64,000 nucleotides of DNA from an uncultured Ignavibacteriaceae bacterium (GTDB taxonomy: Bacteria; Bacteroidota; Ignavibacteria; UBA10030; BY39): the NCBI GenBank assembly GCA_964437735.1, contig CAYTID010000001.1:8169-72168 (forward strand), given 5' to 3'. Shown here piece by piece: positions 1-64,000 of this stretch. Numbering within the stretch: position 1 is the first letter of the stretch; each line of letters opens with the position of its first letter. The position numbers and the translations under genes are program-made. A model generated the notes under the pieces. That model did not search any database and had not been told where the DNA came from. It saw only the letters and a list, made by a program, of their open reading frames with translations.

Positions 1-50
1 ACCCTTATGAAACATCGTCAGCATATCCATAGAAATCCTTTCAAATATTT

Positions 51-1655
51 TTAAAAATTATAACGCACTTTTAATTTTAATCTTGTACCGGGGGCATCAA
101 AACCTTTCCACCATTGGTATTTAGTATTCAGAATATTTTCAATATCCATAGTGAGTATAGCAGACTTTAAAATATTGGATGAAACGCCGGCATTCAATAA
201 AAAGTAATCGGAAAATTTTGAATCAGAAATCTGATCGGTTTTTCGTTCACCGCTAAAGTCGGCTCCTAACCATATTTTTAAAGGAATATTCAAGGCAACT
301 TCCCCGCGAGCTTTCAACATCAGTTCGGGAACCATAGGCATTTGAGCATCTGTTGTTTTATCAGTGATTTTTTGAAAAACACCAGACAGATAGAGATTAA
401 CATTGTCAGTAAATTTCATCGAACCGCCTAAGTCAAATATCAACTGATTTGTACTCGTGTATCCGATATAAGGAAAACCATTCCCGGTATCAACTGAAAT
501 AAAAGGAGAATTTTTTGATTCAGAATAATTGATTTTGCTTTCAACTTTAAAAACATCGTAACTTAAACCTGTATTGATCCCGAAATTTAAAACTTTTAAA
601 TCGTGTCGTAACAATAATTCCCGGTTCAAATACGGAATTTCAATCATATTGTTAATGTAAGATGCCAGAATTGCCTCGGGTTCCCACCAGAAAGAAAAAT
701 TAAGATTTTCCGCTGCGTTCACCTTTATTACGGCAAGAGGAGAAAACATCCTTCCGGTTCCACCGTCCGAATATGAACCTGTTGCAAATTTCAGCCCTAA
801 TAATGCCGAAATGTTTTCCGAAAATTTTGTCTGCCCTGTCGATGATAAGGTAATAAGGTTGGGCGATTCAGCAGGAAGATCATAGTTCAATGTAGAAGCC
901 TCGTACGAAAATTTGGTAAGCAAGTTAATAGAGCCAATCTCCGCGGCTATGCCGGCATTTATTTCAGGAGAGAATGAAGACACATCCTTACCGTTGTCAC
1001 TAATAGTCAGTGTTGACAGTTTTATTCCGGCATCAAAAGCTACCGGACGGAATTCAGTTGACAATAATTTACCATCTATATCAAATTTTCGTCTGGTTCT
1101 TTCTACAGTAGAATTGCTAAGACCAAAAATACCAAATTGATCTCTCATTAATTCCGATTTCAATGTTGTTCTGAAATTTTTTAATAAATCATTGTCTGTA
1201 TAAACTATAGTGTTGAAATCACCACCAATAATGAATCGGGTTCCCTCTGCATTTTTTGTATGCCCGTTTGTTGTTGCATACCCCCCGCGAATGGATGCTT
1301 CCCATGTCAGATCCGAATAACCCGCAGTTCCATAAAATCCTAGCGTGGAAAAATTTCCGGCTTCTCCTTCAGCATATGCTCGCCACGATCTCCCCATTTC
1401 TCTCGTTTGAGCGGATGAAGAAACAAATATATCTGACTTCATTTTGTTTCCAAGTATTGAAGTATCAGGTTTGGGCGCTTCATAAATATTTATGGTTAAT
1501 ATTTCACCTTTGCGTGCGAAAGGAAGAGTTATCGCTTTTTTTCCTACAATTGTAATTTCAGGAATATCGAGTTTAGGCATTTCTTTTTCTTCCTGAGCTG
1601 TCAGCAAGGATGAGGTGATTAGAACAACGATTAATAAATTCAGGATTTTCATCAT
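51..1655 (-). CDS. Predicted outer-membrane beta-barrel protein (signal peptide, C-terminal ...RYNF aromatic terminus); function unknown
   Basis: N-terminal hydrophobic signal MMKILNLLIVVLITSSLLTAQ. Alternating amphipathic beta-strand pattern. Terminal Phe typical of OMPs. The start overlaps the upstream TPR gene by 4 nt. Confidence 0.55.
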   Translation of the reverse strand: MMKILNLLIVVLITSSLLTAQEEKEMPKLDIPEITIVGKKAITLPFARKGEILTINIYEAPKPDTSILGNKMKSDIFVSSSAQTREMGRSWRAYAEGEAGNFSTLGFYGTAGYSDLTWEASIRGGYATTNGHTKNAEGTRFIIGGDFNTIVYTDNDLLKNFRTTLKSELMRDQFGIFGLSNSTVERTRRKFDIDGKLLSTEFRPVAFDAGIKLSTLTISDNGKDVSSFSPEINAGIAAEIGSINLLTKFSYEASTLNYDLPAESPNLITLSSTGQTKFSENISALLGLKFATGSYSDGGTGRMFSPLAVIKVNAAENLNFSFWWEPEAILASYINNMIEIPYLNRELLLRHDLKVLNFGINTGLSYDVFKVESKINYSESKNSPFISVDTGNGFPYIGYTSTNQLIFDLGGSMKFTDNVNLYLSGVFQKITDKTTDAQMPMVPELMLKARGEVALNIPLKIWLGADFSGERKTDQISDSKFSDYFLLNAGVSSNILKSAILTMDIENILNTKYQWWKGFDAPGTRLKLKVRYNF

Positions 1656-4600
1656 TTCAACCTCCTCAATCTTTCTTCAGCATCTTTCTTAATAACGGGA
1701 TCAATCGGATTATTGATAATCTGAGAATAAGCATTTCTCGCTTTTGCTCTGTCCTTCAATCTTTCAAAACATTCTCCTGATCCGAGCCATGCTCTTTCAA
1801 CAAGTACAGGATAATGCGGGAAAGCCTCAACAACCTGATTGAATGAATTCAATGCATCAGCCGGTTTTTTCAGAGATAAGAAATTTTCACCTATCAATAA
1901 CAAGGCTTCTGCCGCTATATCATCGCTAAGGATGGTAAGTATGACGTTCAGCGTATCGATTGCCTCATTATATTGTTTTTTAGTCTGAAGCATCCGCGCA
2001 ATCTGAAGTCTGCTTCTATGGGCAAAAATTTCTTCAGCCGGTGCGTTCTGAATAACTTTTCGGAAAACTGAACGGGCACTCTCAGCATCTTTCATGTTTA
2101 TATAGGCAACACCGGCGTTGTATTGAGCTTCATAAACCAGAGGTGATGTTGAGTATCTTTCTTCTATCGAATTGAAATTTATCAATGCCTGCTGCCAAAG
2201 CTTTTGTTTTAAATATAAATAACCGATGGATAACAAAGCACCCGGTGCAATTTCACTCTCCGGAAATTCTAATTGTATGCGGGAAAAATAATCAATTGAT
2301 GTGGGTATGTTGTTTTCAAACTCAAATGCCCGTCCCAGTTGAAATAAAGCCTTTGATTTTGTAGCCGGATTGGATTGAAGATGGAGAATCTTTAAGTACT
2401 CTATTGCTGCCAACCCGAAATTCCCCTGCCCGAACAGAATATCACCTTTGCGAAGCAATAGTTCATCGTTACCGCCGCTTTCTGATTGTTTTGAAATAAG
2501 AGCATCAATTGCGGCAACCGCATCGGCTGATTTTCCTTGGGCCTGATATGTAAACTGTAATCCGTTAATTGCATCTGGTTTCAGCAAACTTGTCGGGTAT
2601 TCTTCAATGATTCTCTTGTAGTAAGCGCGGGCGTCATCATATTCACCAATGTTATAATAGGAATCACCTTTGTTCAGCAATACACGCGGCATCAACAGGC
2701 TCTGGGAATACCATCCCTCAAATACCGTAAATTCCGCAATCGCCTTTGTAAATTGTTCAACTGAATAGTATGCCCATGCTATATTGAACTGAGCGACTTC
2801 GCTATAACTTGAAGCCGGATATTTTTGTAAAAACCTGCGCATGTGCTCGACACCCCTTGAAATATCACCACGTTGAATATACGACAATCCTAATTGAAAG
2901 GCAGCGTACTCAGCCAACCGTGAATCTTTTTTACCTTCAGCTAACGAAGTATACAATTGTGTTGCTTTGTCAAATTCACGTAAAAAGAAAAAACAGTCGG
3001 CTTTGCGCAAATTTGCCTCTATGTTTTTTTCCATCTTAGGATTTTCAGCAATAAAATTATCAAATGCCGTAATAGCTTGTTTGAATTTTTTCTGCTCAAA
3101 ATATGCCCAGCTTAAACCGTACAACGCATCAATACGTTTTTGATGGTCTTTCTTCATTGCTTTTATAGCAGAAGAATAGGATTGCTCAGCATCTGAAAAT
3201 TTACTTGACTGATATAACGCTTCGCCTTTCCAGAAAAAAGCATCGGCAACTAATTTATGTCGGCCGAATTTTCGTATGAACTCGGAAAATTTCTCATCGC
3301 TACTGTTAAAGCGTCCAAGATGATACAATACGATTCCTTCCTGCATGATCGCAGATGTTATCAATGTATCATGAGCAGGCAATTTCTGAACTTGCGAAAA
3401 AGCATATTGCGCATACGCCAGATCGCCGAACACAATGCTCGCTTCGCCTAACAATAGAAATGCTTCTGCCCTGAATCCGCTATTAGGAAACAGCTTTGCG
3501 GCTATTTGAAAATTTCTTCTGGCATCAGAATATTGTTTTTGATTATATCTAATCAAACCGATATAAAAATAGGCATCATCCGCATAATCGTTATATGGAA
3601 ACTTGCCTACCAATTCATCGAATGCTTCAATTGCACCGGCATGATTTTCTGTTAAATAAGATATGGCGCCAATCTGAAACAGCGAATTTTGCGCAAGTGT
3701 ATCGTTGCCCAAAGATATTTCCTTAAAATATCCGATTGCTTCCTGATAATTCTTGATTTTAAGATTGCACCAGGCTAAACCATATTTGGCGTTCCTTGTA
3801 TGAATTCCTTGAGGAAATGTTTTTATTAATTCTTGGTATTTCGTTTTGGAATTCAGATATGCGCCAATCGAGTATTCAGCTTCGGCATACAGGAATAACC
3901 AATCATTTTTTTGTTTCGGATTAACGGGTTTTATTTTATTTAAAATCTCTATTGCTTTTCCATTTTGATTAAGTCGAATGAAGAGCGAAGCGAGTCGAAT
4001 GTTTGAATTAATCTTTAACGGACTTTCAGGAAAATCCTGCGATAATTTTTCAAAACGACTGATCGCAGCTTTGAAGTCTCCGGATTTATCATTCACTTCT
4101 CCCCATAAAAACAAAATATCGTCCTTTTTTAAAATTTTATCAGAAAGATTATTCTTTTCCGGTGAAATTAAATTATACGAACTAAAAATATCGTTTTCGG
4201 CATTTTTTAGATTTCCAAGTTCAAGTTCGGATAATGCTTTCCAGTAATAGGCTTCACCTTTCAGTGCATTATCGGTTTTTATGATATTTTGAAATGATTT
4301 AACTGCAGACTGAAACCGCGAAGTATGATAAGCGCTAATTCCGCGGTAATAATTCGCTCCAATATTACGGAATCCGCTGACTTTTTGCCGAAACAATTCT
4401 TCCGACGACTGGTAGGCGTCTTCATATTTTTGTTGTTCGATATAACATCTGGTTAACAGGAAGAGTGCATCTTCAGTTTGTTCAAATTGGGGTAATGTGC
4501 GCAGGTAATCTTCCAGCATCCATTGCGCTTTTTGATACAAGCCCGCCTCTACATACTGCTTTGATTCAAGTAGCGGATTTTGACCAATAGATACTTGATC

Positions 4601-4675
4601 GAACAATAAATGTTGAGAATAGGTCAGATTTGCAATGCTAAAAACTAGTACTAATCCGGTAATTATATTTTTCAT
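1652..4675 (-). CDS. Large secreted tetratricopeptide-repeat (TPR) protein
   Basis: Signal peptide MKNIITGLVLVFSIANLTYSQ. About 1000 aa of recurring 34-residue W/LG/Y/A-F/A-P TPR pattern (repeated YY.GLA.Y..G.Y..A-type motifs). Translationally coupled to the downstream beta-barrel ORF. Confidence 0.8.
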   Translation of the reverse strand: MKNIITGLVLVFSIANLTYSQHLLFDQVSIGQNPLLESKQYVEAGLYQKAQWMLEDYLRTLPQFEQTEDALFLLTRCYIEQQKYEDAYQSSEELFRQKVSGFRNIGANYYRGISAYHTSRFQSAVKSFQNIIKTDNALKGEAYYWKALSELELGNLKNAENDIFSSYNLISPEKNNLSDKILKKDDILFLWGEVNDKSGDFKAAISRFEKLSQDFPESPLKINSNIRLASLFIRLNQNGKAIEILNKIKPVNPKQKNDWLFLYAEAEYSIGAYLNSKTKYQELIKTFPQGIHTRNAKYGLAWCNLKIKNYQEAIGYFKEISLGNDTLAQNSLFQIGAISYLTENHAGAIEAFDELVGKFPYNDYADDAYFYIGLIRYNQKQYSDARRNFQIAAKLFPNSGFRAEAFLLLGEASIVFGDLAYAQYAFSQVQKLPAHDTLITSAIMQEGIVLYHLGRFNSSDEKFSEFIRKFGRHKLVADAFFWKGEALYQSSKFSDAEQSYSSAIKAMKKDHQKRIDALYGLSWAYFEQKKFKQAITAFDNFIAENPKMEKNIEANLRKADCFFFLREFDKATQLYTSLAEGKKDSRLAEYAAFQLGLSYIQRGDISRGVEHMRRFLQKYPASSYSEVAQFNIAWAYYSVEQFTKAIAEFTVFEGWYSQSLLMPRVLLNKGDSYYNIGEYDDARAYYKRIIEEYPTSLLKPDAINGLQFTYQAQGKSADAVAAIDALISKQSESGGNDELLLRKGDILFGQGNFGLAAIEYLKILHLQSNPATKSKALFQLGRAFEFENNIPTSIDYFSRIQLEFPESEIAPGALLSIGYLYLKQKLWQQALINFNSIEERYSTSPLVYEAQYNAGVAYINMKDAESARSVFRKVIQNAPAEEIFAHRSRLQIARMLQTKKQYNEAIDTLNVILTILSDDIAAEALLLIGENFLSLKKPADALNSFNQVVEAFPHYPVLVERAWLGSGECFERLKDRAKARNAYSQIINNPIDPVIKKDAEERLRRLK

Positions 4676-4930
4676 AAAAATTTCAAATATTTTTATTAAA
4701 ATTTGAAATTATACGCCAAAATCAAACATTTGGTTTCAATAATTGTATAATTAATATTTTTTTATGTTTTTGTTTCATTCAATTATCCTTATCCATTAAC
4801 TCTCAATAATATAATATAATAGGTTTATCTTTTCAAGTTTTATTTGAAATTAATCCGATTAATTATTAAAGAGAAACAATTGCCGATAAACTTTAAGAAC
4901 TATCTAAAATTAGGAAAAAATAAGGATATC

Positions 4931-5884
4931 TTATTTTGAGGACATTTCCAACATGCGTTGAATTGGTATTAGGGCACGTTGTCGGAGATCCTCCTTAATA
5001 ATGATTTCGGGGGATCGATTTTTCATACAGAGGTACAATTTTTCCAGCGTATTCAACTTCATATAAGGACATTCATTGCATGAGCAACTGTTGTCGTTTG
5101 GAGGGGCTGGAATGAATATTTTTTCAGGACAATATTTCTGCATTTGATGAATTATCCCAGCTTCGGTAGCCACGATAAATTCGTTGTATTGGCTTTCGCA
5201 TACGTGGGTAAGCAAGCCACTCGTTGATCCTATAAAATCGGCTTCATTTAAAATCGATTCTTCACATTCAGGGTGAGCGATCAGTTTTGCATTTGGGTGT
5301 TTGTACTTTAATTCGATAATCTTACGTTGATTAAAGGTTTCATGAACAATACACGAACCCTGCCAGAGCACCATTTCCCTGCCGGTTTTTTTTATCAAAT
5401 ATTTACCTAAATTTTTATCAGGAGCAAAAATTATTTTTGTTTCAACAGGAATTTGATTTATGATTTTCTCTGCGCTGCTCGATGTACAAATAATGTCACT
5501 CAGTGCTTTCACTTCTGCGCTGGAATTTATGTATGTAATTACAACATGTTCAGGATGTTGTTCATTGAATAATTTAAATGCTTCAGGCGGACATCCTTCC
5601 GCCAAAGAGCAACCTGCTTCCAGATCCGGCAGAAGAACTTGTTTTTCCGGACTTAGAATTTTTGCCGTCTCCGCCATAAAATGAACTCCCGCAAAAACTA
5701 TCACATCGGCATCTGTCGCAGCAGCTTTCCGCGATAACTCCAGACTATCTCCGACAAAATCTGCCAAATCCTGAATCTCAGAGTATTGATAGTAATGAGC
5801 CAGAATAATAGCGTTTAATTCTTTTTTAAAAAGAAGAATTTTATTCTCTAAATCAACAGGTATTTCTTGTGTAATCATTGACAT
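4931..5884 (-). CDS. nadA: Quinolinate synthase A
   Basis: Full-length similarity to the NadA family as recalled ([17 protein letters not shown]..., conserved Cys-containing segments, about 317 aa). Confidence 0.88.
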
Positions 5885-5967
5885 ATTGGGAATATGATTT
5901 CAATTTAAAAACAATTTGCGGAATGTAATAGTTCTGGAACGAATAATTTCTTATTACTCGAAGAATG

Positions 5968-6153
5968 TTACTCTTTACCTTTCTTATCTGTTATATCTTC
6001 GAATTTTGCATCTTCAATGTTTGAAAATTTATTTGAAGCTTTGTCGGTCTTAACCGATACATCATCTTTTTTTGCGGTCAACAACTTTATTATCCTCTTG
6101 AAAATATACCATAACAAAAAAAATATGCTAACGTATAATAAAAATCTTATCAT
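5968..6153 (-). CDS. Small hypothetical membrane protein (61 aa), start overlaps dNK stop
   Basis: One predicted TM helix (FLLYVSIFFLLWYIF) followed by a Lys/Asp-rich tail. ATGA-type overlap with the upstream gene suggests coupling. No family recognised. Confidence 0.3.
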   Translation of the reverse strand: MIRFLLYVSIFFLLWYIFKRIIKLLTAKKDDVSVKTDKASNKFSNIEDAKFEDITDKKGKE

Positions 6154-6851
6154 TATTGCTTTTTCCTCATTGGATTATAATACTCAACAGGAGCCTTGTT
6201 CTGTCTGAATATTTCCGTCAATAATTCTTCAAAATCTTTTTCGTTATTCACAAAATCAATTGCTGAGGCATTAACTATTAAAAGCGGGGCATTTTTATAA
6301 CGGAAGAAAAAATAATTATAGGCTTCGTTTAAGTCACGTATATAATCTACCGACATATTTTTTTCGATATCTCGATTTCTTTGCTTGATGTTCGACATCA
6401 ATCTGTCTACCGACGATTGAATATATACTACCAGGTCAGGAGTAGGAATGCTATGCTCGATAGTTGACAGAAGAGACTCATACAACTTGAGCTCGTTTTC
6501 AGCAAGATTCAAATAGGCGAATATTTTATCTTTTTCAAAAATATAATCGGTTACTAAAAATCTGTGAAAAAGATCTGCCTGAAAAAGTTCTTTCTGCTGC
6601 TTAAACCTGCTTAAAAGAAAAAATATTTGCGTTTGGAAGGCATAATGCACCGGTTCCTCATAAAATTTTGAGAGGAACGGATTTTCTTCAAATTTTTCCA
6701 AGACTACTCTTGCGCTTAATAGATCCCCGATTTTTGTAGCAAGACTCGTCTTACCAGCACCTATTACACCTTCAATGGCAATATGTCTTATCTCTGAATT
6801 CTCTGTCAGTGCCTTTATATCTATCACTTTAATTTCCTTCCGTTTTTTCAT
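6153..6851 (-). CDS. Deoxynucleoside kinase (dAK/dGK/dCK family)
   Basis: P-loop IAIEGVIGAGKTSLATKIG, then the ERS/DRY-like region and typical dNK length (232 aa). Confidence 0.8.
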   Translation of the reverse strand: MKKRKEIKVIDIKALTENSEIRHIAIEGVIGAGKTSLATKIGDLLSARVVLEKFEENPFLSKFYEEPVHYAFQTQIFFLLSRFKQQKELFQADLFHRFLVTDYIFEKDKIFAYLNLAENELKLYESLLSTIEHSIPTPDLVVYIQSSVDRLMSNIKQRNRDIEKNMSVDYIRDLNEAYNYFFFRYKNAPLLIVNASAIDFVNNEKDFEELLTEIFRQNKAPVEYYNPMRKKQ

Positions 6852-7338
6852 TTAATGAAAGAGCAGTCCGCATTACCAAACTTCTGTCTCGACAGTGCCT
6901 GAATAAGCTAATCATAGTTCTTCCCAGAATCGGGTGTATCGCGGTCGGTGATATCTCACTTAAAGGTTCCAACACAAATCTTCTTCTTTCCAATTCCGGA
7001 TGAGGAATAGTTAATTCATTGTTTTCAAACGACCAGCCTTTATAAAATAAAATATCTATATCTAATGTTCTGGATTCCATATGCGAATGTTTTTTTCGTC
7101 CTAATTTGGTTTCGATCAATTGTAATTTACTGAATAATTCAGGAGGATATAAACCAGTTTCTATTTCGACAACAACGTTTAAAAATCTTTCTTGATTTTC
7201 AACCTTCCAGGGTTCAGTTTCATAAACAGAAGAAATCAATCTGACTTTTACCAGCTTTTCAATTTCTTTTAATGCATTTGAAAGAAATTTTAACCTATCA
7301 CCTATATTTGAACCGAGACCCAAATAGACAACAAACAT
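6829..7338 (-). CDS. folK: 2-amino-4-hydroxy-6-hydroxymethyldihydropteridine pyrophosphokinase
   Basis: N-terminal VYLGLGSNIGDR motif and HPPK-family length. Overlaps dNK by 23 nt. Confidence 0.85.
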   Translation of the reverse strand: MFVVYLGLGSNIGDRLKFLSNALKEIEKLVKVRLISSVYETEPWKVENQERFLNVVVEIETGLYPPELFSKLQLIETKLGRKKHSHMESRTLDIDILFYKGWSFENNELTIPHPELERRRFVLEPLSEISPTAIHPILGRTMISLFRHCRDRSLVMRTALSLNEKTEGN

Positions 7339-7340
7339 AT

Positions 7341-7712
7341 TCAGTTTCTTTTTCTTGATACCGCTACTTCAACATAATCTACAACCCCTTTTACCGGGGG
7401 ATGTGGTTTCCGCAGATTTACCATAACTTTTGAAATATTTCTATATTCTTCCAAAAGTCTATCAGCGATGGATGAAGCTAATGATTCAAGTAAAAAATAT
7501 TTTTTTTCATTGACAAGGCTTTTTAAAAGTGAATATATTTTTTCATAGTCGACAGTTAGATTTAAATTATCACTTTTTGCAGCCTCCGAAAAATCAGTTG
7601 TCATTTCGATATCAACTTCGAATTTTCCGCCCAACCTCTGTTCATCTTTATCGACTCCGTGGTAAGCGTAAAATACCGCATTTTTAATGCGGATGATATC
7701 CTGATTTGTCAT
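7341..7712 (-). CDS. folB: Dihydroneopterin aldolase
   Basis: IKNAVFYAYHGVDKDEQRLGGKFEVDIEM resembles the FolB core. 123 aa. Adjacent to folK. Confidence 0.85.
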   Translation of the reverse strand: MTNQDIIRIKNAVFYAYHGVDKDEQRLGGKFEVDIEMTTDFSEAAKSDNLNLTVDYEKIYSLLKSLVNEKKYFLLESLASSIADRLLEEYRNISKVMVNLRKPHPPVKGVVDYVEVAVSRKRN

Positions 7713-7789
7713 ATTGCACTTTTGTTTTGAAAAATATATTACTTTTGAGCATAATAATCAAGGAAATATTTTCTCTATATCAAATCCAT

Positions 7790-9475
7790 TTAACTACCGT
7801 ATTTTTCGATTTTTGCCCAGGTGTCACGAAGAGTTGTTGTCCGATTCAAGACTAAGATTTTATCTGTAGAATCCTTGTCAAAACAAAAATATCCCAATCT
7901 CTCAAACTGTAAATAATCTAATTTGTTTACATTAGCTAAAAACGGCTCTAACTTGCAATTCCTTATAATTTCAAGTGAATCAGGATTTATAAATTTTTTC
8001 CAATCATCGCCTGCTGGATCTTCCACCGTGAATAACCTGTCGTACAATCTAACTTCCGCTTCTAGAGCATGTTCAGCAGAAACCCAATGGATTGTACCTT
8101 TTACTTTCTTCTGACTTTCAGATAATCCGCTCCTTGTTAGGGGGTCATATGTGCAGTGGAGTTCTGTAATTTCTCCGGTTGTTTCATCTTTTACAACATT
8201 TGTACATTTAATTATGTAAGCATATTTCAAACGAACTTCATTTCCCGGAGATAACCTGAAAAATTTTTTCGGAGGATCTTCACGGAAATCATCTTGCTCG
8301 ATAAAGAGATATTTCGAAAAAGGAATTTTTCTCTTCCCTTTTCCGGGATCTTCAGGATTGTTAACCGCATCCATTTCTTCGATGAGATCATCGGGATAAT
8401 TAGTGATTACAACTTTCAAAGGCTTTAGAACTGCCATTACCCGCTGAGCTCGTTTATTAAGATCAGAACGCAGGCTATCTTCCAGAGATGCAACATCAAT
8501 CATGTTTTCCCTTTTTGCAACTCCGACTCTGTCAGCAAATATTCTTATGGATTCAGGGCTATAACCTCTCCTTCTCAAACCGGAAATTGTTGGCATCCTT
8601 GGGTCATCCCATCCGTTAACATGTTTTTCTTCTACCAATTGAAGTAGCCTGCGCTTACTCATGACTGTATAAGTCAGATTAAGCCTGGCAAATTCAATTT
8701 GTTGCGGATGATACACACCTAGTTCATCAATAAACCAATCGTATAATGGTCTGTGGTCTTCAAATTCAAGCGTACAAATCGAATGAGTAATTCCTTCAAT
8801 CGAATCACTCAAGCCGTGTGCCCAGTCGTACATCGGATAGATACACCAATCATCACCGGTCCGGTGGTGAGTTGATCGGAGAATTCTATACATAACTGGA
8901 TCTCTCATATTCAGATTCGGAGAAGACATATCAATTTTCGCACGGAGCGTTCGGGATCCATCCGGGAATTCACCTTTTCGCATACGCTCAAATAAATCAA
9001 GATTTTCTTCAACAGATCGATTTCTGAACGGACTTTCTTTCCCGGGCTCGGTCAATGTTCCCCGATACTCGCGTGTTTGATCGGCTGTTAAATCACAAAC
9101 ATATGCCTTCCCTTTTTTAATAAGTTGTAATGCATAGTCGAATAATTGTTGGAAGTAATCCGAAGCATAAAATTCTCTGTCTCCCCAATCAAATCCGAGC
9201 CAATGCACATCTTCCTTAATCGATTCGACATATTCAAGTTCTTCTTTACTTGGATTGGTATCGTCGAATCTTAAATTGCAAAATCCATTATAATCGTTCG
9301 CAATCCCAAAATTTAAGCAGATTGATTTTGCGTGTCCGATGTGGAGATAACCGTTTGGTTCGGGAGGAAAACGTGTATTAACGCGTCCATTAAATTTATT
9401 TGTCTTTAAATCTTCATCAATAAATTCACGTATAAAATTTCGCGGTTTTGAATTTTCGTTCTTGTTATTTTCCAT
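7790..9475 (-). CDS. glnS: Glutaminyl-tRNA synthetase
   Basis: Class I HIGH motif region ([17 protein letters not shown]), a KMSKS-like VMSKR motif and GlnRS-type C-terminal anticodon-binding domain. 561 aa. Confidence 0.9.
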
Positions 9476-9479
9476 ACTT

Positions 9480-10943
9480 TTATATTTTTAGCCTTTCTAT
9501 CGCGGTATGAATTCTTTTAATAGTTTCTTCCTTACCGAGGATGTATAAAATATCGTAAAGTCCCGGACCGCCCCCGACACCCGATACCGATAAACGGCAA
9601 GCATGAATCAGTTTCCCGGTACCGATATTTAAAATCTCTGCAGTCTTCTGTAAAGCTTTTTCATAATCCTCCTTAGAAGGATTTACCAATTTTGAAAACT
9701 CTTCCTCTAATTTTTTCAATTGCTCCGGAGTTTCCGGCTTCCATCTTTTTTTCACGACTTCGGGATCATATTCGGTCGGGGATTCAAAAAAGTACGGACT
9801 TTTTTCCGGAAAATCTTTTACAAAAAAAGCTCTCTCGCGCATTGCATCTATCACTTGCATTAAAAAAAAGTCATTATAGATATTATTTTTGAATTTTGAT
9901 CTTGATAATTCTTCTTTTAATAAATTTAATACATCGTTTTCAGATTTTCTTCTCAAATGTTCAAAGTTTAACCAATTCAATTTTTCTAAATTAAAAACCG
10001 CGCCGGCTTTATTAACTTTTTCCAAAGAAAATTGTTCTATCAAATCATGAATTGTAAAATATTCCTGTTCAGTGCCGGGATTCCAGCCGAGCATCGCAAC
10101 AAAATTTATCAAAGCTTCTTTCAAATACCCTTTATCCCGATAATCTTCAACGGCAACATCACCTTGGCGCTTGCTGAGTTTGCTCCGGTCGGGATTCAAG
10201 AGAAGAGGAAGATGTGCGAGATTAGGCATTTCCCAACCTAAATATTCATACAAAAGTAAATGTTTCGGCACACTCGGAAGCCACTCCTCACCACGTATAA
10301 TATGAGTGATACCCATCGTATGATCATCTATTACATTAGCCATGTGATAAGTAGGAAATCCATCAGATTTTATCAACACTTGATCGTCGATGATATCACT
10401 TGATATTTCCACTTCATTACGAATAAGGTCATAAAATTTGATCAGACGATTATCAGGTATTTTCATCCTTATAACATATGGAATACCCGTTTCTAATTTG
10501 GAATCAATTTCATTTTGTGTTAATAAAAGGCAGCGCTTATCATATTTCGGAAAATTTTGATTCTTTTCCTGGTTTTTCCGCATTTCGTCGAGTCGTTCAC
10601 TCGTACAAAAACATCGATATGCATAACCATCATTAATTAATTGGGCAGCATACTTTTTATAAAAATCTAAGCGTTCTGATTGCATATAAGGACCAAATCC
10701 ACCCTCCTTACCCGGTCCTTCATCAAAATCTAGTCCTGCCCACCTGAGCATTTTTATTAAATTTTCAACAGCGCCTTCTACATATCTGCTTCTGTCAGTA
10801 TCTTCAATCCTTAGGATAAATGTACCATTGTTTTTTCTGGCAAAAAGGTAATTATATAACGCCGTCCGAAGTCCGCCGACGTGAAGGTAACCTGTTGGAC
10901 TTGGGGCAAATCGGACTCTAATTTTATCTGTTTTCATTTGCAA
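9480..10943 (-). CDS. gltX: Glutamyl-tRNA synthetase
   Basis: [28 protein letters not shown] (HIGH region) and KLSKR motif. 487 aa. Confidence 0.9.
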
Positions 10944-11029
10944 AAGTTAGATTTTCCATAATGGAATAATTAAAGAAAATATTCGGAAAAAACAATTTTA
11001 TGATTGAAAAAAACACGTAGGGTGTTTTA

Positions 11030-11062
11030 CAAAAAAAACAGCCGATATTTAAAATCGGCTGT
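11030..11062 (-). terminator. Rho-independent terminator downstream of tRNA-Ser (9-bp perfect stem acagccgat/atcggctgt followed by U8 on the minus strand)
   Basis: Hairpin at 11038-11062 is read directly from the sequence. On the plus strand it is preceded by A8, which is a U-run after the stem on the minus strand. Confidence 0.55.
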
Positions 11063-11069
11063 TTCATCC

Positions 11070-11161
11070 GGCGGAGAGGGAGAGATTCGAACTCTCGATA
11101 GCAGTCTACCCACTATGACGGTTTAGCAAACCGTTGCCTTCAGCCACTCGGCCACCTCTCC
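11070..11161 (-). tRNA. tRNA-Ser (anticodon GCU), type II with long variable arm
   Basis: The reverse complement reads GGAGAGGTGGCCGAGTGGCTGAAGGCAACGGTTTGCTAAACCGTCATAGTGGGTAGACTGCTATCGAGAGTTCGAATCTCTCCCTCTCCG. The 7-bp acceptor stem, anticodon stem ACGGT/ACCGT with loop TTGCTAA, long variable arm and T-loop TTCGAAT were folded by hand. Confidence 0.85.
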
Positions 11162-11420
11162 GGGTTGGTTGAAAATTTATGATTTAATATATAAAAAGTG
11201 AGATAAATTTCAAAATGCATGAATTGAAAATTATTTTACATCTGCTTCTCTATTAAAATATTTTTTTATGTTGGTTTGTCTGATCTCTGGTAGAATAATT
11301 TTCGTGATAGAACAAAAACGGAATACATTCGCTCCTCTTCTATTGTCAGTTCGTATTGCCTTTAGTCCGTCTCACGAAGTTGACCAGAAATCTCGTTCCG
11401 ATTCTTTAATTGGAACGGAC

Positions 11421-11470
11421 CACTCGTCCTCCTCTCCGGGTTGGTTGAAAATTTATGATTTAATATTAAA
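11421..11470. repeat. Direct repeat copy 2 (partner at 11145-11194): about 50 bp, comprising 35 identical nt plus a diverged copy of the first about 18 nt of tRNA-Ser
   Basis: 11432-11466 is identical to 11156-11190 (ctctccgggttggttgaaaatttatgatttaatat). 11421-11431 resembles tRNA-Ser positions 1-18 with 2-3 mismatches. Confidence 0.6.
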
Positions 11471-11518
11471 ATGGTTTAAACGCCCCGACCTCGTGAGCTT
11501 TTGATCAGCCTAGTAATC

Positions 11519-11785
11519 TCATGGAAAATAACGATAGATATCTTTTCGATGTAGGACTCTTTCAAAAATTAATTTATCATCCTCAAATTTCAGCCCCACT
11601 CGATATGAGCCTAAACGAACTTTAAAATAATCCGGATAGCCCTTCATTCTCTCAATCTTTGGAGTGTCTAAAATAGTTTTTAACGAAGAGTAATCTACGA
11701 AGATAAAAGTTTCAATCTCCTTCCTAATAGGGGACGGAATCTTAGAAAGTTCTTTGAGAAACCGCTTCCTATATTCGACTTTCAC
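11519..11785 (-). CDS. Type II toxin, RelE/ParE (plasmid-stabilisation) superfamily
   Basis: 88 aa. The C-terminal pattern ...KFEDDKLIFERVLHRKDIYRYF is typical of RelE/ParE-family toxins. 4-nt overlap with the upstream small antitoxin-like ORF. Confidence 0.65.
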   Translation of the reverse strand: MKVEYRKRFLKELSKIPSPIRKEIETFIFVDYSSLKTILDTPKIERMKGYPDYFKVRLGSYRVGLKFEDDKLIFERVLHRKDIYRYFP

Positions 11786-11985
11786 TTTTGCTTATCTAAA
11801 TTTCGGTAAAAGGTTTTTGCTTCAGCAATAGAAAGTTTTTCATCATTTTCTACTTCCTTCATCAATTGGACCAATCCATAGTTCTCCAAAATTTCCTCAA
11901 TTTTTTCAAATGTTCTGATATCAAGTTGGACTGCAACTTTTTTATTGTTTTCATCGACGATGTATGTTTTTGGAATATCAGTCAT
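11782..11985 (-). CDS. Putative antitoxin partner of the RelE/ParE-like toxin (start moved to MTDIPKTY...; RBS aggaaa upstream)
   Basis: 67 aa acidic protein immediately upstream of the toxin and overlapping it. KVAVQLDIRTFEKIEEILE...LSIAEAKTFY resembles the small antitoxins that accompany RelE-like toxins in Bacteroidota and cyanobacteria. The longer 98-aa reading has no RBS. Confidence 0.5.
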   Translation of the reverse strand: MTDIPKTYIVDENNKKVAVQLDIRTFEKIEEILENYGLVQLMKEVENDEKLSIAEAKTFYRNLDKQK

Positions 11986-12085
11986 AATTATTTCCTTTCG
12001 AAAGCAATATACGGAATAAGCCTGTTTTGAGCAAACTATTTTAGTTTTTAGCCTATTTCCCTCAATTCTGCGAAACACTCTTATA

Positions 12086-12976
12086 TCATCTCAAAAATAA
12101 AATGGCCACACCTGCGACAGCCAAGAAGGCACCCATAATAGCATTCCCGGATAGTTTTTCTTTATAAATATATCTGACCATCGGCAACATGATAATTGGA
12201 ACAAGCGCCATAATCGTTGCTGCTATTCCTACTTTAGTATATTCGATTGCAAAAAGACTGAATGAAATCCCTAAGAAGGGACCAAGAACCGCTCCTAATG
12301 CAGTTAGACCAAACGCTTTCCTATCCTGAATGTACATAATCACCGGATTTTTATATCGTTTTGTCATCAATGCAACCGGTAATAAAAAAATTAAGGACGA
12401 AATAATGCGGATCTCAGTTGCAACAAATCCATTCAGTTCGCCTTCATTGAAAGCCATTTTTGCAAAGATTAATCCTGCTCCCTGACCAACAGCACCGAGA
12501 AAGGCATATAAAATTCCTGAGGGCTTAATAATATTTTTTTCTTTCGTTTTTTGACTTCGCGCAAAAACCACAATACTGATTCCGAAAACAGTAAGCGATA
12601 TTCCGGCTATTCCGAATACTGATAAAGTTTCATCCAATATGAAAAATGCAAGTACAGCCGCTATAGCCGGTGCGAGCGACATCATCAGCATACTTATCCG
12701 GGCGCCGACTTCTCTGAATGCTTTAAACAAAAACGTGTCGCCCAATGTCAGTCCTATAAAACCACTGATACCAAGATTGATGATTTGACTTTTAGTTAGA
12801 TTAATATTGAGTTGTGCAACGATAATTAATATTGCAAGATATATTGCCCCCAATATCAGGCGCGTGATATTTACTTGAAATGATCCGGCACGTTTAGTTG
12901 CAGCAGCAAATGCAATCGAGCCTCCTGACCAAAGAAAGGCTGTTAATAATGCACTTAATTCACCAATAAATGGCAT
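12086..12976 (-). CDS. DMT-superfamily (EamA-like) transporter, about 10 TM
   Basis: Two similar 5-TM halves; hydrophobic throughout. 296 aa. Confidence 0.75.
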   Translation of the reverse strand: MPFIGELSALLTAFLWSGGSIAFAAATKRAGSFQVNITRLILGAIYLAILIIVAQLNINLTKSQIINLGISGFIGLTLGDTFLFKAFREVGARISMLMMSLAPAIAAVLAFFILDETLSVFGIAGISLTVFGISIVVFARSQKTKEKNIIKPSGILYAFLGAVGQGAGLIFAKMAFNEGELNGFVATEIRIISSLIFLLPVALMTKRYKNPVIMYIQDRKAFGLTALGAVLGPFLGISFSLFAIEYTKVGIAATIMALVPIIMLPMVRYIYKEKLSGNAIMGAFLAVAGVAILFLR

Positions 12977-12995
12977 CAGTTATTTTCCCTTTTAT

Positions 12996-13334
12996 TTATC
13001 TGACATTATAGTTTAATTCCTGTAACTTTTCTTTAACACGTAAAAGTTGTTCTCCCTGAATTTCTATATTTCCTTCTTTTACTGTTCCACCTGCACCGCA
13101 ATGTTGTTTTAACATTTTTGCAATTTCTTCGACAACCGTAGGACTATGTTTCAAACCGGATATGATCGTTACTATTTTTCCTTTCCTTCCGTTTTTTTCG
13201 ATATATACTCTTACAACTTTTCCTTTACCATCATGCTTAATATTTCGGGAATTTTCCGAAATCTTAATCCGCTCCGTGTCGGGAAGAAATGTCTCCAGGT
13301 CTGATAGAGATTTCAGTATTTTTTTCTGCTCCAT
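12996..13334 (-). CDS. yciH: SUI1/eIF1-family translation initiation factor (YciH-like)
   Basis: 112 aa. GKGKVVRVYIEKNGRKGKIVTIISGL...NIEIQGEQ matches the SUI1 fold signature. Confidence 0.8.
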   Translation of the reverse strand: MEQKKILKSLSDLETFLPDTERIKISENSRNIKHDGKGKVVRVYIEKNGRKGKIVTIISGLKHSPTVVEEIAKMLKQHCGAGGTVKEGNIEIQGEQLLRVKEKLQELNYNVR

Positions 13335-13362
13335 TTTGTAATAATTTATAATTTATTATAAT

Positions 13363-13396
13363 AAAAAAAAACCTCTCCGATTATTCACCGAAGAGG
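13363..13396 (-). terminator. Rho-independent terminator ending the 13.4-24.8 kb surface-protein operon
   Basis: Stem cctctccg/cgaagagg (8 bp, 1 mismatch) at 13372-13396. On the minus strand it is followed by U9 (A9 on plus at 13363-13371). Confidence 0.55.
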
Positions 13397-13421
13397 TTAA
13401 TATTTTCCGGGTTCGAATAAT

Positions 13422-14516
13422 TTATCTATCTGTCGATAAACGGAATCTTCTTACCATATTGTTGCCGCTATCTGCGACATATAGTGTTTTTCCTAAGAAT
13501 GTAACTCCTTTGGGCGATTTGAATGAAGGTCTGTTTAAACTTGCCAGCATGCTTTTCCCGAACGATTCAGGTTTATATCTCCCTCTCCTGTCAAACTTTA
13601 CTAAACTATCAAGCGCCGAGTCAACCATAAATATATCAAGTCTTGCCCTATCGATTGTTACAGATGTCGCTTCTTCAAATCTGGTTGGTTTTATGAAATC
13701 AATATATCTTTCTTCCGGTTTTGCAGGATTAAATTTGGGCAGCCAACCGTCAAATTCCGCATTTTTTTGATATATCATCCATAAAGCCCCATATATAATC
13801 TGTCCATCGGCTGAACTCTGACTCAAAACAAAATCATTACTATTCGGAAATGTAACTATACCTGTTGTCCGTAAAATATCGGTAATTCCTGAACCTGCAC
13901 GAGTCGATAAATCACCCACTGGCGTTATTAATTTATCATTACTTCCAAACAATAATACCCTTGTGTCGGGATCAATGAAACTGGCATTATCGGCTCCATC
14001 GCGAACGACTAGATATTGATTGTTCTGAAGGAGTCCAATTCCTCGAAATCTTCGTCTTGGTTTAGCGGTTTCCCGATATATTGTATCTAACCTTGCCTGT
14101 GCGAGATGGTGAGCCGCTTCGAATAATTTTATTCTGAAAATTGCTCCAATAGTATCACCGTTTGCGGGATTGATCATCTCACCCGAAACAAGTAAATCTA
14201 ATCGAAGGTCTTGTGATATCGCGATGGGTTTTAAGATTGATCTGGTTTCTAATATTACACCAGCTTCGTTCATTTGAATAATTCGGTTATTATCAGTATC
14301 TGCGATATAGATAAGCTGGTCGTACCCGGCAAACAGTGCCGTAGGATTATTAAATCCTGTAAATGGTGGAACAATTTCAATATATGTTGTATCACCAACA
14401 TTAATAATCGTTCCAACCGGTAAATTGGCAAGATCAAATTTTTCCTGACATCCGATAGCCAAAAATGTAATCAGGATGATTGTGATTGTTGAAATTTGTT
14501 TAATTTTTTTTCTCAT
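13422..14516 (-). CDS. Lipoprotein with NHL-type beta-propeller repeats
   Basis: Lipobox LAIGC after the signal peptide. Repeated LY(I/V)ADxxNNR(I/V) motifs (LIYIADTDNNRIIQM, LYVADSGNNMVRRF). Confidence 0.6.
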   Translation of the reverse strand: MRKKIKQISTITIILITFLAIGCQEKFDLANLPVGTIINVGDTTYIEIVPPFTGFNNPTALFAGYDQLIYIADTDNNRIIQMNEAGVILETRSILKPIAISQDLRLDLLVSGEMINPANGDTIGAIFRIKLFEAAHHLAQARLDTIYRETAKPRRRFRGIGLLQNNQYLVVRDGADNASFIDPDTRVLLFGSNDKLITPVGDLSTRAGSGITDILRTTGIVTFPNSNDFVLSQSSADGQIIYGALWMIYQKNAEFDGWLPKFNPAKPEERYIDFIKPTRFEEATSVTIDRARLDIFMVDSALDSLVKFDRRGRYKPESFGKSMLASLNRPSFKSPKGVTFLGKTLYVADSGNNMVRRFRLSTDR

Positions 14517-14523
14517 AATTCAA

Positions 14524-15549
14524 TCAATATGTAAATAGTAATGAAATTCTGTGAACACCGCCTAAGCGGTTAAAATTAGCGTATGCATAGTCAACATTAA
14601 TTTTTGCAATACTTATTGGAACCTGAACTCCGCCACCAAGAGTTATATCTTCTTCAGACGTTCCATCTTTACCGAGTACCTTTTCACCGATAGTTCTTTT
14701 AAAACCGGCACGGACAAAAAACATTTCATTCCAGGAATATTCAGCGCCTAAACGTATATTTTCAGCGTTATCGTTCGGATGGTTCAACTGCACCGACGTT
14801 GTTATTCTTTGATTTTCTGTTTGTAATGGTTCGAATGCCAAACCCATTTTAAACATTGTAGGTGGTGAAAAAGATTGAAACTTATCGACTTCTGTTCCGT
14901 CATAAAGAGGAGCGCTTCCGGTTGGCGAAACATCATTCCCGAAATTGGAGACCACTACTGCAAAACGCATTGAACCTAAACCAGTCCAATAATAAGTTCC
15001 GAGATCTACGAGTACACTGCGCATCTTTAATACGTCCAAGGTTTCTTCAATATATTTAACGGTTGCACCAAAACTAAACTGATTTGTCAGTTGTCGTGAA
15101 TAAGTAAACCCTAAAGCCAGGTCACTGTATCTAAACATCCTTCCTGTTCCAAACGGATTTGTTTCGTTTGTAACTTTCATATCATCAGTAGTTAGTGAAA
15201 TCAAACTCACGCCGATAATATCGGATGAGGTAAGCTTATACGCTGCGCCTACGAAATTGTGATTGATATCGGCAACATAACTTGTGTGAGAAAGAATAAG
15301 CTGATTCCCCGGAATGCTTACCAAGCCTGCCGGATTCCAGAAAAGAGCTGACGCATCGTTAGCAACTGCAACAAACGATTCTGCGTATGCAGTAGCTCGA
15401 GCATCGACTCCGATTTTTAAAAACTGATAAGCGGAAATACCGACTCTCTGTCCGCCCAAGTTAGGAATTAATTGTGAAAATACACATGTCTGCATTAAAA
15501 CAATTGCTGAAAATAAAATTAAGATTCTCTTGTATTTACTTTTATTCAT
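14524..15549 (-). CDS. FadL/PorV-like outer-membrane beta-barrel (hydrophobic-compound channel family)
   Basis: Signal peptide. N-terminal ...ARATAYAESFVAVANDASALFWNPAGL resembles the conserved FadL-family N-terminal hatch region with its NPA motif. C-terminal aromatic residue (…LLFTY). Confidence 0.55.
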   Translation of the reverse strand: MNKSKYKRILILFSAIVLMQTCVFSQLIPNLGGQRVGISAYQFLKIGVDARATAYAESFVAVANDASALFWNPAGLVSIPGNQLILSHTSYVADINHNFVGAAYKLTSSDIIGVSLISLTTDDMKVTNETNPFGTGRMFRYSDLALGFTYSRQLTNQFSFGATVKYIEETLDVLKMRSVLVDLGTYYWTGLGSMRFAVVVSNFGNDVSPTGSAPLYDGTEVDKFQSFSPPTMFKMGLAFEPLQTENQRITTSVQLNHPNDNAENIRLGAEYSWNEMFFVRAGFKRTIGEKVLGKDGTSEEDITLGGGVQVPISIAKINVDYAYANFNRLGGVHRISLLFTY

Positions 15550-15568
15550 TTATCAATCCTTAAAATTT

Positions 15569-18420
15569 TTAAAACCTGAATGATATACCAAGTTTATAAG
15601 TTCGTGGATTCAGATATCGCGCCGGATTATACGGGAATGGTTCGATAGGCGCTGTTAAATCAGGATATAACGGATCATTCCAGTCAAAGGGTGTCTCCTG
15701 ACCATACTCATAAGCCGTACCGGTAACAGGATTTATTATTTGTGAGTTTTTATTATTCAGTACGTTTTGTATTTCAAACGATAATACAAATTTACCAAAA
15801 CCTAAATTCAAATATTTTTCAATATTCATATCGATGTAAAACCAGTTACTTCCAATTTGACTGAATGGATTTTCCCGGTCTCTCCTGTATTCCGGTCTCC
15901 CGGTAATCGGATCATATCTATTAAAAATATAAGGTGTATATCTTTTACCTGATTGGAAGAATAGTCTGGTGTAAATATTATAATCGTCTAAAATTCCGTT
16001 TCCGAAATCGAACAATGCTTTATTTTTGGCGACGTAAAAATTGATATTAGCCGAACCCTGGAAAGGACGATCCCAAACAACATAGCTTTCTTTCAGATTT
16101 TCTTCCAGCCCTTGCTGTATGTTGAACGCCGATTCATTTGCAGATGAACTCTTTCCTGTAGCAATACTGTACGAACCGGATAGTGTAGCTCTGATCATTT
16201 TGCCGATTCTCGTCTTGTATTCTAATTCGAGACCTCTTATTCTTGCATAGTCCTGATTTATATAAATAGTGTAAAAGCCGCGTGTCGTACCCGAAATGAT
16301 TGCGCGAAATTGTTTTGCAGTGATATAATCGAAAATATCTTTATAATATGCGGTTACTGTAAAGACGTCGTTTTCTGTTATTTGATTTCTTAAACCAAGT
16401 TCGTAAGCAACTGTAGTTTCAGGGTTAAGATTTGGATTTCCGATAGTTTGAAATGATGATCTTGATTTTGATCCTTTTAATTTAGCATAAACAAACTGAG
16501 GACGCGGCAATTTCGAAAAATGTCCATATGAGAAAAATAATGTTTGGTTATCGGTTACAGGATGAGAAATTCCTAAACGTGGACTAATACGGGCTTTCCA
16601 ATTTTGTCCGAATAATTTATAGCTCTCCTTCAAATAATTTTCTTGGATAACTTTGGGAACTAAAACCGCGGTTTCATTCTTGATCGCATCGTCAACATAC
16701 TTTCCTGGGAACCAGTAATCCATACGTAAGCCGAAATTCAATATCATTCCACTCATCTTTATTGCATCTTGAGCATAGATAGCTCCAAACGCCGGATATA
16801 CGCTATATATATCATTATCAAAACCTAACGGTCGTATCCATGGTTGATGTATATCCACAAGCTGCATATCCTGGAAACGCATTTCAATTCCGGATTTAAT
16901 TTTGTGTGCGTCCGACGGGTTGCTTGTAAGATCAAATTTTATTGTCCATTCATTCAATGAATGATCCCGCCATGTGGATGGAGATCCATAATCGAAAAAT
17001 CCATCACCGGGTATTATATATACAGTATCCCTTGAATTCGGATTTGGAAAGAAATATTCAACGGGATAAGTTACAATGTCTTTAGGTTCCTGATACTGAT
17101 CCCATAACCTACCGTTCGCATCACCACGGACGTGAGCAGAATAAAAACTGACTCTAAAATCATAGAAAGTTTTTGTGCTTAGTGTGTGAGTCAGATTAAA
17201 ACTTTGTTGTTGATTTATTTGAGTGAATGTATTTGCGCTATCGGGTATGTTCTGAAATAAAAACTGATAACCCGGATTTGGCTCTATCCTATCCAATGTT
17301 GCTTGAATCGCCTGTGAGTTTTGATCTATCTGAACGCTTTGGCTGAAAGTATATCCAAGTTTGATTGTACCGATCGGTCTGTATGTTAATTTTCCTAATG
17401 TAGAATAACTATTACTCCTTCGCGGTGCAAACTTTGTTCCTTCATAAATTGATGAAAACAATCCTTTTGGGGCTAAAACTTTCCAGCCACTTGGTTGCCC
17501 CTTTTCTAGAATTTCAACCCATCTGGTATAACCATCTGTAAGGTTTGCATAAAAATTTGTGAAAAAACTAATCTTGCCAGGTATTTCTATCCCCACAGCC
17601 GGGAGAATAAAAGTTGTTAAAGGTTCAGGTCCGGATAAATTAAATTCATATACACTGGTATTAAAATTCGAGACTGAGTTTTTATTAAATCCAAGATTAT
17701 CTCGTTTGTGCCCTAAAGATCCGGAAAAATTTGATGTTCCTTCTTTTGTTGTGATATTCACAACGCCGGATGTAGCCTGGCCATATTCGGCATTATATCC
17801 TCCGGTTAATACCTCGACTTCTGCTATTGCCTGAGGTGCGATTTGCAAACCAAATCCTCTGCCTGCTAAAGGATCCTGCACAGAGACACCATCGATAAGG
17901 TATGCGTTTTCGTAACTTCTGCCTCCACGTATATGAATTTCATTATCAGATTGAACAACACCTGTTTGCAGCGACACAACATCACGGACGTCCTTTACGA
18001 CAGCCATCTGTATATCTTCACTCGTTATCGCTCTGCGGCTTCCGGTTTCCTCAATGTTAAATAATGGTTTCTCACCGATAATAATAACCTCTTGTCCGAC
18101 TGTCAATACCGTTTCTTCTAATTTTACATTCAGGTTAGTTGCTTCATTCGGATTGATTTTAATTCCGGTGTTTGAACCTGCTTATAACCAAGAAGCGTAA
18201 TTTCAACAGTGTAAGATCCGGGAGTTATATTTGTTATTGTAAATTTCCCATCGAAATCAGTTGCCGCACCGTAATATGTTCCTTTTATAATAACATTTAC
18301 ACTTGGCAGTGTCTCGTTAGTAGCTTTATCAACAACTTTTCCGGACAAAGTTCCTTTATATTGAGCGAGAAGAAACTGTGTACTAAATATAAAAAACAAA
18401 ATAACTAATAATTTTTTCAT
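15569..18420 (-). pseudogene. TonB-dependent receptor (CarboxypepD_reg-like N-domain, plug, 22-strand barrel) interrupted by a 1-nt frameshift
   Basis: The 96-aa ORF 18130-18420 has a signal peptide and the CarboxypepD_reg motif (GKVVDKATNETLPSVNVIIKGTYYGAATDFDGKFTI). The 845-aa ORF 15569-18106 has the plug (AITSEDIQ...IRGG...YLIDGV) and barrel, with C-terminal ...ISFRF. The two frames overlap at 18130-18181. Adding one A to the A4 run (T4 on the plus strand at 18157-18160) gives the continuous sequence ...YKQVQTPELKINPNEATNLNVKLEETVLTVGQEVIIIG. Confidence 0.7.
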
Positions 18421-18461
18421 AGAGTTTTATTCTAATTTATTTTCAATTTCTATTCTAATTA

Positions 18462-20246
18462 CTAACCGCCAAATTCATCAATGAACACACGTTTAAGAAA
18501 AGCGGGAACACCCTGCCCCTTCACACCCGGACGATCGGTCCATACCTTGTCATAACCGTTCATAAGGTGCAATGGTAAACTTAAAAACACAAAACTTTTT
18601 GCATCATCCATAACTCCAATATTTACACGCCCGGTCCAGAATGCTGCCGGTGGTACTCGACCCGGTACTGGTGGTATTGATAAAATATATTTTGCATCGG
18701 CTCTTTTTATTATGGCGCGAACGTTTAATGAATGTGATCCGCCTTGAGTCGCTGTCGGATTGAATCGTAAAGTTGGAAAAGGTTGTGCAAAACTTACAGA
18801 ATCGGGATAAATGGGCCAATCATTGGGTATTCTTGTATCGATTAAAACAGAACCTATCATATCGACAGGCGCAAAATCAACCAGCGAGCCTCTTGGATCG
18901 CCAAGCCAATTTCCGAACCGCGTTGAATATAAAACTTTTCCTCCTGAACCATTATAAAGGTAAAGTGGAAATTGTGCTATAGCGTGTATGTGAAAATAGT
19001 TATCGGGAATAAAATCAGTAAACCAGAATACAAAATCAAATAATTTAAGAGTCCTTACAAATTGCGGATTAAGGAATTGTGGAACCATTACTCCGGCAGC
19101 TTTGTCAGTCGAGCCGCGGCGTATATCGAGCATATCGAAATTACCAAAATTCCTTGGTGAGCCAATCCCCGGGAATGTATCAATGGCAGCAAAAGCTGAT
19201 TTGTAAAATCCGATGACAGTACTCAAATCTGAAGCTCCATAATTTATTACCGTCAGCAGTTTGCTTGAAGGTTTTTTGACAAACCATTTCCTTGAACCTT
19301 CCGGTAGGGATACTGCCGGACTGAGTTCACCCGCCACATCTTTGGCTTGTAAATAAATTTTATTTGTATCATTCAATCTTAAACCGGGAAGTTCACCGAT
19401 TTTTAGCATAGTCGGAAAAATACCTATATAAACATCTGCAATAACTTCCCCAGTAGCATTATCGGTTCTTGAACGCGGTGCCTCTATTGTAACCATTGTT
19501 TGAGTCGAAGAAAATTCAAACCACTTGGAATTATCATTCGGATTATTCAGGTTAATGCGATAATTTTTTATTGTATTATCGCCATCTAGATCTTTTCCTA
19601 CCCATGAAAATGTTGCGACCGTATAAGTAGTTTCCGGTTGCTGAATTGTTTTGGGCGGATCTGTCGGATTGTTTGGATCAGATGCTTTAGCAAATTCAAC
19701 AATCGGTGGTGAATTTTTTATCGGAAAAATCTGCTTCGCTCCTTTAGAGTCGATAGCGGTGGTAATACCCGATAAATCTACATCCTCACCATCAAGTATT
19801 CCGTTATTATTTTTATCCCAGTAGGGTTTTGGTATAAATCTGATGGTAGCTCCAACATCAATATTCCCCCGGAAGGAATTATCTACAGCTTTTATTACAA
19901 CCTGATACTTTTCTCTCGCTGAAAATAATGGAAATGCTACGAGCGAATCGTTTTTAATTACCCAACTATATCCGACGGTATCGAAAGAGATAGCTGTAAA
20001 CGGACTATCGACTTTGAAATAAGCAAAAAGATATCCTTTAATAAAACCGTCCGGATCTTCGCCCCACCATCTGATGATTTGACGACTGATTGTCGGATTC
20101 AACGTTTGTGTGGAATCTGTTTGAATCCACAAAAATGTTTTTGGCGGAACATTGGGTTTTAAATCGATCGGACTTTCTTTTTTACAGCCAGTATAAAAGA
20201 TCGATAATAGAATTAATATTGGGAGTATTTTTTTAAAATCTGACAT
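18462..20246 (-). CDS. Large hypothetical lipoprotein (about 595 aa)
   Basis: Start chosen at MSDFKKILPILILLSIFYTGC (lipobox), with GGAG 8 nt upstream. No recognised domain. Confidence 0.5.
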   Translation of the reverse strand: MSDFKKILPILILLSIFYTGCKKESPIDLKPNVPPKTFLWIQTDSTQTLNPTISRQIIRWWGEDPDGFIKGYLFAYFKVDSPFTAISFDTVGYSWVIKNDSLVAFPLFSAREKYQVVIKAVDNSFRGNIDVGATIRFIPKPYWDKNNNGILDGEDVDLSGITTAIDSKGAKQIFPIKNSPPIVEFAKASDPNNPTDPPKTIQQPETTYTVATFSWVGKDLDGDNTIKNYRINLNNPNDNSKWFEFSSTQTMVTIEAPRSRTDNATGEVIADVYIGIFPTMLKIGELPGLRLNDTNKIYLQAKDVAGELSPAVSLPEGSRKWFVKKPSSKLLTVINYGASDLSTVIGFYKSAFAAIDTFPGIGSPRNFGNFDMLDIRRGSTDKAAGVMVPQFLNPQFVRTLKLFDFVFWFTDFIPDNYFHIHAIAQFPLYLYNGSGGKVLYSTRFGNWLGDPRGSLVDFAPVDMIGSVLIDTRIPNDWPIYPDSVSFAQPFPTLRFNPTATQGGSHSLNVRAIIKRADAKYILSIPPVPGRVPPAAFWTGRVNIGVMDDAKSFVFLSLPLHLMNGYDKVWTDRPGVKGQGVPAFLKRVFIDEFGG

Positions 20247-20315
20247 TAGTTTCTCCATAATGAGCGAAACATAGTTATCCCGGTGATTAGCCGGGATAAC
20301 TATCATTATTTTCTT

Positions 20316-22568
20316 TTACTTAACCAGAACCATTTTCTTTATTTGTGAAAATTTACCTGCTTGCAAGCGGTAAAAATATAGCCCTGATGATAATTTTGAA
20401 GCATCAAATGTAACCGAATAAATTCCCGGTTTTTGAATTTCATTTCTGAGCGTTGTAATCTCTTGTCCGATTACATTATAGATTTTCAGTGTAACTAATT
20501 CTTCCCTCGGTACTGCGTATTCGATAACCGTTTTGGGATTGAATGGATTCGGATAGTTGTTGGAAAGAAAATAATTATCCGGAATTATATTCGACATATC
20601 ATCTCTTACACCGACAGGAGGCGTATATATTCCGAAGTCAGCATTAGTTCTTGGTACAATTTTATAACGATTGAAACTATAATAAACAATACCACGAATG
20701 TAGCTAAATCTACCGCCAACCCTTATAACAGTAACGCCGGGAAATATTGTATCACCGGGAACATTCGAAAATGTGTTTAAGCCTTCCCTTAATATATTCG
20801 CATCGGAAGTACCGTCTGTAACACTATATTCCCAGGGATTTCCAAAAACCGGATCGATGCTTGTCACGGTAACATTATTAAACTGAACGAGCATTCCTTC
20901 CCATGGTTCGGCATTTAAATCTCCGTTTCCGGCATTCGCACCGAACGTTGCAGTTGTCCGGACCACCGGTGCAGGTACCGGATTCCCTGTGTTAAACCAT
21001 TGGACTGCTGAGACGTTGCCAATTCTGGTTACGTCAAAATTTTCTTGTATAGTACCGGTTACTGCGACACTGTCACCTTTTCTCAGCCTTTTTAAAGTAT
21101 CAATAATTCCTGTTACCCATATACCGCTTGAAGGTGAATTTCCTGATTGCATATACCAAGCTGTTGTGCCGCCACTGCCGCTTCTGGCGGTAAGTACCAG
21201 ATCGCTGGTATCAGCTGAAACGATTCCTCTTACAGATGTTACAGCTCCGGTATAAGGACTACGACCATTAGTGTAGGGCGTATTTTGAACATCGTGAATG
21301 GTCAGTGTACCTGTCGTCACTTTGTAGAAATGAAAACCCTTCGATGTATCATTACCCGCACCACCACCGGCACCGCTTGCTGAAATTGTGAAATTACCTT
21401 CTGTATCTGTTGCTTTTAAGAAATATTTAACAAAAGTACCTAACGGTTGGATTGGAATTTCGCCCCTGTAAAGAGTATCTCCTGTAACCATTGTCATGTT
21501 AACTGTGACAAATGGGTTATTATTTAGACTATAAAGCAATTGCCTGCTTGCAATCGGTTTACCACCGGGTGTAGCTTTAAAGATTGCTTCAACTTTTGTG
21601 GTACTATCTGTTGTAACTATTACGGGATATCGCCTTACAGTTGTGAGTGTTGGTCGGGAAATACCTCGTATCACATCACCTCGGTATATTGGGCAAATTC
21701 TATAACCACGGGCGTTTTCACTACCGGAATTGCTTGATATGAATCCACGAATCGTATCAACTCTTGAGAAAGTCTGCATTAACCAGTGCGTAGTATCATA
21801 TGTGCTGGTAGGATCTCTATGACCTCTTAACGTCCACCATTTTGAGACGTCAAGTGTAGATATCATGTTACCAAAATCATCAACAAGATTCACCGTTCCG
21901 TTTGCCGTATTCAGTCGTCCCGCTACAGTAAGATTAGTTAATTCAACATATGCACCTTCATAAGGTTCACCTGTTGAAAATTTTATTTTTCCTCCCGGAA
22001 AAATTCCTTCATAAAAATCAGATGTATTTAATTTATATTTTGGTGGAGTATTTGCGCTACCGATAATATTAAAATTTGGTTCCCGTAATGGTACAAATTG
22101 AGTGGAGCTGCTTATTCCATTTGTACTTCCAACCGGGAATTCATCTACCCAACCAACGACTTCAACGATATCTCCTACTTCAACATTCAACATTGATTGA
22201 AAAAAAACAGTATCCGGTGAACCGGTACTTAATGGTGCGCGCACAAACATATGTCCCCAAGGCCCGCTATACCCGGTATCAGCTAATACAAAATTATAAC
22301 CACTCGAAGTAAAGTTTATAACTTTAGCAGGAACCGTACAAACACCGACTATCTTCACAGTATCCCTTGGATTAGTTGGACGATAAAATGCAGACGCTTG
22401 AATTGTCCATCGTGTTGGCTGACTATTCTGAATCTGATCCGCAATCAAAAGTGAATCCGGGTGAACATATTGAATTTGTCTTATTGCTCTATAGGGGTAC
22501 TGAATTTGAGTTTCGCTTATGTAGATAAACGAAATTGTTAATATAAGAAATACTAAAAATTTTTTCAT
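20316..22568 (-). CDS. Secreted protein with type IX secretion system C-terminal sorting domain (T9SS cargo); function unknown
   Basis: Signal peptide. The C-terminus ...GLYFYRLQAGKFSQIKKMVLVK matches the Por_Secre_tail pattern. Confidence 0.7.
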   Translation of the reverse strand: MKKFLVFLILTISFIYISETQIQYPYRAIRQIQYVHPDSLLIADQIQNSQPTRWTIQASAFYRPTNPRDTVKIVGVCTVPAKVINFTSSGYNFVLADTGYSGPWGHMFVRAPLSTGSPDTVFFQSMLNVEVGDIVEVVGWVDEFPVGSTNGISSSTQFVPLREPNFNIIGSANTPPKYKLNTSDFYEGIFPGGKIKFSTGEPYEGAYVELTNLTVAGRLNTANGTVNLVDDFGNMISTLDVSKWWTLRGHRDPTSTYDTTHWLMQTFSRVDTIRGFISSNSGSENARGYRICPIYRGDVIRGISRPTLTTVRRYPVIVTTDSTTKVEAIFKATPGGKPIASRQLLYSLNNNPFVTVNMTMVTGDTLYRGEIPIQPLGTFVKYFLKATDTEGNFTISASGAGGGAGNDTSKGFHFYKVTTGTLTIHDVQNTPYTNGRSPYTGAVTSVRGIVSADTSDLVLTARSGSGGTTAWYMQSGNSPSSGIWVTGIIDTLKRLRKGDSVAVTGTIQENFDVTRIGNVSAVQWFNTGNPVPAPVVRTTATFGANAGNGDLNAEPWEGMLVQFNNVTVTSIDPVFGNPWEYSVTDGTSDANILREGLNTFSNVPGDTIFPGVTVIRVGGRFSYIRGIVYYSFNRYKIVPRTNADFGIYTPPVGVRDDMSNIIPDNYFLSNNYPNPFNPKTVIEYAVPREELVTLKIYNVIGQEITTLRNEIQKPGIYSVTFDASKLSSGLYFYRLQAGKFSQIKKMVLVK

Positions 22569-22582
22569 TTTAAATCTCCTTA

Positions 22583-24754
22583 TTATTTAATTATTAAAAA
22601 CTTACCTATTTTCACATTCTCTGTCTCATGATCTTTAACGCTATATAAATATAATCCTGTGGCAATAGTCTGATCATGCTTTGTTATCAGATCCCACGCG
22701 TGTTCGCCGCCTGAGAATTGCGGGTTAACACGTAAGGTCTCAAATTTTCTGAACCATTCAATATCGGATCCGTCGTATGTAGATGCATTATGTTCAATAG
22801 TTTTTACAATATCACCGGCGAGTGTATATATGCGGATCTCGCATCTTGCCGGTAAATTGTAAAATATTATTTTTCTGTTCCTCTCGCCTCCGGTTCCACC
22901 TTCCCAATATGCGCTTGTATAATAGGGGTTGGGGTAAACACCGATTTCAGTGTTATTGTCGGATGTAGCTTTTGTTCCTGCAATAACCCGTTTGAGAACT
23001 TTGGAGCTTTCTAATATTGGTAAATTATTTGCGGAATCTCCTCTGTCAAATGCGGTAACACCATAAACATACTGCCAACCATTCAGGTGAGTTAAGTTCA
23101 TATCTGCGGGGGGAAAACGATACCAATAATCAACAGTATCGCCAGGAAATCTTTTGGGTTCTTGCAATAATATTTTCGATAATCCGACATTGAAACCAAT
23201 ATTATTCCCCGGTAAATCATATTCACCGGCTAATGTCATCTTGAAAATCAAATCTTCGGGCGCCGTTATATCAGCCCCTGCATTACTTCTGTATATTCTG
23301 TATCCCTCAAAATCTTTTAATTGTGTGATCGGATCAACTGACTCTTCGGCTGTGTGTTTATTCCAGTAAATTACTACTTCATTATCCGAGACGTCAGCCC
23401 GAACTTTCGGTCGGCGCGGAGGTTGGGGTAAGCTGTATCTGTCCAAAATACCATTACCATTAAAATCTTCCCAGGGTTGTAAAATATTGTCGCCGTTTGT
23501 ATCTTCGCCGTCGTAGGTTTTCTGTGCCCAGCCGAGATTATTCAGTAAAGTTGAACGTTGTTCAGGTGTGTCGAATCGTGCATGGTCTGAGCCGTATTTT
23601 TTTGCCGTAACAATACCAAAAATAACCTGCAAACTGTCCCCCGGAAACATTGTTACGAAAGGTCCTGTTGATAAAAGTAAAGTAGCATTCCGTGCGCTTG
23701 TGCGTAACGCATCGATCTTACTTTTAGGATACATTGTAGTTGTCATCCGAGCATATCTGTTTTGCCATCGGGTGGGAGGACTTCCATCATCTGCATCTTC
23801 AAGTCCAGGTGAGAAATATTCTGGCTCTCCTGAACTTGTCCGAAAAGTCCACGCATTAAAATAGTTTTTTTTTGATAAATCAAGTAAAGAATCTACACCT
23901 TTAGGAAATCTATTTGTCCCAAGAAGCTTCATAGCAATGTAACTATTTGCCGGTGGTCCCTGATTGTTCCCATCATAATCAAAAGCGTATGCCATACGCT
24001 GCACGGAATCATAGCCTGTCGCAACGTTAAAATAACCGCTTGTTCCGGGTCTTACAAAATTTGTGTTACGGACAACAAAATTATTCCACAAACCGACGTA
24101 TACAGAATCGAGAGTGTCCCTGACTGTAATTCCTGTTGCCGGATGTCTGTACCCTGTATTATAAAACGTATAGCTTACTATCACAAAGAAATCTGCGGTT
24201 GGAAGATTCCATGCATAACTTTCTTGTTTTATCTTAATTCCAAGAGGGAGATGATATGGGATGCTATCTCCAGTAACAGGATCACGTTTGTATGCGTCGG
24301 TATAATCGCAAATAAAATCTAATTCACTCACTGCGTTATCTGTCGGTAATCCTGAAAACGGGTCAATCGAACGCTTTGTTATTGAAGCGCCCTGTTCCGA
24401 TGTAAATTCGTAATGTCGTCCGGTAACTCCGCTTAATGATTGATCCGTGGCACCTGTACTCACTCCGGCTCGACCTTCTAGCCTGGATATCGCACCAAAC
24501 CAGATTCCGCCTTGATATAAGTGTTCTATTCTTGATCCTTTTGGATATTCAGCCGAAAATTGCTGAGGCCAATTGGAATTTCTCGCTCCGAGAGTTCCGT
24601 AATTTGTAACTGTTAACTGAAGATTTCCAACATTCACTACCTGTCGTTGATCTTTATCGGTGTTTTTTTGCAATCTGAAATCGGTTGCCTGCTCCTGAGA
24701 AAAAGACGCAAGTGTGAATACACTGAATAATGACAAAATGAGAAGTATACGCAT
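22583..24754 (-). CDS. Secreted hypothetical protein with a probable T9SS C-terminal domain
   Basis: Signal peptide MRILLILSLFSVFTLASFSQ. C-terminus ...GLYLYSVKDHETENVKIGKFLIIK is CTD-like. 15 nt from the next gene. Confidence 0.55.
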   Translation of the reverse strand: MRILLILSLFSVFTLASFSQEQATDFRLQKNTDKDQRQVVNVGNLQLTVTNYGTLGARNSNWPQQFSAEYPKGSRIEHLYQGGIWFGAISRLEGRAGVSTGATDQSLSGVTGRHYEFTSEQGASITKRSIDPFSGLPTDNAVSELDFICDYTDAYKRDPVTGDSIPYHLPLGIKIKQESYAWNLPTADFFVIVSYTFYNTGYRHPATGITVRDTLDSVYVGLWNNFVVRNTNFVRPGTSGYFNVATGYDSVQRMAYAFDYDGNNQGPPANSYIAMKLLGTNRFPKGVDSLLDLSKKNYFNAWTFRTSSGEPEYFSPGLEDADDGSPPTRWQNRYARMTTTMYPKSKIDALRTSARNATLLLSTGPFVTMFPGDSLQVIFGIVTAKKYGSDHARFDTPEQRSTLLNNLGWAQKTYDGEDTNGDNILQPWEDFNGNGILDRYSLPQPPRRPKVRADVSDNEVVIYWNKHTAEESVDPITQLKDFEGYRIYRSNAGADITAPEDLIFKMTLAGEYDLPGNNIGFNVGLSKILLQEPKRFPGDTVDYWYRFPPADMNLTHLNGWQYVYGVTAFDRGDSANNLPILESSKVLKRVIAGTKATSDNNTEIGVYPNPYYTSAYWEGGTGGERNRKIIFYNLPARCEIRIYTLAGDIVKTIEHNASTYDGSDIEWFRKFETLRVNPQFSGGEHAWDLITKHDQTIATGLYLYSVKDHETENVKIGKFLIIK

Positions 24755-24863
24755 TTAATTTACCAATTTTATGAATAAACGGGTTTTGTAGCGTTGTTAA
24801 TATAAGGATTTTTTGTCTATTTTACAAAAATAATTATTGAGAGAACTAGGAATGAGAAGAAAT

Positions 24864-27032
24864 TTAAACTTCCCCATCAGAAAATATTTTTATGATCTGA
24901 CCGATATCGATATTGTCGTCTTTAAAATTATTCCATTTTTTTAATTGATCGATAGTGACATTGTATTGGCTGGCGATTCGGAATAAAGTATCACCTTTTT
25001 TTACTTTATACTCTACGTAATTTTTATTATTTATTTCTTTAGAATCCGATTTGATTTTCACATCGCTCTTTTCAGCGGTGTCGGGTGAAATATAAATTTC
25101 TAGTTTCTGACCGGAAATTATTTTGTTTTTCCTGATTCCATTCCAATTTTTAATATCCCGAACTGTTACTCCATATTTTTCCGCGATTATCCCGAGGCTC
25201 TCGCCGGATTTAATAATATGTGTGGTCCAATATGATTTTTGAGATTTTTTTGATGAAGCGGATTGTTTTTTATTTTTATTTTCCGAAGCGAGATTTTCTT
25301 CGACTAAATCTCTTTCGTCCGTTGGAATAAATATATCTATGGTTGCATCTGTTCGGAGATGTTTACCGTATGGAATATCATTCCATATTCTCAGGTCACT
25401 AACACGCACATTGTATTTTTTTGCAATTTCGCTTAAGGTGTCGCCTTTGCGAACCTTGTAACTAATTTTTGAACTCCCTTTATTTGTAAATTTTTTAGCA
25501 ATTGATTTTTTATTTTCAGATTTTGTAATCCCCTGATCCTGTGAAATTGTTCTCGCTAAATTTTTTGATGTTAACGGAATTATCAACGTAGTTCCGGCGG
25601 ATAGTTTTTTCTTAACAGATATATTATTCGCCTCGGCTAAAACACTTTTCGTCAATCCGTATTTTTTTGCAATCCTTCCTATGGTTTCACCTTTTTTAAC
25701 CTGATGACTTATGAGAGTTTTCTTTTTCTCTGCAGGGACTTGAGCGTACTGTTCAGCAAAAAACGCTGATGTTCCGGCCGGAATCTTAAGTTTATAACCT
25801 TTATAATTCGGCGGTGTATATCCTTGAATAAGTTCAGAATTTAAATCAGAAAGTATTTTGGTATTTGTACCGGCACATTCAGCCAGAATACTCAGGTCGA
25901 CGCAATCATCTATCGATACAATATCATAAACAAGAGGAATATCCGGCTCAATGAAGAAGCCGTATTTGTTAGGATTCATTGCGATCACAGCAGCTGCAAT
26001 GTATTGTGGAACATAGTTACGGGTTTCACGCGGTAAATTTTTTCTAAGGTACCAAAAAACTTTGTTCCCGGATTTTCTTATAGCAGATTTTACTCTCCCT
26101 GCACCCGAATTATAAGCAGCAATCGCAAGATGCCAATCGTTAAATTCAATATATAAATCTCTAAGATGTTGGGCTGCCGCACGGGTAGCTTTATCGACAT
26201 CACGTCTCTCATCGTACCATAAATTTCCATCAAGTCCATACAACTTACCGGTACCTTTTATAAATTGCCATATCCCTACAGCCTTTGCCCATGACCTTGC
26301 AGTCGGATTCAAACCACTTTCGATCATTGATAAGTAAATTAATTCCTCAGGAACACCTTCTTCAGCAAAAATACGTTTCATGGTCGGAAAATATTTTCCT
26401 GACCTGAACAGCCATTTCTCCATATGATGCCTCCCTTTACCAACAAAATAATCGATGTACATCTGAACGAACCCGTTGATAACAAGAGGAACTGAAAAAC
26501 CTGTTATAATATCTCGAGTCCGGAACTGTTCGGGATTCTCTACACCCTCTAAAAGTTGATTCAATTTTTCACGAAGTGCAAAAATGGATGATTGATCTCC
26601 TAAGCTGTCGATATTTGCTATATAGTTTTCATAATCCTCGATAATACTTAAACTCAGATCGTTAAAATCCTGATTTGTTTCGATACCGGGATAATAACTG
26701 AGTTCGTTAAGTATATTTATAGCGGATTCAAACTCATTCGCGCATTTCAAGGAATCGCCGGAAGTTTCGGCTGCCAGTGCAGAGATATAATGCCGGCGTA
26801 CGCTTTCCAGGTTCTGGTTTAAAACCGGATCGCCACTATCGCCATTTTCCAGGTATATATTTGAAGTATCCGATGGCTGTAAATTTACATCGGAAATATT
26901 TGACGAAATTTCAGAAATATTGGAATTTGAAGAATTGAAACTTGAGTCCTGCTTGTTTCTTGTAGTCTCTTTACCGACACATCCATTCAATATCAAGGCA
27001 ATGATAAAAACAATTATATAGCGTAACAACAT
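24864..27032 (-). CDS. mltD: Membrane-bound lytic murein transglycosylase D-like (SLT domain plus multiple LysM domains)
   Basis: SLT catalytic region ([25 protein letters not shown]) followed by at least three LysM repeats ([18 protein letters not shown]..., [18 protein letters not shown]..., [18 protein letters not shown]...). Confidence 0.8.
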
Positions 27033-27139
27033 TTTAAACCTTTTTAAATCATAACTGATGTGAATATATGTGATTATAGAAAAAAAGTCAAGGAATTTTT
27101 CAAAGATTATTGAAAACCGGTAATATTACCTATAAGTTA

Positions 27140-28714
27140 TCATAATGGAATATTCCCATGTTTCTTTTTAGGATTTGAATCTACCTTGTTTTCCAATATT
27201 TTCAAAGATTTATATAATTTTGATCGGGTAAATGCCGGTTCGATGATGTCATCAATGTAACCCCGACCGGCAGCGATGTATGGATTGGCAAAAATTTCTC
27301 TGTATTCTTCTTCTTTTTTTGATACAGCTTCCTCAAAATTCTCTGATTTTTCCAAATCTTTCTTAAAAATAATTTCAACCGCTCCTTTCGGACCCATAAC
27401 TGCAATCTCAGCCGAAGGCCAAGCAAAATTGAAATCACCCCTAATATGCTTAGAGTTCATAACATCGTATGCGCCACCATAGGCTTTTCTCGTGATAACA
27501 GTTATTTTGGGGACAGTTGCTTCACAGAATGCATACAATAATTTTGCGCCATTTTTGATGATTCCACGCCACTCCTGATCTGTACCCGGCAAAAATCCCG
27601 GAACATCTTCAAAAACAATAAGCGGTATATTGAATGCATCACAAAACCTAACAAACCGGGCTCCTTTTATAGATGAATCAATATCCAAAACTCCTGCAAG
27701 GACAGCCGGTTGATTTGCAATTATTCCGACTGATTTTCCACCGACACGTGCAAAACCAACAATAATGTTTTGTGCAAAAAGTTCGTGAATCTCGAAAAAA
27801 TCCTTATCATCTACTACAAGGCGTATCACATCCTTCATATCATAAGGTTTGTTTGGATTTTGCGGAATTAACGAATTCAATTTTTCTTCGATTCGCAGTG
27901 GAGAGTCAGATGTTAATTTTACCGGCGGATCGTCGATATTATTTGATGGAATAAAACTGAATAATTTCCGAATACCTTGAATACAGTTTACTTCGTTTTC
28001 GCAGGCAAAATGAGCAACACCACTTTTCGTGGCATGTGTAATTGCCCCGCCTAACTCCTCGGAGCTTACATCCTCGTGTGTTACAGTTTTAACAACGTTA
28101 GGACCAGTTACAAACATATAGCTCGTATTCTTAACCATGAATACAAAATCAGTTATCGCCGGTGAATATACTGCTCCTCCGGCGCAAGGTCCCATAATAG
28201 CTGATATTTGCGGGATTGTCCCTGACGCAAGTGTATTTCTTAAAAAAATATCAGCATAACCGCCTAAACTTACCACTCCTTCCTGGATACGCGCCCCGCC
28301 AGAATCATTCAAACCAATTAAAGGAGCGCCGACTTTCATTGCCATATCCATAATCTTACAGATTTTTTCCGCGTGTGCTTCTGATAGTGAACCGCCAAAA
28401 ACTGTAAAATCCTGACTAAAAACAAAAACCTGTCTTCCTTCTATTGTGCCTGTACCTGTAATAACACCATCTCCAAGATATTTTTGTTTATCCAAACCAA
28501 AATCATGTGCCCGATGTGTAACCAGCATATCCATCTCTTCGAAACTGTTCTTATCAAGCAGAAGATTTATTCTTTCCCTGGCTGTTAGCTTTCCTTTTTT
28601 ATGCTGTTCATCGATACGCTTTTGACCGCCACCCATTAAAGCCTGTAGTTTAATCTCGTTCATTTGTTTCATTTTATCTTTTGCCATCATCCACCTATAT
28701 ATTGTTTTAGTCAA
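27140..28714 (-). CDS. pccB: Acyl-CoA carboxylase carboxyltransferase subunit (propionyl-CoA carboxylase beta / methylmalonyl-CoA carboxyltransferase family)
   Basis: N-terminal ...[27 protein letters not shown] and a two-domain crotonase-fold layout of about 520 aa typical of PccB/AccD5. Confidence 0.85.
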
Positions 28715-29819
28715 TAACGGAATCTATAACCGCGCCACCGACCAACTCATCTCCTTCATAAAAGACTACAGATTGCCCCGGAGTTATCGCGCGTTTTGGT
28801 TCATCAAATTCAACTATTATTTTTTCATCGTCTAGCTGTCTTACAAATGCTCGCGAACCGCTGTCCTTGTACCTTACCTTTGCATTAACTTTTTTACCTT
28901 CACCTAGCCGGGCATAGGATATCAAATTTACTTGTGATGCTATCAATGCTTTATGTTTAAGATCATTTTCTCTACCTAATTTTATGGAATTATTTTCAGC
29001 ATGTATCTGAGTAACATACAATGGTTCCCCCATCGCAATACCAAGACCTTTTCGCTGCCCAATTGTGTAAAAAGGATAACCTTTATGCTTTCCGACGATC
29101 TTCCCGTCAAGAACTAAGTCACCCCCTTTAACTCGATTTTCCAAATCAGGAATTTGTTCCTTTAAAAATCTTTCATAGTTATCATCGGATATGAAACATA
29201 TTTCGAAACTTTCACTCTTAGATGCAGTTTTAAGTCCATATTTTTTAGCAATCTCACGCACAGCCGGCTTTTCAAAATCACCCAAGGGAAAGAGCGTTCT
29301 GGATAATAAATTCTGATCAAGACTCCATAAAGCATAAGATTGATCTTTATTCTCATCACTTCCACGCGCAATGATATATCTATTACGCTCACGATTAAAT
29401 TTGATTTTTGCAAAATGACCGGTAGCGATGAAATCAGCGCCGAGTGAATCAGCTTTCTTCAACAATTCTTCCCACTTGATTTTTTTGTTGCAGATTACAC
29501 AGGGATTCGGAGTCCTGCCCGCGAGGTATTCATCTACAAAATTATCAATAACTTCTTTTTTAAACTGACTTGAATAATCGACCACATAATGAGGTATTCC
29601 CAATTTTGCCGCCACAATCTTCGCATCGTTTATTCCTTCAAGAGAACAACAGCTTGATTCATTAGCTACGTTCCCGCCGGTTTCCCCATAGTCGTATGTT
29701 TTAATTGTAATCCCGATGACATCGAATCCGTTTTCAAGCAAGATAGCTGCAGCCACAGATGAGTCGACCCCGCCACTCATAGCCACAATCACTTTTTTAT
29801 TTCTATCGCTAACAGACAT
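28707..29819 (-). CDS. mnmA: tRNA-specific 2-thiouridylase
   Basis: PP-loop [15 protein letters not shown], conserved Cys residues. 370 aa. Confidence 0.9.
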
Positions 29820-29883
29820 ATTTTAAAAATAATATAGAAAAACTCAGTGTTTTTTCAAATTAAAATTATTTATATATTGTTAT

Positions 29884-30423
29884 ATGCGTAAATTGACTCA
29901 CTCGGAAATATCAAAATACAGGTTTTCTAAAGAACAATTGGTAAATGAATCAAGGTTTCCGATTTATGTTCTTCTGGACAACATACGAAGTTTATATAAT
30001 GTCGGTTCCATTTTCAGAACTTCAGACGGAGCAAGAATCCAAAAACTTTACCTGACCGGATATACTCCTTACCCCCCCAGGAAAGAAATCAGTAAAACAG
30101 CGTTGGGTTCAACCGAAACTGTGCCGTGGGAATATTACAATAATCCACTCGAAGCAATTGAAAAAATAAAATCCGAACAAATAAAAATTTGCGTCCTTGA
30201 ACATACCTCCGAAAGCAAGCCTTATTTTACAATTTCAGAGAACGATTATCCGCTCTGTTTAGTTGTAGGGAATGAACTGACAGGAGTTTCAAAAGAGATA
30301 ATTGAAAAAGCCGAACTGGCAATCGATATTCCGATGTTCGGTTTAAAACAATCATTGAATGTTGCTGTTGCTTATGGAATTGCAGTTTTTGATTTGGTAA
30401 AGATTTATAAAGAATCTACTTGA
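29884..30423 (+). CDS. SpoU/TrmH-family RNA 2'-O-methyltransferase (SPOUT)
   Basis: LLDNIRSLYNVGSIFRTSDGA... and the C-terminal knot region (NVAVAYGIAVFDL). 179 aa. Confidence 0.75.
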   Translation: MRKLTHSEISKYRFSKEQLVNESRFPIYVLLDNIRSLYNVGSIFRTSDGARIQKLYLTGYTPYPPRKEISKTALGSTETVPWEYYNNPLEAIEKIKSEQIKICVLEHTSESKPYFTISENDYPLCLVVGNELTGVSKEIIEKAELAIDIPMFGLKQSLNVAVAYGIAVFDLVKIYKEST

Positions 30424-31076
30424 TAGGCGAGAGTATAATATTCCTCTTTTTCATGTGTATGTATCCTCAAAAGACCGGTGCGAACTAAGCCTACAAGGAT
30501 TCTTGATGCTCTTCTATCGCTAATGTTTACCAATCTTCCGAATTCTCTAAGGGTAATTTTTTGATGCGTTTCGAGATATCGAAACAACCTTCGTTCGTTT
30601 TCTCCAATTGTAATTTTCAACGGCGGCGTTTCAGGATTTTCATCCCTCAAAATTTTTACAACCTCTTTACTCGCCAACATCGTATTATCATTGACACGGA
30701 TATAAACCCGCGTGTTCTCGACTTCATCACGTGTATTTGTTCCAAGAAAGTAATGCGGCTTTGATCTGCTCTCTTTGACATAACAAACAATAACATCTTT
30801 TCCGTCGAATGGAACAAAATCGATCTCTAACTCGACAGGCGGGTCGCAAAAATCTTTAGCGGCGATTTCTATTAATTCCACTTCCGATTTTTCACTCTCA
30901 ACGCCGCAAATTGTGCCATCGTCGTCAACACCGAAAAGTATATACCCTCCTTTTGTGTTGGCAAATGATATCAGTGTGCGTGCAATTTTTTCTGCTGAGG
31001 ATATTCTTCTTTTGAACTCAGTTTCAAAACCCTCCCCTTCTTCAATCAAATTTTTTAAGTCACGGTATTTCATCAC
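30405..31076 (-). CDS. AlbA_2 (Schlafen-like 'divergent AAA') domain protein with C-terminal winged-HTH; putative regulator
   Basis: N-terminus EGEGFETEFKRRISSAEKIARTLISFANTKGGYILFGVDDDGTICGVE is characteristic of the AlbA_2 domain. The C-terminus has an HTH-like segment (LREFGRLVNISDRRASRILVGLV). Confidence 0.6.
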   Translation of the reverse strand: MMKYRDLKNLIEEGEGFETEFKRRISSAEKIARTLISFANTKGGYILFGVDDDGTICGVESEKSEVELIEIAAKDFCDPPVELEIDFVPFDGKDVIVCYVKESRSKPHYFLGTNTRDEVENTRVYIRVNDNTMLASKEVVKILRDENPETPPLKITIGENERRLFRYLETHQKITLREFGRLVNISDRRASRILVGLVRTGLLRIHTHEKEEYYTLAYQVDSL

Positions 31077-31089
31077 ATCATTTTTAAAT

Positions 31090-31821
31090 TTACCAGCCTC
31101 TGCCGTTCATACGTTCGAGAATAATATTTTTTCTGAAAATAACAAATTTGGAGTTATCAGTCGGCTTGTGTTTAATCGGACTCGGAATAACGGCAGCCAA
31201 TCTTACCGATTCGTCACGGTCGAGAGATGCTGCTGACTTTCCGAAATAATAATTTGAAGCTGCTTCAATGCCAAAAATTCCGTCGCCCCATTCAATGATA
31301 TTTAAATAAATTTCTAATATTCGTCCTTTTGTCAAATGATTTTCCATGATAAATGAAATTATCACTTCTTTAATTTTTCGCAAAGGACTTCTTGACGTAG
31401 ATAAATATAAATTTTTTGCAACCTGCTGTGTAATTGTGCTTCCGCCCCTCTTGATTTTCCCGGCTTCCCAATTCTTTTCAAACGATTCTTTAACTTCGAA
31501 CCAATCAATTCCGGAGTGTTCCATAAAACGTCCATCCTCTGCAACAATAATTGCGCGTCTAAGATGCTCAGAAATTCTATAAATTGGAACCCATTTTTGC
31601 CTTATCCGGTATTTTTGACTCCGTTGTTTTTTTTCATCCATGCGCTGTTTCATTATTGCAGTAATGTCCGGATTATTTTTATCTAATTTCATAATTGAAA
31701 AATACGGAATAGTCAGCAATTGATATAAAAAAAACAAAACAATCAGAATTATTAAACTTTTTATTTTATTTTTTTTAATCCATTCGGGAACGGAGTTCAG
31801 TGCAGCGATGTTAATTTTCAT
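31090..31821 (-). CDS. mtgA: Monofunctional biosynthetic peptidoglycan transglycosylase
   Basis: GT51 motifs (RAIIVAEDGRFMEHSGID, RGGSTITQQVAKNLYLS). One N-terminal TM. Confidence 0.85.
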   Translation of the reverse strand: MKINIAALNSVPEWIKKNKIKSLIILIVLFFLYQLLTIPYFSIMKLDKNNPDITAIMKQRMDEKKQRSQKYRIRQKWVPIYRISEHLRRAIIVAEDGRFMEHSGIDWFEVKESFEKNWEAGKIKRGGSTITQQVAKNLYLSTSRSPLRKIKEVIISFIMENHLTKGRILEIYLNIIEWGDGIFGIEAASNYYFGKSAASLDRDESVRLAAVIPSPIKHKPTDNSKFVIFRKNIILERMNGRGW

Positions 31822-31828
31822 TCAGTGA

Positions 31829-32248
31829 TTAATATTTCTTATTTGTTTCGAGATAACTTTGAAGAATCAGGGCGGCAGCCATTTCATCAATCTTCGATTT
31901 ATTTTGCCGGGCTTTTTTTCTGACTCCCATCCGGATAAGTGTTTGCTGAGCAATCGACGATGTATAACGCTCATCCCATTTTATTATATTTTTTTCGGTC
32001 GCCTGTTGCAGGTCACTGATAAATTTTTCAACTTCCAATGCTTTCCCGCCTATTTCTCCTTTCAAATTAAGAGGAAGTCCGACCACAATATCGGATACTT
32101 CATACCGATCTGCCAATTCCTTTATAATTTGCAAAGCATTATTATCATTTGAGATAACCTTTAGCCCTGTCGCTATAATCATCAACGGATCGCTGACCGC
32201 TATACCGATCCTTTTTGTTCCGTAATCTATTCCAAGTATTCTTTTCAA
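31829..32248 (-). CDS. ruvX: Putative pre-16S rRNA nuclease / Holliday-junction resolvase-like YqgF
   Basis: MKRILGIDYGTKRIGIAVSD. 139 aa. Confidence 0.85.
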   Translation of the reverse strand: MKRILGIDYGTKRIGIAVSDPLMIIATGLKVISNDNNALQIIKELADRYEVSDIVVGLPLNLKGEIGGKALEVEKFISDLQQATEKNIIKWDERYTSSIAQQTLIRMGVRKKARQNKSKIDEMAAALILQSYLETNKKY

Positions 32249-32261
32249 TTTGATAAAATAA

Positions 32262-34448
32262 TTAGTTTTCTAAACGAACCGCCTGCCTCACACCTTTAAT
32301 TTTTTTTAGTTTTTCCATCATTCTGATAAGATGTTCGGTGTTCTTTACATTAATAATGATAGTGCCTTCAAATAATGAATCATGAGCATGAAGATCGATC
32401 CCTCTGATATTTGTACTTTGATATGTCGAAATCGTATGCGTAATATCGGTTAACAGTCCGGTTCGATCTTCACCAGAAATTTTTATCGCAGAGATGAATT
32501 CCGCCTCACCTGTGTCGGGCCAATCAACCGCAACTATCCGGTTCGGATCGGAATTGGAAACATTTTTAAAATTTACACAATTCTTCCGGTGAATTTTTAT
32601 CCCCTCCCCGACGGTTACATAACCTGCTATAGGATCGCCGGGAATTGGATTACAGCATTTTGCAAAATTATGAAGATAATTTTCCTGCGTTCCGAATAAT
32701 TTAATGCCTGAAGAAATATTTCTAACTGTATCTATAAATTTTTCGAACGTATCTTTGACGCCTACAATATTCTCTTCTACCTTAATGGGATTATCTATAA
32801 GATGTTTCACTTCCCTAGCCATAACCTCCGGATTTAATTCGGAAGTATTTATTTTGATATAAAATTCCTGTAGATTTTTTACCGATACAATTTTTTGTAT
32901 GTAGCTTAACAACTCATCATCGTTAATATTGATACGATGTTTTTTTGCACGCTTGATCCATTTTTCGTGTCCGTCCGAGCATTGTTTGCGCTGTTCCTCT
33001 TTAAACCATTTCCTTATATGGGATTTTGCTTTATGAGTTACTAAAATTTTTTCCCAATCGATACTCGGTGTTTGATTTTTTGATGTTATTATTTCCACCT
33101 GATCGCCGCTAATCAATTTTGAATCAAGCGGAACTATTTTTCCGTTGACCTTCGCACCTATACAGTGGAATCCGACTTTTGAATGAACTTCGAAAGCGAA
33201 ATCAATGGGTGTTGCCCCTTTTGGAAGTACTTTTAAATCTCCTTTTGGAGTAAATACAAAAATTTCATCCTGATACAAGTTTAATTTAAAACTCTCGATG
33301 ATTTGTTTAACCGGAGTATCTTCAGTAGCCTGTTCAAAAATTTCCCTTACCGAATTGATCCAATTATCGATTTCACTTTCGCCCGAATCCTTCCCCTCTT
33401 TGTATTTCCAGTGAGCGGCAATTCCCCTTTCGGCAATTTCATGCATTTGTCTTGTTCTAATTTGAACTTCTACCCTCTTTCCTTCAAGACCCGAAACCTG
33501 TACATGAATTGATTTGTACCCATTGGATTTTGGAGTCGAAATATAATTCTTTAAACTGCCGGGAACTAATTGATATATGTCTCCCAGCAAACCGACAGCC
33601 GTATAACAATCCTGTTTGTTCTCAGTCTCTAAGATAATACGAACAGCGAACAAATCATGCAATTCATCCATGGTTTTTGATTGTTTTTGCATTTTTGAAT
33701 AAATGCTGTGGATATGCTTCGGTCTGCCATAGATTTCAAATTCAAAACCTTCTTCCTTAAGACGATGTTCAATTGGTTTAATAAATCGATTTATATAATG
33801 TTCTCTCTCGCGTCTCTTAGCTTTAAGATTTCTTGAAATAGTTTCATATTCAACGGGATTCATGTTTTTAAATGCCAGATCTTCAAATTCCCATTTAACT
33901 TTTGCAAGTCCGAATCTATGAGCAAATGGTGCATAGATCTCCAGCGTATCCTGAGCAATTCGACCTCTTTTTTCCAACGGAAGAAATTCCAACGTTCTCA
34001 TATTGTGCAAACGGTCAGCAAATTTAATTAGAATAACTCTGATATCATCAACCATAGATAAGAGCATTTTACGAAAGCTTTCCGCCTGTGTTATCTCATG
34101 ACTTTTGAATATATCGGTGATTTTTGTTGCCCCGTCAACAATATCAGCAATGGTTGAGCCGAATTCCTGTCGGATATCTTTGATTTCGTAATCGGTATCT
34201 TCGGCAACATCGTGTAATAGTGCAGCCGCAACTGAAATATCATCGAGAGGGATTTCTTTAACAACAATCAAAGAAACTTCATATGGGTGATTGAAAAACG
34301 GCTCTCCTGAAGCTCTTAAATCCTGTTTATGAGCGGAAAGACTGAATTCAAAAGCCCTGCGGATAAGGTCTTCGTCAACTCTCCTTAAATTCCGTTTACA
34401 AGCTAAAATAAGGTCGTCTAACTTCTTTTTATAAAATGTTGTGCGCAT
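32262..34448 (-). CDS. relA/spoT: Bifunctional (p)ppGpp synthetase/hydrolase
   Basis: HD hydrolase domain (HD motif in AALLHDVAEDT), synthetase domain, TGS and ACT regions. 728 aa. Confidence 0.9.
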   Translation of the reverse strand: MRTTFYKKKLDDLILACKRNLRRVDEDLIRRAFEFSLSAHKQDLRASGEPFFNHPYEVSLIVVKEIPLDDISVAAALLHDVAEDTDYEIKDIRQEFGSTIADIVDGATKITDIFKSHEITQAESFRKMLLSMVDDIRVILIKFADRLHNMRTLEFLPLEKRGRIAQDTLEIYAPFAHRFGLAKVKWEFEDLAFKNMNPVEYETISRNLKAKRREREHYINRFIKPIEHRLKEEGFEFEIYGRPKHIHSIYSKMQKQSKTMDELHDLFAVRIILETENKQDCYTAVGLLGDIYQLVPGSLKNYISTPKSNGYKSIHVQVSGLEGKRVEVQIRTRQMHEIAERGIAAHWKYKEGKDSGESEIDNWINSVREIFEQATEDTPVKQIIESFKLNLYQDEIFVFTPKGDLKVLPKGATPIDFAFEVHSKVGFHCIGAKVNGKIVPLDSKLISGDQVEIITSKNQTPSIDWEKILVTHKAKSHIRKWFKEEQRKQCSDGHEKWIKRAKKHRININDDELLSYIQKIVSVKNLQEFYIKINTSELNPEVMAREVKHLIDNPIKVEENIVGVKDTFEKFIDTVRNISSGIKLFGTQENYLHNFAKCCNPIPGDPIAGYVTVGEGIKIHRKNCVNFKNVSNSDPNRIVAVDWPDTGEAEFISAIKISGEDRTGLLTDITHTISTYQSTNIRGIDLHAHDSLFEGTIIINVKNTEHLIRMMEKLKKIKGVRQAVRLEN

Positions 34449-34561
34449 AGGTTTCTACTTAAAATATAACTTGAGCATATGATAATGTCAAATATGTAGA
34501 GACCTGTCGGTGAAATAAAAAAAGCAGTATGATAGAATATTTTAGGTCCTAATACTCTATC

Positions 34562-35215
34562 TCACTCATCAGCCGTTCCGAACATCCGGTCCCCGGCATC
34601 TCCCAGTCCCGGCAGTATATATCCTTTTTTATTTAATTCACGATCCATAGCTGTTGTATAAATAACAACTTCAGGATGCATTGAATGCAATGTATCGATA
34701 CCCTGAGGAGCAGCTACAATACTAACAAACTTTATCTTCTCGGCTCCCTTTTGTTTTAAGAATGTGACCGCTGCCGCTCCGCTTCCTCCGGTCGCTAACA
34801 TTGGATCTAATATTACAACAAGCGAATTTTTCATGTTTTTCGGAAATTTGAAATAGTAATCGACAGGTTTTAATGTTTCTTCGTCTCTGTATAAACCGAT
34901 ATGTCCAACTTTGGCATCCGGAAGATATTCGACAAAACCACCGACCAAACCGAGTCCTGCCCTCAATACGGGAACCAATATAACTTTTTCGGCTGTGATA
35001 TACCCTACAGATTTTTCCAAAGGAGTGAAAATTGTTTCTTCCCTAACCGTTAAATCTTTGGTTACTTCGTAAGCCATCAATCCAGCAAGTCGCCGTAATA
35101 CAGCGCGGAACTGAAAACTCGGCGTGTGTTTATCTCTCAACAGCGTTAAGTCTCTCTTAATCAGAGGATGATCGATGATTACAAGATTTTTCGATAGATT
35201 TTTTTTATGAGACAT
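34562..35215 (-). CDS. upp: Uracil phosphoribosyltransferase
   Basis: PRPP-binding VILDPMLATGGSG. 217 aa. Confidence 0.9.
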   Translation of the reverse strand: MSHKKNLSKNLVIIDHPLIKRDLTLLRDKHTPSFQFRAVLRRLAGLMAYEVTKDLTVREETIFTPLEKSVGYITAEKVILVPVLRAGLGLVGGFVEYLPDAKVGHIGLYRDEETLKPVDYYFKFPKNMKNSLVVILDPMLATGGSGAAAVTFLKQKGAEKIKFVSIVAAPQGIDTLHSMHPEVVIYTTAMDRELNKKGYILPGLGDAGDRMFGTADE

Positions 35216-35229
35216 TTTTCAAACTCCAC

Positions 35230-36594
35230 TTAGTAATTACTAAATTTTTGTTTAATTTTATTTGCAGCAATTAATATCGGATCATAAAGAGGTGAATTAT
35301 TGGGAAAATATATTAAATCCAGATTAGAAATTTGATCGACTGTCAGTTTTTGCTGAATTGCAGAGCCTAAAATATTTGCGCGTAAAATTGCCCCCTCTTC
35401 TCCGAAAACATTCGCCCCCAATAATCTTCCGGTTTTTTGATCTGCAATCAATTTTAATGTAATTTTTTTACTTCCGGGCATGAATGAAACCTTGGAATAT
35501 GAATGGACTGTTTCACTGATTGTTTTGTAACCGAATTTAACTACATCCGAAAAACTCAAACCTACTCTTGCGACCTCAAGTCCGAACACTTTCATTCCGG
35601 AGGAGTTGATTGCACCCTCAAACTTTACTCTTCCTCCTGCGGCATTTATACCTGCGATTCTGCCTGTTTTAGCTGCTAAAGACGCAAGCGGAATATAAGC
35701 CGGTTTACCGGTCACTATATTTTTTACTTCGCAGCAATCACCGGCAGCATAGATACTATCAATATTCGTTTCTTGCATATTATTCACAAAGATTGCTCCG
35801 GTGGTTCCAAGTCTTAAACCGATTTTTTTCGTATAACTTACATTCGGATAAACTCCTATTGAAATCACTATCAAGCCGGCTTCATAAGTTCCTTTATTCG
35901 TTAACACGTATCCGATTTTCTCTTTACCCGATTTTATCAATGCTTCGGTTTTCGATTTGCCGAAAAATTCAATATTGTTTTGTTTTAATTGGTCGAGTAT
36001 CTTTTCTCGTACTTCGGTTTCAAAGTTATCCAATGGTAAGTCAGTATCGTGAACGATTTGAACTCTGATATTTCTTTTATGGAATGCTTCTGCCAATTCG
36101 ATCCCGATCATCCCCCCGCCAATGATTACAACTTGTTCAGTTTTTTCAGTCTTGAGAAAATTTATAATATTTCTAACATCATCTCTTGATCTCAAATTAA
36201 AAACATTTCTGAAATCTTCATTTTCCAGATTGAGTCTTTTAGGGGAAGCGCCGGTTGCCAGAATTAATTTGTCGTAACTATAATCTTTTACCTCTCCGGA
36301 ATTTAAATCGCGCACGGTAATTTTTTTTTTTTGAGATTGTAATTTTTCAAAACGATGGAATGTTTTGACAATTATCCCTTTTTCGGCTGCAAGTTTTTCC
36401 GGAGAATAAATTTCCAACAAATTTTCATCCTTAATATCGCCGCCAATCACATACGGAGATTCACAAATCCCGTAGGATACAGTCCCCGATTGTTCGAACA
36501 ATATTACTTCAGCGTGGGGATTGGTTTTTGCAGCCTGAGCAGCTGCGCTCGGACCTGCAGCTAAACCTCCTATTACTATAATTTTCTTAGTCAT
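35230..36594 (-). CDS. FAD-dependent pyridine nucleotide-disulfide oxidoreductase (CoA-disulfide reductase / NADH oxidase family, single redox Cys)
   Basis: N-terminal FAD Rossmann (KIIVIGGLAAGPSAA), single Cys motif VSYGICESPY, a second NAD Rossmann (VVIIGGGMIGIELAE). 454 aa. Confidence 0.75.
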   Translation of the reverse strand: MTKKIIVIGGLAAGPSAAAQAAKTNPHAEVILFEQSGTVSYGICESPYVIGGDIKDENLLEIYSPEKLAAEKGIIVKTFHRFEKLQSQKKKITVRDLNSGEVKDYSYDKLILATGASPKRLNLENEDFRNVFNLRSRDDVRNIINFLKTEKTEQVVIIGGGMIGIELAEAFHKRNIRVQIVHDTDLPLDNFETEVREKILDQLKQNNIEFFGKSKTEALIKSGKEKIGYVLTNKGTYEAGLIVISIGVYPNVSYTKKIGLRLGTTGAIFVNNMQETNIDSIYAAGDCCEVKNIVTGKPAYIPLASLAAKTGRIAGINAAGGRVKFEGAINSSGMKVFGLEVARVGLSFSDVVKFGYKTISETVHSYSKVSFMPGSKKITLKLIADQKTGRLLGANVFGEEGAILRANILGSAIQQKLTVDQISNLDLIYFPNNSPLYDPILIAANKIKQKFSNY

Positions 36595-37898
36595 TTTTTC
36601 TTGAAATTTAATACTATCGGAACTCCGTTATAAATAAAATGTTCTCTGATTTTATTTTCCAGAAATCTTATATAATTCTGCTGTATTAACGTTGGATTAT
36701 TTGTAAAAAAAGAAAATACCGGCGGTTTTACCTTCACTTGCATTACATGCTTGATCTTGATTTCTTTTCCGCTTTGCGATGAAGGCGGATTTTTGCTTAT
36801 CACTTCCAGTATGATATTATTCAACTGCGAAGTCGGTATTCTTTTGTAAAGTTCGCTATTTATTGTTTTGGCAATTTCGAGTGTTTTAAAGATTCTTTGT
36901 TTTGTAAATGCTGAAATAAATATTACCGGTGCATAATCAAATTGACGCAACAAATTTTTTACTCCCAATTCAAATTTTCTTGCAGTCGCGGTATCCTTTT
37001 CTATCAAATCCCATTTGTTGACGCAAATCATAAATCCCCTTTTCCGCTGTACTATCTTCTCGACGATGTGCAAATCCTGCTTATCCATCCCCTGGTTTGC
37101 ATCACAAATCAGCATCGCTACATCGCACCGTTCAATACTTTTAATTGTCCTGAGCGTACTGTAAAATTCTATATTTTCTTTAATGCGGCTCTTTCGTCTT
37201 AACCCGGCCGTATCAATCAATAAAAACTCTTCACCGTAATATTTAAGCACTGAATCGATCGGATCGCGCGTAGTACCGGCAATGGGTGTTACAATATTCC
37301 TGTCTTGTCCTAATAGCGCATTTACAAATGATGATTTCCCGACATTTGGTTTTCCGACAACTGCTAATTTTAATCGTTGGTCTTTATCAATTTTTTCTCT
37401 TTTGGGGATATCTTTTGTAATTAAATCAAGAAAATCACCGATTTTTCTTCCTCCGAGTGCGGCAAGTGAAAATGGATCACCTAAACCAAGTTTGAAAAAT
37501 TGAGCTGTGTTGATTTCAGCGGCAGCATTATCGACCTTATTGATGACTAAATATATTTTTTTTGCAGACTTCCTCAAAATATTCGCAATATCCTCATCGA
37601 GTTGTGAAATACCGTCTTTGGCATCGCACATAAATATCACCGAATTTGCCTCTTCGATTGCGATTTGAGCGTGTTCGCGCATTGCCTGTTCTATGATGTC
37701 GCTCGCCCTCGGAATATACCCACCTGTATCTACAAGCGTAAATGTTTTTCCCGTCCATTCAGCTTCTGAATAATGACGATCGCGCGTAACGCCGGGAGTA
37801 TCATCAACGATAGCGTTACGTTGTCCGATTATTCGATTAAATAATGTCGATTTTCCTACGTTGGGTCTGCCAACTATTGTTATTATATAATCAGTCAT
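36591..37898 (-). CDS. der: Ribosome-biogenesis GTPase Der (EngA), tandem GTPase domains plus KH-like domain
   Basis: Two G1 motifs (GRPNVGKST and GKPNVGKSS). 435 aa. Confidence 0.9.
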   Translation of the reverse strand: MTDYIITIVGRPNVGKSTLFNRIIGQRNAIVDDTPGVTRDRHYSEAEWTGKTFTLVDTGGYIPRASDIIEQAMREHAQIAIEEANSVIFMCDAKDGISQLDEDIANILRKSAKKIYLVINKVDNAAAEINTAQFFKLGLGDPFSLAALGGRKIGDFLDLITKDIPKREKIDKDQRLKLAVVGKPNVGKSSFVNALLGQDRNIVTPIAGTTRDPIDSVLKYYGEEFLLIDTAGLRRKSRIKENIEFYSTLRTIKSIERCDVAMLICDANQGMDKQDLHIVEKIVQRKRGFMICVNKWDLIEKDTATARKFELGVKNLLRQFDYAPVIFISAFTKQRIFKTLEIAKTINSELYKRIPTSQLNNIILEVISKNPPSSQSGKEIKIKHVMQVKVKPPVFSFFTNNPTLIQQNYIRFLENKIREHFIYNGVPIVLNFKKK

Positions 37899-37971
37899 AC
37901 GTTGTAAATTGTCTGAGTATGATAGTTAATTTTATTTAATATTACAAAAAGATTTTTTTACTAATCCAATT

Positions 37972-38391
37972 TCAGATATTTTTTGCAAATTTCGTTATCT
38001 GAGAAATCTGCTGATTGAAATTTTCAAAACCGCTGGATTTACTTATATAACCTGCCGCACCGGTTTGAAAAGCATAATTCACGTCATCTTCCCGGTCGGA
38101 AGTACTGACGATAATTACAGGAATTTCTTTAAGCTTTTTATCGGCTTTGAGAATTCTCAAAACTTCTCTCCCATCGCATCGGGGAAGATTTAAATCCAAT
38201 AAAATTAAATCCGGTGTGGGAATTTCAGTTCTGTGAATAAATATATCGGTTCTAAATAAAATATCCAGCGCTTCCTGACCATCAACCGCAAAATAAAAGT
38301 CTGCATCTACATTATTTCTCTTTAACACATATTGCAGAATTTTTAAATGCGAAGCATTATCTTCTATAATAAGTATTTTAGGCTTTTTCAA
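37972..38391 (-). CDS. Stand-alone response-regulator receiver domain (CheY-like)
   Basis: Phospho-acceptor context LILLDLNLP, conserved T (IIVSTSD) and K (GYISK). No output domain. 139 aa. Confidence 0.8.
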   Translation of the reverse strand: MKKPKILIIEDNASHLKILQYVLKRNNVDADFYFAVDGQEALDILFRTDIFIHRTEIPTPDLILLDLNLPRCDGREVLRILKADKKLKEIPVIIVSTSDREDDVNYAFQTGAAGYISKSSGFENFNQQISQITKFAKNI

Positions 38392-38400
38392 TTTTATATG

Positions 38401-40074
38401 CTATCCCCGGATCAATTTTTTATATCTGATTCGATGAGGTCTGTCGGTTTCAAGTCCCAGAACTTTCCTGCGATGTTCTTCATACTCTGAATAATTTCCA
38501 TCGAACCATACCGCCTTACTATCTCCTTCAAATGCTAAAATGTGTGTGGCTACCCGGTCGAGAAACCAGCGATCGTGCGAAATTATAACAGCACATCCGG
38601 CAAAATTCATTAATGCTTCCTCGAGTGCGCGAAGAGTATTTACATCAAGATCATTTGTCGGTTCATCGAGCAGTAAAACGTTTGCGCCTTGTTTTAAAAC
38701 TTTGGCAAGATGCACCCTGTTTCTCTCGCCTCCCGATAGCACACCGCATAATTTTTGCTGGTCAGTTCCGCTGAAGTTGAACCTTGCAACATAAGCACGT
38801 GAATTTATTTCCCGATTACCCAATGAAATCAAATCTTCTCCACCCGAAATCTCCTGCCATATCGATTTTTGCGGATCGAGCGGTCGATTTTGATCGACAT
38901 AAGCAAGTTTTACGGTTTCACCAAGGATTATTTCCCCTTTATCAGGTTTTTCCTGAGAGGTAATCATTCGGAAAAGAGTCGTCTTTCCGGCTCCATTCGG
39001 ACCGATAATACCAATAATCCCTCCGGCTGGAAGAGTGAAATTTAAATCTTCATAAAGCAAAATATCCCCGTACGACTTGACTACATTTTCAGCCTGAATA
39101 ACAATATCACCTAAACGTGGACCTGAGGGAATATATATCTCAATTTCTTCCTGACGTTTTTGATTATCTTCCGCAAGCATTTTTTCATACGAACTTATCC
39201 TTGCTTTGCTTTTTGCATGACGTCCTTTGGGATTAAGTCTGATCCACTCCAACTCTCGCTGTAATACTTTCTGCCTCTTAGATTCCTGTTTTTCTTCGAC
39301 CGACAAACGTGCTTTTTTCTGTTCAAGCCATGATGAATAGTTCCCCTCAAAAGGAATCCCTTCTCCTCTGTCAAGCTCCAGAATCCATCCTGCAACGTTA
39401 TCAAGAAAGTAACGATCGTGCGTAACAGCGATGACCGTTCCTTTATATTGAGAAAGATGCTGCTCAAGCCATCCTACAGATTCAGCATCAAGATGGTTTG
39501 TCGGTTCATCAAGGAGTAAAACATCAGGTTCCTGAAGTAACAGACGGCAAAGCGCAACGCGCCGCCGTTCGCCGCCTGATATTATTGACACAGATGTTTC
39601 GGGTGGCGGACAACGAAGCGCATCCATCGCTTGTTCAAGCTTGCTATCGATATCCCACGCTCCAAGATGATCAATCTTCTCCTGAAGTTTTGCCTGCTGC
39701 TCAAGTAAAACATCGAAATCTGCGTCAGGGTCTCCGAACTTTGCGTTAATAGCCTCATATTCCTTCAGTAAGTTAACAGTCTCGCGTGCACCCTCCTCGA
39801 CTATTTCCCGTACAGTTTTTGATTGATCTAATTCAGGTTCCTGAGGAAGATAACCAAATGTGATTCCTTTCTGAGCTGTTATCTGACCGAGATAATCTTT
39901 GTCAACTCCGGCAATTATCCGGAGCAATGTACTTTTTCCGGAACCGTTTAAACCAAGCACACCTATTTTTGCTCCATAATAAAAAGATAGATATATGTCT
40001 TTTAAAACCTGTTTATTCGGTTTGTGAACTTTGCCAACACCTATCATTGAAAATATTATTTTTGTATCACTCAT
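38401..40074 (-). CDS. ettA: ABC-F family ATPase, energy-dependent translational throttle EttA-like
   Basis: Two ABC cassettes with Walker A (GLNGSGKST, GPNGAGKTT) and LSGGE signatures, no TMs. N-terminus matches EttA/YjjK. 557 aa. Confidence 0.85.
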   Translation of the reverse strand: MSDTKIIFSMIGVGKVHKPNKQVLKDIYLSFYYGAKIGVLGLNGSGKSTLLRIIAGVDKDYLGQITAQKGITFGYLPQEPELDQSKTVREIVEEGARETVNLLKEYEAINAKFGDPDADFDVLLEQQAKLQEKIDHLGAWDIDSKLEQAMDALRCPPPETSVSIISGGERRRVALCRLLLQEPDVLLLDEPTNHLDAESVGWLEQHLSQYKGTVIAVTHDRYFLDNVAGWILELDRGEGIPFEGNYSSWLEQKKARLSVEEKQESKRQKVLQRELEWIRLNPKGRHAKSKARISSYEKMLAEDNQKRQEEIEIYIPSGPRLGDIVIQAENVVKSYGDILLYEDLNFTLPAGGIIGIIGPNGAGKTTLFRMITSQEKPDKGEIILGETVKLAYVDQNRPLDPQKSIWQEISGGEDLISLGNREINSRAYVARFNFSGTDQQKLCGVLSGGERNRVHLAKVLKQGANVLLLDEPTNDLDVNTLRALEEALMNFAGCAVIISHDRWFLDRVATHILAFEGDSKAVWFDGNYSEYEEHRRKVLGLETDRPHRIRYKKLIRG

Positions 40075-40085
40075 ATCAAATTTTA

Positions 40086-41000
40086 TTAATGTTTATATTC
40101 AGTATATTTTTTCTCTCCCGCTTCAATCCGCAAATTCAGATAATTTTGTTCAGGCGGTAACGGACACGTGGCGAATTCAGAAAAAACACAAGGCGGATTG
40201 TAAGATTTATTAAAATCAAGAACAACTATATTTTCCGAATCGGGTAAGCTAGTATAAAGGTAACGCCCCATACCGTATGTTTCCTTTCCGCTTGTCAGAT
40301 CATTAAAAATTATAAACAAGTTGTTTCCATCTTTCAACGCATCTAGCTCATGGATTTTACCATCAACCTCAAATGAAATCGCCCCCGTACAAGTATCGTT
40401 ATTAACCTGATTGAGTATATTAACTATCGGTATGATTTTGGGCGGTATGTAGGGGATAAAATCTGCCTCGAATCTCCAATCGGGATTAATTTCAAAATAT
40501 TCTAATCCTTTAAAATTCAGAAATGAAGGATTTTTATTGTCCTTCAATCTAACGCCAACCTGTTCGCCCCTTTTAATAATATAAAATGTAAATGATTCAT
40601 GTTTCATAATTGTTGGATTTGCTTTCCCGTCTCCATCTGACAGAAGCTGAATTTCGGTTACAAGAGAATCATTCACAGTTATTTTTACATCCTTTGCAGC
40701 TTTGAGATGCATATTCCCATTATCAAGATAAATAGAGCCAATATAGTTTAGAGTTCTGCCTTGCGGGAAAATAACTTTATTTGAAGAATCAGCTCCCATT
40801 TTATTTTCGCCTTCGGTAAGCCAAAACAGTCCTGTGAGAGTCAGCCAACTATCCGGTAGCTTAAGCCGATCATTACGTTTTTTCTGCCACTCTTGAATTT
40901 CAGAACGATATTCAAGAACATTGAAATTCTTAGTTTTACTGCAATTAAAAATTGTGAACGACAGTATTGATATTAATATAAAAAAGGATATGTATTTCAT
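40086..41000 (-). CDS. Hypothetical lipoprotein, possibly DUF1684 family
   Basis: Lipobox (FNCS). N-terminal motif ...WQKKRNDRLKLPDSWLTLTGLFWL resembles the DUF1684 signature as I recall it. Weak call. Confidence 0.4.
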   Translation of the reverse strand: MKYISFFILISILSFTIFNCSKTKNFNVLEYRSEIQEWQKKRNDRLKLPDSWLTLTGLFWLTEGENKMGADSSNKVIFPQGRTLNYIGSIYLDNGNMHLKAAKDVKITVNDSLVTEIQLLSDGDGKANPTIMKHESFTFYIIKRGEQVGVRLKDNKNPSFLNFKGLEYFEINPDWRFEADFIPYIPPKIIPIVNILNQVNNDTCTGAISFEVDGKIHELDALKDGNNLFIIFNDLTSGKETYGMGRYLYTSLPDSENIVVLDFNKSYNPPCVFSEFATCPLPPEQNYLNLRIEAGEKKYTEYKH

Positions 41001-41097
41001 ATGACAATTTATTTAATGGAAATATACAAAATTCTTAGATAAAATTTAAGGTGGGAGTGATTTTTATTAAGGAATCACAATTTGGAATATTAAGAAT

Positions 41098-41122
41098 AAA
41101 AAAAGCCGAAACACAAGTTTCG
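41098..41122 (-). terminator. Rho-independent terminator ending the tRNA-Pro/tandem-repeat transcription unit
   Basis: Stem cgaaac/gtttcg with loop acaa at 41107-41122. On the plus strand it is preceded by A7 (41098-41104), which is a U7 tail on the minus strand. Confidence 0.55.
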
Positions 41123-41129
41123 ATCTCCA

Positions 41130-41306
41130 TGTCGGGGCGGCCCCAAAGGGGCAAGCGGGATTTTGCGCCGGAGGCGCATCAGCCTTCGGCTGAGGACCTA
41201 CAACCTCTTTTAATTTTGTCGGGGCTGCCCCCCGAAGGGACAAGCGGGATTTTGCGCCGGAGGCGCATCAACCTTCGGCTGAGAACCTACGACCTCTTTT
41301 CATTTT
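41130..41306 (-). repeat. Two tandem, roughly 88-nt GC-rich structured repeats (41130-41216 and 41217-41306) downstream of tRNA-Pro; each contains fragments of the tRNA-Pro 3' half
   Basis: Copies are about 90% identical. Each begins (plus strand) with tgtcggggc (the tRNA 3' acceptor end) and contains gcgggattt (T-arm) and gacctctt. Between these lie GC hairpins (gcgcc-gga-ggcgc; cagcc-ttcg-ggctg). Confidence 0.7.
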
Positions 41307-41308
41307 GT

Positions 41309-41382
41309 CGGGGCGGCGGGATTTGAACCCGCGACCTCTTGGTCCCGAACCAAGCGCGCTAGCCGGGCTGCGCTACGCCCCG
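41309..41382 (-). tRNA. tRNA-Pro (anticodon CGG)
   Basis: The reverse complement reads CGGGGCGTAGCGCAGCCCGGCTAGCGCGCTTGGTTCGGGACCAAGAGGTCGCGGGTTCAAATCCCGCCGCCCCGA. Acceptor stem CGGGGCG/CGCCCCG, anticodon stem CTTGG/CCAAG with loop TTCGGGA, T-loop TTCAAAT. Confidence 0.85.
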
Positions 41383-41482
41383 TTTTCTAAATTTCGTAGT
41401 ACGAATTTCGAAATACGAATATTGATAATTCAATCAGATTTAAAAATTTTCATTTGAAAGATACTAAAGATAAACAGAAAAA

Positions 41483-42412
41483 TCAATTATTTTTAAAATG
41501 TTTTATTATGTCTGTGGATAGCTTGGAAAAATCTGTATCATTATCAATCATGAACCATTTTATTCTTTCGTCCCTTCTGAACCAAGTCAACTGTCTCTTT
41601 GCGTATCTACGGCTGTTTCGTTTGATAAGTTCAACCATCGCGGCATAATCAATTTCTCCATTCAGATGCATAAACACTTCCTGATATCCAACCGTTTGCA
41701 GCGAATTGATCTCAGATGTATATCCTATATTTTTTAATTCTTTTACCTCCTCGATCAAGCCGTTGCTAACCATTTCGTCGACTCGCCTATTAATCCGCTC
41801 GTACAATATTTCCCTTTCCCAATCCAGTCCGATGATGATTTTTCTGAAACTGATTTCGATTTTTTCATTTTGTAATTTCGATATTGGAATTCCGGTAATA
41901 GCATATACTTCAATCGCACGAATTATTCTTCTTACATTACTTGGCAGCATTTTAGAAGCAGCATCAGGATCAAATTTCCTTAATTCATCTAAAAGTTTTT
42001 CGGAACCTTCAGAGTGTAATCTTTCGTACAATCCTTTCCTGACATGATCATCCGCAGAAGGCGCATCAAAAAATCCATCGATCAACGAATTCACATATAA
42101 ACCCGAGCCGCCTACAACAATTGGTTGTTTTCCTTTTTTAAAAATCTGATCGATTCTCTCCCTTCCCTGTTTTCCGAATTCCCCTGCATTAAAAATTTCA
42201 TCGGGTAAATATTCATCGATGAAATGATGCTTGCACGAATTCAGGACTCCGCGAGTCGGCTTAGCCGTACCAATGTCTAAATATTTATATATCTGTCGCG
42301 AATCTGCTGATATAATTTCGCCATCCAATTCCTTGGAAATGATTACGCTAAGTTCAGTTTTACCCGATGCGGTGGGACCAACTATTACAAGAACTTTTTT
42401 ATTTTTTTCCAT
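41483..42412 (-). CDS. miaA: tRNA dimethylallyltransferase
   Basis: P-loop VIVGPTASGKTELS, DSRQIY motif. 309 aa. Confidence 0.9.
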   Translation of the reverse strand: MEKNKKVLVIVGPTASGKTELSVIISKELDGEIISADSRQIYKYLDIGTAKPTRGVLNSCKHHFIDEYLPDEIFNAGEFGKQGRERIDQIFKKGKQPIVVGGSGLYVNSLIDGFFDAPSADDHVRKGLYERLHSEGSEKLLDELRKFDPDAASKMLPSNVRRIIRAIEVYAITGIPISKLQNEKIEISFRKIIIGLDWEREILYERINRRVDEMVSNGLIEEVKELKNIGYTSEINSLQTVGYQEVFMHLNGEIDYAAMVELIKRNSRRYAKRQLTWFRRDERIKWFMIDNDTDFSKLSTDIIKHFKNN

Positions 42413-42437
42413 CAGGCTCCGTTAGTATCACCGCTAG

Positions 42438-43094
42438 TTACTTCTGCCAACCCATTTTCCCGATCAAAGGTACAAATTTAAATCCTAAAATGTCTTTTCT
42501 TTGATAACTGTCTCCCTCCCTTGTTACCACATGGAGGTCTTGAAAATCTATGTTGCCTATCGGAATAACGAGCTTACCGCCGTTGACCAGTTGTGCCAGC
42601 AATGGTTCGGGAATTTCCGGCGCCGATGCTGTAACTATAATGCCGTCATAAGGAGCAAACTCTCCCCAACCGATTGTACCGTCGCCGCATTTTGAGACAA
42701 TAGGATATTTAAGTTTATCGAATACTTTCCTTGCTTCGTTCAACAATTCCATATGTCTTTCGATAGTAAAAACTCTCGCTCCCATCTCTGCTAAAACCGC
42801 TGCCTGATAACCTGAACCAGTTCCTATTTCCAATACCTTAGCCCCTTTTTTGATTTCTAGAGCTTCAGTCATTACTGCGACGGTATAAGGCTGTGATATG
42901 GTCTGTGATAATCCTATCGGTAATGCTGAATCTTCATAAGCTCTTCCTACAAATAAATCTCCCACAAATAAGTGTCGGGGGATTTTTTCCATAGCTCGTA
43001 ATAATGATTCATCATTTACATTACGCCGGCGGATTAAATCCACCATTTCCTTACGTTCGCTTTTATATCTTCCATTGCTAACAAAATCAGCCAT
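42438..43094 (-). CDS. pcm: Protein-L-isoaspartate O-methyltransferase
   Basis: SAM-binding VLEIGTGSGYQAAVLA and the upstream ISQPY motif. 218 aa. Confidence 0.85.
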   Translation of the reverse strand: MADFVSNGRYKSERKEMVDLIRRRNVNDESLLRAMEKIPRHLFVGDLFVGRAYEDSALPIGLSQTISQPYTVAVMTEALEIKKGAKVLEIGTGSGYQAAVLAEMGARVFTIERHMELLNEARKVFDKLKYPIVSKCGDGTIGWGEFAPYDGIIVTASAPEIPEPLLAQLVNGGKLVIPIGNIDFQDLHVVTREGDSYQRKDILGFKFVPLIGKMGWQK

Positions 43095-43902
43095 TGGTTC
43101 TCAAACTACTCCAAATATTTTTCCAGGTTTTTTCTGTATATTTTATTAATCTGTTTCTTAATTCCTGCTGTAATTCATGCGCCGATAGTCCGGAAACTAA
43201 AACACCATTTTCCGCTATCGATAATGTTCCCCTTTCTTCGGAAACGATTACTACAATTACATCAGCTTGTTCTGAAATCCCCAAGCCGGCACGATGTCGC
43301 ATTCCCAGAATTAATTCTCCGATTCTTGTCACGTGAGAAAGCGGTAACGTACAGCGGGCAGCTTCAATAATACGATCTTTAATTATTACGGCACCATCGT
43401 GTAATGGTGATTTAGGATTGAAAATGGATATCAGTAATGCCTTGCTCACGAGCGCCTGAAGAGAAATTCCGGTTTCTACTAAACTTCTAATCCCTGTAGC
43501 CCTCGAAATAACAATCAAAGCGCCATGACGCTTTCGAGATAAATCAGCTGCAGCCGCGGCAATCTCGTCGATAGATTCCGTAACATCAATCCGTATAAAT
43601 CGCCGGATTACACGATTTTTACCGATGATTACCAGAAGTCTTCTTAACTCAGGTTGAAATAATATTATAAAAGCTATTACCCAAATATCCGTTAAAGTTC
43701 TCAGCAACCAACTCATAGCTTTCAGATTGATAGCTTGAGCGAAAAAAGAAAATGCTATTATCACAAGAAGTCCGACAAAAATCTGTGCGGCGATTGTTCC
43801 CCGCATAATAGTATACAACTTGTAAAATATAATCGATACGATTGCAATATCCAGAACATCGACTAAAGTTACAGTAATAAATCCGATTTTAAATAATTCC
43901 AA
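43087..43902 (-). CDS. cdaA: Diadenylate cyclase CdaA (3 N-terminal TMs plus DAC/DisA_N domain)
   Basis: Three TM helices, then DAC motifs (HDGAVII, RHRAGLGISE-like RHR motif). 271 aa. 8-nt overlap with pcm. Confidence 0.8.
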   Translation of the reverse strand: MELFKIGFITVTLVDVLDIAIVSIIFYKLYTIMRGTIAAQIFVGLLVIIAFSFFAQAINLKAMSWLLRTLTDIWVIAFIILFQPELRRLLVIIGKNRVIRRFIRIDVTESIDEIAAAAADLSRKRHGALIVISRATGIRSLVETGISLQALVSKALLISIFNPKSPLHDGAVIIKDRIIEAARCTLPLSHVTRIGELILGMRHRAGLGISEQADVIVVIVSEERGTLSIAENGVLVSGLSAHELQQELRNRLIKYTEKTWKNIWSSLRTNG

Positions 43903-43911
43903 TTTTTATTC

Positions 43912-44745
43912 CTATTTTAATGCATCTACAATTTTTGCAACTCGTTTCATTTCTTTAACATCGTGCACTCTTACAACATTTGCGCCCTTCATAATTGAAA
44001 CAGCTATGGCAGCCGCAGTCCCCTCAAGCCTCTCATCCACCGGCAAATTAAGAATATTTCCGATAAAAGATTTCCGTGAAGGTCCGATTAGTACGGGATA
44101 TTTCAGGTCCTTAAATTCATTTAATCTTTTTAAAATTTCGATGTTATGTTTTACATTTTTTCCGAAACCAATACCCGGGTCTACAAATATTTTCTTGACT
44201 CCATAACGTTCAGCCTTATCAATGCTTTCCTGTAGAGAATGTTTTATTTCGTCGATCAGATTCTCATATTCCGGATTATTTTGCATCGTTTTCGGATTGC
44301 CCTTCATATGCATTAACACGATCGCAGCATCATATTTTCCTGCAATTTCAGCTATTCGTATGTCATTTCGCAAGCTGCTGATATCATTTATGATAGTTGC
44401 TCCTGATTCCAAGGCTTTTTCTGCAACCACCGACTTTGTTGTATCGATCGAAATAGGAATTTTTGTTAAAGAATTCAACTTCCTGACTACCGGAATTACT
44501 CTTTCCAACTCAACCTCGACAGGGACTGAATCGGAACCGGGCTTTGTCGACTCCCCGCCGATATCAATAAAATCAGCCCCCTCGTCGATCATCCGCAGTG
44601 CATGATCGACAGCTTTTTCAGTGGAAAAATATTCCCCTGCATCCGAAAACGAATCGGGTGTAACATTTAAAATACCCATTATATAAGTACGCTCTGTAAA
44701 ATCGTACTCATGCGAATTAAATTTAAATAAATTTTCTTTTAACAC
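43912..44745 (-). CDS. folP: Dihydropteroate synthase
   Basis: IMGILNVTPDSFSDAG and pterin-binding TIM-barrel motifs (DIGGESTKPG). 277 aa. Confidence 0.9.
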   Translation of the reverse strand: MLKENLFKFNSHEYDFTERTYIMGILNVTPDSFSDAGEYFSTEKAVDHALRMIDEGADFIDIGGESTKPGSDSVPVEVELERVIPVVRKLNSLTKIPISIDTTKSVVAEKALESGATIINDISSLRNDIRIAEIAGKYDAAIVLMHMKGNPKTMQNNPEYENLIDEIKHSLQESIDKAERYGVKKIFVDPGIGFGKNVKHNIEILKRLNEFKDLKYPVLIGPSRKSFIGNILNLPVDERLEGTAAAIAVSIMKGANVVRVHDVKEMKRVAKIVDALK

Positions 44746-44789
44746 ACTTTTCTCTTTTTGAATATATGAAAATTCTAACGGCAGTGCAA

Positions 44790-44821
44790 TAAAAAAAAAC
44801 GGCTCTTAATTCAAAGCCGTT
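44790..44821 (-). terminator. Rho-independent terminator downstream of trxB
   Basis: Stem aacggct/agccgtt (44798-44821). On the plus strand it is preceded by A9 (44791-44799), which is U9 after the stem on the minus strand. Confidence 0.6.
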
Positions 44822-44858
44822 TGCAATTTATTAAAACATGAAATTCCAATATTCTTCA

Positions 44859-45803
44859 TTAGTGCAGACCTTCCAGATACCGCTCTGCATCGATAGCAGC
44901 TTGACATCCTGAACCAGCAGCAGTAATTGCCTGTCTGTAAACGGAATCTCCCACATCACCTGCTGCAAATACACCTGGAATATTTGTAGCAGTTCCTTTT
45001 CCGACAAGTTTTACATAGCCCGACTCATACAAATCAATCTGACCTTTGAAGATAGAAGTATTCGGGACATGTCCGATTGCGATAAAAAGTCCTTCAGCTT
45101 TAATTTCAGACTTCTCACCGGTTCTTACATTCTTTATGCGTAATCCGGTCATCGATTTTTTTTCTTTTTCCTCTTTTCCCAACACTTCATCAACTACACT
45201 ATCCCAGATGAAAGATATTTTCGGATTAGTCATAGCTTTTTCCTGCATAATTTTAGAAGCTCTCAACTCATCTCTTCTGTGTATAACAATTACCTTTGAA
45301 GCGAATTTTGTTAAAAAGGTTGCTTCCTCTATCGCTGTATCCCCCCCCCCAACGACGGTAACTTCTAAATTCTTAAAGAAGAATCCGTCGCAAGTTGCAC
45401 ATGCAGAAACTCCGTAACCGAAATATTTTTTTTCAGAATCAATATTCAGTAATCTGGCAGAAGCTCCGGTGGAAATAATAACTGCATCAGCAGTGAATAA
45501 TTCATCGCCCGACCATAACTTAAAAGGTTTACTCGAAAAATCTACTTTTGTAATATCTTTTGATATACAGTTTGTTCCAAACCTTTTTGCTTGTTTTTTG
45601 AATAACTCCATCATCTCGGGTCCCATTATTCCTTCCGGAAAACCGGGATAATTATCAACTTCCGTTGTGATTGTCAACTGCCCGCCCGGCTGACTTCCTT
45701 CAAACAATGTCGGATTCAGGTTTGCCCTCGATGCATAAATTGCTGCCGTGTATCCAGCCGGACCTGAGCCGATTATTATTACTTTGCTGTGATTATTCTC
45801 CAT
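44859..45803 (-). CDS. trxB: Thioredoxin-disulfide reductase
   Basis: FAD motif VIIIGSGPAGYTAA, redox-active CATCDG, NADPH Rossmann. 314 aa. Confidence 0.9.
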   Translation of the reverse strand: MENNHSKVIIIGSGPAGYTAAIYASRANLNPTLFEGSQPGGQLTITTEVDNYPGFPEGIMGPEMMELFKKQAKRFGTNCISKDITKVDFSSKPFKLWSGDELFTADAVIISTGASARLLNIDSEKKYFGYGVSACATCDGFFFKNLEVTVVGGGDTAIEEATFLTKFASKVIVIHRRDELRASKIMQEKAMTNPKISFIWDSVVDEVLGKEEKEKKSMTGLRIKNVRTGEKSEIKAEGLFIAIGHVPNTSIFKGQIDLYESGYVKLVGKGTATNIPGVFAAGDVGDSVYRQAITAAGSGCQAAIDAERYLEGLH

Positions 45804-46736
45804 CTATTCTTCCTTGTTTTTTCTTGCGTTATCGAAATTATTTAAAAATTTTTTCAATTTTATCCTTTTAATTGGTGAACGATGAAACAGTCTATCAAAT
45901 TCACTCATTTCATTCACATTGTTATCTATTAGATTCAGATTTTCCAATTTGGATTCAAATTCTTTAATTTTGGTAATTTTTGAGAATTTTTTATTCCATG
46001 GACAAACGTCCTGGCATTCATCGCAACCATATATCCACTCTCGGGTTTTATTTCCAATTATCGGATCAATGACATTTTTCTGTTCGATAGTTATGTAAGA
46101 AATACAAAGTCTTGAATCGAGTATATGCGGTGAAATTAATGCACCCGTCGGACAGGCTTCAATACATTTATTACACGTACCGCAGTAATTTTGATAAGGA
46201 TCATCATATTCAAGTTCAACATTCAATAAGATGACACCAAGAAATAGCCATGATCCATATTCACGGTTCATTATCAGAGAATTTTTACCCACCCAACCAA
46301 TACCAGCACGATTGGCAAACGCTTTTTCCATAATTGCTCCCGAGTCGACAAAATATTTCCCATGAGTATCAGGAATAATTTGCTTTGTGTATTCCAATAA
46401 TTCTTTAAGCTTGCCTCCGATTACGTTGTGGTAATCATCTCCCCAAGCATAACGCGAAATTTTACCCAACAGATGTTTGTTTGAATCGGAATTTCTCTGA
46501 AAATAATTTCCAGCCGCGATTAGGACAGATTTAGCATCAGGCATTATTTTAAAAGGATTTATTCGTTTTTCATAATTTTTTCGCAGCCACACCATATCTG
46601 CATGGAATCCATTCCCTAACCATTTTTTTAAATTTACCCCCTCTTCCTTTAGTTCTTCTGCCTTTGCAATTCCGATTTTTGTAAAACCTAAATCTATTCC
46701 CTTTTTCTTAATAGATTTTGTAATCAAAGACATCAC
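45804..46736 (-). CDS. queG: Epoxyqueuosine reductase
   Basis: 4Fe-4S motifs (CGTCNKCIEACPTGAL; CDECQDVCPWN) and QueG-like N-terminal domain. 310 aa. Confidence 0.8.
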   Translation of the reverse strand: MMSLITKSIKKKGIDLGFTKIGIAKAEELKEEGVNLKKWLGNGFHADMVWLRKNYEKRINPFKIMPDAKSVLIAAGNYFQRNSDSNKHLLGKISRYAWGDDYHNVIGGKLKELLEYTKQIIPDTHGKYFVDSGAIMEKAFANRAGIGWVGKNSLIMNREYGSWLFLGVILLNVELEYDDPYQNYCGTCNKCIEACPTGALISPHILDSRLCISYITIEQKNVIDPIIGNKTREWIYGCDECQDVCPWNKKFSKITKIKEFESKLENLNLIDNNVNEMSEFDRLFHRSPIKRIKLKKFLNNFDNARKNKEE

Positions 46737-47594
46737 TTAATCTAAACTTATCTTTTCGCTGAAAGAAAAACCCTTCTCGCCGGAGATGACGGTGCCAGCT
46801 TCGATTCCGGGATCGTGTTCAAAAAATAATATCCACTTTTCTTCATAAGCAGGTCCTAATATATTTTTTTTCTCTTCAAGAGTAACAAGAGGCCTGAGGT
46901 CGTAACCCATAATATATGGCAGCGGAATATGTGACGATGTCGGTATCAGATCACCACTGTATAAAAATGTTTTCTTTCCGTCAGAAATTTTTGGCAACTG
47001 TTGAGAATTGGTGTGACCATTTACAATAACGAGTTCAATATTTGGAAATATTTCAAATTCTCCGTCTACAATCTCCAGAACACCGTGTTCTTTCAAAGGC
47101 AAAAAATCCTCAGCGATGAAACTTGCTTTATCCCTGTCGGTTGGGTTCAGCGCCAAATTCCAATGATCTTTCTGGACGTAATATTTCGCATTAGAAAAAG
47201 TCGGTTTTATAATTCCATTATCATTAAAAGTCGAACCACCTGCATGGTCAAAATGAAGGTGAGTTAAAATGACATCAGTAATTTCTTCAGGCTTTATATC
47301 GAGATCATTTAAAGAGGACTTAATATTAAAATGTCCGAAATCAATTTTATAGATTTCATTTATTTTTTTTGGAAACTTCTGAGTATTTCCGGTGTCAACT
47401 AATATTTTCCGGTCCGGTCCGATTATCAACAAACTTCTGGTAACCATTTGGATACGATTCATTTCGTCGGGGGGATTTGTTTTCCGCCAAAACGTTTGAG
47501 GAACAACACCGAACATTGCTCCACCGTCGAGTGCAAATTGACTTGTTACTATTGGATAGAGTTTGTATTGACCTATTTGCATATAAATTCTCAC
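46737..47594 (-). CDS. MBL-fold metallo-hydrolase
   Basis: HxHxDH motif in THLHFDHAGG. 285 aa. Confidence 0.7.
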   Translation of the reverse strand: MRIYMQIGQYKLYPIVTSQFALDGGAMFGVVPQTFWRKTNPPDEMNRIQMVTRSLLIIGPDRKILVDTGNTQKFPKKINEIYKIDFGHFNIKSSLNDLDIKPEEITDVILTHLHFDHAGGSTFNDNGIIKPTFSNAKYYVQKDHWNLALNPTDRDKASFIAEDFLPLKEHGVLEIVDGEFEIFPNIELVIVNGHTNSQQLPKISDGKKTFLYSGDLIPTSSHIPLPYIMGYDLRPLVTLEEKKNILGPAYEEKWILFFEHDPGIEAGTVISGEKGFSFSEKISLD

Positions 47595-47668
47595 ATATAT
47601 AAAACAAAGGTCGGTTATTTTTAGTGACTAAAAATAATGCCGACCTGACTAAATAAAATATTAATTAA

Positions 47669-48010
47669 TTAAGCGCCTTTAAATCGGGACGGTGCCTCAG
47701 CAAGTGGCGGAAATTCTTTATCGGGGTGAATTGTTTTGGCTTTTGCGTACAATTGTTCTTCGGTTTCAGGATGGTTCGGATCAGGAACACAGCAATCAAC
47801 CGGACAAACTGCAGCACATTGTTCCTTATCAAAATGTCCAACACATTCTGTGCATTTTTCGGGAACTATATAATAAAAGTCGTTCGATAAAGCATCAACC
47901 ATTTGTCCGTTTAATTCGTATTGTACACCGCCTGCGTAGATAGCAGTGTTGGGGCATTCCGGCTCACAAGCACCACAATTGATGCACTCTTCAGTTATGA
48001 ATGTTGCCAT
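47669..48010 (-). CDS. 4Fe-4S dicluster ferredoxin
   Basis: CINCGACEPECP and C..C...CP motifs. 113 aa. Confidence 0.75.
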   Translation of the reverse strand: MATFITEECINCGACEPECPNTAIYAGGVQYELNGQMVDALSNDFYYIVPEKCTECVGHFDKEQCAAVCPVDCCVPDPNHPETEEQLYAKAKTIHPDKEFPPLAEAPSRFKGA

Positions 48011-48131
48011 ATTAAGTATCTCCTTTAGATTAAGTTATTTTGAGTGAATTTTCGGTAATTACTGTATAATTTTATAATTCAATAAAATTATAAGAAAAAG
48101 TTGTGTAAATATCAATGTTTTTTTGAAAAAA

Positions 48132-51100
48132 TTAGACAACGAAATATTTTGCACCAGGATGATGAACTATTATCGCAGAAGTAGATTGCTCCGGAACCAT
48201 TTGAAATTCCTCAGTTAATTCGATTTCTATTCTCTCCGGATGGAGAAGCTCAAAAATTTTTACCTGATCTTCTAAATCTGGGCATGCCGAATATCCAAAA
48301 CTATATCTTGAACCTTGATATCCCTGCTTAAATAGTTTTTTTATGTCAGGAGCATCTTTATAATAAATATTTAAATCTTTTCTAATTTTGGAATGCCACA
48401 TTTCAGCCAATGCCTCTGTACTTTCAACGCTTAAGCCGTGATATAGCAAATATTTTTGATATTGGTCAGAATCCAATAAAGATTTTAGGTATTCTGTTGC
48501 CTTTTTTCCAACGGTTACGATCATGACTGCTAAAACATCAAATTTGTTTGAATTCTTAGCTACAAAATAATCTGATATGCAGAGATTGCGGTCTGAGGAT
48601 TGACGAGGAAATGTAAACTGTATCCATTTCGATAGTTTCGCATTTTTGTTTGCAGTGACTTGGTTTAAGTCGTTATTTTTAAAAGACCAAACATCGTGTA
48701 TCTCATTCAGGTTTTCAGGCTTATAAACGATTAAATTATTCCCTTCAGATTGGCAAGGAAAATATCCATAAATAACTTTCGGTTCAAGTAATTTTTCATT
48801 TTTAATTTCCGACTTTAAGTGTTCAAAAACAGGATAGATTTCACTTTCGATGTATTTTTTATAATCCTCATTGCTCTTGTCGCCTTTATAAATCTGCCAT
48901 TGACCTTTTATCAGTGCTGTTTCATTGATAAACTCAAAAACATCATCCAATTTAATATTTTCAACTACTTTTGAGCCCCAAAAAGGCGGTTCAGGTATTT
49001 TGATATCGTCTTTGTGTATATTATCTGACTCAATTTTCTCTGTTATTATTTTATCTTTTTTCTTTGTTCGCTTTAAATTCCCTTTTGTAGTTTTTTTAAT
49101 TTCACTCAGATTTTCCATAAACTTTAAACCGTCAAAAACATCACATGCATAAGATACCGGGCCGTTATAGACAGAAGATAGATCTTCTTCAACAAATCTT
49201 CGTGTTAAAGCTGCTCCGCCTAATACCACCGGAATGGTAATATTTCTTTCACTCATTATTTCAAGGTTTTCTTTCATAATGGCGGTTGATTTTACTAACA
49301 GTCCGCTCATTCCTATAGCATCAGCAGTATTATCGATCGCGGATTGAATAATAGTTTCAACGGGGACTCTAATTCCAAGATTTATAACACGATAGCCATT
49401 ATTACTTAAAATTATGTCAACAAGATTTTTACCGATGTCGTGAACATCACCTCTGACAGTTGCCAGCACTAATATGCCTTTCTTGTCAATCGAAGTTTTT
49501 TCCATAAACTGTTCCAGGAATGTAACGGCAGATTTCATTACTTCAGCAGACCTGAGGACAAACGGAAGCTGCATTTTTCCCGCTCCAAACAGTTCGCCGA
49601 CAGTTTTCATTCCCTCTAATAACATATTGTTAATGATATCTATGGGTTTATGCTGCTGTATAGCTGTTTTCAGATTCCCTTCTAAATATTTTTTATTCCC
49701 CTCGATAATGCAATATTTTAACATATCTTCAACTGATTTTAATTCAGTAATTAATTCTTCTTCCTCCTGTCGGTCAATTTTTGCGAAATATTCAATAAAT
49801 TCCTTTAAAGGATCGTTTCCTTTTGATTTATCATTAAATATTAATTTTCGACAAATATCAAATTCTTCTTTTTTAATTTTATATAAGGGCAAAATCTTGG
49901 AAGCATGAACAATTGCCATATCAAGTCCATTTTCGATAGCATAATGAAGAAAAATACTGTTTAATACGATTCTTGATTCCGGTATTAATCCAAATGAAAC
50001 ATTACTAATCCCCAAACTGGTCTTAACATTAGGGAATTTCGCCTTAACAAGCTTTATTGCATTAAGTGTCTCCACGCCTGAATTACGGAATTCGTCATCA
50101 CCGGAACCAAGCGTAAAAGTCAACGTATCAAATATTAAGTTATCCTCAGAAATACCATATTTTTCAACTACTAAGGAGTGTATACGTGAGGCGATTTCTA
50201 ATTTTCGTTCTGCTGATTTTGCCATACCATTTTCATCTATCGTTAAAGCGATTAGAGCGCATCCAAATTTTTTACATAAATTCGCCCCGATAGATAATCT
50301 TTCTTCTCCATCCTCCAGATTGACTGAATTAATAATTGCCTTTCCTCCATATCTCTGTAACGCCGATTCAATGGCATTCAAATCAGTCGAATCAATCATT
50401 AACGGAGCAGTGATTTGAGTATTGAATCGATTGACAATTTCGTCCATATCCTCAATTTCATTTCTACCCGTATATGCGACGCTTAAATCTAAGATATGTG
50501 CTCCCTCCTTAATTTGGGTTTCCCCTACTGCCACCATCCCGTCGAAATCATTCTTCAGCAATAGATCTTTGAATAATTTACTTCCGTTTGCATTTGTTCT
50601 TTCCCCTATTAAAATAGGGGCAGGTTCGATATGAAGCGGAACCGACTGATATAAACTCGAAACACTCGGAATAAAATTAGATACTCGGCTAACAGGTGAT
50701 CGCGAGCCAACCTCATCAACAAGTCGTTTTATATGGTCTGTTGTAGTTCCACAACAACCCCCGATAATATTTACACCTAATTCTTCCACGAAATGGGATA
50801 AATGTTTAGCACAATCCTTCGGTGAGAGGTGGTAATGCGCAATACCACCAATATTTTCGGGCATACCGGCGTTCGGCATACAAAAGATTGGAAATGGACT
50901 GGCAGATTTCAAATACCTGAGATGGTCGGACATTTCAGCAGGTCCTGTGGCACAATTTAAACCTAATGCATCAATTTCAAAAGATTGCAGAGTTGTTAAT
51001 GCAGCAGAAATTTCCGTTCCTAGCAGCATTGTCCCGTTTTTTTCTATTGTTAATGAAACCACAACCGGTAATTTCTTTTTCGTATGTTTAAAATATTCGA

Positions 51101-51623
51101 TTATTCCTGCTAATGCGGCTTTGGTTTGTAAAATATCCTGACAAGTTTCAATAACGATTATATCGGCTCCTCCATCTGTCAGTCCTTGAGCTTGTAAATA
51201 AAAAGCTTTTTCCAGTTCGCGAAATGAAATATGTCCGAGTGAAGGAAGCTTCGTTGTAGGTCCGATTGAGCCTGCAACAAAACGCTGAAGACCGTTTGTA
51301 GAATAATCATCCGCTATTTTTTTTGCAATTTTAGCTGCTTGATAATTAATTTCGTATGATTTATCTGCTAAGCCAAATTCCGATAATACAATCGGACTTG
51401 CTCCAAAGGTATTCGTTTCAATAACATCACAACCGGCTGATAAGAAATCCGAATGAATGGATTCAATCACAGAAGATTTTGAGATAACCAAATATTCATT
51501 GCATCCATTATATCTTTCCCCTCCGAAATCATCCGGATTAAGGTTACGAGCTTGGATATTCGTCCCCATAGCGCCGTCAAAGACAATTATTTTTTCTTTT
51601 AATATTTCAACAAATTTTTTCAT
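48132..51623 (-). CDS. metH: Cobalamin-dependent methionine synthase
   Basis: Hcy-binding domain (GAMGT), pterin-binding domain, B12-binding domain (DVHDIGKN, i.e. the D-x-H-x-x-G motif) and C-terminal AdoMet reactivation domain (GYSACPDL). 1163 aa. Confidence 0.9.
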   Translation of the reverse strand: MKKFVEILKEKIIVFDGAMGTNIQARNLNPDDFGGERYNGCNEYLVISKSSVIESIHSDFLSAGCDVIETNTFGASPIVLSEFGLADKSYEINYQAAKIAKKIADDYSTNGLQRFVAGSIGPTTKLPSLGHISFRELEKAFYLQAQGLTDGGADIIVIETCQDILQTKAALAGIIEYFKHTKKKLPVVVSLTIEKNGTMLLGTEISAALTTLQSFEIDALGLNCATGPAEMSDHLRYLKSASPFPIFCMPNAGMPENIGGIAHYHLSPKDCAKHLSHFVEELGVNIIGGCCGTTTDHIKRLVDEVGSRSPVSRVSNFIPSVSSLYQSVPLHIEPAPILIGERTNANGSKLFKDLLLKNDFDGMVAVGETQIKEGAHILDLSVAYTGRNEIEDMDEIVNRFNTQITAPLMIDSTDLNAIESALQRYGGKAIINSVNLEDGEERLSIGANLCKKFGCALIALTIDENGMAKSAERKLEIASRIHSLVVEKYGISEDNLIFDTLTFTLGSGDDEFRNSGVETLNAIKLVKAKFPNVKTSLGISNVSFGLIPESRIVLNSIFLHYAIENGLDMAIVHASKILPLYKIKKEEFDICRKLIFNDKSKGNDPLKEFIEYFAKIDRQEEEELITELKSVEDMLKYCIIEGNKKYLEGNLKTAIQQHKPIDIINNMLLEGMKTVGELFGAGKMQLPFVLRSAEVMKSAVTFLEQFMEKTSIDKKGILVLATVRGDVHDIGKNLVDIILSNNGYRVINLGIRVPVETIIQSAIDNTADAIGMSGLLVKSTAIMKENLEIMSERNITIPVVLGGAALTRRFVEEDLSSVYNGPVSYACDVFDGLKFMENLSEIKKTTKGNLKRTKKKDKIITEKIESDNIHKDDIKIPEPPFWGSKVVENIKLDDVFEFINETALIKGQWQIYKGDKSNEDYKKYIESEIYPVFEHLKSEIKNEKLLEPKVIYGYFPCQSEGNNLIVYKPENLNEIHDVWSFKNNDLNQVTANKNAKLSKWIQFTFPRQSSDRNLCISDYFVAKNSNKFDVLAVMIVTVGKKATEYLKSLLDSDQYQKYLLYHGLSVESTEALAEMWHSKIRKDLNIYYKDAPDIKKLFKQGYQGSRYSFGYSACPDLEDQVKIFELLHPERIEIELTEEFQMVPEQSTSAIIVHHPGAKYFVV

Positions 51624-51645
51624 GTCTAAAATAACATATATCGAT

Positions 51646-52614
51646 TTAGTATAAAGTCTTTATTTTTTTTGTTATTTGATAAAATTCGCTTACTATATTC
51701 TCAACAATATCTTTCGCTGAAAGAATTTCTTTAATCATACCGGCGCATTGTCCGGCTTCGATCTCCCCCTCAATCAGGTCTCCATCAAAAATTGCCGCTT
51801 TTTCACGCCCTTTTCCGAGAAGATCTGTTAATTGCTCTTTCGTTGCTCCTTTTTTTTCAGCGTCAATGACTCTCATCGCGAAATCATTTTTAATTAGTCG
51901 AACAGGTGTTATTTTTTTCATCAACAAAATAGTACTTGTGTCATCAGCATTAATTACAGAGCGTTTATAATTTTCACTGGCGGACGATTCATGTGATACG
52001 GCAAAACGTGTCCCGATTTGAACTGCTTCAGCCCCTAACATAAAAGCTGCTGCCATTCCTCTTCCGTCAGCAATACCACCAGCGGCTATCACGGGAATTT
52101 TTACGGCATCGACAACCTGAGGAACAAGGACAAATGTTGTAATTTCATCCAAACCGTTGTGACCTCCGGCTTCAAATCCTTCGGCAACTACGGCATCGCA
52201 ACCTGCACTTTCAGCTTTCAACGCATATTTAACAGATGGAACGACATGAACGACCAGACAACCGGCTTGTTTCAATTTACCTATAAACTTTCCCGGATGT
52301 CCTGCTGAAGTGAATATTATTTTAATCTTTTCATCAATTGCAACATTTATAAGATCCTCAGCATCTCCCCTGAGTAACGGAATATTGACTCCAAAGGGTT
52401 TTGAAGTAGATGCCTTTACTTTATTAATATGTTCGCGGAGTAAATCAGGCTTCATAGAACCGGCGCCGATCAACCCTAAACCACCCGCTTCCGAAACTGC
52501 GGAAGCCAGCTTCCATCCCGATACCCATACCATACCGGCTTGAATAATCGGATACTGTATTTTAAATAAGTTTGTAATACGAGTTTCGATTGGAGAGAAA
52601 GGATTTTCGTTCAA
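51646..52614 (-). CDS. NAD(P)H-dependent flavin oxidoreductase (nitronate monooxygenase / FabK-like TIM barrel)
   Basis: IQAGMVWVSGWKLASAVSEAGGLGLIG and the FMN-binding pattern. 322 aa. Confidence 0.7.
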   Translation of the reverse strand: MNENPFSPIETRITNLFKIQYPIIQAGMVWVSGWKLASAVSEAGGLGLIGAGSMKPDLLREHINKVKASTSKPFGVNIPLLRGDAEDLINVAIDEKIKIIFTSAGHPGKFIGKLKQAGCLVVHVVPSVKYALKAESAGCDAVVAEGFEAGGHNGLDEITTFVLVPQVVDAVKIPVIAAGGIADGRGMAAAFMLGAEAVQIGTRFAVSHESSASENYKRSVINADDTSTILLMKKITPVRLIKNDFAMRVIDAEKKGATKEQLTDLLGKGREKAAIFDGDLIEGEIEAGQCAGMIKEILSAKDIVENIVSEFYQITKKIKTLY

Positions 52615-52617
52615 TTA

Positions 52618-53634
52618 TTACCTCCCTGGTATCAATTCAGAAACGGGCGCCGATACAAAAGAAATCGAATAGAAAGCAAACCCATTAGAATAAGAGTATA
52701 TTTTTAAAATATGTTCACCGAACTCCCGGTTGTCTACGACGTTATATAAATTTGCTTCATTAATCACAACGTAACTTCTCCCTTCTTCATCGATACGAAT
52801 ATCTTTTCCGGCATTTTCGTGTGTCAGAAAATTATCATCCTGCATAACAAAGACCTGAAATTTTTTTTCCCCTTCAGGTTTTATTACAACATTAACTTCC
52901 TTAGCCTGATATCTGAGTTTTATGTTCCCTTCTTGGATTTCTTCGTTTTCCATTTTAATAAAATGCTGATTAATCAACCAATTACCACTAAGATAAACGC
53001 GTCCTTCAAGATAATATCCCGGATCGGTATAATTAAAAACAGATTGTGGAAAATATCCCTCAGTATTTCCGATTGTACCACGCCTGAATCCCACCTGAAT
53101 TTCGGGCGTTGCGCGGTGAATATGAACTCCGGATTTATCAATTTCGCGGATTGGTTCCATAAGTAAAGGTAATTCACCCCGCCCAATATCTGCGAGCATT
53201 GTTTGTATTGAGTTTTCAAATGCTTGGAAGGAACCTCCACCCTCATGTATAATTCTGATAAATCCTGCTTTGTCGATTAAAATTTTTGATGGGTGAATTC
53301 TGAGCTTGAAGTTGCTCCATATACGATGTTCATTATCCATTACGACTGGATATGCTATCGAGTTTTTCTGAATCGATTTTTGAACAAAAGCAGGATCAGC
53401 TGAAAATGGAAATTTAGGTGAGTGAACGCCTATAACAACGAATCCGTATTTTTCATACCGCTTATGCCACTCCTTTACGTATGAAAGTCCATGGAGTGAA
53501 TTATAATCTGTGCTGTCCCAAAAATCGAGTAAAATTATATGACCACCCAAAGCGGTGATTGGAATCGGTTCGGAATTAAACCAATAATCGCCGTAAATTT
53601 CAGGCACACGATATTTTTGCTCTAACATATCCAT
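52618..53634 (-). CDS. Thioredoxin-fold (TlpA/redoxin-like) protein with a DUF C-terminal domain; the CxxC cysteines appear to be absent
   Basis: ILLDFWDSTDYNSLHGLSYVKEWHKRYEKYGFVVIGVHSP...AYPVVMD aligns by eye to TlpA/ResA (vLlnFWASWCGPC...lqelyekykdkGfeVlgVs...fPvllD). Asp and Ser replace the Cys residues. Confidence 0.5.
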   Translation of the reverse strand: MDMLEQKYRVPEIYGDYWFNSEPIPITALGGHIILLDFWDSTDYNSLHGLSYVKEWHKRYEKYGFVVIGVHSPKFPFSADPAFVQKSIQKNSIAYPVVMDNEHRIWSNFKLRIHPSKILIDKAGFIRIIHEGGGSFQAFENSIQTMLADIGRGELPLLMEPIREIDKSGVHIHRATPEIQVGFRRGTIGNTEGYFPQSVFNYTDPGYYLEGRVYLSGNWLINQHFIKMENEEIQEGNIKLRYQAKEVNVVIKPEGEKKFQVFVMQDDNFLTHENAGKDIRIDEEGRSYVVINEANLYNVVDNREFGEHILKIYSYSNGFAFYSISFVSAPVSELIPGR

Positions 53635-53697
53635 TACAATTAAAATATAGAAAAATCGTTATGATTATGCAATGGGAGGATTGCGACTGCAAGTAAC

Positions 53698-54297
53698 TTA
53701 CTTCAGATTCAATTTCTCAAGCTTAGGTTTTATTACATATTCGCAATATGGCGCACTGGGATTGTTATTAAAGTAATCCTGATGATAGTTTTCTGCTTTG
53801 TAATATTTTTTGAGAGGTTGTATTTCAGAAACTATCGGTGATTCGAAATATTTTGCCGCCTCTTTTTTACTTTTTTCAGCTGCCAGTTTTTGCTTTTCGT
53901 TATGATAAAAAATTACCGATCTGTACTGAGTGCCTATATCTGCTCCCTGACGGTTTAGAGTCGTCGGATCATGAGATTTCCAAAATACTCCAAGTATTTG
54001 CTCATAAGACACTTTTTCCGAATCGAATGTCAACTGAGCGACTTCAGCGTGCCCCGAATTTCCTGAACTGACCTCTTTATATGTCGGATTTATGATCGTT
54101 CCTCCTGTGTAACCCACCTCGACATTCGTCACACCATCGATCCTCTCAAATACCGCTTCGACACACCAAAAGCAGCCTGCACCGAGTGTCGTTTTTTCAG
54201 GTTTTTTATCCATAGAATAAATATTATTTGAAATATGAAAGATTGAAATGATTGTAATGATTGTAAATATTTTAATGATTAAATGCTTCATTACCAT
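53698..54297 (-). CDS. msrA: Peptide methionine sulfoxide reductase MsrA, with N-terminal signal peptide
   Basis: Catalytic GAGCFWC motif. Start moved to MVMKHLIIKIFTIITIISIF (signal peptide). The longer 250-aa reading adds an unlikely 51-aa leader. Confidence 0.85.
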   Translation of the reverse strand: MVMKHLIIKIFTIITIISIFHISNNIYSMDKKPEKTTLGAGCFWCVEAVFERIDGVTNVEVGYTGGTIINPTYKEVSSGNSGHAEVAQLTFDSEKVSYEQILGVFWKSHDPTTLNRQGADIGTQYRSVIFYHNEKQKLAAEKSKKEAAKYFESPIVSEIQPLKKYYKAENYHQDYFNNNPSAPYCEYVIKPKLEKLNLK

Positions 54298-54479
54298 TTT
54301 TGAATTTAATTTATAAACCGAATGATGTATAAAATCGTTCCGATGATTAAATAATAGGAGAAATGGAATATTGGAGTTATGAACATGGAATGATTGATGA
54401 TTGATCCTGGATAATTGAATTTTCCACTCAATTTTGTTATTTTTGATCACATAATTATAAAATAAAAGGATGCTTTACA

Positions 54480-56549
54480 ATGCTTAAGAATAAAATCATA
54501 TTAATATTTTCAATTATTTCAATAATTACAATCATTTCAATATCAGTAATATCTTGTTCAAAAAAGGAAACAAAAATGGAAGAAAAGAGACAATACAAAT
54601 TGGAACGGGTCGGTCCTGCACAGGTTGTACAGCTTTATGCAGATGGTTTTGATAAACTTACGACAAATGAGAAAATTTTTGCATACTATCTGAATTTAGC
54701 CGGATTGGCAGGCCGCGATATTGCCATCGACCAGCACCATCCGGATGCGCTTGAAGTCCGTGAATTATTTGAACAAATATTCTTATTTCAAAACGGCATC
54801 GATGAAAATGTTATAAACAAAATCACACAATACTTAAAACTGTTCTGGATTAACAATGGATTTTATGATAATCTGACTTCAAAAAAGTTCGTACTTGAGA
54901 TTACATTTGAAGAATTAAAAACAGCTTGCGAAATCGCCAAGAAAAACGGTGCGGCAGTATCAACCGCTGATGAACCGCTCGATAAAAAATTAGCACGTCT
55001 CAAAGAAATAATTATAAATCCGGATTTTGAACCGATGCAGACAAACAAAACTCCCGGTCACGATTGGATAAAAGGAAGCGCAGTAAATTTTTATGAAAAA
55101 GGAATCACTTATTCTGAAGTTGAAAAATGGGCAAGAGCCGGCAACGAAAAAAATTCTCTCAATTCAAAAGTAGTTAATGAAAACGGAAAGCTTGTTGAAA
55201 AAGTTTGGCGCGCCGGAACCGACGGTATTGCTCCTGGTATGTATGCGAAAGATTTGAAGGCTGTCATAAAATATTTAGAAATGGCAATCCCATATGCATC
55301 GGGAGAACATCAGAAACAAACTGTTGAACTCCTTATCAAATATCTGAAGACCGGAGATTTGAATGATTTTAGAGATTATAACATACATTGGGTAAAAGAT
55401 TCATCGAATGTCGATTTTATACTTGGTTTCATCGAAGTGTATCTTGATCCCCGCGGACAAAAAGCCGAGTGGGAAACATCAATTTTCTTTAACGATCCTG
55501 AACAAACCAAACTGATGCAGAACCTTGCAAAGTATGCGCAATATTTTGAAGAGAATGCTCCCTGGCAGGATACTTATAAGAAAAAAATTGAAAAGTCTCC
55601 TATAGCAAATGTCATTAATGTCGTCGGCTCCGGCGGCGGCACCGGACCCGTCAGTCCCATCGGAATTAATTTACCAAACGAGCAGGCGATACGTGAAGAA
55701 CACGGAAGTAAAAGTGTACTGTTGAATAATATTGTTGATGCCTATGATAAATCATCAGGACTGGAAATGACAAAAGAATTTGCCTGGGATGAAAAAGAAG
55801 TGGAATTGCAGGAAAAATATGGATCTTTAGCGAGTAATTTACACACAGCATATCACGAGGTAATCGGACACGGATCGGGAAAGGTGAGTGATAAACTGAT
55901 GGGAAAAGATCCGGCAGATTTTCTCCCCGGATATTACAACACACTTGAAGAAACCCGGGCTGATTTAGTCTCACTTTGGTATGCTTTTGATCCGAAAATT
56001 ATTGATATCGGTTTTGCAAAAGATATGGATGAAGTCAGAAAGATCGGAGAAACAATGTATCAGCAATCAATCCGTGTCGCGATTGCACAACTACGACGGA
56101 TTGGCAAGAGCGATCAGCTTGAGCAGGACCACATGAAAAACAGGCAGCTCATTGCTCATTATATCATGAAAAATTCCGATGCAATTATTACAGAAATAAA
56201 AGATCGAAAAACTTATTACCGCATCGTAAATTATGAATCGATGAAAAAAACTGTCGGAGAGCTTCTTGCAGAAGTAATGCGAATAAAAGCTGAAGGCGAC
56301 TATGAAGCAGCCAAAAAACTGATCGATACTTATGCATTAAAAGTCGATATTGAACTCAGGGACGAAGTTCAGGAACGCGCTGCCAAACTCGATCTCCCAT
56401 CATACACAGGTTTTGTAATGCCTAAACTTGAACCGGTAATGGATCCCGAAGCAAAAATTATTGATGTGAAAGTAAGTTATCCTCTCGATTTAACAAAGCA
56501 AATGTTGGAATATTCATCTTTTACAAAAAATGAGAAACAAATAAAGTAA
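54480..56549 (+). CDS. Dipeptidyl-peptidase III-like zinc metallopeptidase (M49 family), lipoprotein
   Basis: Signal plus lipobox (VISCS). HEVIGH (HExxGH) followed by EETRAD (EExRAE) at M49 spacing. 689 aa. Confidence 0.7.
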   Translation: MLKNKIILIFSIISIITIISISVISCSKKETKMEEKRQYKLERVGPAQVVQLYADGFDKLTTNEKIFAYYLNLAGLAGRDIAIDQHHPDALEVRELFEQIFLFQNGIDENVINKITQYLKLFWINNGFYDNLTSKKFVLEITFEELKTACEIAKKNGAAVSTADEPLDKKLARLKEIIINPDFEPMQTNKTPGHDWIKGSAVNFYEKGITYSEVEKWARAGNEKNSLNSKVVNENGKLVEKVWRAGTDGIAPGMYAKDLKAVIKYLEMAIPYASGEHQKQTVELLIKYLKTGDLNDFRDYNIHWVKDSSNVDFILGFIEVYLDPRGQKAEWETSIFFNDPEQTKLMQNLAKYAQYFEENAPWQDTYKKKIEKSPIANVINVVGSGGGTGPVSPIGINLPNEQAIREEHGSKSVLLNNIVDAYDKSSGLEMTKEFAWDEKEVELQEKYGSLASNLHTAYHEVIGHGSGKVSDKLMGKDPADFLPGYYNTLEETRADLVSLWYAFDPKIIDIGFAKDMDEVRKIGETMYQQSIRVAIAQLRRIGKSDQLEQDHMKNRQLIAHYIMKNSDAIITEIKDRKTYYRIVNYESMKKTVGELLAEVMRIKAEGDYEAAKKLIDTYALKVDIELRDEVQERAAKLDLPSYTGFVMPKLEPVMDPEAKIIDVKVSYPLDLTKQMLEYSSFTKNEKQIK

Positions 56550-56609
56550 TAATTTTTCCCGGTTGGCTGAGACGTATTTATTAAATGCGTCTCAGCTCAT
56601 TTGATAATT

Positions 56610-58016
56610 TCATCTCACTTTTCCTCTCGCCAGTGATGCGAATATACCTAAAAAACAGAGAACTGAAAATATTACGAAAGCAATTTTCATACTCGCCACA
56701 AACTGAGGAATTGAAGATGGAGTTATTTTTGCACTTCCCATATAAATAGCGAATAACAACATTGCCACACCCATACTTAACATCTGTCCGGTTAATCGCA
56801 TAGTCCCGATAGTCGCTGACGCAACTCCGTAAAACCTTCTGTCCACAGAACTCATAACGGCATTTGTATTGGGTGAAGAGAACAACGCAAAACCTAAACC
56901 TAACAAAATCAAATTTAGAACAATAACAAAAATAGTTGATCTGCCTATGAAATAGGCAAATCCTGCAAGTCCTATCGTTATCAAAAACATCCCTATTGAA
57001 GCGACAATTTGCGGTTCAATTTTATCCGATAAGCGGCCTGCAAAAGGCGAAAACATTGCCATTACTATCGGCTGTGAAACTAATACCATTCCTGCGGTTT
57101 GCGGACTTAAAGCTTTAACATACTGAAGATACAAACTTAATAAAAATGTAATAGCAAATGTCGCACTGTAATTAATTAAAGCCGCCAAATTTGAAAATGC
57201 AAAAACATTATTGTAACGAAAAAGTTTTATATCTAAAATCGGATTTTTTGTCTTCGTCTCCCAAAATATGAAGGACAAAAGAATCACAACCCCTGTGATA
57301 ATAGTAAATATTCCTGTTTCTGACGGAAGTTTTGAAAATCCAAACATCAGAAATGTTAGTGATACACTGTATAATATTGATCCGGTGGCATCAAATTTTT
57401 CACCCTTAGCTTCAGCCCATTCACTTTTCAGTTTCCGGAATACTGAAAAGATGATTATTATTCCTAAAAATACATTTGCCAGAAAAACACTTCGCCATCC
57501 CAATTGTTCTGTAAGAAATCCGCCTATAAACGGACCCATCGATAAACCTAAATACACCGCTGCAACATTAATACCAATGGCTTTTCCTCTTTCATTTGCG
57601 GGAAAAACCGAAATAAGGATTGCAATTCCCGTTCCGAACATCATCGCACCGCCGATCCCCTGTATAAAACGAAAAGCGATCATCCACTCACCCGATGGTG
57701 AAAAGACAAGTAAAAGTGAAAATAGTGTATAGAGCAATATTCCGTAAGTAAATATTTTTTTCCTTCCGTGAATATCGGCAATTTTCCCGAACGGTATGAG
57801 AAAAATTGCAGCTGCAAGAAGGTACGCCGTTGCTATCCAACTAAGCGAGATCGCGTCCATTGCCAGTTCACTTCCTATCGAAGGAAGAGCTACATTAACT
57901 GCAGCCGCCATAAACGGTGTAAGAAAAGCCGCAAGCGTGGCAACAAAAAGTGCTGCTTTTTTTTCCTGCTCTTCGGGTAAAATAGTCTTGTTCTGAAAAT
58001 TATCTATTAATTGCAT
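56610..58016 (-). CDS. MFS transporter, 14-TM DHA2 (EmrB/QacA-like) family
   Basis: About 14 hydrophobic helices; MFS motif region (GKIADIHGRKKIF). 468 aa. Confidence 0.8.
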   Translation of the reverse strand: MQLIDNFQNKTILPEEQEKKAALFVATLAAFLTPFMAAAVNVALPSIGSELAMDAISLSWIATAYLLAAAIFLIPFGKIADIHGRKKIFTYGILLYTLFSLLLVFSPSGEWMIAFRFIQGIGGAMMFGTGIAILISVFPANERGKAIGINVAAVYLGLSMGPFIGGFLTEQLGWRSVFLANVFLGIIIIFSVFRKLKSEWAEAKGEKFDATGSILYSVSLTFLMFGFSKLPSETGIFTIITGVVILLSFIFWETKTKNPILDIKLFRYNNVFAFSNLAALINYSATFAITFLLSLYLQYVKALSPQTAGMVLVSQPIVMAMFSPFAGRLSDKIEPQIVASIGMFLITIGLAGFAYFIGRSTIFVIVLNLILLGLGFALFSSPNTNAVMSSVDRRFYGVASATIGTMRLTGQMLSMGVAMLLFAIYMGSAKITPSSIPQFVASMKIAFVIFSVLCFLGIFASLARGKVR

Positions 58017-58039
58017 ACGTGGATTATCTTCTGCATTTT

Positions 58040-58222
58040 TTATGTTTCAAATCCGTTTTCTTTTTGTTGCGAAACGAGAATTGAAGTTATTTCATACCAT
58101 TTACCGGAATAATTAACAATATCGACTGATTGTACTACTTCTAGCAGCGGATAGACTTTACTCTCGGATAGTGTACATCCTGAAAAAATCCCCAAACCAA
58201 TAATTAATATTATTGATTTCAT
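58040..58222 (-). pseudogene. Truncated bacterial lipocalin (Blc-like) remnant
   Basis: Lipoprotein signal (IFSGCTL) and the lipocalin SCR1 motif (NYSGKWYEI). After WYEI, a -1 frame reads NFNSRF, which resembles the Blc continuation RFDHRFE. The ORF stops after 60 aa; intact lipocalins are about 170 aa. Confidence 0.45.
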
Positions 58223-58273
58223 ATTTTCCTCTTTTTTTATAACAACATATTAATAATGTCATAAAATTTACAG

Positions 58274-58318
58274 TAAAAACAAAACCACCAAACCTTTCAA
58301 GAAAAGATTTAGTGGTTT
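58274..58318 (-). terminator. Possible terminator of the M1 aminopeptidase gene (7-bp stem aaaccac/gtggttt, long loop, U-rich tail)
   Basis: Hairpin 58282-58318. On the minus strand it is followed by a U-rich run (A-rich 58274-58284 on plus). The loop is about 23 nt, so this is weak. Confidence 0.4.
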
Positions 58319-58344
58319 CATATGAGATTGTTAGCGATTTGATA

Positions 58345-60645
58345 CTATTTAATTAAGATTAATTTTTTCGTCTGCACAAATGGTCCTGCTATTAACCTGT
58401 AAAAATAAACGCCATTGTTCAATGAAGATGCATTCCAATTCACAGTATATTTTCCGGCAGGTTGATATTGTGATAATAGTGTAGCAACTTCTTCTCCTAA
58501 CACATTAAATATTTTTAATGTAATATAGCTGTTAACGGGTAAATGATAATTGATAACAGTTTCGGGATTAAAAGGATTAGGATAATTCTGAAACAAACTA
58601 TACTCATCGGGGATTCCTAATTCTTCTTTAGCAGATGTTTGGTTGGAAGTCGTAAAAGTCCATTTTTCCGACCAAGCGGAAGTACCTCCCGAATTTTTTG
58701 CTCTTACCCGCCAAAAATATCTTGTTTTCCCATTTAAATTACCTAATTGGTACCATATGTTTGTAAGTGTTGAGTCACTAAATTGAATTGTACTAAAAAT
58801 TGAATCAGTTGATACTTGTATGTGATATGTCGCAGCACCTGCAGTTTCACTCCAAATTAAAGGTAAAGATGTCGGCTGATTTGTTAAACCATTTTCGGGT
58901 AAGGATAGTACAGGTGCAGAGAGTGTATTACCAACACTCAAACTTGCCGATTTCAAAACAATGTGATTCGACGGATCAAACTGAAGTGTTAACGGTTGTC
59001 GGTTAAAACGAAATCCAAAAGATTGATTATTTACATCATTCATAACTCTAATAAGGGTGTCAGGTCCGCTTGCGAATGTGATCTTGATTTCCAGAGGCAT
59101 CTTAAAGAACGGGGGATTCGATTGAGTCTGGCGGGCTCTGAATCCTACCATCCATTCCCCTCCTCCCAACGATGTAAAATTATAGGTATTCTGGTATGCC
59201 GGGTGGTTTGGCTGATAAATCCACTGATTAGAGAACCAGCTTATATCCTGTCCGATATAATTACTGAATCTGCTGATAAAATCTTCTGTCACCGCACTCT
59301 TGTGCATGAAAAATACCGAATCTGTCGCATACTTTTTTATCCCGTGAAAAAAGAGCGAGTCACCCAATGTATATCTCAGCATGTGCAGCACACAGGCGCC
59401 TTTGTTATAAGTAATAGCAGTATTAAATAATGTGGAAGTTGGTGGAGTCGTCACTGCCCAGGAAGGATTGTAGATTGGCCACCCTGGATTTGAACCAAGA
59501 TACTGCGTTGCCGCGCTGTTAATTTTATTTTTGTATGAGGTATAACCTCCGCTGTATTCTAACCAGAGTGCTTCCCCGTATGTGGCGAATCCTTCATTCA
59601 ACCATAAATCTGCCCATGTTCCGGGTGAAATCATATCTCCAAACCACTGATGGGCGTGCTCATGTGCAATTAAAGTTTCGCTATTCCAGCAATTTGAACA
59701 TAAACTCGTCAATGTCTGATTTTCCATTCCACCCCAAGTAAATTGTGAAGTACCGATGGTGGCGAAACCGTTTTTTTCAAAAGGATACTCTCCGAACAGA
59801 TTTGAGAAATGATCAGTCATCGGTAAAATCTTTGTTTTTATATTATTTAGATTCGTAGTATTTTCACCACTATTCCAATAAAATCTAATCGGTATCTTTT
59901 CATTAGGATTACTAAGCTTTGTCCAATGAACAATATCCAAATTGTAATTTACCCTGCCGGTCATAACCATCAAATATGTTGAGATCGGGTCTCGGCTAAT
60001 CCAATTATAGTAAATTGTGTCAGCGACTCGTATCGAATCGGCAAGTCTGCCGTTTGAACCCAATTTAACGGTTGCAGGTACTTTTGCGGTCAAATCCAAT
60101 GTTGCTTTATCGGATGGCTTATCCCAACAAGGAAACCATTTTCTTGCACCTTCAGGTTGGCAGTCAGTAAAAACAATTCCGTTCGTAGCATAAAAAGCAT
60201 TATCAGTTACATTATTATGCTTGTAATAAATAAGCACATCAGTCACTTCGCCGGAAAGATAAGTTCTATTAAGATTAATTGTCAAAATATTTGATGCATG
60301 TGTGAATGAGATTCCGGCAATCTTTACTGAATCAACTACCAGAGAAGTATTAACGGCATTCAAGGTAATCGAATTCAATGCAGAATCAACCCTGAATGTC
60401 ACCTTCACACTTCCGCTAAATGATTTAGGAAAAGGAGATAAAAAACAATTATACAGATCGAGATTCAATTTATAATTCAATACATCGAATGAATGTTTAG
60501 GACTTTCTTCTGTATTGAACAAGCTACCCAGATTCGGAGAATTAATTTTCTTCTGTGAACAAAAATCAGCCCCGTCTAAATTTTCATTCTGGCTAAAAGA
60601 ATAATAACTCGCCAATAAGTAAAGAAATAAAACATACTTGTACAT
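58345..60645 (-). CDS. Secreted M1-family zinc aminopeptidase with FN3-like domain and T9SS C-terminal sorting domain
   Basis: Gluzincin motif HEHAHQWFGD...(18)...WLNEGFATYGE and GAMEN-like GGMEN. C-terminus ...GVYFYRLIAGPFVQTKKLILIK (Por_Secre_tail). 766 aa. Confidence 0.85.
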   Translation of the reverse strand: MYKYVLFLYLLASYYSFSQNENLDGADFCSQKKINSPNLGSLFNTEESPKHSFDVLNYKLNLDLYNCFLSPFPKSFSGSVKVTFRVDSALNSITLNAVNTSLVVDSVKIAGISFTHASNILTINLNRTYLSGEVTDVLIYYKHNNVTDNAFYATNGIVFTDCQPEGARKWFPCWDKPSDKATLDLTAKVPATVKLGSNGRLADSIRVADTIYYNWISRDPISTYLMVMTGRVNYNLDIVHWTKLSNPNEKIPIRFYWNSGENTTNLNNIKTKILPMTDHFSNLFGEYPFEKNGFATIGTSQFTWGGMENQTLTSLCSNCWNSETLIAHEHAHQWFGDMISPGTWADLWLNEGFATYGEALWLEYSGGYTSYKNKINSAATQYLGSNPGWPIYNPSWAVTTPPTSTLFNTAITYNKGACVLHMLRYTLGDSLFFHGIKKYATDSVFFMHKSAVTEDFISRFSNYIGQDISWFSNQWIYQPNHPAYQNTYNFTSLGGGEWMVGFRARQTQSNPPFFKMPLEIKITFASGPDTLIRVMNDVNNQSFGFRFNRQPLTLQFDPSNHIVLKSASLSVGNTLSAPVLSLPENGLTNQPTSLPLIWSETAGAATYHIQVSTDSIFSTIQFSDSTLTNIWYQLGNLNGKTRYFWRVRAKNSGGTSAWSEKWTFTTSNQTSAKEELGIPDEYSLFQNYPNPFNPETVINYHLPVNSYITLKIFNVLGEEVATLLSQYQPAGKYTVNWNASSLNNGVYFYRLIAGPFVQTKKLILIK

Positions 60646-60761
60646 AATATACCTTTAATTAATAAAAAAAATCATATCAAGTTAATATTATTTTAGATAA
60701 TTCAAAATTGATTACAACTTTCAATTTTTGTAAATTAACATTAAATATTATAGGAGTAAAT

Positions 60762-61919
60762 ATGAAAATTGGAATCTTAACAGGCGGCGGTGACGTACCG
60801 GGCTTAAATTCGGCAATAAAAGCGGCTGTTCATCGCTCAGTGGAAATGGGACACGAAGTTATCGGTATCCGGAAAGGCTGGGCAGGATTATTATATTTTA
60901 ATCCGGACGACCCAAAAACTTTTAATGGTAACTTAGTTCACCTGACGAAAACAGGAACACGGACAATAGACCGAACAGGAGGAACGATCCTGCATACATC
61001 AAGGACGAATCCGGGAAAAGTCAGATTCAAAGATATTCCGCAATTCCTTGTCAATACGGATGACAGATTTGAAAAAAATATAACATACGACTACACAGCA
61101 CATATATTAAAAGTACTTGAACATTTGCAGATCGATAGCTTGATCACGATCGGCGGAGACGATACACTTAGTTACACTGTTCGACTTCACAAAGAAGGTT
61201 TTCCTGTTGTAGCAATACCAAAAACAATGGATAACGATGTTTTCGGGACTGATTATTGTATTGGATTTTCAACCGCGATAACTCGAAGTGTTGATTTCAT
61301 AGATGCATTGAGAACGCCCGCCGGTTCACACGAGAGGATTGCCGTTGTCGAATTATTCGGTAGATATTCGGGTGAAACATCTCTTATCTCTGCCTACCTC
61401 GCGGGTGTTGACAGAGCTGTAATATCAGAAGTAGATTTCGATATCGACCGGTTATGCCGATTCATCGATGACGACAAAAAAAACAATCCCAGCAATTATG
61501 CTATAATGACAATTTCCGAAGGAGCCAAAATGGTAGGCGGCGATATGATCATTACCGGTGAACCCGACGCATATGGTCATAAAAAATTAGGCGGAATCGG
61601 ATATATTGTTAGTCAGGAAATTCAAAAACGGACAGGCCACCTGACTATCTACCAACAACTCGCTTATCTGATGAGATCCGGCGAACCAGATGCGCTGGAT
61701 AGAATGGTGAGCACAAGCTATGGTTATTTGGCTGCCGATTTGATAAATACCAAACAATTCGGTAAACTGGTTGCACTGCAAGACGGGAAATACAGCTTTG
61801 TATCAATAGAATTAATAACGCAAGGAAACAAACGTGTCGATGTGCGTGAATTATACGACGCAGAAAACTATAAACCCAGAGTAAGGCACTTTTTGAATAA
61901 ACCAATGTTTTTATACTAA
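60762..61919 (+). CDS. pfp: 6-phosphofructokinase, predicted pyrophosphate-dependent type
   Basis: Start moved to [16 protein letters not shown] (AGGAG RBS at 60753-60757). GGDDT rather than GGDGS, and PKTMDND with Lys in place of Gly; these are the substitutions I recall as diagnostic for PPi- versus ATP-dependent PFKs. Confidence 0.75.
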
Positions 61920-61987
61920 AAATAAATTGGTACGATAGTCTTTAGACTATCGAAAAAAATTATATCATAAAAAAAGTTGGAGAACTC

Positions 61988-63436
61988 TTGAAAAAAATTG
62001 TTCTCATCGAACCATCGGCTTCTGGATTTCATATATATTCCAGATATTTATTACCAAGACTCGGACTTCCGATTTTTGGTGCAATGTTAAAAAAGCGTGG
62101 TTATGATGTAACAATCTTTCATCAGGATACTACTCCGCTTGATTGGGAAACAATTTTAACTGCTGATCTTATCGGTATTTCATCTATTACAAGCACTGTT
62201 AACGAAGCTTACAAAATTATATCCAAAATAAAAATTAATAATCCCTCTATTCCTATAATTATCGGTGGACCTCATGTTACTTTTTTTCCCGAAGAAGCAA
62301 TTGAACATGGTTCCGATTTTGTCGTCCGGGGTGAGGGCGATTATACATTTCCACAATTATTAAATTGGCTTGAAGAGGACAATACAGACATCCGCGCTAT
62401 CGATGGCATTTCTTATAAGATCGGAAACAAAATATTCCACAATAAAGAGGGGGATATTTTTAACGACTTAGATTCACTCCCATTCCCCGATTTTACTTTA
62501 ATTCGGAAGCATGAAAGACTCGCAAATATTGCGCTGCAAACATCCCGCGGTTGTCCGTTCGACTGTAAATTTTGTTCCGTTATAAAAATGTTCGGTCGCC
62601 ATTGCAGATTCCATACAATAGATTATACAATTGAAGAAATTCGTTACCAAAAAAATGTAATGGGTAAAATTCCCGTATTTTTTTACGACGATAATTTTTG
62701 TATAAAACCTGACCAAACCAAGCTCCTTTTAGAAAAAATACTAAAAGAAAAATTAGACATTACATGGAGCGCTCAGGTAAGAATTGAAGTCGGTTACGAT
62801 AAAGAATTACTCCAACTTATGAAAAAAACCGGATGCAAATGGTTATATATCGGCTTTGAATCTATTAACAAAGATACTATGGCTTTCTATCATAAACATC
62901 AGAATATTGCCCGCTATGGTGAAGCAATTAGAAATTTTCACAAACACAACATACGCATACACGGTATGTTTGTCCTCGGCGCAGATACGGACGACATCAA
63001 CACTGCAAAACAAACGGCAGATTTTTCACTAAAACATAAATTAGATACGGTACAATTTATGATTCTCACCCCTTTACCGGGAACAGAGACATTCAATGAA
63101 TTGAAAAAGGAAAACCGAATAATAAATTACGATTGGAGTCTCTACGATGCTCATCACGTAGTTTACCAGCCGAAACAAATGACCCCTTTTCAACTTCAGG
63201 TAACATCCATGCTTGAAGCCATGCCTAAGTTTTACTCGAGGTTACAATCATATAAGCGGGGATTAATCAGTATCCTTTCAATCTCCATCTTCCATCCTTC
63301 ATGGAAGATAAAATTCCAAAATTTTGTTTTGACAACCTATGCCCGCCGTCTTCTGAAGAAATGGAAAAAAGCAAATGCAGAATGGCTCAATATTTTAAAA
63401 ATCAGGGATAATATCTACTCACGCAAGAAATCTTAA
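61988..63436 (+). CDS. B12-binding domain-containing radical SAM protein (class B rSAM), function unknown
   Basis: N-terminal cobalamin-binding Rossmann-like domain. CPFDCKFC (Cx3Cx2C) radical SAM cluster motif. 482 aa. Confidence 0.75.
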   Translation: MKKIVLIEPSASGFHIYSRYLLPRLGLPIFGAMLKKRGYDVTIFHQDTTPLDWETILTADLIGISSITSTVNEAYKIISKIKINNPSIPIIIGGPHVTFFPEEAIEHGSDFVVRGEGDYTFPQLLNWLEEDNTDIRAIDGISYKIGNKIFHNKEGDIFNDLDSLPFPDFTLIRKHERLANIALQTSRGCPFDCKFCSVIKMFGRHCRFHTIDYTIEEIRYQKNVMGKIPVFFYDDNFCIKPDQTKLLLEKILKEKLDITWSAQVRIEVGYDKELLQLMKKTGCKWLYIGFESINKDTMAFYHKHQNIARYGEAIRNFHKHNIRIHGMFVLGADTDDINTAKQTADFSLKHKLDTVQFMILTPLPGTETFNELKKENRIINYDWSLYDAHHVVYQPKQMTPFQLQVTSMLEAMPKFYSRLQSYKRGLISILSISIFHPSWKIKFQNFVLTTYARRLLKKWKKANAEWLNILKIRDNIYSRKKS

Positions 63437-63532
63437 AATTCATACAAAAATTGATTTTAACACCAAATTTGCTTTTATTTGTTAAAAATTCGTATAAATT
63501 CAGTGAAGAGCGCAGCAAAAATAACCCCCTTA

Positions 63533-64000
63533 ATGAAACAATACCAACAGATTAAGATGAAGTATCCCGAAACCATCTTACTGTTTCGCATGGGTGATTT
63601 TTATGAAACCTTCGATGAAGATGCGAAGACTGCTTCCAAAATTTTAGGAATTACACTTACAAAAAGAGGGAACGGTTCATCAGGAGAAACCCCATTAGCC
63701 GGTTTTCCGCATCATGCACTGGATACTTATCTCCCAAAACTTCTCCGTGCAGGACAACGAGTGGCGATATGTGAACAGCTTGAAGATCCGAAATTTGCAA
63801 AAGGGATTGTCAAACGCGATGTAATAGAGGTAGTGACACCGGGGATTTCTTTTTCCGATAAAATCCTTGACGTAAAACAAAATAATTATCTTGCTTCTAT
63901 TTATCTTCCTTCTCCCCTTGCAACCGGTAATGATTTAGTCGGATTCGCTTTCGTCGATGTCTCAACAGCAGAATTCGGTGTTACCGAATTCCCGCTGAAA
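63533..64000 (+). CDS. mutS: DNA mismatch repair protein MutS, N-terminal part (runs off the window)
   Basis: [31 protein letters not shown]...[15 protein letters not shown] matches the MutS mismatch-recognition domain I. Confidence 0.85.

What the first reader, a model, noticed from the sequence alone, without database searches (positions are those of the whole stretch)
11030..11985. tRNA-Ser(GCU) with a duplicated 5' end plus promoter flank 270 bp upstream, abutting a RelE/ParE toxin-antitoxin pair: a possible site-specific recombination scar
35 nt immediately upstream of the tRNA-Ser 5' end, plus the first about 18 nt of the tRNA (2-3 mismatches), are repeated in direct orientation at 11421-11470. 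The partner copy is at 11145-11194.

Direct repeats made of a tRNA end plus its flank are the hallmark of attL/attR sites left by tyrosine-recombinase elements. Here the duplicated part is the 5' end rather than the more usual 3' end. Only about 240 bp with no credible ORF lies between the copies.

Directly on the other side of copy 2 sits a two-gene overlapping RelE/ParE-like toxin plus small antitoxin module. This kind of cargo typically rides on islands. No integrase is visible, so this looks like a decayed or excised island junction, or alternatively a tandem promoter duplication that could launch a short tRNA-like transcript.
Basis: partly seen in the sequence, partly recalled or inferred. 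Interest (0 to 1): 0.55.

Follow-up and report, generated by a model that had tools for sequence, protein, structure and literature searches.

The report
Fossil GIY-YIG insertion beside tRNA-Ser
The repeated piece upstream of tRNA-Ser is real, but it is the decayed remnant of a small GIY-YIG nuclease gene flanked by a partial, hairpin-interrupted copy of the tRNA, a layout that recurs at several tRNA genes in related Ignavibacteria, and it is not an integrase island scar.

Summary
The 52-nt direct repeat (11144-11195 / 11420-11471, 48/52 identical) is confirmed, as are the tRNA-Ser(GCU) gene and the ParE/RelB toxin-antitoxin pair.

The interpretation changes. In relative L173 the same locus reads TA pair, then promoter plus tRNA-Ser nt 1-39, then an 85-aa GIY-YIG gene, then promoter plus intact tRNA-Ser, then gltX. 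The upstream partial copy there is interrupted after nt 18 by a 58-nt double hairpin.

The window keeps a decayed version:
- The -35 box is lost and two bases are substituted in nt 1-18.
- A 54-nt homologue of the hairpin insert remains, followed by tRNA nt 19-28.
- There is no GIY-YIG ORF, only weak traces.

The sharp boundary at nt 18 is therefore a hairpin insertion, not a recombinase crossover. The TA pair sits at the same position in L173 at 75-82% identity, so it looks inherited rather than island cargo.

The same architecture (intact tRNA, small GIY-YIG gene, hairpin-bearing tRNA fragment) occurs at tRNA-Leu(CAA) and tRNA-Asn(GUU) in other Ignavibacteria, in both polarities and with the gene present or absent.

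The closest described system is Ssn/SRM, single-domain GIY-YIG ssDNA nucleases flanked by hairpin repeats. Its published motif is not matched here. I found no description of the tRNA association in the searchable literature.

The parts
11070..11161 (-). Intact tRNA-Ser(GCU) gene (T), the working copy
   Evidence: ARAGORN; Rfam RF00005, 59.4 bits, E 1.2e-11; 97% identical to the tRNA-Ser of L001/L168, L002 and L173
11035..11065 (-). Intrinsic terminator-like hairpin plus T-run downstream of the tRNA
   Evidence: 12-pair stem followed by TTTTGTAAAA
11186..11213 (-). Sigma-70-type promoter of the intact tRNA: TTGAAA, 16-nt spacer, TATATT. The -35 box lies outside the repeat.
   Evidence: Same layout in L173 (TTGATA-16-TATATT) and, read by eye in the sequences, in L168 and L002
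11144..11195 (-). Repeat copy 1: -10 region, 24-nt leader and tRNA nt 1-18
11420..11471 (-). Repeat copy 2 (start of the fragment F): decayed -10 region, identical leader, pseudo-tRNA nt 1-18 with T8A and C11A. No -35 box upstream.
   Evidence: Corresponds to L173 5286-5375
11366..11419 (-). 54-nt remnant of the double-hairpin insertion in the D-loop of the pseudo-tRNA. Hairpin 1 is partly kept, hairpin 2 is destroyed.
   Evidence: Aligns with the 58-nt insert of L173 (5376-5433): score 54 against shuffles of 20.2 +/- 2.65, 0 of 500 reaching it. DNA fold z is -0.19 in the window against -6.6 in L173.
11356..11365 (-). Pseudo-tRNA nt 19-28 (CTAAAGGCAA, against CTGAAGGCAA in the gene), where tRNA homology resumes after the insert
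11228..11314 (-). Possible relic of the 3' half of the lost GIY-YIG gene (weak evidence)
   Evidence: Local alignments to the GIY-YIG genes of L173 and L168 fall at collinear positions, but each is reached by 22 of 500 shuffles. There is no ORF and no significant protein-level match.
11519..11785 (-). RelE/ParE-family toxin gene: a neighbour, not part of the scar
   Evidence: PF05016, E 2.9e-7; 75% identical to the syntenic toxin of L173
11782..11988 (-). RelB-like antitoxin gene, overlapping the toxin start by 4 nt
   Evidence: PF18506, E 1.4e-28; 82% identical to the syntenic antitoxin of L173

Best explanation
The 52-nt repeat is the best-preserved piece of a decayed three-part module, written F-G-T.
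- F is a displaced copy of the tRNA-Ser promoter, leader and 5' half (nt 1-39), interrupted after nt 18 by a GC-rich double hairpin.
- G is a small single-domain GIY-YIG nuclease gene.
- T is the promoter plus the intact tRNA-Ser(GCU).

Shown: the module is intact in relative L173 and half-decayed in L168. The window keeps a homologue of F (nt 1-18, hairpin insert, nt 19-28) and T, but no G ORF.

Inferred, step 1: the module arose when a tiny GIY-YIG element inserted at the 3' edge of the anticodon loop (between nt 39 and 40). It brought its own replacement promoter and 5' half, so the downstream copy stays functional. This is the rare 5'-polarity way of restoring a tRNA target.

Inferred, step 2: F and T keep exchanging sequence by gene conversion up to the hairpin. 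That would explain why the leader is 34/34 identical within the window yet cannot be aligned between genomes.

Inferred, step 3: after G was lost in the window lineage, the -35 box, the hairpins and nt 19-39 of F decayed.

The TA pair is an inherited neighbour of this locus.
For: L173 sequence: toxin stop, then promoter + leader + GGAGAGGTGGCCGAGTGG, then a 58-nt insert made of two perfect hairpins, then CTGAAGGCAACGGTTTGCTAAA (nt 19-40), then GIY-YIG (PF01541, E 4e-16), then a second promoter + intact tRNA-Ser, then gltX. The repeat finder on L173 gives a 90-nt and a 22-nt repeat pair.

The window spacer aligns to the L173 insert plus nt 19-28 with 0 of 500 shuffles reaching the score.

TonB receptor, PorV, NHL protein, TA pair, tRNA-Ser, GltX and GlnRS are syntenic between the window and L173 at 64-82% amino-acid identity.

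L168 keeps AACGGTTTGCTGAA immediately upstream of its GIY-YIG gene.

Recurrence, in a census of 86 tRNAs in 1.84 Mb:
- F-G-T at tRNA-Leu(CAA) in L019 and L104.
- F-T with the same conserved hairpin but no G in L009 and L083.
- T-G-F at tRNA-Leu in L024.
- T-G-F-G at tRNA-Asn in L015.

Every Ignavibacterial-type GIY-YIG hit in the fetched loci lies next to a tRNA gene. Decay in the window is shown.
Against: No intact GIY-YIG gene is present in the window, and the trace of one is only marginal (22 of 500 shuffles).

Mobility is inferred only from recurrence and from presence or absence at genus-level distances. No filled and empty pair was seen among close strains, and no free or circular form was found.

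A nuclease alone is not known to carry out insertion. No transposase or recombinase accompanies it.

The hairpin-bearing fragment persists after gene loss in L009, L083 and the window. It could therefore have a host function rather than being a scar.

The loci were collected around gltX and EamA, so the census is small and biased.
Confidence: 0.7

Rival explanations
1. One reading: the two copies are attL and attR left by a tyrosine-recombinase island that targeted the 5' end of tRNA-Ser and later decayed or excised. The TA pair is surviving cargo.
For: tRNA-Ser(GCU) is a real integration site in this clade. L001/L168 carries a 5.7-kb element with a PF00589 integrase and a DnaB_C/PriCT_1 primase-helicase between a full and a partial tRNA-Ser. 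Related integrases (86-87% identity) sit next to tRNA-Ser in L170, L171 and L172. Integration at the 5' part of a tRNA gene is known but rare (PMC6563490).
Against: Those elements duplicate nt 14 to the 3' end and lie on the gltX side of the gene. L173 shows that site empty, and it is clean in the window. The break at nt 18 is a hairpin insertion, and homology resumes after it. In relatives only a GIY-YIG gene lies between the copies. No GGTAACCAC-type arm sites (the repeats read next to the integrase in L168) were seen in the window's repeat region (read). The TA pair is syntenic in L173 at housekeeping-like identity.
Confidence: 0.05
2. The upstream fragment is a functional host element rather than a scar. 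It could be a second promoter or structured leader for the tRNA, or a small tRNA-like RNA or ssDNA site kept for regulation or processing. The GIY-YIG gene would then be an optional passenger.
For: The fragment with its hairpin is retained after loss of the GIY-YIG gene in L009, L083 and the window. The tRNA-Leu hairpin keeps its stem through paired changes across five genomes: CCTGCC...GGCAGG against CCTGTC...GACAGG. The leader is kept identical to that of the working gene. The first 62 nt of a putative transcript can form a long hairpin of -23.4 kcal/mol.
Against: In the window the -35 box is gone, hairpin 2 is destroyed, and the fold is no better than shuffles (z -0.19). The overall RNA fold z is only -2.1. 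There is no Rfam match. The two substitutions in nt 1-18 are not compensatory. L170 and L002 carry tRNA-Ser without any such fragment.
Confidence: 0.13
3. A domesticated Ssn-like system. The GIY-YIG protein is a host ssDNA nuclease, the hairpins are its recognition sites, and the tRNA fragments are by-products of nuclease-induced repair at the tRNA genes. No mobile element is involved.
For: Ssn proteins are 94-aa single-domain GIY-YIG enzymes whose genes are flanked by 20-50-nt hairpin repeats in 71% of cases (PMC11893778). The Ignavibacterial proteins are single-domain, 65-103 aa. L173's is 38% identical to the L130 protein, which has canonical SRM repeats on both sides.
Against: The published SRM pattern finds nothing in any tRNA-associated module or in the window, while it finds both sites in the L130 control. 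The hairpins are locus-specific, not dispersed. Two tandem units at tRNA-Asn in L015 look like repeated insertion at one site.
Confidence: 0.1
4. A plain local segmental duplication of the promoter region by slippage or unequal crossing-over, unrelated to any gene or element.
For: Two direct copies 276 nt apart, with no other copy in the window.
Against: The DNA after each copy is unrelated, so this is not a tandem duplication. The same composite structure, with a homologous hairpin insert at the same position, exists in L173. Analogous structures sit next to GIY-YIG genes at three other tRNA loci.
Confidence: 0.02

Closest known systems
Ssn/SRM: single-domain GIY-YIG site-specific ssDNA nucleases (cd10448) flanked by hairpin repeats (Chenal et al. 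2025, PMC11893778)
   Same: A small (about 85-100 aa) stand-alone GIY-YIG protein with GC-rich hairpin-forming sequences directly beside its gene. The authors themselves note that the repeat-gene-repeat layout resembles an insertion sequence. One fetched locus (L130) is a textbook case, and its protein is 38% identical to the L173 protein.
   Different: The hairpins here do not fit the SRM consensus. They are locus-specific rather than dispersed, and they sit inside partial copies of the adjacent tRNA gene. The Ssn paper does not contain the word tRNA. cd10448 membership of the proteins was not tested. The window has no intact nuclease gene.
Integrative elements that restore a tRNA target by carrying its 5' part (reversed polarity; Zhao & Williams 2002, cited in PMC6563490)
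   Same: The duplicated segment is the promoter plus the 5' part of the tRNA. The break is at the anticodon loop, a classical crossover location (my knowledge of Williams 2002; that paper is not held). The working gene is the downstream copy.
   Different: No tyrosine or serine recombinase is present. The only gene between the copies in relatives is a GIY-YIG nuclease of about 260-310 nt, and the displaced copy carries a conserved hairpin insertion.
Free-standing GIY-YIG homing endonuclease genes such as phage T4 segB in the tRNA gene cluster (PMC2330249)
   Same: A GIY-YIG nuclease gene lodged among or next to tRNA genes, with patchy presence between relatives.
   Different: SegB-type enzymes have additional DNA-binding regions (my knowledge) and are not reported to duplicate the target (my reading of PMC2330249). 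Here the protein is the catalytic domain alone, and a tRNA fragment is duplicated.
Type II RelE/ParE-RelB toxin-antitoxin modules
   Same: Pfam matches for both genes, antitoxin first, 4-nt overlap.
   Different: Nothing unusual. It is a neighbour of the scar, conserved in position in L173, and not part of it.

Membership tests
attL/attR scar of a tyrosine-recombinase integrative element | An integrase gene between the repeats, here or in relatives | tested here: not met
   There is no ORF between the copies in the window. In L173 and L168 the only gene there is a GIY-YIG nuclease. Integrases in relatives lie on the 3' side of the tRNA.
attL/attR scar of a tyrosine-recombinase integrative element | The identity block ends at a crossover site inside the tRNA | tested here: not met
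   The end at nt 18 is produced by a 54-58-nt hairpin insertion, and tRNA homology resumes afterwards.
attL/attR scar of a tyrosine-recombinase integrative element | The intervening DNA is polymorphic among relatives | tested here: met
   The GIY-YIG gene is present in L173 and L168 and absent in the window. The analogous gene at tRNA-Leu is present in L019 and L104 and absent in L009 and L083. The intervening DNA is not an integrase island.
5'-polarity tRNA-targeting integrative elements | The duplicated block is the promoter plus the 5' part of the tRNA, with the intact gene at the far end | tested here: met
   L173: -72 to +39 is duplicated and the downstream copy is intact. Window: about -41 to +18, then +19 to +28.
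5'-polarity tRNA-targeting integrative elements | The element encodes a site-specific recombinase | tested here: not met
   Only PF01541 GIY-YIG is found.
Ssn/SRM GIY-YIG ssDNA nuclease modules | A single-domain GIY-YIG protein of about 90-100 aa | tested here: inconclusive
   Met in relatives: 85 aa in L173 and 103 aa in L168, both PF01541, with nearest solved structures UPF0213 (1YWL, 1ZG2) and SLX1. Not met in the window, where no ORF survives.
Ssn/SRM GIY-YIG ssDNA nuclease modules | Flanking repeats match the SRM consensus HGTCWY...RNCYNB | tested here: not met
   The regex gives 0 hits in the window and 0 in the seven tRNA-associated GIY-YIG regions scanned. It gives 2 hits flanking the L130 control gene.
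Ssn/SRM GIY-YIG ssDNA nuclease modules | The hairpin repeat is present in many dispersed copies in the genome | tested here: not met
   Each hairpin occurs only at its own tRNA locus within 1.84 Mb of sampled DNA. Whole genomes were not available.
Ssn/SRM GIY-YIG ssDNA nuclease modules | Assignment to CDD cd10448 and ssDNA-specific cleavage next to the hairpin | not testable with these tools
   No CDD library is available, and the biochemistry needs an experiment.
Free-standing GIY-YIG homing endonuclease | A GIY-YIG catalytic domain joined to a DNA-binding domain | tested here: not met
   The proteins are 65-103 aa and consist of the catalytic domain only. The match to I-TevI is weak (E 1e-3) and the match to TIGR01453 is far below its cut-off.
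Type II RelE/ParE-RelB toxin-antitoxin | Toxin and antitoxin domains in an overlapping two-gene operon | tested here: met
   PF05016 at 31.4 bits (cut-off 23) and PF18506 at 98.9 bits (cut-off 27); 4-nt overlap.
tRNA-Ser(GCU) | Cloverleaf with long variable arm and GCU anticodon | tested here: met
   ARAGORN; Rfam 59.4 bits against a gathering score of 29.

The most novel reading that the evidence does not exclude
Ignavibacteriota carry an undescribed family of minimal GIY-YIG-only selfish elements, relatives of Ssn nucleases, that insert into tRNA genes at or near the anticodon arm, in either polarity. Each carries a replacement copy of the displaced half (promoter plus 5' half, or 3' half plus terminator), so the tRNA stays functional. 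The displaced fragment acquires or carries a conserved GC-rich hairpin in its D- or T-loop. That hairpin may serve as the nuclease's ssDNA recognition site, or it may block recombination that would delete the element. Fragment and gene are then homogenised by gene conversion. The window holds a fossil of one such element at tRNA-Ser, and possibly gene-less relics at tRNA-Pro.
Probability: 0.4. Interest if true: 0.75.

Novelty: new variant of a known kind. Interest (0 to 1): 0.55.

Why it matters
For the window itself the result is modest: a decayed relic, with no island, no active nuclease and an ordinary TA pair.

The relic points to a recurrent design: an intact tRNA gene, a roughly 85-100-aa GIY-YIG nuclease gene, and a hairpin-interrupted fragment of the same tRNA. 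I saw it at tRNA-Ser, tRNA-Leu and tRNA-Asn in several Ignavibacterial genomes. I found no description of it in the searchable literature.

If these are mobile, they would be among the smallest autonomous-looking elements that target tRNA genes. They would use a nuclease rather than a recombinase. They would also give the recently described Ssn ssDNA nucleases a concrete genomic behaviour to test.

There is a practical point too. Such fragments can be mistaken for integrase att sites, or for tRNA genes or pseudogenes, during annotation and island prediction.

Tried and rejected
- **Spacer as a decayed copy of the rest of the tRNA.** A direct alignment scored at chance level, with 623 of 1000 shuffles as good, so I first dismissed it. 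With L173 as an intermediate, the 10-nt match CTAAAGGCAA proved to be real homology lying beyond a hairpin insert.
- **Crossover in the D-loop.** The integrase element of L001/L168 has an identity block starting at tRNA nt 14, and the window repeat ends at nt 18. I considered a shared crossover site and rejected it once L173 showed the nt-18 boundary to be an insertion.
- **Known RNA family in the spacer.** Nothing credible in Rfam at E up to 10.
- **Structured sRNA.** The fold z is only -2.1, and the two substitutions are not compensatory.
- **Other copies of the repeat or the spacer.** None in the window. None in IMG/VR by exact pattern. Only AT-rich chance hits in GenBank phages. No plasmid homologue of the GIY-YIG protein.
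- **tblastx of the spacer against the first 160 loci.** Nothing.
- **Exact-protein look-ups of window genes.** Look-ups of GltX, the toxin and the antitoxin (GltX at two start codons, the toxin also via P0241) were all not on record. Only EamA was found, on a 2.2-kb Logan contig.
- **Close relatives through GltX.** Best 69% in genomes and 66% in metagenomes over the full length. The informative relative L173 came from the toxin search instead.
- **SRM consensus of the Ssn paper.** No hit in the tRNA-linked modules.
- **Literature.** Zhao & Williams 2002 and Williams 2002 are not held.
Full report
**Observation.** The minus strand of the window carries tRNA-Ser(GCU) at 11070-11161 (ARAGORN; Rfam 59.4 bits). 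It is followed by a terminator-like hairpin and by gltX (9480-10937; Pfam).

The repeat finder reports a 52-nt direct repeat, 11144-11195 and 11420-11471, 48/52 identical. Copy 1 is the 34 nt upstream of the tRNA plus its first 18 nt. In copy 2 the 34 upstream nt are identical and the tRNA part has two changes (T8A, C11A). A 28-mer of the repeat occurs only at these two places in 64 kb and never in shuffles.

Beyond copy 2 lie a RelB-like antitoxin (PF18506, E 1.4e-28) and a ParE-family toxin (PF05016, E 2.9e-7), overlapping by 4 nt.

**First attempts.** The 224-nt spacer has no ORF on the relevant strand and no Rfam match. Its fold is only mildly better than shuffles (z -2.1). It showed no detectable similarity to the rest of the tRNA.

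The organism is an Ignavibacteriota/Melioribacter-like bacterium. The best GltX matches are 69% in species-representative genomes and 66% over the full length in metagenomes. Only two of the first 160 loci have this tRNA-Ser next to gltX.

One of them, L001 (the same contig as L168), has a 5.7-kb element between a complete and a partial tRNA-Ser. It carries a tyrosine integrase (PF00589, E 7.7e-32), a DnaB_C/PriCT_1 primase-helicase and GGTAACCAC arm-type repeats. Integrases 86-87% identical sit next to tRNA-Ser in L170, L171 and L172.

This tRNA is therefore a real integration hot spot. Those elements, however, duplicate nt 14 to the 3' end, on the gltX side. The window has nothing there.

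**The decisive relative.** The closest homologue of the toxin (75% identity) lies in L173 (GCA_947085405.1). The gene order there is TonB-dependent receptor, PorV, NHL-repeat protein, RelB-like antitoxin, ParE toxin, GIY-YIG, tRNA-Ser(GCU), gltX, glnS.

The window has the same order at 64-82% amino-acid identity, with antitoxin 82%, toxin 75%, GltX 69% and GlnRS 78%. There are two differences. SUI1 and EamA are intercalated between the NHL protein and the antitoxin in the window. The GIY-YIG gene is missing.

The TA pair is thus a conserved resident of this locus, as conserved as its housekeeping neighbours. It is not recently acquired cargo.

**The L173 sequence explains the repeat.** After the toxin stop come, in order:
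- a full promoter copy and the leader;
- tRNA-Ser nt 1-18;
- a 58-nt insert made of two perfect hairpins (CGTTCCAATTAT/ATAATTGGAACG and CGTTCCGAC/GTCGGAACG);
- tRNA nt 19-40, ending at the 3' edge of the anticodon loop;
- 37 nt of linker;
- an 85-aa GIY-YIG gene (PF01541, E 4e-16);
- a second promoter and the intact tRNA.

The repeat finder gives the two repeat pairs, 90 nt at 90% and 22 nt at 100%.

The first 64 nt of the window's spacer align to the L173 insert plus nt 19-28. The score is 54 against 20.2 +/- 2.65 for dinucleotide shuffles, reached by none of 500 (alignment). The abrupt end of similarity at nt 18 is therefore the edge of an insertion into the displaced copy, not a recombination crossover. 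The true end of the duplication is at nt 39/40.

L168 keeps a remnant (AACGGTTTGCTGAA) directly upstream of its own GIY-YIG gene.

**State of the module in the window.** Every part of the upstream copy is degraded relative to L173:
- The -35 box that copy 1, L173, L168 and L002 share (TTGAnA, 16-17 nt, TATATT; read) is replaced by GC-rich sequence.
- The -10 box has lost a base.
- Two tRNA positions are substituted.
- Hairpin 1 is shortened and hairpin 2 is destroyed. The DNA fold z is -0.19 against -6.6 for L173.
- Homology after nt 28 fades.
- No GIY-YIG ORF remains.

The distal spacer (11228-11314) aligns collinearly with the 3' half of the gene in both L173 and L168, but only marginally: 22 of 500 shuffles reach the score in each case. 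There is no significant protein-level match. I treat the gene relic as possible, not shown.

**Concerted evolution (inference).** The leader between promoter and tRNA is 34/34 identical between the two copies in the window and 37/37 in L173. The leaders of the two genomes differ in length and cannot be aligned.

If the module is ancestral, the two copies must be homogenised within each genome, most simply by gene conversion. The homologous insert at the same position suggests it is ancestral. The hairpin insert would bound the conversion tract. That would explain why the window's repeat looks young and sharp-edged while everything beyond it is old.

**Recurrence.** A tblastn of the GIY-YIG proteins against all fetched DNA, plus a scan of 86 tRNA genes in 1.84 Mb for nearby partial duplicates, found the same design at other tRNAs:

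| tRNA | Loci | Layout |
|---|---|---|
| Leu(CAA) | L019, L104 | fragment nt 1-24, hairpin CCTGCCTACCGCAGGCAGG, nt 25 to about 43, then GIY-YIG, then tRNA |
| Leu(CAA) | L009, L083 | same fragment and hairpin, no GIY-YIG gene |
| Leu(CAA) | L008 | same hairpin at a contig end |
| Leu(CAA) | L024 | tRNA, GIY-YIG, then a 3' fragment with two hairpin inserts |
| Asn(GUU) | L015 | tRNA, GIY-YIG, fragment from nt 38 with TCCCGACGGCGTCGGGA in place of the T-loop, then a second truncated GIY-YIG |

The displaced fragment always carries a GC-rich hairpin in its D-loop region (5' fragments) or T-loop (3' fragments). The working gene never does. Each hairpin is specific to its locus. The tRNA-Leu hairpin keeps its stem through paired changes across genomes. 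All seven Ignavibacterial-type GIY-YIG hits lie next to a tRNA gene. The sample is small and was collected around gltX, so it is biased.

**Comparison with known systems.** The proteins are single-domain GIY-YIG. The nearest solved structures are the UPF0213 proteins 1YWL and 1ZG2, followed by SLX1.

The closest described system is Ssn. These are 94-aa GIY-YIG nucleases (cd10448) that cut ssDNA next to hairpin repeats (NTS/SRM). The repeats flank the ssn gene in most genomes, a layout the authors liken to an insertion sequence (PMC11893778).

One fetched locus, L130, is a canonical case. The published SRM pattern hits on both sides of its GIY-YIG gene, and that protein is 38% identical to L173's. 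The same pattern finds nothing in the tRNA-linked modules or anywhere in the window. The Ssn paper does not mention tRNA at all.

Integration that restores the 5' part of a tRNA is known but uncommon (PMC6563490). The known cases involve recombinases. Full-text searches combining GIY-YIG with tRNA fragments, direct repeats, COG2827, YhbQ or UPF0213 returned nothing describing this arrangement. The library is incomplete, so this is absence of evidence only.

**Mechanism.**

Shown: the anatomy, the homology between the window and L173, the synteny of the TA pair, and the recurrence at other tRNAs.

Inferred: a small element (linker, GIY-YIG gene, replacement promoter and 5' half) inserted at nt 39/40 of tRNA-Ser. 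The original promoter and 5' half were left upstream as a fragment that may have driven the nuclease gene.

The tandem arrangement at tRNA-Asn and the two polarities at tRNA-Leu fit repeated insertion at the anticodon-arm region.

Unknown: how a lone nuclease would achieve insertion. Possibilities are break-induced copying from a donor allele, or Campbell-type recombination through the carried tRNA segment. Also unknown is what the hairpins do. They could be a recognition site, a block to deletion, or a processing signal.

**Verdict.** It is a scar of selfish DNA, but not an integrase att pair. The TA pair is not cargo, and a tandem promoter is unlikely.

The window holds a fossil. The class it belongs to appears to be a new variant combining features of Ssn-type modules and tRNA-targeting elements.

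Noticed in passing
window 41141-41317 (minus strand), downstream of tRNA-Pro(CGG) 41307-41382: Two tandem 88/89-nt units (92% identical) follow the tRNA directly. Each looks like the 3' part of tRNA-Pro (AAGAGGTyGyrGGTy ... AAATCCCGC ... CCCCGAC), with GC-rich hairpins (CAGCCGAAGGyTG, GCGCCTCCGGCGC, CCCTTyGGGG) inserted in the T-loop and the acceptor strand. This is the same style as the fragments next to GIY-YIG genes elsewhere, but no GIY-YIG gene is present.
   Followed up: partly
L001 1-5900 = L168 9744-15635: A 5.7-kb integrative element sits in tRNA-Ser(GCU) of the closest gltX relative. It has a tyrosine integrase, a DnaB_C/PriCT_1 primase-helicase and GGTAACCAC arm-type repeats. Its identity block runs from tRNA nt 14 to 3 nt past the 3' end. 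L173 shows the empty site. Related integrases (86-87%) sit next to tRNA-Ser in L170, L171 and L172.
   Followed up: yes
window 12086-13334 (SUI1 12996-13334, EamA 12086-12976): These two genes lie between the NHL-repeat gene and the antitoxin only in the window. In L173 the antitoxin follows the NHL gene after 160 nt. In other relatives (L162-L167) SUI1, OPT and EamA form a block ending at tRNA-Arg(CCG) at a different locus. This suggests a translocation into the variable region upstream of tRNA-Ser.
   Followed up: partly
L165 6891-12600: In a relative, the tRNA-Arg(CCG) downstream of EamA is interrupted in its T-arm by an element with a PF00589 integrase and an AAA_25 protein. ARAGORN no longer detects a tRNA there. 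Logan contigs of the same population (L166, L167) break at that point.
   Followed up: partly
L130 7396-7854: A canonical Ssn-type module: a small GIY-YIG gene (7488-7740) flanked by two hits to the published SRM pattern (TGTCATTCCGGACTCCGATCCGGGATCCAG and AGTCATCCCGGACTTGATCCGGGATCCAG). It served as the positive control.
   Followed up: yes
L015 5955-6608: A 281-nt tandem duplication (86% identity) holds two GIY-YIG genes downstream of tRNA-Asn(GUU). A tRNA fragment bearing a perfect palindrome lies between them, and the second gene is truncated at its C-terminus. It looks like two successive insertions at the same tRNA position.
   Followed up: partly
L161 (Logan SRR11582139), corresponding to window about 12083-14260: The only other assembly found that encodes the window's exact EamA protein is a 2.2-kb contig ending 3 nt after the EamA stop codon, just before the TA pair. 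This could reflect low coverage or population variation at that junction.
   Followed up: no
L168 9120-9330: In place of the TA pair and the 5' part of the tRNA fragment, this relative has a run of GC-rich palindromes (for example CCTGCCGCCTGCCTGTCGGCAGACAGGTCGGGCAGG) in an otherwise AT-rich region. The called 67-aa ORF there has no domain hit and is probably spurious. The octamer AGGTCGGG also occurs upstream of the window's copy 2.
   Followed up: no
window, whole: 38 of the 43 ORFs of 150 aa or more are on the minus strand, a strongly co-oriented stretch.
   Followed up: no

What the first reader, a model, noticed from the sequence alone, without database searches (positions are those of the whole stretch)
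13363..24754. Approximately 11.3-kb six-gene cell-surface operon: two T9SS-tailed proteins of unknown function, a large lipoprotein, a TonB-dependent receptor, a FadL/PorV-like barrel and an NHL-propeller lipoprotein
Genes at 22583-24754, 20316-22568, 18462-20246, 15569-18420, 14524-15549 and 13422-14516 are co-directional. They are separated by only 7-41 nt and followed by a single intrinsic terminator at 13363-13396, so they form one transcription unit.

Every product is envelope-targeted. Two carry type IX secretion C-terminal tails but no recognisable catalytic domain. One is a roughly 600-aa lipoprotein with no known domain. One is a TonB-dependent receptor with a CarboxypepD_reg N-domain, and no SusD partner is present. 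One is a FadL/PorV-family barrel; PorV is itself a T9SS shuttle component. One is an NHL beta-propeller lipoprotein.

This is not a canonical polysaccharide utilisation locus (no SusD, no glycoside hydrolases). It looks instead like an uncharacterised surface capture/uptake module coupling T9SS-displayed binding proteins to an energised outer-membrane importer. It is the only clearly accessory block in the window.
Basis: partly seen in the sequence, partly recalled or inferred. Interest (0 to 1): 0.55.

Follow-up and report, generated by a model that had tools for sequence, protein, structure and literature searches.

The report
Conserved six-gene outer-membrane capture/uptake module
This is an undescribed six-gene outer-membrane gene cluster, kept in the same order in hundreds of Ignavibacteria and in at least two other phyla, that pairs an energised outer-membrane transporter with surface proteins and probably captures and imports a polymer, possibly extracellular DNA.

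Summary
The six co-directional envelope genes and the terminal terminator are real, but three details are wrong. The TonB-dependent receptor is split by a 1-nt deletion (about 18171/18172). The same gene is intact in 76 of 77 related loci. The B-C gap is 69 nt, not 41 or less, and holds a strong hairpin. Only protein B has a T9SS tail that passes family thresholds.

The block is not accessory. 305 species-level genomes encode a relative of C. In the 79 Ignavibacteria loci examined, 78 keep the order A-B-C-D-E-F. The same order occurs in a Marinimicrobia contig, a Calditrichota-type contig and two unassigned metagenome contigs.

Domain content:
- A: galactose-mutarotase-like supersandwich, FN3, divergent tail.
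- B: two ExeM/NucH-type OB modules, an Ig domain, T9SS tail.
- C: lipoprotein with FN3 domains and a non-catalytic GATase1-like domain.
- D: TonB-dependent transporter, not SusC-type.
- E: PorV/PorQ-family barrel.
- F: NHL propeller lipoprotein.

B's module recurs in a DUF5689/nuclease DNA-utilisation-type locus in Crocinitomix and on a PLD-type enzyme beside the Marinimicrobia cluster.

Best reading: a T9SS-linked, TonB-energised capture and import complex. The ligand is unproven; nucleic acid is the leading candidate and a glycan the main rival. I found no paper describing it. It is a new variant of a known kind.

The parts
22583..24754 (-). Gene A, 723 aa. It has an SPI signal peptide, a galactose-mutarotase-like supersandwich (about residues 75-415), a Ca-loop-like DxNGxN linker, an FN3 domain (about 450-600), and a long, highly conserved C-terminal beta-sandwich that resembles a T9SS tail (605-723).
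20316..22568 (-). Gene B, 750 aa. It has an SPI signal peptide and two copies of an ExeM/NucH-N-terminal-type OB module (22-305 and 418-650) separated by an Ig-like domain. It ends in a type-A T9SS C-terminal domain (672-747).
   Evidence: PF18962 and TIGR04183 above cut-off; NF033681 ExeM_NucH residues 447-570, E 4e-12. Internal duplication by hhalign, 99.3%, E 4e-20. In the 43-member family, OB-fold Pfam hits in 16 members and DUF5689 in 7 at E<=0.01, rising to 36 and 13 at E<=5.
20271..20303 (-). Perfect 13-bp stem with a 7-nt loop, 12 nt after the B stop and 24 nt before the C start, with no U-tail. A strong hairpin at this junction is conserved in position but not in sequence.
   Evidence: A hairpin of <= -15 kcal/mol follows B in 72% of loci, against 12-26% after A, C, D, E and F. 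49 of 54 such hairpins lack a U-tail.
18462..20246 (-). Gene C, a 594-aa lipoprotein (lipobox ...FYTG|C, then K-K-E). It has two or three FN3/Ig-like sandwiches carrying W-W-G-E-D-P-D-G type motifs, then a C-terminal class-I glutamine-amidotransferase-like (ThuA/GH42-trimerisation-like) domain with no conserved Cys.
18172..18420 (-). Gene D, 5' part: signal peptide plus the CarboxypepD_reg N-terminal extension. This frame runs on to a stop at 18130.
18169..18174 (-). Site of the 1-nt deletion that breaks gene D. The window reads CAA-ACA-CC where relatives encode Q-Y-T.
   Evidence: alignment with L003, L005-L008, L012. (76 of 77 relatives intact).
15569..18171 (-). Gene D, 3' part: a TonB-box-like QEVIIIG motif, plug and 22-strand-type barrel. 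The intact protein would be about 950 aa.
   Evidence: PF07715 and PF00593 above cut-off; no match of the barrel to TIGR04056 SusC/RagA. Plug similarity to Cir. Median 60% identity across loci.
14524..15549 (-). Gene E, 341 aa, a PorV/PorQ-family (FadL-like) outer-membrane barrel.
   Evidence: NF033709 223 bits (cut-off 90). The PorQ, PorV and PorV2 equivalogs are all below cut-off. PF19572 above cut-off. PorV chain 6h3i_F, E 1.6e-5.
13422..14516 (-). Gene F, a 364-aa lipoprotein with an NHL-repeat beta-propeller.
   Evidence: PF01436. Multi-repeat matches to PknD and Pizza NHL propellers, E down to 5e-21.
13360..13398 (-). Intrinsic terminator after F: a 12-bp stem followed by T9.
24864..27032 (-). 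Frequent upstream neighbour: an MltD-like lytic transglycosylase lipoprotein (SLT plus 4 LysM). It lies 109 nt upstream with no terminator between. Its membership of the module is uncertain.
   Evidence: Directly upstream of A in 28 of 47 loci with enough flank.

Best explanation
The cluster encodes a conserved outer-membrane capture-and-import complex.

Proposed mechanism:
- D is a TonB-energised channel.
- C, and possibly F, are lipoprotein partners of D.
- A and B are exported to the cell surface. B goes by the type IX secretion system; A probably does too.
- A and/or B are held at the surface by E. E is a PorV/PorQ-family barrel, and members of that family bind T9SS C-terminal domains.
- B supplies ligand capture through two ExeM/NucH-type OB modules. 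A (supersandwich) and C (FN3 plus GATase1-like domain) add further binding surfaces.
- The captured polymer, or fragments of it, is passed to D and pulled into the periplasm.
- The ligand I consider most likely is extracellular nucleic acid (about 0.35 on its own). A glycan is next.
- A hairpin after B probably sets a higher A/B to C-F expression ratio.

Shown:
- gene content, folds and domain homologies;
- conservation of gene order across phyla;
- the A-C and C-propeller fusions;
- the frameshift in this copy.

Inferred:
- all protein-protein contacts;
- surface exposure;
- direction of transport;
- the ligand.

In this window the transporter gene carries a 1-nt deletion. Here the module is either inactive or, more likely for a metagenome-assembled contig, mis-assembled at that base.
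For: Conservation and operon structure:
- A profile of C finds relatives in 305 species-level genomes.
- 78 of 79 loci are colinear, and 45 hold all six genes.
- The same order is found in a Marinimicrobia contig (L083), a Calditrichota-type contig (L084) and two unassigned contigs (L085, L086).
- In the five-gene variant L090 the genes are 2-4 nt apart.

The transporter:
- D has a plug, a barrel and a conserved TonB-box-like motif.

Fusions that link the parts:
- A(1-416) + C(178-593) + tail occur in one protein (P0023/P0024).
- In the variant without B, C is fused to a BNR/Sortilin-type propeller.

The T9SS link:
- E belongs to the PorV/PorQ family.
- B has a bona fide T9SS tail.
- A's tail region is unusually conserved, as expected for a tail that is retained and bound.

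Ligand lead (nucleic acid):
- B residues 447-570 match the N-terminus of ExeM/NucH extracellular nucleases, E 4e-12.
- OB-fold and DUF5689 hits recur across the B family.
- The same module heads a PLDc_2 enzyme next to the Marinimicrobia cluster.
- A close relative of the module (hhalign 99.4%, E 4e-21) sits in a Crocinitomix locus with an EEP nuclease, a 5'-nucleotidase, a barrel and two DUF5689 proteins.
- DUF5689 proteins paired with a TonB-dependent-type barrel mediate DNA utilisation in B. thetaiotaomicron and natural transformation in R. anatipestifer (PMC12478041, PMC8459023).
Against: - No nuclease, glycoside hydrolase, regulator or inner-membrane transporter is part of the conserved cluster.
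- B is dispensable in a sub-lineage, where a BNR propeller replaces it.
- B's OB modules are not basic: median pI 5.5-5.8.
- B's similarity to a genuine DUF5689 protein is weak: 38%, E 3e-4.
- D is not an orthologue of the barrel in the Crocinitomix DNA-type locus. Only the plug is similar, E 0.004.
- A's fold is typical of carbohydrate-active enzymes.
- The high conservation of A, D and E (54-60% across a class) and the core-genome position fit a machine at least as well as a nutrient importer.
- No interaction was tested.
Confidence: 0.45

Rival explanations
1. Glycan capture and import. This would be a SusD-less, T9SS-assisted polysaccharide or oligosaccharide uptake system. A (supersandwich), B (OB/CBM-like) and C would bind a glycan that D imports.
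For: - C's C-terminal domain resembles ThuA and the GH42 trimerisation domain.
- 7-13 B homologues give weak CBM_56 hits.
- The B-slot protein of L086 has a weak SusE hit.
- The BNR propeller that replaces B is a type common in glycan-active proteins.
- The A-C fusion paralogue lies next to a polysaccharide-synthesis cluster.
Against: - No glycoside hydrolase, lyase, SusD or sugar-responsive regulator is found in any of the loci examined.
- The supersandwich fold is not specific to sugars: the YidC periplasmic domain and amine oxidases also match.
- The significant sequence homology in B is to nuclease-associated modules.
Confidence: 0.2
2. This is not an importer but a T9SS-linked surface-assembly or attachment machine. 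A-E would be a counterpart of PorZ-PorQ, with a glycan-binding protein held by its retained tail in a FadL-like barrel. D would be a TonB-type barrel used for export or assembly, as proposed for Myxococcus Oar.
For: - E's best equivalog-level match is PorQ (101 bits).
- A's only family hit is the PorZ C-terminus.
- PorZ also appears, weakly, in the Foldseek list (rank 32).
- A, D and E are the most conserved genes.
- The cluster is in the core genome, often next to MltD.
- It occurs in FCB-group lineages (Ignavibacteria, Marinimicrobia, Calditrichota), the group in which T9SS is known.
- PorZ is described as a carbohydrate-binding supplier of A-LPS (PMC8754138).
Against: - E is below the cut-offs of PorQ (220), PorV (250) and PorV2 (325).
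- A has no propellers and scores 20.9 against PorZ's cut-off of 260.
- There is no PorU-like C25 peptidase in the cluster.
- Known attachment complexes contain no TonB-dependent barrel (general knowledge).
- D keeps a plug and a TonB-box-like motif typical of importers.
Confidence: 0.2
3. In this particular genome the module is a decaying remnant. The frameshift in D is real and the cluster no longer works.
For: One base is missing in the Tyr codon at about 18171/18172. The downstream 845-aa fragment has no signal peptide. One other locus (L032, a long-read assembly) is also split.
Against: - The other five genes, and the remaining 2.5 kb of D, carry no further lesions.
- 76 of 77 relatives are intact.
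- Single-base indels are common in metagenome-assembled contigs.
- No slippery site for programmed frameshifting is visible.
Confidence: 0.15

Closest known systems
Bacteroidota Sus-like polysaccharide utilisation loci ('utilisomes': SusC transporter, SusD lid, surface lipoproteins). Some include T9SS-secreted enzymes, for example the Flavobacterium johnsoniae chitin locus (from general knowledge).
   Same: A TonB-dependent barrel with a CarboxypepD_reg N-terminal extension is encoded together with several surface-targeted binding proteins and lipoproteins in one co-directional cluster.
   Different: There is no SusD. The barrel does not match the SusC/RagA model. There are no hydrolases and no regulator. 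A PorV/PorQ-type barrel and an NHL propeller lipoprotein are integral parts. The cluster is core and conserved across phyla, not strain-variable.
The ddbABCDEF DNA-utilisation loci of gut Bacteroidales, and the related Riemerella anatipestifer natural-transformation genes RA0C_RS04915/RS04920 (PMC12478041; PMC8459023).
   Same: Both are six-gene outer-membrane loci that pair a TonB-type barrel with a surface protein built from OB-like modules. B's module is homologous to a component of such a locus in Crocinitomix and to the N-terminus of ExeM/NucH nucleases.
   Different: No nucleases lie in the cluster. B is only weakly similar to DUF5689 itself. D is not orthologous to the barrel of the DNA-type locus. 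A, C, E and F have no counterparts there. B is anchored through T9SS rather than as a lipoprotein.
T9SS attachment-complex pairs PorQ-PorZ and PorV-PorU, and PorP/SprF-type barrels encoded next to their cognate cargo.
   Same: A FadL-like PorV/PorQ-family barrel is encoded with proteins that carry T9SS-type C-terminal domains. One tail (A's) is conserved as if it were retained.
   Different: E fails the PorQ, PorV and PorV2 equivalog cut-offs. A and B are unrelated to PorZ and PorU outside the tail. A TonB-dependent transporter and two lipoproteins are added.
BtuB-BtuG type complexes: a TonB-dependent transporter capped by a beta-propeller surface lipoprotein (from general knowledge).
   Same: A TonB-dependent transporter gene lies two genes upstream of a beta-propeller lipoprotein gene (F), in the same cluster.
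   Different: F is an NHL propeller, not a BtuG-family one. No cobalamin riboswitch or any other Rfam element precedes the cluster. Four further proteins are present.

Membership tests
TonB-dependent transporter | Plug domain plus a 22-strand barrel, above the Pfam cut-offs | tested here: met
   PF07715 48.7 bits (cut-off 23.9); PF00593 87.8 bits (cut-off 27).
TonB-dependent transporter | One intact ORF with a signal peptide | tested here: not met
   A 1-nt deletion splits the gene in this window. It is intact in 76 of 77 relatives.
SusC/SusD polysaccharide utilisation locus | SusC/RagA-type barrel (TIGR04056) | tested here: not met
   Only the 60-residue N-terminal extension matches TIGR04056 (48 bits against a cut-off of 368). 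The barrel does not match.
SusC/SusD polysaccharide utilisation locus | An adjacent SusD-family lipoprotein | tested here: not met
   No SusD family is found in any cluster gene here or in L001, L083, L084, L086 or L090.
T9SS cargo (type-A C-terminal domain) | A C-terminal domain matching PF18962/TIGR04183 above cut-off | tested here: met
   Protein B: 39.8 against 27 and 42.1 against 23 bits. All 43 family members match.
T9SS cargo (type-A C-terminal domain) | The same feature, for protein A | tested here: inconclusive
   No Pfam or TIGRFAM hit. PorZ C-terminus E 1e-4. hhalign to B's tail E 7e-4, probability 26%. The motifs YPNP...GxY...K are present in register.
PorV/PorQ family outer-membrane barrels | NF033709 above cut-off | tested here: met
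   E: 223 bits against a cut-off of 90.
T9SS components PorV, PorQ or PorV2 proper | Equivalog-level score | tested here: not met
   PorQ 101 against 220; PorV 89.5 against 250; PorV2 90.5 against 325.
T9SS attachment complex | PorU-type C25 sortase and a PorZ two-propeller protein | tested here: not met
   No C25 domain is found in the cluster. A scores 20.9 against PorZ's cut-off of 260.
ddb / R. anatipestifer DNA-uptake loci | A DUF5689 surface partner | tested here: inconclusive
   DUF5689 is hit by 7 of 43 B homologues at E<=0.01 (best 1.9e-5) but not by the window protein. hhalign of B against a DUF5689 protein gives 38%. The related module is present in a DUF5689 locus.
ddb / R. anatipestifer DNA-uptake loci | Secreted nucleases in the locus | tested here: not met
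   None of the six genes is a nuclease. The only candidate is a PLDc_2 neighbour in L083.
ddb / R. anatipestifer DNA-uptake loci | A DdbC-type barrel | tested here: not met
   D against the 840-aa barrel of the Crocinitomix DUF5689 locus shows plug-only similarity, E 0.004. The DdbC and RA0C_RS04915 sequences themselves were not available.
BtuB-BtuG type | Cobalamin riboswitch or BtuG-family propeller | tested here: not met
   No Rfam family other than two tRNAs is found in the window. F is an NHL-type propeller.

The most novel reading that the evidence does not exclude
The cluster is a T9SS-dependent outer-membrane DNA-capture and uptake machine, conserved in Ignavibacteria and found in a Marinimicrobia and a Calditrichota-type contig. 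It would be a second, structurally distinct solution to moving DNA across the outer membrane in pilus-independent FCB bacteria. It would be related to the Bacteroidota Ddb and natural-transformation systems only through its OB-module receptor.
Probability: 0.2. Interest if true: 0.8.

Novelty: new variant of a known kind. Interest (0 to 1): 0.6.

Why it matters
- If the model holds, it links two hallmark envelope systems of the FCB group, type IX secretion and TonB-dependent import, in one dedicated and ancient complex.
- It gives a first functional handle on several large families annotated only as 'hypothetical'. A profile of A matches 5297 representative clusters at E<=0.001. A profile of C finds relatives in 305 species-level genomes.
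- If the ligand is DNA, the module bears on nutrient cycling of extracellular DNA and on gene transfer in abundant uncultured sediment, soil and marine lineages.
- If instead it is a T9SS assembly device, it would show how lineages outside Bacteroidia attach cargo to the cell surface.

Tried and rejected
- Sequence searches of A, B and C (single sequences and profiles) against PDB gave nothing useful beyond the T9SS tail and weak Ig and nuclease-N hits.
- Foldseek of the A model against PDB gave only low-TM FN3 and GH94/GH116 N-domain hits.
- The AlphaFold-database library was unavailable.
- Pfam scans of distant A-family members added only T9SS tails and PKD repeats.
- Literature searches for the cluster itself found nothing.
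- A PorF lookup gave no usable description.
- The B-C palindrome does not recur in the window, so it is not a repeated element.
- Programmed frameshifting in D was rejected: there is no slippery heptamer, and relatives are in one frame.
- Horizontal acquisition ('accessory island') was rejected. G+C is 0.37-0.40 in the cluster against 0.36-0.38 in the flanks, the neighbours are housekeeping genes, and synteny is conserved.
- Catalytic GATase activity for C was rejected: no conserved Cys outside the lipobox.
- Homology between A's FN3 domain and C's N-terminal domains was not supported.
- No relatives of A, C, E or F were found in the Crocinitomix or Cloacimonadota loci.


Full report
OBSERVATION

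Six co-directional minus-strand genes occupy 13422-24754. I call them A to F:
- A: 22583-24754
- B: 20316-22568
- C: 18462-20246
- D: 15569-18420
- E: 14524-15549
- F: 13422-14516

A 12-bp stem followed by a T-run lies at 13398-13370, directly after F. All six products begin with a signal peptide, and C and F have lipoboxes.

Three points in the finding need correction.

First, D is not one ORF. The interval 15569-18420 is 2852 nt. The CarboxypepD_reg domain (18130-18420) and the plug plus barrel (15569-18106) lie in different frames. Alignment with close relatives, which read ...LLGYKTVQYTG[VI]K..., shows that the window lacks one base of the Tyr codon at about 18171/18172. In 76 of 77 related loci the gene is one uninterrupted ORF. 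No slippery site is present. This is therefore either an assembly error or a very recent lesion.

Second, the intergenic gaps are 14, 69, 41, 19 and 7 nt. The 69-nt B-C gap holds a perfect 13-bp stem with a 7-nt loop at 20271-20303 and no U-tail. Folding the whole gap gives -24.9 kcal/mol.

Third, only B has a T9SS C-terminal domain that passes the Pfam and TIGRFAM cut-offs. A's C-terminus has the right motifs. Its only matches are weak: PorZ C-terminus E 1e-4, and hhalign to B's tail E 7e-4 with probability 26%.

CONSERVATION

The opposite is true.
- C has more than 249 homologues and A more than 846. All are 'hypothetical' proteins from Ignavibacteria-type metagenome bins.
- A profile of C found relatives in 305 species-level genomes.
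- In the 79 distinct loci examined, 78 are colinear (A-B-C-D-E-F). 45 contain all six genes, and the remainder are mostly cut by contig ends.
- Median identities to the window proteins are A 54%, B 46%, C 40%, D 60%, E 59% and F 50%.
- The same order occurs in four other contigs: a Marinimicrobia contig (L083), a contig whose A protein clusters with Calditrichota sequences (L084), and two further metagenome contigs (L085, L086). Their B-slot proteins share B's architecture.
- An MltD-like lytic transglycosylase is directly upstream in 28 of 47 loci.
- The window's surroundings are housekeeping genes: carboxyltransferase, MnmA, RelA/SpoT, GltX, GlnS, NadA, MetH and others.
- G+C does not differ from the flanks.
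- A distant five-gene variant also lies next to gltX/glnS.

ANATOMY

B. This protein is a tandem duplication of a module of roughly 230-280 residues (hhalign 99.3%, E 4e-20). The two copies are separated by an Ig-like domain and followed by the T9SS tail.
- The second copy matches the first 116 positions of the ExeM/NucH extracellular-nuclease model (E 4e-12).
- Across 43 homologues, the nucleic-acid-binding OB-fold Pfam family is hit by 16 members at E<=0.01 and by 36 at E<=5. DUF5689 is hit by 7 and 13 members respectively.

D. This is a TonB-dependent transporter with an N-terminal extension, a conserved TonB-box-like QEV[IV][IV]IG motif and a plug. It is not of the SusC/RagA type.

E. E belongs to the PorV/PorQ family (223 bits against a cut-off of 90). 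It is below the cut-offs for PorQ, PorV and PorV2 themselves.

F. F is an NHL beta-propeller lipoprotein.

FUSIONS AND VARIANTS

- A paralogue (P0023/P0024, about 940 aa) joins A's supersandwich, C's residues 178-593 and a T9SS tail in one chain. This argues that A and C act together.
- In a sub-lineage B is missing and C carries a BNR/Sortilin-type propeller. The conserved core is therefore A, C, D, E and F, with an exchangeable distal module.
- In one contig (L089) the A-C fusion gene lies next to a polysaccharide-synthesis cluster.

A CONSERVED HAIRPIN

A strong stem-loop (<= -15 kcal/mol in 45 nt) follows the stop codon of B in 72% of loci (median -21 kcal/mol). The figure is 12-26% after A, C, D, E and F. 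The sequences differ between loci, and 49 of 54 such hairpins lack a U-tail. This is a position-conserved RNA feature. It could attenuate transcription or stabilise the upstream A-B mRNA segment. The claim of a single, uniformly expressed transcription unit is therefore unproven.

THE FUNCTIONAL LEAD

Two papers mention DUF5689.
- In B. thetaiotaomicron, the six-gene ddbABCDEF locus is required for depletion of exogenous DNA. It contains nucleases, a TonB-dependent transporter (DdbC) and a DUF5689 protein (DdbD). DdbD is predicted to sit on DdbC and resembles the DNA-binding HIN domain (PMC12478041 and its bioRxiv version).
- DdbC and DdbD are homologous to R. anatipestifer RA0C_RS04915 and RS04920, which are essential for natural transformation (PMC8459023).

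I then followed B's module into other genomes.
- It heads a PLDc_2/dockerin protein immediately downstream of the Marinimicrobia cluster.
- It is widespread as short [module + T9SS tail] proteins. JGI calls some of these 'predicted extracellular nuclease'.
- In Crocinitomix algicola, one such protein lies in a locus with a 5'-nucleotidase, an EEP nuclease, an 840-aa barrel and two DUF5689 proteins. It matches B by hhalign at 99.4%, E 4e-21.

These results link B's module to nucleic-acid handling by homology and by genomic association.

Several observations count against the DNA reading.
- B is only weakly similar to a DUF5689 protein itself (38%).
- D shares only plug similarity with the Crocinitomix barrel.
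- A, C, E and F have no counterparts in those loci.
- B's modules are not basic (pI about 5.5-5.8).
- The conserved cluster holds no nuclease.

INTERPRETATION

The best-supported model is a TonB-energised capture-and-import complex. Its distal parts are delivered by T9SS and anchored by a PorV/PorQ-type barrel. I give this overall model about 0.45.

The ligand is unproven. Nucleic acid is the leading candidate and a glycan is the main alternative. A's and C's folds, the weak CBM and SusE hits, and the BNR swap all point towards a glycan.

A serious rival is that the cluster is a T9SS-linked surface-assembly or attachment device, analogous to PorQ-PorZ. The high conservation of A, D and E and the core-genome position fit that reading. 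The equivalog tests for PorQ, PorV and PorZ were not met, and no PorU-like sortase is present.

All contacts, the localisation and the direction of transport are inferences.

NOVELTY

I found no description of this cluster, and no curated family covers A or C. In kind it is a TonB-dependent surface capture system. In composition it is new: TonB-dependent transporter, PorV/Q barrel, NHL lipoprotein, FN3-GATase1-like lipoprotein, supersandwich protein and a tandem OB-module T9SS cargo. It is also unusually ancient and stable. I rate it a new variant of a known kind, with interest 0.6.

Noticed in passing
window 18169-18174: A single-base deletion splits the TonB-dependent receptor gene into 96-aa and 845-aa ORFs. 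The gene is intact in 76 of 77 related loci. It is probably an assembly error or a very recent pseudogenisation.
   Followed up: yes
window 20271-20303, and the equivalent position in L001-L082: A strong hairpin without a U-tail lies directly after gene B's stop codon. It is conserved in position in 72% of loci, but its sequence differs between loci. It may attenuate transcription or stabilise mRNA within the cluster.
   Followed up: partly
L014 8720-11557; L089 8001-10823: A paralogue of about 940 aa fuses A's supersandwich, C's C-terminal two-thirds and a T9SS tail. In L089 it lies directly downstream of a polysaccharide-synthesis cluster (GT9, GT1/GT4, Wzx-type flippase, deacetylase).
   Followed up: partly
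L023, L028, L058-L060, L062, L070, L074, L090: A five-gene variant of the cluster lacks B and has C extended by a BNR/PSII_BNR/Sortilin-type propeller (about 870-890 aa). In L090 the genes are only 2-4 nt apart.
   Followed up: partly
L087 713-8350 (Crocinitomix algicola): A locus resembling the published DNA-utilisation and natural-transformation loci. It holds a 5'-nucleotidase, an EEP nuclease, an 840-aa barrel without Pfam hits, two DUF5689 proteins and a T9SS-tailed protein homologous to B's OB module.
   Followed up: partly
L083 21414-22214 and beyond: Next to the Marinimicrobia copy of the cluster lies a 1035-aa protein. Its N-terminus is B's OB module, followed by Pur_ac_phosph_N, PLDc_2 and dockerin-like hits. 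It may be a secreted phosphodiesterase or nuclease.
   Followed up: partly
window 58345-60645 (-): An M1-family aminopeptidase with a T9SS type-A C-terminal domain. It is a second T9SS cargo in the window and shows that the organism uses type IX secretion.
   Followed up: no
window 30405-31076 (-): A Schlafen/AlbA_2-domain protein lies between housekeeping genes (a SpoU methylase and a monofunctional transglycosylase). It is a better candidate for an accessory gene than the cluster under study.
   Followed up: no
window 51-4675 (-): A 1007-aa TPR-rich protein with YfiO/BamD-like and Slam-TPR-like hits, followed by a 534-aa ORF with no Pfam family. This is another uncharacterised envelope pair.
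   Followed up: no
window 7790-10943 and L090 18753-20619: gltX and glnS lie a few kb downstream of the cluster both in the window and in a relative whose C protein is only about 42% identical. This indicates long-range synteny around the cluster.
   Followed up: no

What the first reader, a model, noticed from the sequence alone, without database searches (positions are those of the whole stretch)
41098..41382. tRNA-Pro(CGG) followed by two tandem 88-nt GC-rich hairpin repeats built from tRNA 3'-half fragments, all in one terminator-bounded unit
Downstream of tRNA-Pro on the minus strand lie two approximately 90%-identical 88-nt units at 41217-41306 and 41130-41216.

Each unit ends, in RNA sense, with GCCCCGACA, which copies the tRNA acceptor 3' end CGCCCCGA. 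Each also carries the T-arm fragment AAATCCCGC and AAGAGGTC. These fragments are separated by inserted GC-rich hairpins (GCGCC-UCC-GGCGC and CAGCC-GAAG-GCUG with GNRA/UUCG-like tetraloops). The block is about 60% GC in a roughly 35% GC genome and is closed by an intrinsic terminator at 41098-41122.

This could be one of three things: (a) a tRNA-derived structured small RNA co-transcribed with tRNA-Pro, (b) stacked att-site scars left by successive integration and excision events at the tRNA 3' end, or (c) a REP/BIME-like extragenic palindromic element. None of these is a standard annotation for this locus, and the tRNA-fragment mosaic structure is unusual.
Basis: seen in the sequence. Interest (0 to 1): 0.62.

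Follow-up and report, generated by a model that had tools for sequence, protein, structure and literature searches.

The report
Tandem broken copies of tRNA-Pro end
Right after a proline tRNA gene sit two tandem, degenerate copies of that gene's last third, each broken up by small GC-rich hairpins; similar repeat arrays follow tRNA-Pro genes in over a hundred other bacterial species and look mostly like gene-less leftovers of recombination at the tRNA's end, not a new RNA gene.

Summary
tRNA-Pro(CGG) lies at 41307-41382 (minus strand). It is followed by two tandem units of 90 and 87 nt that are 89% identical and 59-60% GC in a 37% GC window. A single intrinsic terminator closes the block.

Each unit copies tRNA positions ~41-76 plus two trailer bases. 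Two hairpins are inserted in the T-loop and a third between the T-stem and the acceptor strand.

The structure is not unique to this window. One gapped-pattern scan found 111 species-representative genomes in which tRNA-Pro is followed by 1 to 6 or more such units, mostly Anaerolineae. Some are Ignavibacteria, LCP-89, Armatimonadota and others. The units are 57-101 nt long. Their last 17-20 nt usually equal the local tRNA's 3' end, and the T-loop is usually interrupted by a hairpin.

Several results point to recombination at the tRNA 3' end:
- Homologous units sit at two different tRNA-Pro genes of one genome.
- Interrupted copies bracket small accessory-gene cassettes in two loci.
- Prophages use the same tRNA.
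- Copy number varies between relatives.

Integrases are almost never adjacent, and no Rfam family matches.

REP/BIME is rejected. A functional RNA is not excluded.

The parts
41307..41382 (-). tRNA-Pro(CGG) gene with no encoded CCA; it is the source of the sequence copied in the units
   Evidence: ARAGORN; Rfam tRNA model 67.2 bits
41217..41306 (-). Unit 1 (90 nt). In sense order: 8-nt A-rich linker; AAGAGGTCGTAGGTTC (41283-41298), matching the tRNA variable loop, T-stem 5' strand and UUC; hairpin 1 (41268-41282); hairpin 2 (41253-41267); AAATCCCGC (41244-41252), matching the T-loop 3' half and T-stem 3' strand; hairpin 3 (41226-41243); GCCCCGACA (41217-41225), matching the acceptor 3' strand, the discriminator base and 2 nt of trailer
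   Evidence: Sequence; TRF; hairpins in fold and hairpin scan; unit alignment
41130..41216 (-). Unit 2 (87 nt), same layout: AAGAGGTTGTAGGTCC (41194-41209); hairpin 1 (41179-41193); hairpin 2 (41164-41178); AAATCCCGC (41155-41163); hairpin 3 (41140-41154); CGCCCCGACA (41130-41139)
41096..41123 (-). Intrinsic-terminator-like hairpin (stem 41106-41123) followed by a T-run. It closes the tRNA plus units transcription unit
   Evidence: Terminator scan; fold -9.4 kcal/mol, z -2.8
41483..42412 (-). miaA, the upstream neighbour on the same strand. It is the synteny anchor used to fetch orthologous loci
   Evidence: Homologs named MiaA with Pfam IPPT; gene order conserved in relatives

Best explanation
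The block is a two-copy tandem array of degenerate partial copies of the adjacent tRNA-Pro gene's 3' third. It belongs to a widespread class of short repeats linked to tRNA-Pro that I have not found described. These repeats behave like cargo-less attachment-site (att-like) duplications.

Inferred sequence of events:
1. Recombination at the tRNA 3' end leaves a second copy of that end a few tens of bases downstream. The recombination could be site-specific integration and loss of an element, or homology-driven copying between tRNA-Pro genes that share the same 3' end.
2. The short segment between the two copies carries a GC-rich palindrome next to the repeated core. It is either an element-arm remnant or a later insertion.
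3. Unequal recombination or replication slippage between the direct repeats changes the copy number. This produced the two 89%-identical units seen here.

In this window no terminator separates the tRNA from the units. They are therefore probably transcribed as the tRNA's 3' trailer and cut off during 3' maturation (inferred). No separate function needs to be assumed.
For: Shown directly:
- The units are collinear copies of tRNA positions ~41-76 plus trailer, with three hairpin insertions.
- The same architecture follows tRNA-Pro genes (anticodons CGG, GGG and UGG) in 111 species-representative genomes and one IMG/VR provirus flank, with 1 to 6 or more units.
- The exact-identity block with the local tRNA 3' end peaks at 17-20 nt in 81 of 113 loci and ends in the T-loop. 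A hairpin ends 0-6 nt upstream of it in 57 of 108.
- Copy number differs (1-3) among genomes that share the same downstream host gene.
- Homologous modules, including the terminator spacer, sit at two different tRNA-Pro genes of one MAG. L040 and L082 are 83% identical over 77 aligned columns, and L044 and L086 also pair up.
- Interrupted partial copies bracket accessory cassettes. In L037 the cassette is a 1.2-kb MNT/HepT toxin-antitoxin pair. In L028 there are two cassettes of 2-2.7 kb.
- Mobile elements do use this tRNA. L006 and L100 have phage or integrase DNA directly upstream of a tRNA 3' half that is followed by host units, and L114 is similar.
- In the nearest MiaA relative, L002, the downstream remnant has a different T-stem (CCGGG) from its tRNA (CCCAC), as expected if a 3' end was displaced.
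- Orthologous miaA-tRNA-Pro loci L003, L004 and L122 lack units, so the array is lineage-specific.

Published precedent: tandem islands bounded by a 20-bp direct repeat of the ssrA 3' end, a conserved element-side motif just upstream of each repeat, and integrase-less cis-mobilizable elements in Dehalococcoides (PMC3146451). Partial tRNAs also accumulate by successive integration (10.1101/2020.12.28.424599; PMC9897764).
Against: - No tyrosine- or serine-recombinase motif lies in the 64-kb window. Only 2 of 112 related loci have one within the 8 kb fetched. These were crude regular-expression tests.
- No viral contig carries an Anaerolineae-type unit as a candidate attP.
- In the window the repeated core is split by hairpin 3. 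Contiguous identity to the tRNA end is only 8-11 nt, which is too short for a working att site.
- Recurrent hairpins at or near the same place in several phyla are not predicted by neutral scars. Neither is the excess of G.T over A.C pairs on the tRNA-sense strand (82 against 25, with ~1.6:1 expected).
- Units persist in conserved host synteny, which could mean selection. It could equally reflect site-specific re-insertion.
- No close relative of this genome was available to show copy-number change at this very locus.
Confidence: 0.55

Rival explanations
1. The units are a functional structured RNA made from the tRNA-Pro 3' trailer. Candidates are a stable small RNA, a decoy or a processing/stability element. 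The hairpins would be under selection at the RNA level, and the tRNA-like tail would be needed for recognition by a tRNA-binding factor.
For: - No terminator lies between the tRNA and the units, and a strong one follows them.
- Family-wide, the 45 nt before the core fold better in the sense than in the antisense direction in 106 of 141 distinct units, against 33.
- G.T pairs exceed A.C pairs more than composition predicts.
- Loops are often RNA-type stable tetraloops in the sense register: CGAAGG and CUUCGG in the window, L038 and L067, and CUACGG in L016.
- The CCCC/GGGG hairpin and its flanks are conserved across Anaerolineae while the spacers diverge.
Against: - Many arrays have a terminator-like hairpin plus U-run after every unit, so distal units would rarely be transcribed.
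- Consensus folding keeps only a 4-bp hairpin with modest covariation.
- Hairpin sequences are unrelated between phyla.
- Window units fold no better than shuffles (z -0.9 and -1.6).
- The antisense strand of the window block folds better (-82 kcal/mol, z -3.7) than the sense strand (-68.8, z -1.7).
- Distal units tend to decay (a biased test).
- No Rfam family matches.
- No partner gene is conserved nearby.
Confidence: 0.2
2. The units are miniature non-autonomous mobile modules consisting of a core, a spacer and a hairpin arm. They would be moved in trans by an integrase encoded elsewhere, much as MITEs relate to transposons. The hairpin would be needed for recombination, possibly on single-stranded DNA.
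For: - Modules with homologous spacers sit at different tRNA-Pro genes in one genome.
- An identical 17-nt hairpin, UCCCGAUGGAAUCGGGA, occurs in units from Ignavibacteria (L035, L074) and Planctomycetota (L075).
- The hairpin abuts the core boundary.
- Strand-biased hairpins would also fit single-stranded DNA substrates.
- The cis-mobilizable element concept is published (PMC3146451).
Against: - No integrase was linked to the arrays.
- Circles of 57-101 bp are very small for a tyrosine recombinase (own knowledge).
- Spread between paralogous tRNA genes can be explained by homologous recombination through their shared 3' ends.
- No free or viral copies were found.
Confidence: 0.12
3. The units are a REP/BIME-like extragenic palindromic element that happens to lie next to a tRNA.
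For: The hairpins are GC-rich and lie in an extragenic, post-gene position. A GTAG motif precedes the hairpins.
Against: - No other copy of the unit or of its hairpins occurs in 64 kb.
- All related units found elsewhere are attached to a tRNA-Pro 3' end.
- The GTAG is simply the mutated T-stem.
- Units are direct repeats, not alternately inverted ones.
Confidence: 0.03
4. The units serve the host at the DNA level, either as decoy or spare attachment sites that draw integrating elements away from the tRNA, or as stacked terminators that insulate downstream genes from tRNA read-through.
For: Prophages integrate into the same tRNA. Many arrays repeat a terminator with each unit.
Against: - The window units carry no internal terminators.
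- Their cores are split by hairpins, so they would be poor att sites.
- In L006 and L100 the elements sit in the tRNA itself, not in a unit.
Confidence: 0.08

Closest known systems
Tandem accretion of genomic islands and cis-mobilizable elements at tRNA/tmRNA 3' ends, for example Dehalococcoides ssrA islands bounded by 20-bp direct repeats (PMC3146451)
   Same: Direct repeats of the last ~20 nt of a tRNA-like gene are stacked downstream in the same orientation. Their number varies between strains. A conserved non-tRNA motif lies just upstream of each repeat. Some intervals lack an integrase.
   Different: Here the intervals are only 57-101 bp and carry no genes. The motif next to the repeat is a GC hairpin, often inside a longer pseudo-tRNA segment. 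No cognate integrase was identified. In the window the core itself is split.
Partial tRNA genes left by integration of phages, ICEs or tycheposons (PMC9897764; 10.1101/2020.12.28.424599)
   Same: A complete tRNA is followed by 3'-partial copies. Older copies are pushed away from the tRNA. The tRNA is a proven integration target (L006, L100, L114).
   Different: Classical fragments have an intact T-arm and lie kilobases away, at the far end of an element. Here the T-loop is interrupted and the copies are adjacent. Only 18 of 161 distinct units had an intact T-arm.
REP/BIME extragenic palindromes
   Same: GC-rich hairpins in clusters downstream of genes.
   Different: REPs are dispersed in tens to hundreds of copies and are not tRNA copies. 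This unit occurs only at this one site in the window and is always tRNA-linked elsewhere.
Type III toxin-antitoxin RNA repeats (ToxI-like)
   Same: Tandem short repeats followed by a terminator and then a gene.
   Different: The downstream gene is a DUF1684 lipoprotein, not a ToxN-like nuclease. The repeats are tRNA fragments. No PADLOC scan was run.

Membership tests
att-type direct repeats from site-specific integration at a tRNA 3' end (including cis-mobilizable elements) | Downstream direct repeat identical to the 3' end of the tRNA gene, in the same orientation | tested here: met
   Each window unit ends in (C)GCCCCGACA and carries AAATCCCGC. However, the contiguous identity is only 8-11 nt because hairpin 3 splits it. 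Across the family the block is 17-20 nt in 81 of 113 loci.
att-type direct repeats from site-specific integration at a tRNA 3' end (including cis-mobilizable elements) | A recombinase gene in or next to the element | tested here: not met
   No tyrosine- or serine-recombinase motif in the window. Neighbouring genes are housekeeping. Only 2 of 112 related loci have a tyrosine-integrase motif within 8 kb, and none has a serine-recombinase motif. These were motif-regex tests only.
att-type direct repeats from site-specific integration at a tRNA 3' end (including cis-mobilizable elements) | Accessory DNA (cargo) between the repeats | tested here: not met
   The window intervals hold only the linker and hairpins. 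Cargo is present between interrupted copies in L037 (MNT/HepT) and L028.
att-type direct repeats from site-specific integration at a tRNA 3' end (including cis-mobilizable elements) | Presence/absence or copy-number polymorphism at the same site in relatives | tested here: inconclusive
   Distant orthologous loci L003, L004 and L122 lack units, and L002 has a gap plus a remnant. No close relative of this genome exists in the collections. Polymorphism is clear in other lineages.
att-type direct repeats from site-specific integration at a tRNA 3' end (including cis-mobilizable elements) | Excision or integration activity (circles, empty sites) | not testable with these tools
   Needs PCR or long-read population data.
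REP/BIME | Many dispersed copies in intergenic regions of the same genome | tested here: not met
   Zero further copies in 64 kb with up to 3 mismatches allowed. The hairpins are unique. The rest of the genome was not available.
REP/BIME | Associated RAYT (TnpA-REP) transposase | not tested
   No search was made for it. The genes flanking the locus (35230-44745) are housekeeping or non-mobile by Pfam.
Curated structured RNA families (Rfam 15) | Score at or above a family's gathering threshold | tested here: not met
   Only the tRNA model hits the window. The same holds in 12 related loci and in L122 and L123.
tRNA / pseudo-tRNA gene | Cloverleaf with acceptor 5' strand, D-arm and anticodon arm | tested here: not met
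   ARAGORN and the Rfam tRNA model do not call the units. The units lack tRNA positions 1 to ~40.
Type III TA antitoxin repeats | Tandem RNA repeats followed by a terminator and a ToxN/AbiEii-type toxin gene | tested here: not met
   The downstream gene is DUF1684, followed by an ABC-F ATPase.

The most novel reading that the evidence does not exclude
Hairpin-interrupted pseudo-3'-halves of tRNA-Pro form a distinct, widespread genetic module found in Chloroflexota, Ignavibacteriota, LCP-89, Armatimonadota and some Proteobacteria. The module is maintained by selection in one of two ways. It could be a miniature site-specific mobile element that targets the tRNA-Pro 3' end without its own recombinase. 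Or it could be a structured trailer RNA whose tRNA-identical tail and sense-strand hairpins act on tRNA-Pro maturation or on elements that integrate there.
Probability: 0.25. Interest if true: 0.7.

Novelty: new variant of a known kind. Interest (0 to 1): 0.45.

Why it matters
Partial tRNA copies are routinely used to mark the borders of genomic islands, and they are sometimes mis-annotated as tRNA genes. This finding shows a recurrent, very compact form: arrays with a 57-101 bp period, no genes, and the T-loop replaced by a hairpin. It occurs at tRNA-Pro genes in more than a hundred species.

Practical consequences:
- The arrays break short-read assemblies. Several relatives' contigs end at this locus.
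- They can confuse tools that delimit islands.
- They could cause the trailer of an abundant tRNA to be misread as a small RNA.

If the hairpins turn out to be selected, the arrays would point to an undescribed step in recombination at tRNA genes or in tRNA trailer biology. For this window alone, the feature is a lineage-specific, probably neutral by-product.

Tried and rejected
- Rfam at gathering and E-value thresholds on the window and on 14 related loci gave only tRNA hits. A weak permuted-tmRNA hit (E 7.1) reflects T-arm similarity only.
- Hammerhead ribozyme idea: CUGAUG lies next to hairpin 2, but the core is incomplete by eye and Rfam has no hit.
- Coding reading: the plus-strand ORF 41051-41326 has no Pfam match, and the two units are read in different frames.
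- Exact unit motif in IMG/VR: 0 hits. Anaerolineae-type unit in IMG/VR: 0 hits.
- BLASTN of the block against phage and plasmid collections: no match.
- The metagenome scan for window-type units gave two hits. Both are chance matches inside GC-rich coding DNA with no tRNA.
- The covariance model built from Anaerolineae units finds arrays and T-arms but barely touches the window units (16 bits, E 0.84). They are analogous in layout, not alignable in their inserts.
- The 'two mini-hairpins' reading of L038, L044 and L086 was revised. Their loops are complementary and they fold as one 8-bp hairpin inside the T-loop.
- Distal-decay test: the last unit has more mismatches than the first in 18 arrays against 1. 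This is biased, because the search pattern fixed the first unit. Comparing the second unit with the last gives only a weak trend.
- tRNA-Pro specificity: 28 other tRNAs in the fetched loci have no such repeats. However, the only genome scan was designed around the tRNA-Pro end, so specificity is untested.
- Literature searches found no description of these short arrays.

Full report
OBSERVATION

On the minus strand, miaA (41483-42412) is followed by tRNA-Pro(CGG) at 41307-41382. Two tandem units follow at 41217-41306 and 41130-41216. Tandem Repeats Finder gives a period of 89 nt, 2.1 copies, 90% matches and score 305. The units are 80/90 identical. A terminator-like hairpin with a T-run lies at 41096-41123, and there is none between the tRNA and the units.

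The units are 59-60% GC, against 37.3% for the window. Unit motifs occur nowhere else in the 64 kb, with 0 expected by chance. GC-rich perfect hairpins are otherwise rare in the window.

ANATOMY

Read in the tRNA sense, each unit contains the following segments in order:
- an 8-nt A-rich linker;
- AAGAGGTCGTAGGTTC, which matches the tRNA's AAGAGGTCGCGGGTTC (end of the anticodon stem, variable loop, T-stem 5' strand and UUC);
- two abutting hairpins, UCAGCC-GAA-GG(U/C)UGA and UGCGCC-UCC-GGCGCA;
- AAATCCCGC, the rest of the T-loop plus the T-stem 3' strand;
- a third hairpin, GUCCC-UUCG-GGGGGC in unit 1 and GCCCC-UUU-GGGGC in unit 2;
- (C)GCCCCGACA, the acceptor 3' strand, the discriminator and two trailer bases.

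A unit is thus a copy of the tRNA's last third with insertions at two points. The differences between the two units mostly keep the pairing (G.U against G-C).

The folding evidence in the window is weak. Single units fold no better than shuffles (z -0.9 and -1.6). The whole block folds better as antisense RNA (-82 kcal/mol, z -3.7) than as sense RNA (-68.8, z -1.7). The plus-strand ORF over the block has no Pfam match and is not in phase with the repeat. Rfam finds only the tRNA.

CONTEXT

The neighbours are housekeeping genes: folP, cdaA, pcm, miaA, then the tRNA and units, then a DUF1684 gene, an ABC-F ATPase, a response regulator and engA. No recombinase motif occurs in the window.

The organism is an Ignavibacteriales-like MAG. 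Its MiaA has no relative above 65% identity. Orthologous miaA-tRNA-Pro loci lack units in L003, L004 and L122. In L002 the tRNA is followed by 100 N and then ...GGCGGAGAATCCGGGCGCCCCGACA. This is the end of a similar unit, but its T-stem differs from that of the L002 tRNA. Several relatives' contigs end at this locus.

THE WIDER FAMILY

I scanned for a tRNA-Pro T-arm and acceptor followed 40-70 nt later by AATCC...GCCCCGAC. The scan found one IMG/VR contig and 111 species-representative genomes. Most are Chloroflexota (Anaerolineae). Others are Ignavibacteria (L035, L038, L074), LCP-89 (L044, L086), Armatimonadota (L013), Bacteroidota (L067, L083), Calditrichia, Gemmatimonadota and some Proteobacteria.

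In nearly all of them a complete tRNA-Pro (anticodon CGG, GGG or UGG) is followed by 1 to 6 or more tandem units with a period of 57-101 nt. The exact-identity block with the local tRNA's 3' end peaks sharply at 17-20 nt (81 of 113 loci) and ends inside the T-loop. A hairpin ends 0-6 nt upstream of that block in 57 of 108.

Four layouts are seen:
- One hairpin in the T-loop. This is the Anaerolineae type, UUUCCCC-AYYGA-GGGGA.
- A longer or double hairpin in the T-loop, as in the window, L013, L027, L038, L044, L067 and L086.
- An intact T-arm with the anticodon arm replaced by a hairpin, as in L035, L058, L064, L074 and L075.
- Plain duplicates, as in L009, L024, L031, L094 and L114.

No Rfam family covers any of them. 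I found no paper that describes them.

EVIDENCE ON ORIGIN

1. The tRNA is a proven integration target. In L006 (phage genes) and L100 (an integrase motif 234 nt upstream), foreign DNA abuts a tRNA 3' half, and host units follow it. L114 has the full tRNA 3.7 kb upstream.
2. Interrupted partial copies bracket accessory cassettes. L037 carries a 1.2-kb MNT/HepT pair. L028 has two intervals of ~2-2.7 kb.
3. Homologous modules, including the terminator-like spacer, occur at two different tRNA-Pro genes of one MAG. L040 has at least 5 units and L082 has 1, and they are 83% identical. The two LCP-89 loci, L044 and L086, differ by pair-preserving changes in the hairpin.
4. Copy number is 1-3 among genomes that share the same downstream gene. 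The unit's core always matches the local tRNA even where T-stems differ between species.
5. Against an active element: recombinase motifs are almost never within the 8 kb fetched, and no viral contig carries the unit.

Published systems give the frame. Dehalococcoides carries tandem islands bounded by a 20-bp repeat of the ssrA 3' end, with a conserved element-side motif just upstream. Integrase-less cis-mobilizable elements have been proposed there (PMC3146451). Tycheposons leave stacked partial tRNAs (10.1101/2020.12.28.424599). tRNA fragments from integration are common (PMC9897764).

EVIDENCE ON RNA-LEVEL SELECTION

Across 141 distinct units, the 45 nt before the core fold better in sense than in antisense in 106 cases, against 33. 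A strand-symmetric hairpin finder counts 82 interior G.T pairs against 25 A.C pairs, or 51 against 13 with one unit per locus. Composition and shuffles predict about 1.6:1. Sense-register stable tetraloops are frequent.

Against this, consensus folding of 53 Anaerolineae units keeps only a 4-bp stem with modest covariation. Many arrays have a terminator after each unit. The window block itself does not favour the sense strand.

CONCLUSION

The window feature is best read as a lineage-specific, two-copy member of a widespread class of cargo-less, att-like partial tRNA-Pro repeats. They are made by recombination at the tRNA 3' end and multiplied by unequal recombination. Here they are transcribed as the tRNA's trailer (confidence about 0.55).

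The recurrent hairpin beside the core is the one feature that this does not explain. It leaves room for a mini mobile module or a functional trailer RNA. REP/BIME is rejected. Whether the phenomenon is specific to tRNA-Pro could not be tested, because the single genome scan was built on the tRNA-Pro end (one search is only a weak control).

Noticed in passing
window 41390-41420: A 14-nt tandem repeat (AATTTCGAAATACG x2.2) containing TTTCGAAA palindromes lies immediately upstream of the tRNA-Pro start, in the likely promoter region.
   Followed up: no
L123 2525-2762 and L122 2535-2612: In a relative (GCA_947085285.1), the 5' end of tRNA-Pro (CGGGGCGTAGCGCAG) is itself repeated in tandem with a ~137-nt period, upstream of where the tRNA should be. 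Its D-loop is interrupted by two long hairpins, and the contig ends inside the array. L122 keeps one of the hairpins upstream of its intact tRNA. This mirrors the 3' units on the 5' side. Rfam has no hit.
   Followed up: partly
L001, L120, L121, L123 (contig ends); L002 3697-3796: Contigs of several relatives and of the source sample stop within or just before the tRNA-Pro next to miaA. L002 has a 100-N gap right after it. This suggests that repeats at this locus commonly break assemblies.
   Followed up: partly
L035 ~515-531, L074, L075: An identical 17-nt hairpin, UCCCGAUGGAAUCGGGA, replaces the anticodon arm in partial tRNA-Pro copies from two Ignavibacteria and one Planctomycetota MAG. It has a proper 7-nt loop that reads like a GGA anticodon. 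This hints at horizontal spread.
   Followed up: no
L037 1042-1690 and 2517-3374: An MNT/HepT toxin-antitoxin pair is bracketed by two hairpin-bearing partial tRNA-Pro copies. A group II intron-type reverse transcriptase follows directly.
   Followed up: partly
window 38401-41000 versus L122, L003, L004: The DUF1684 lipoprotein and ABC-F ATPase genes lie between tRNA-Pro and the response regulator/engA pair only in this window. Relatives have other small genes there or none. The tRNA's downstream flank is therefore a variable spot, but no far-side repeat was found.
   Followed up: partly
window 41128-41306 (+ strand): The antisense strand of the repeat block folds markedly better than shuffles (z -3.7) and better than the sense strand. 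The reason is that the loops of hairpins 1 and 2 are partly complementary and pair as G.U on that strand.
   Followed up: partly
window 54241-54285 and 54494-54542: Two nearby arrays of 9/18-nt tandem repeats (GATTGTAAT and AATAATTTC types) were reported by Tandem Repeats Finder.
   Followed up: no
L040 7575-8000; L084 6965-7531: These are the longest arrays seen. L040 has at least 5 identical 76-nt units running off the locus end, and L084 has 6 units.
   Followed up: no
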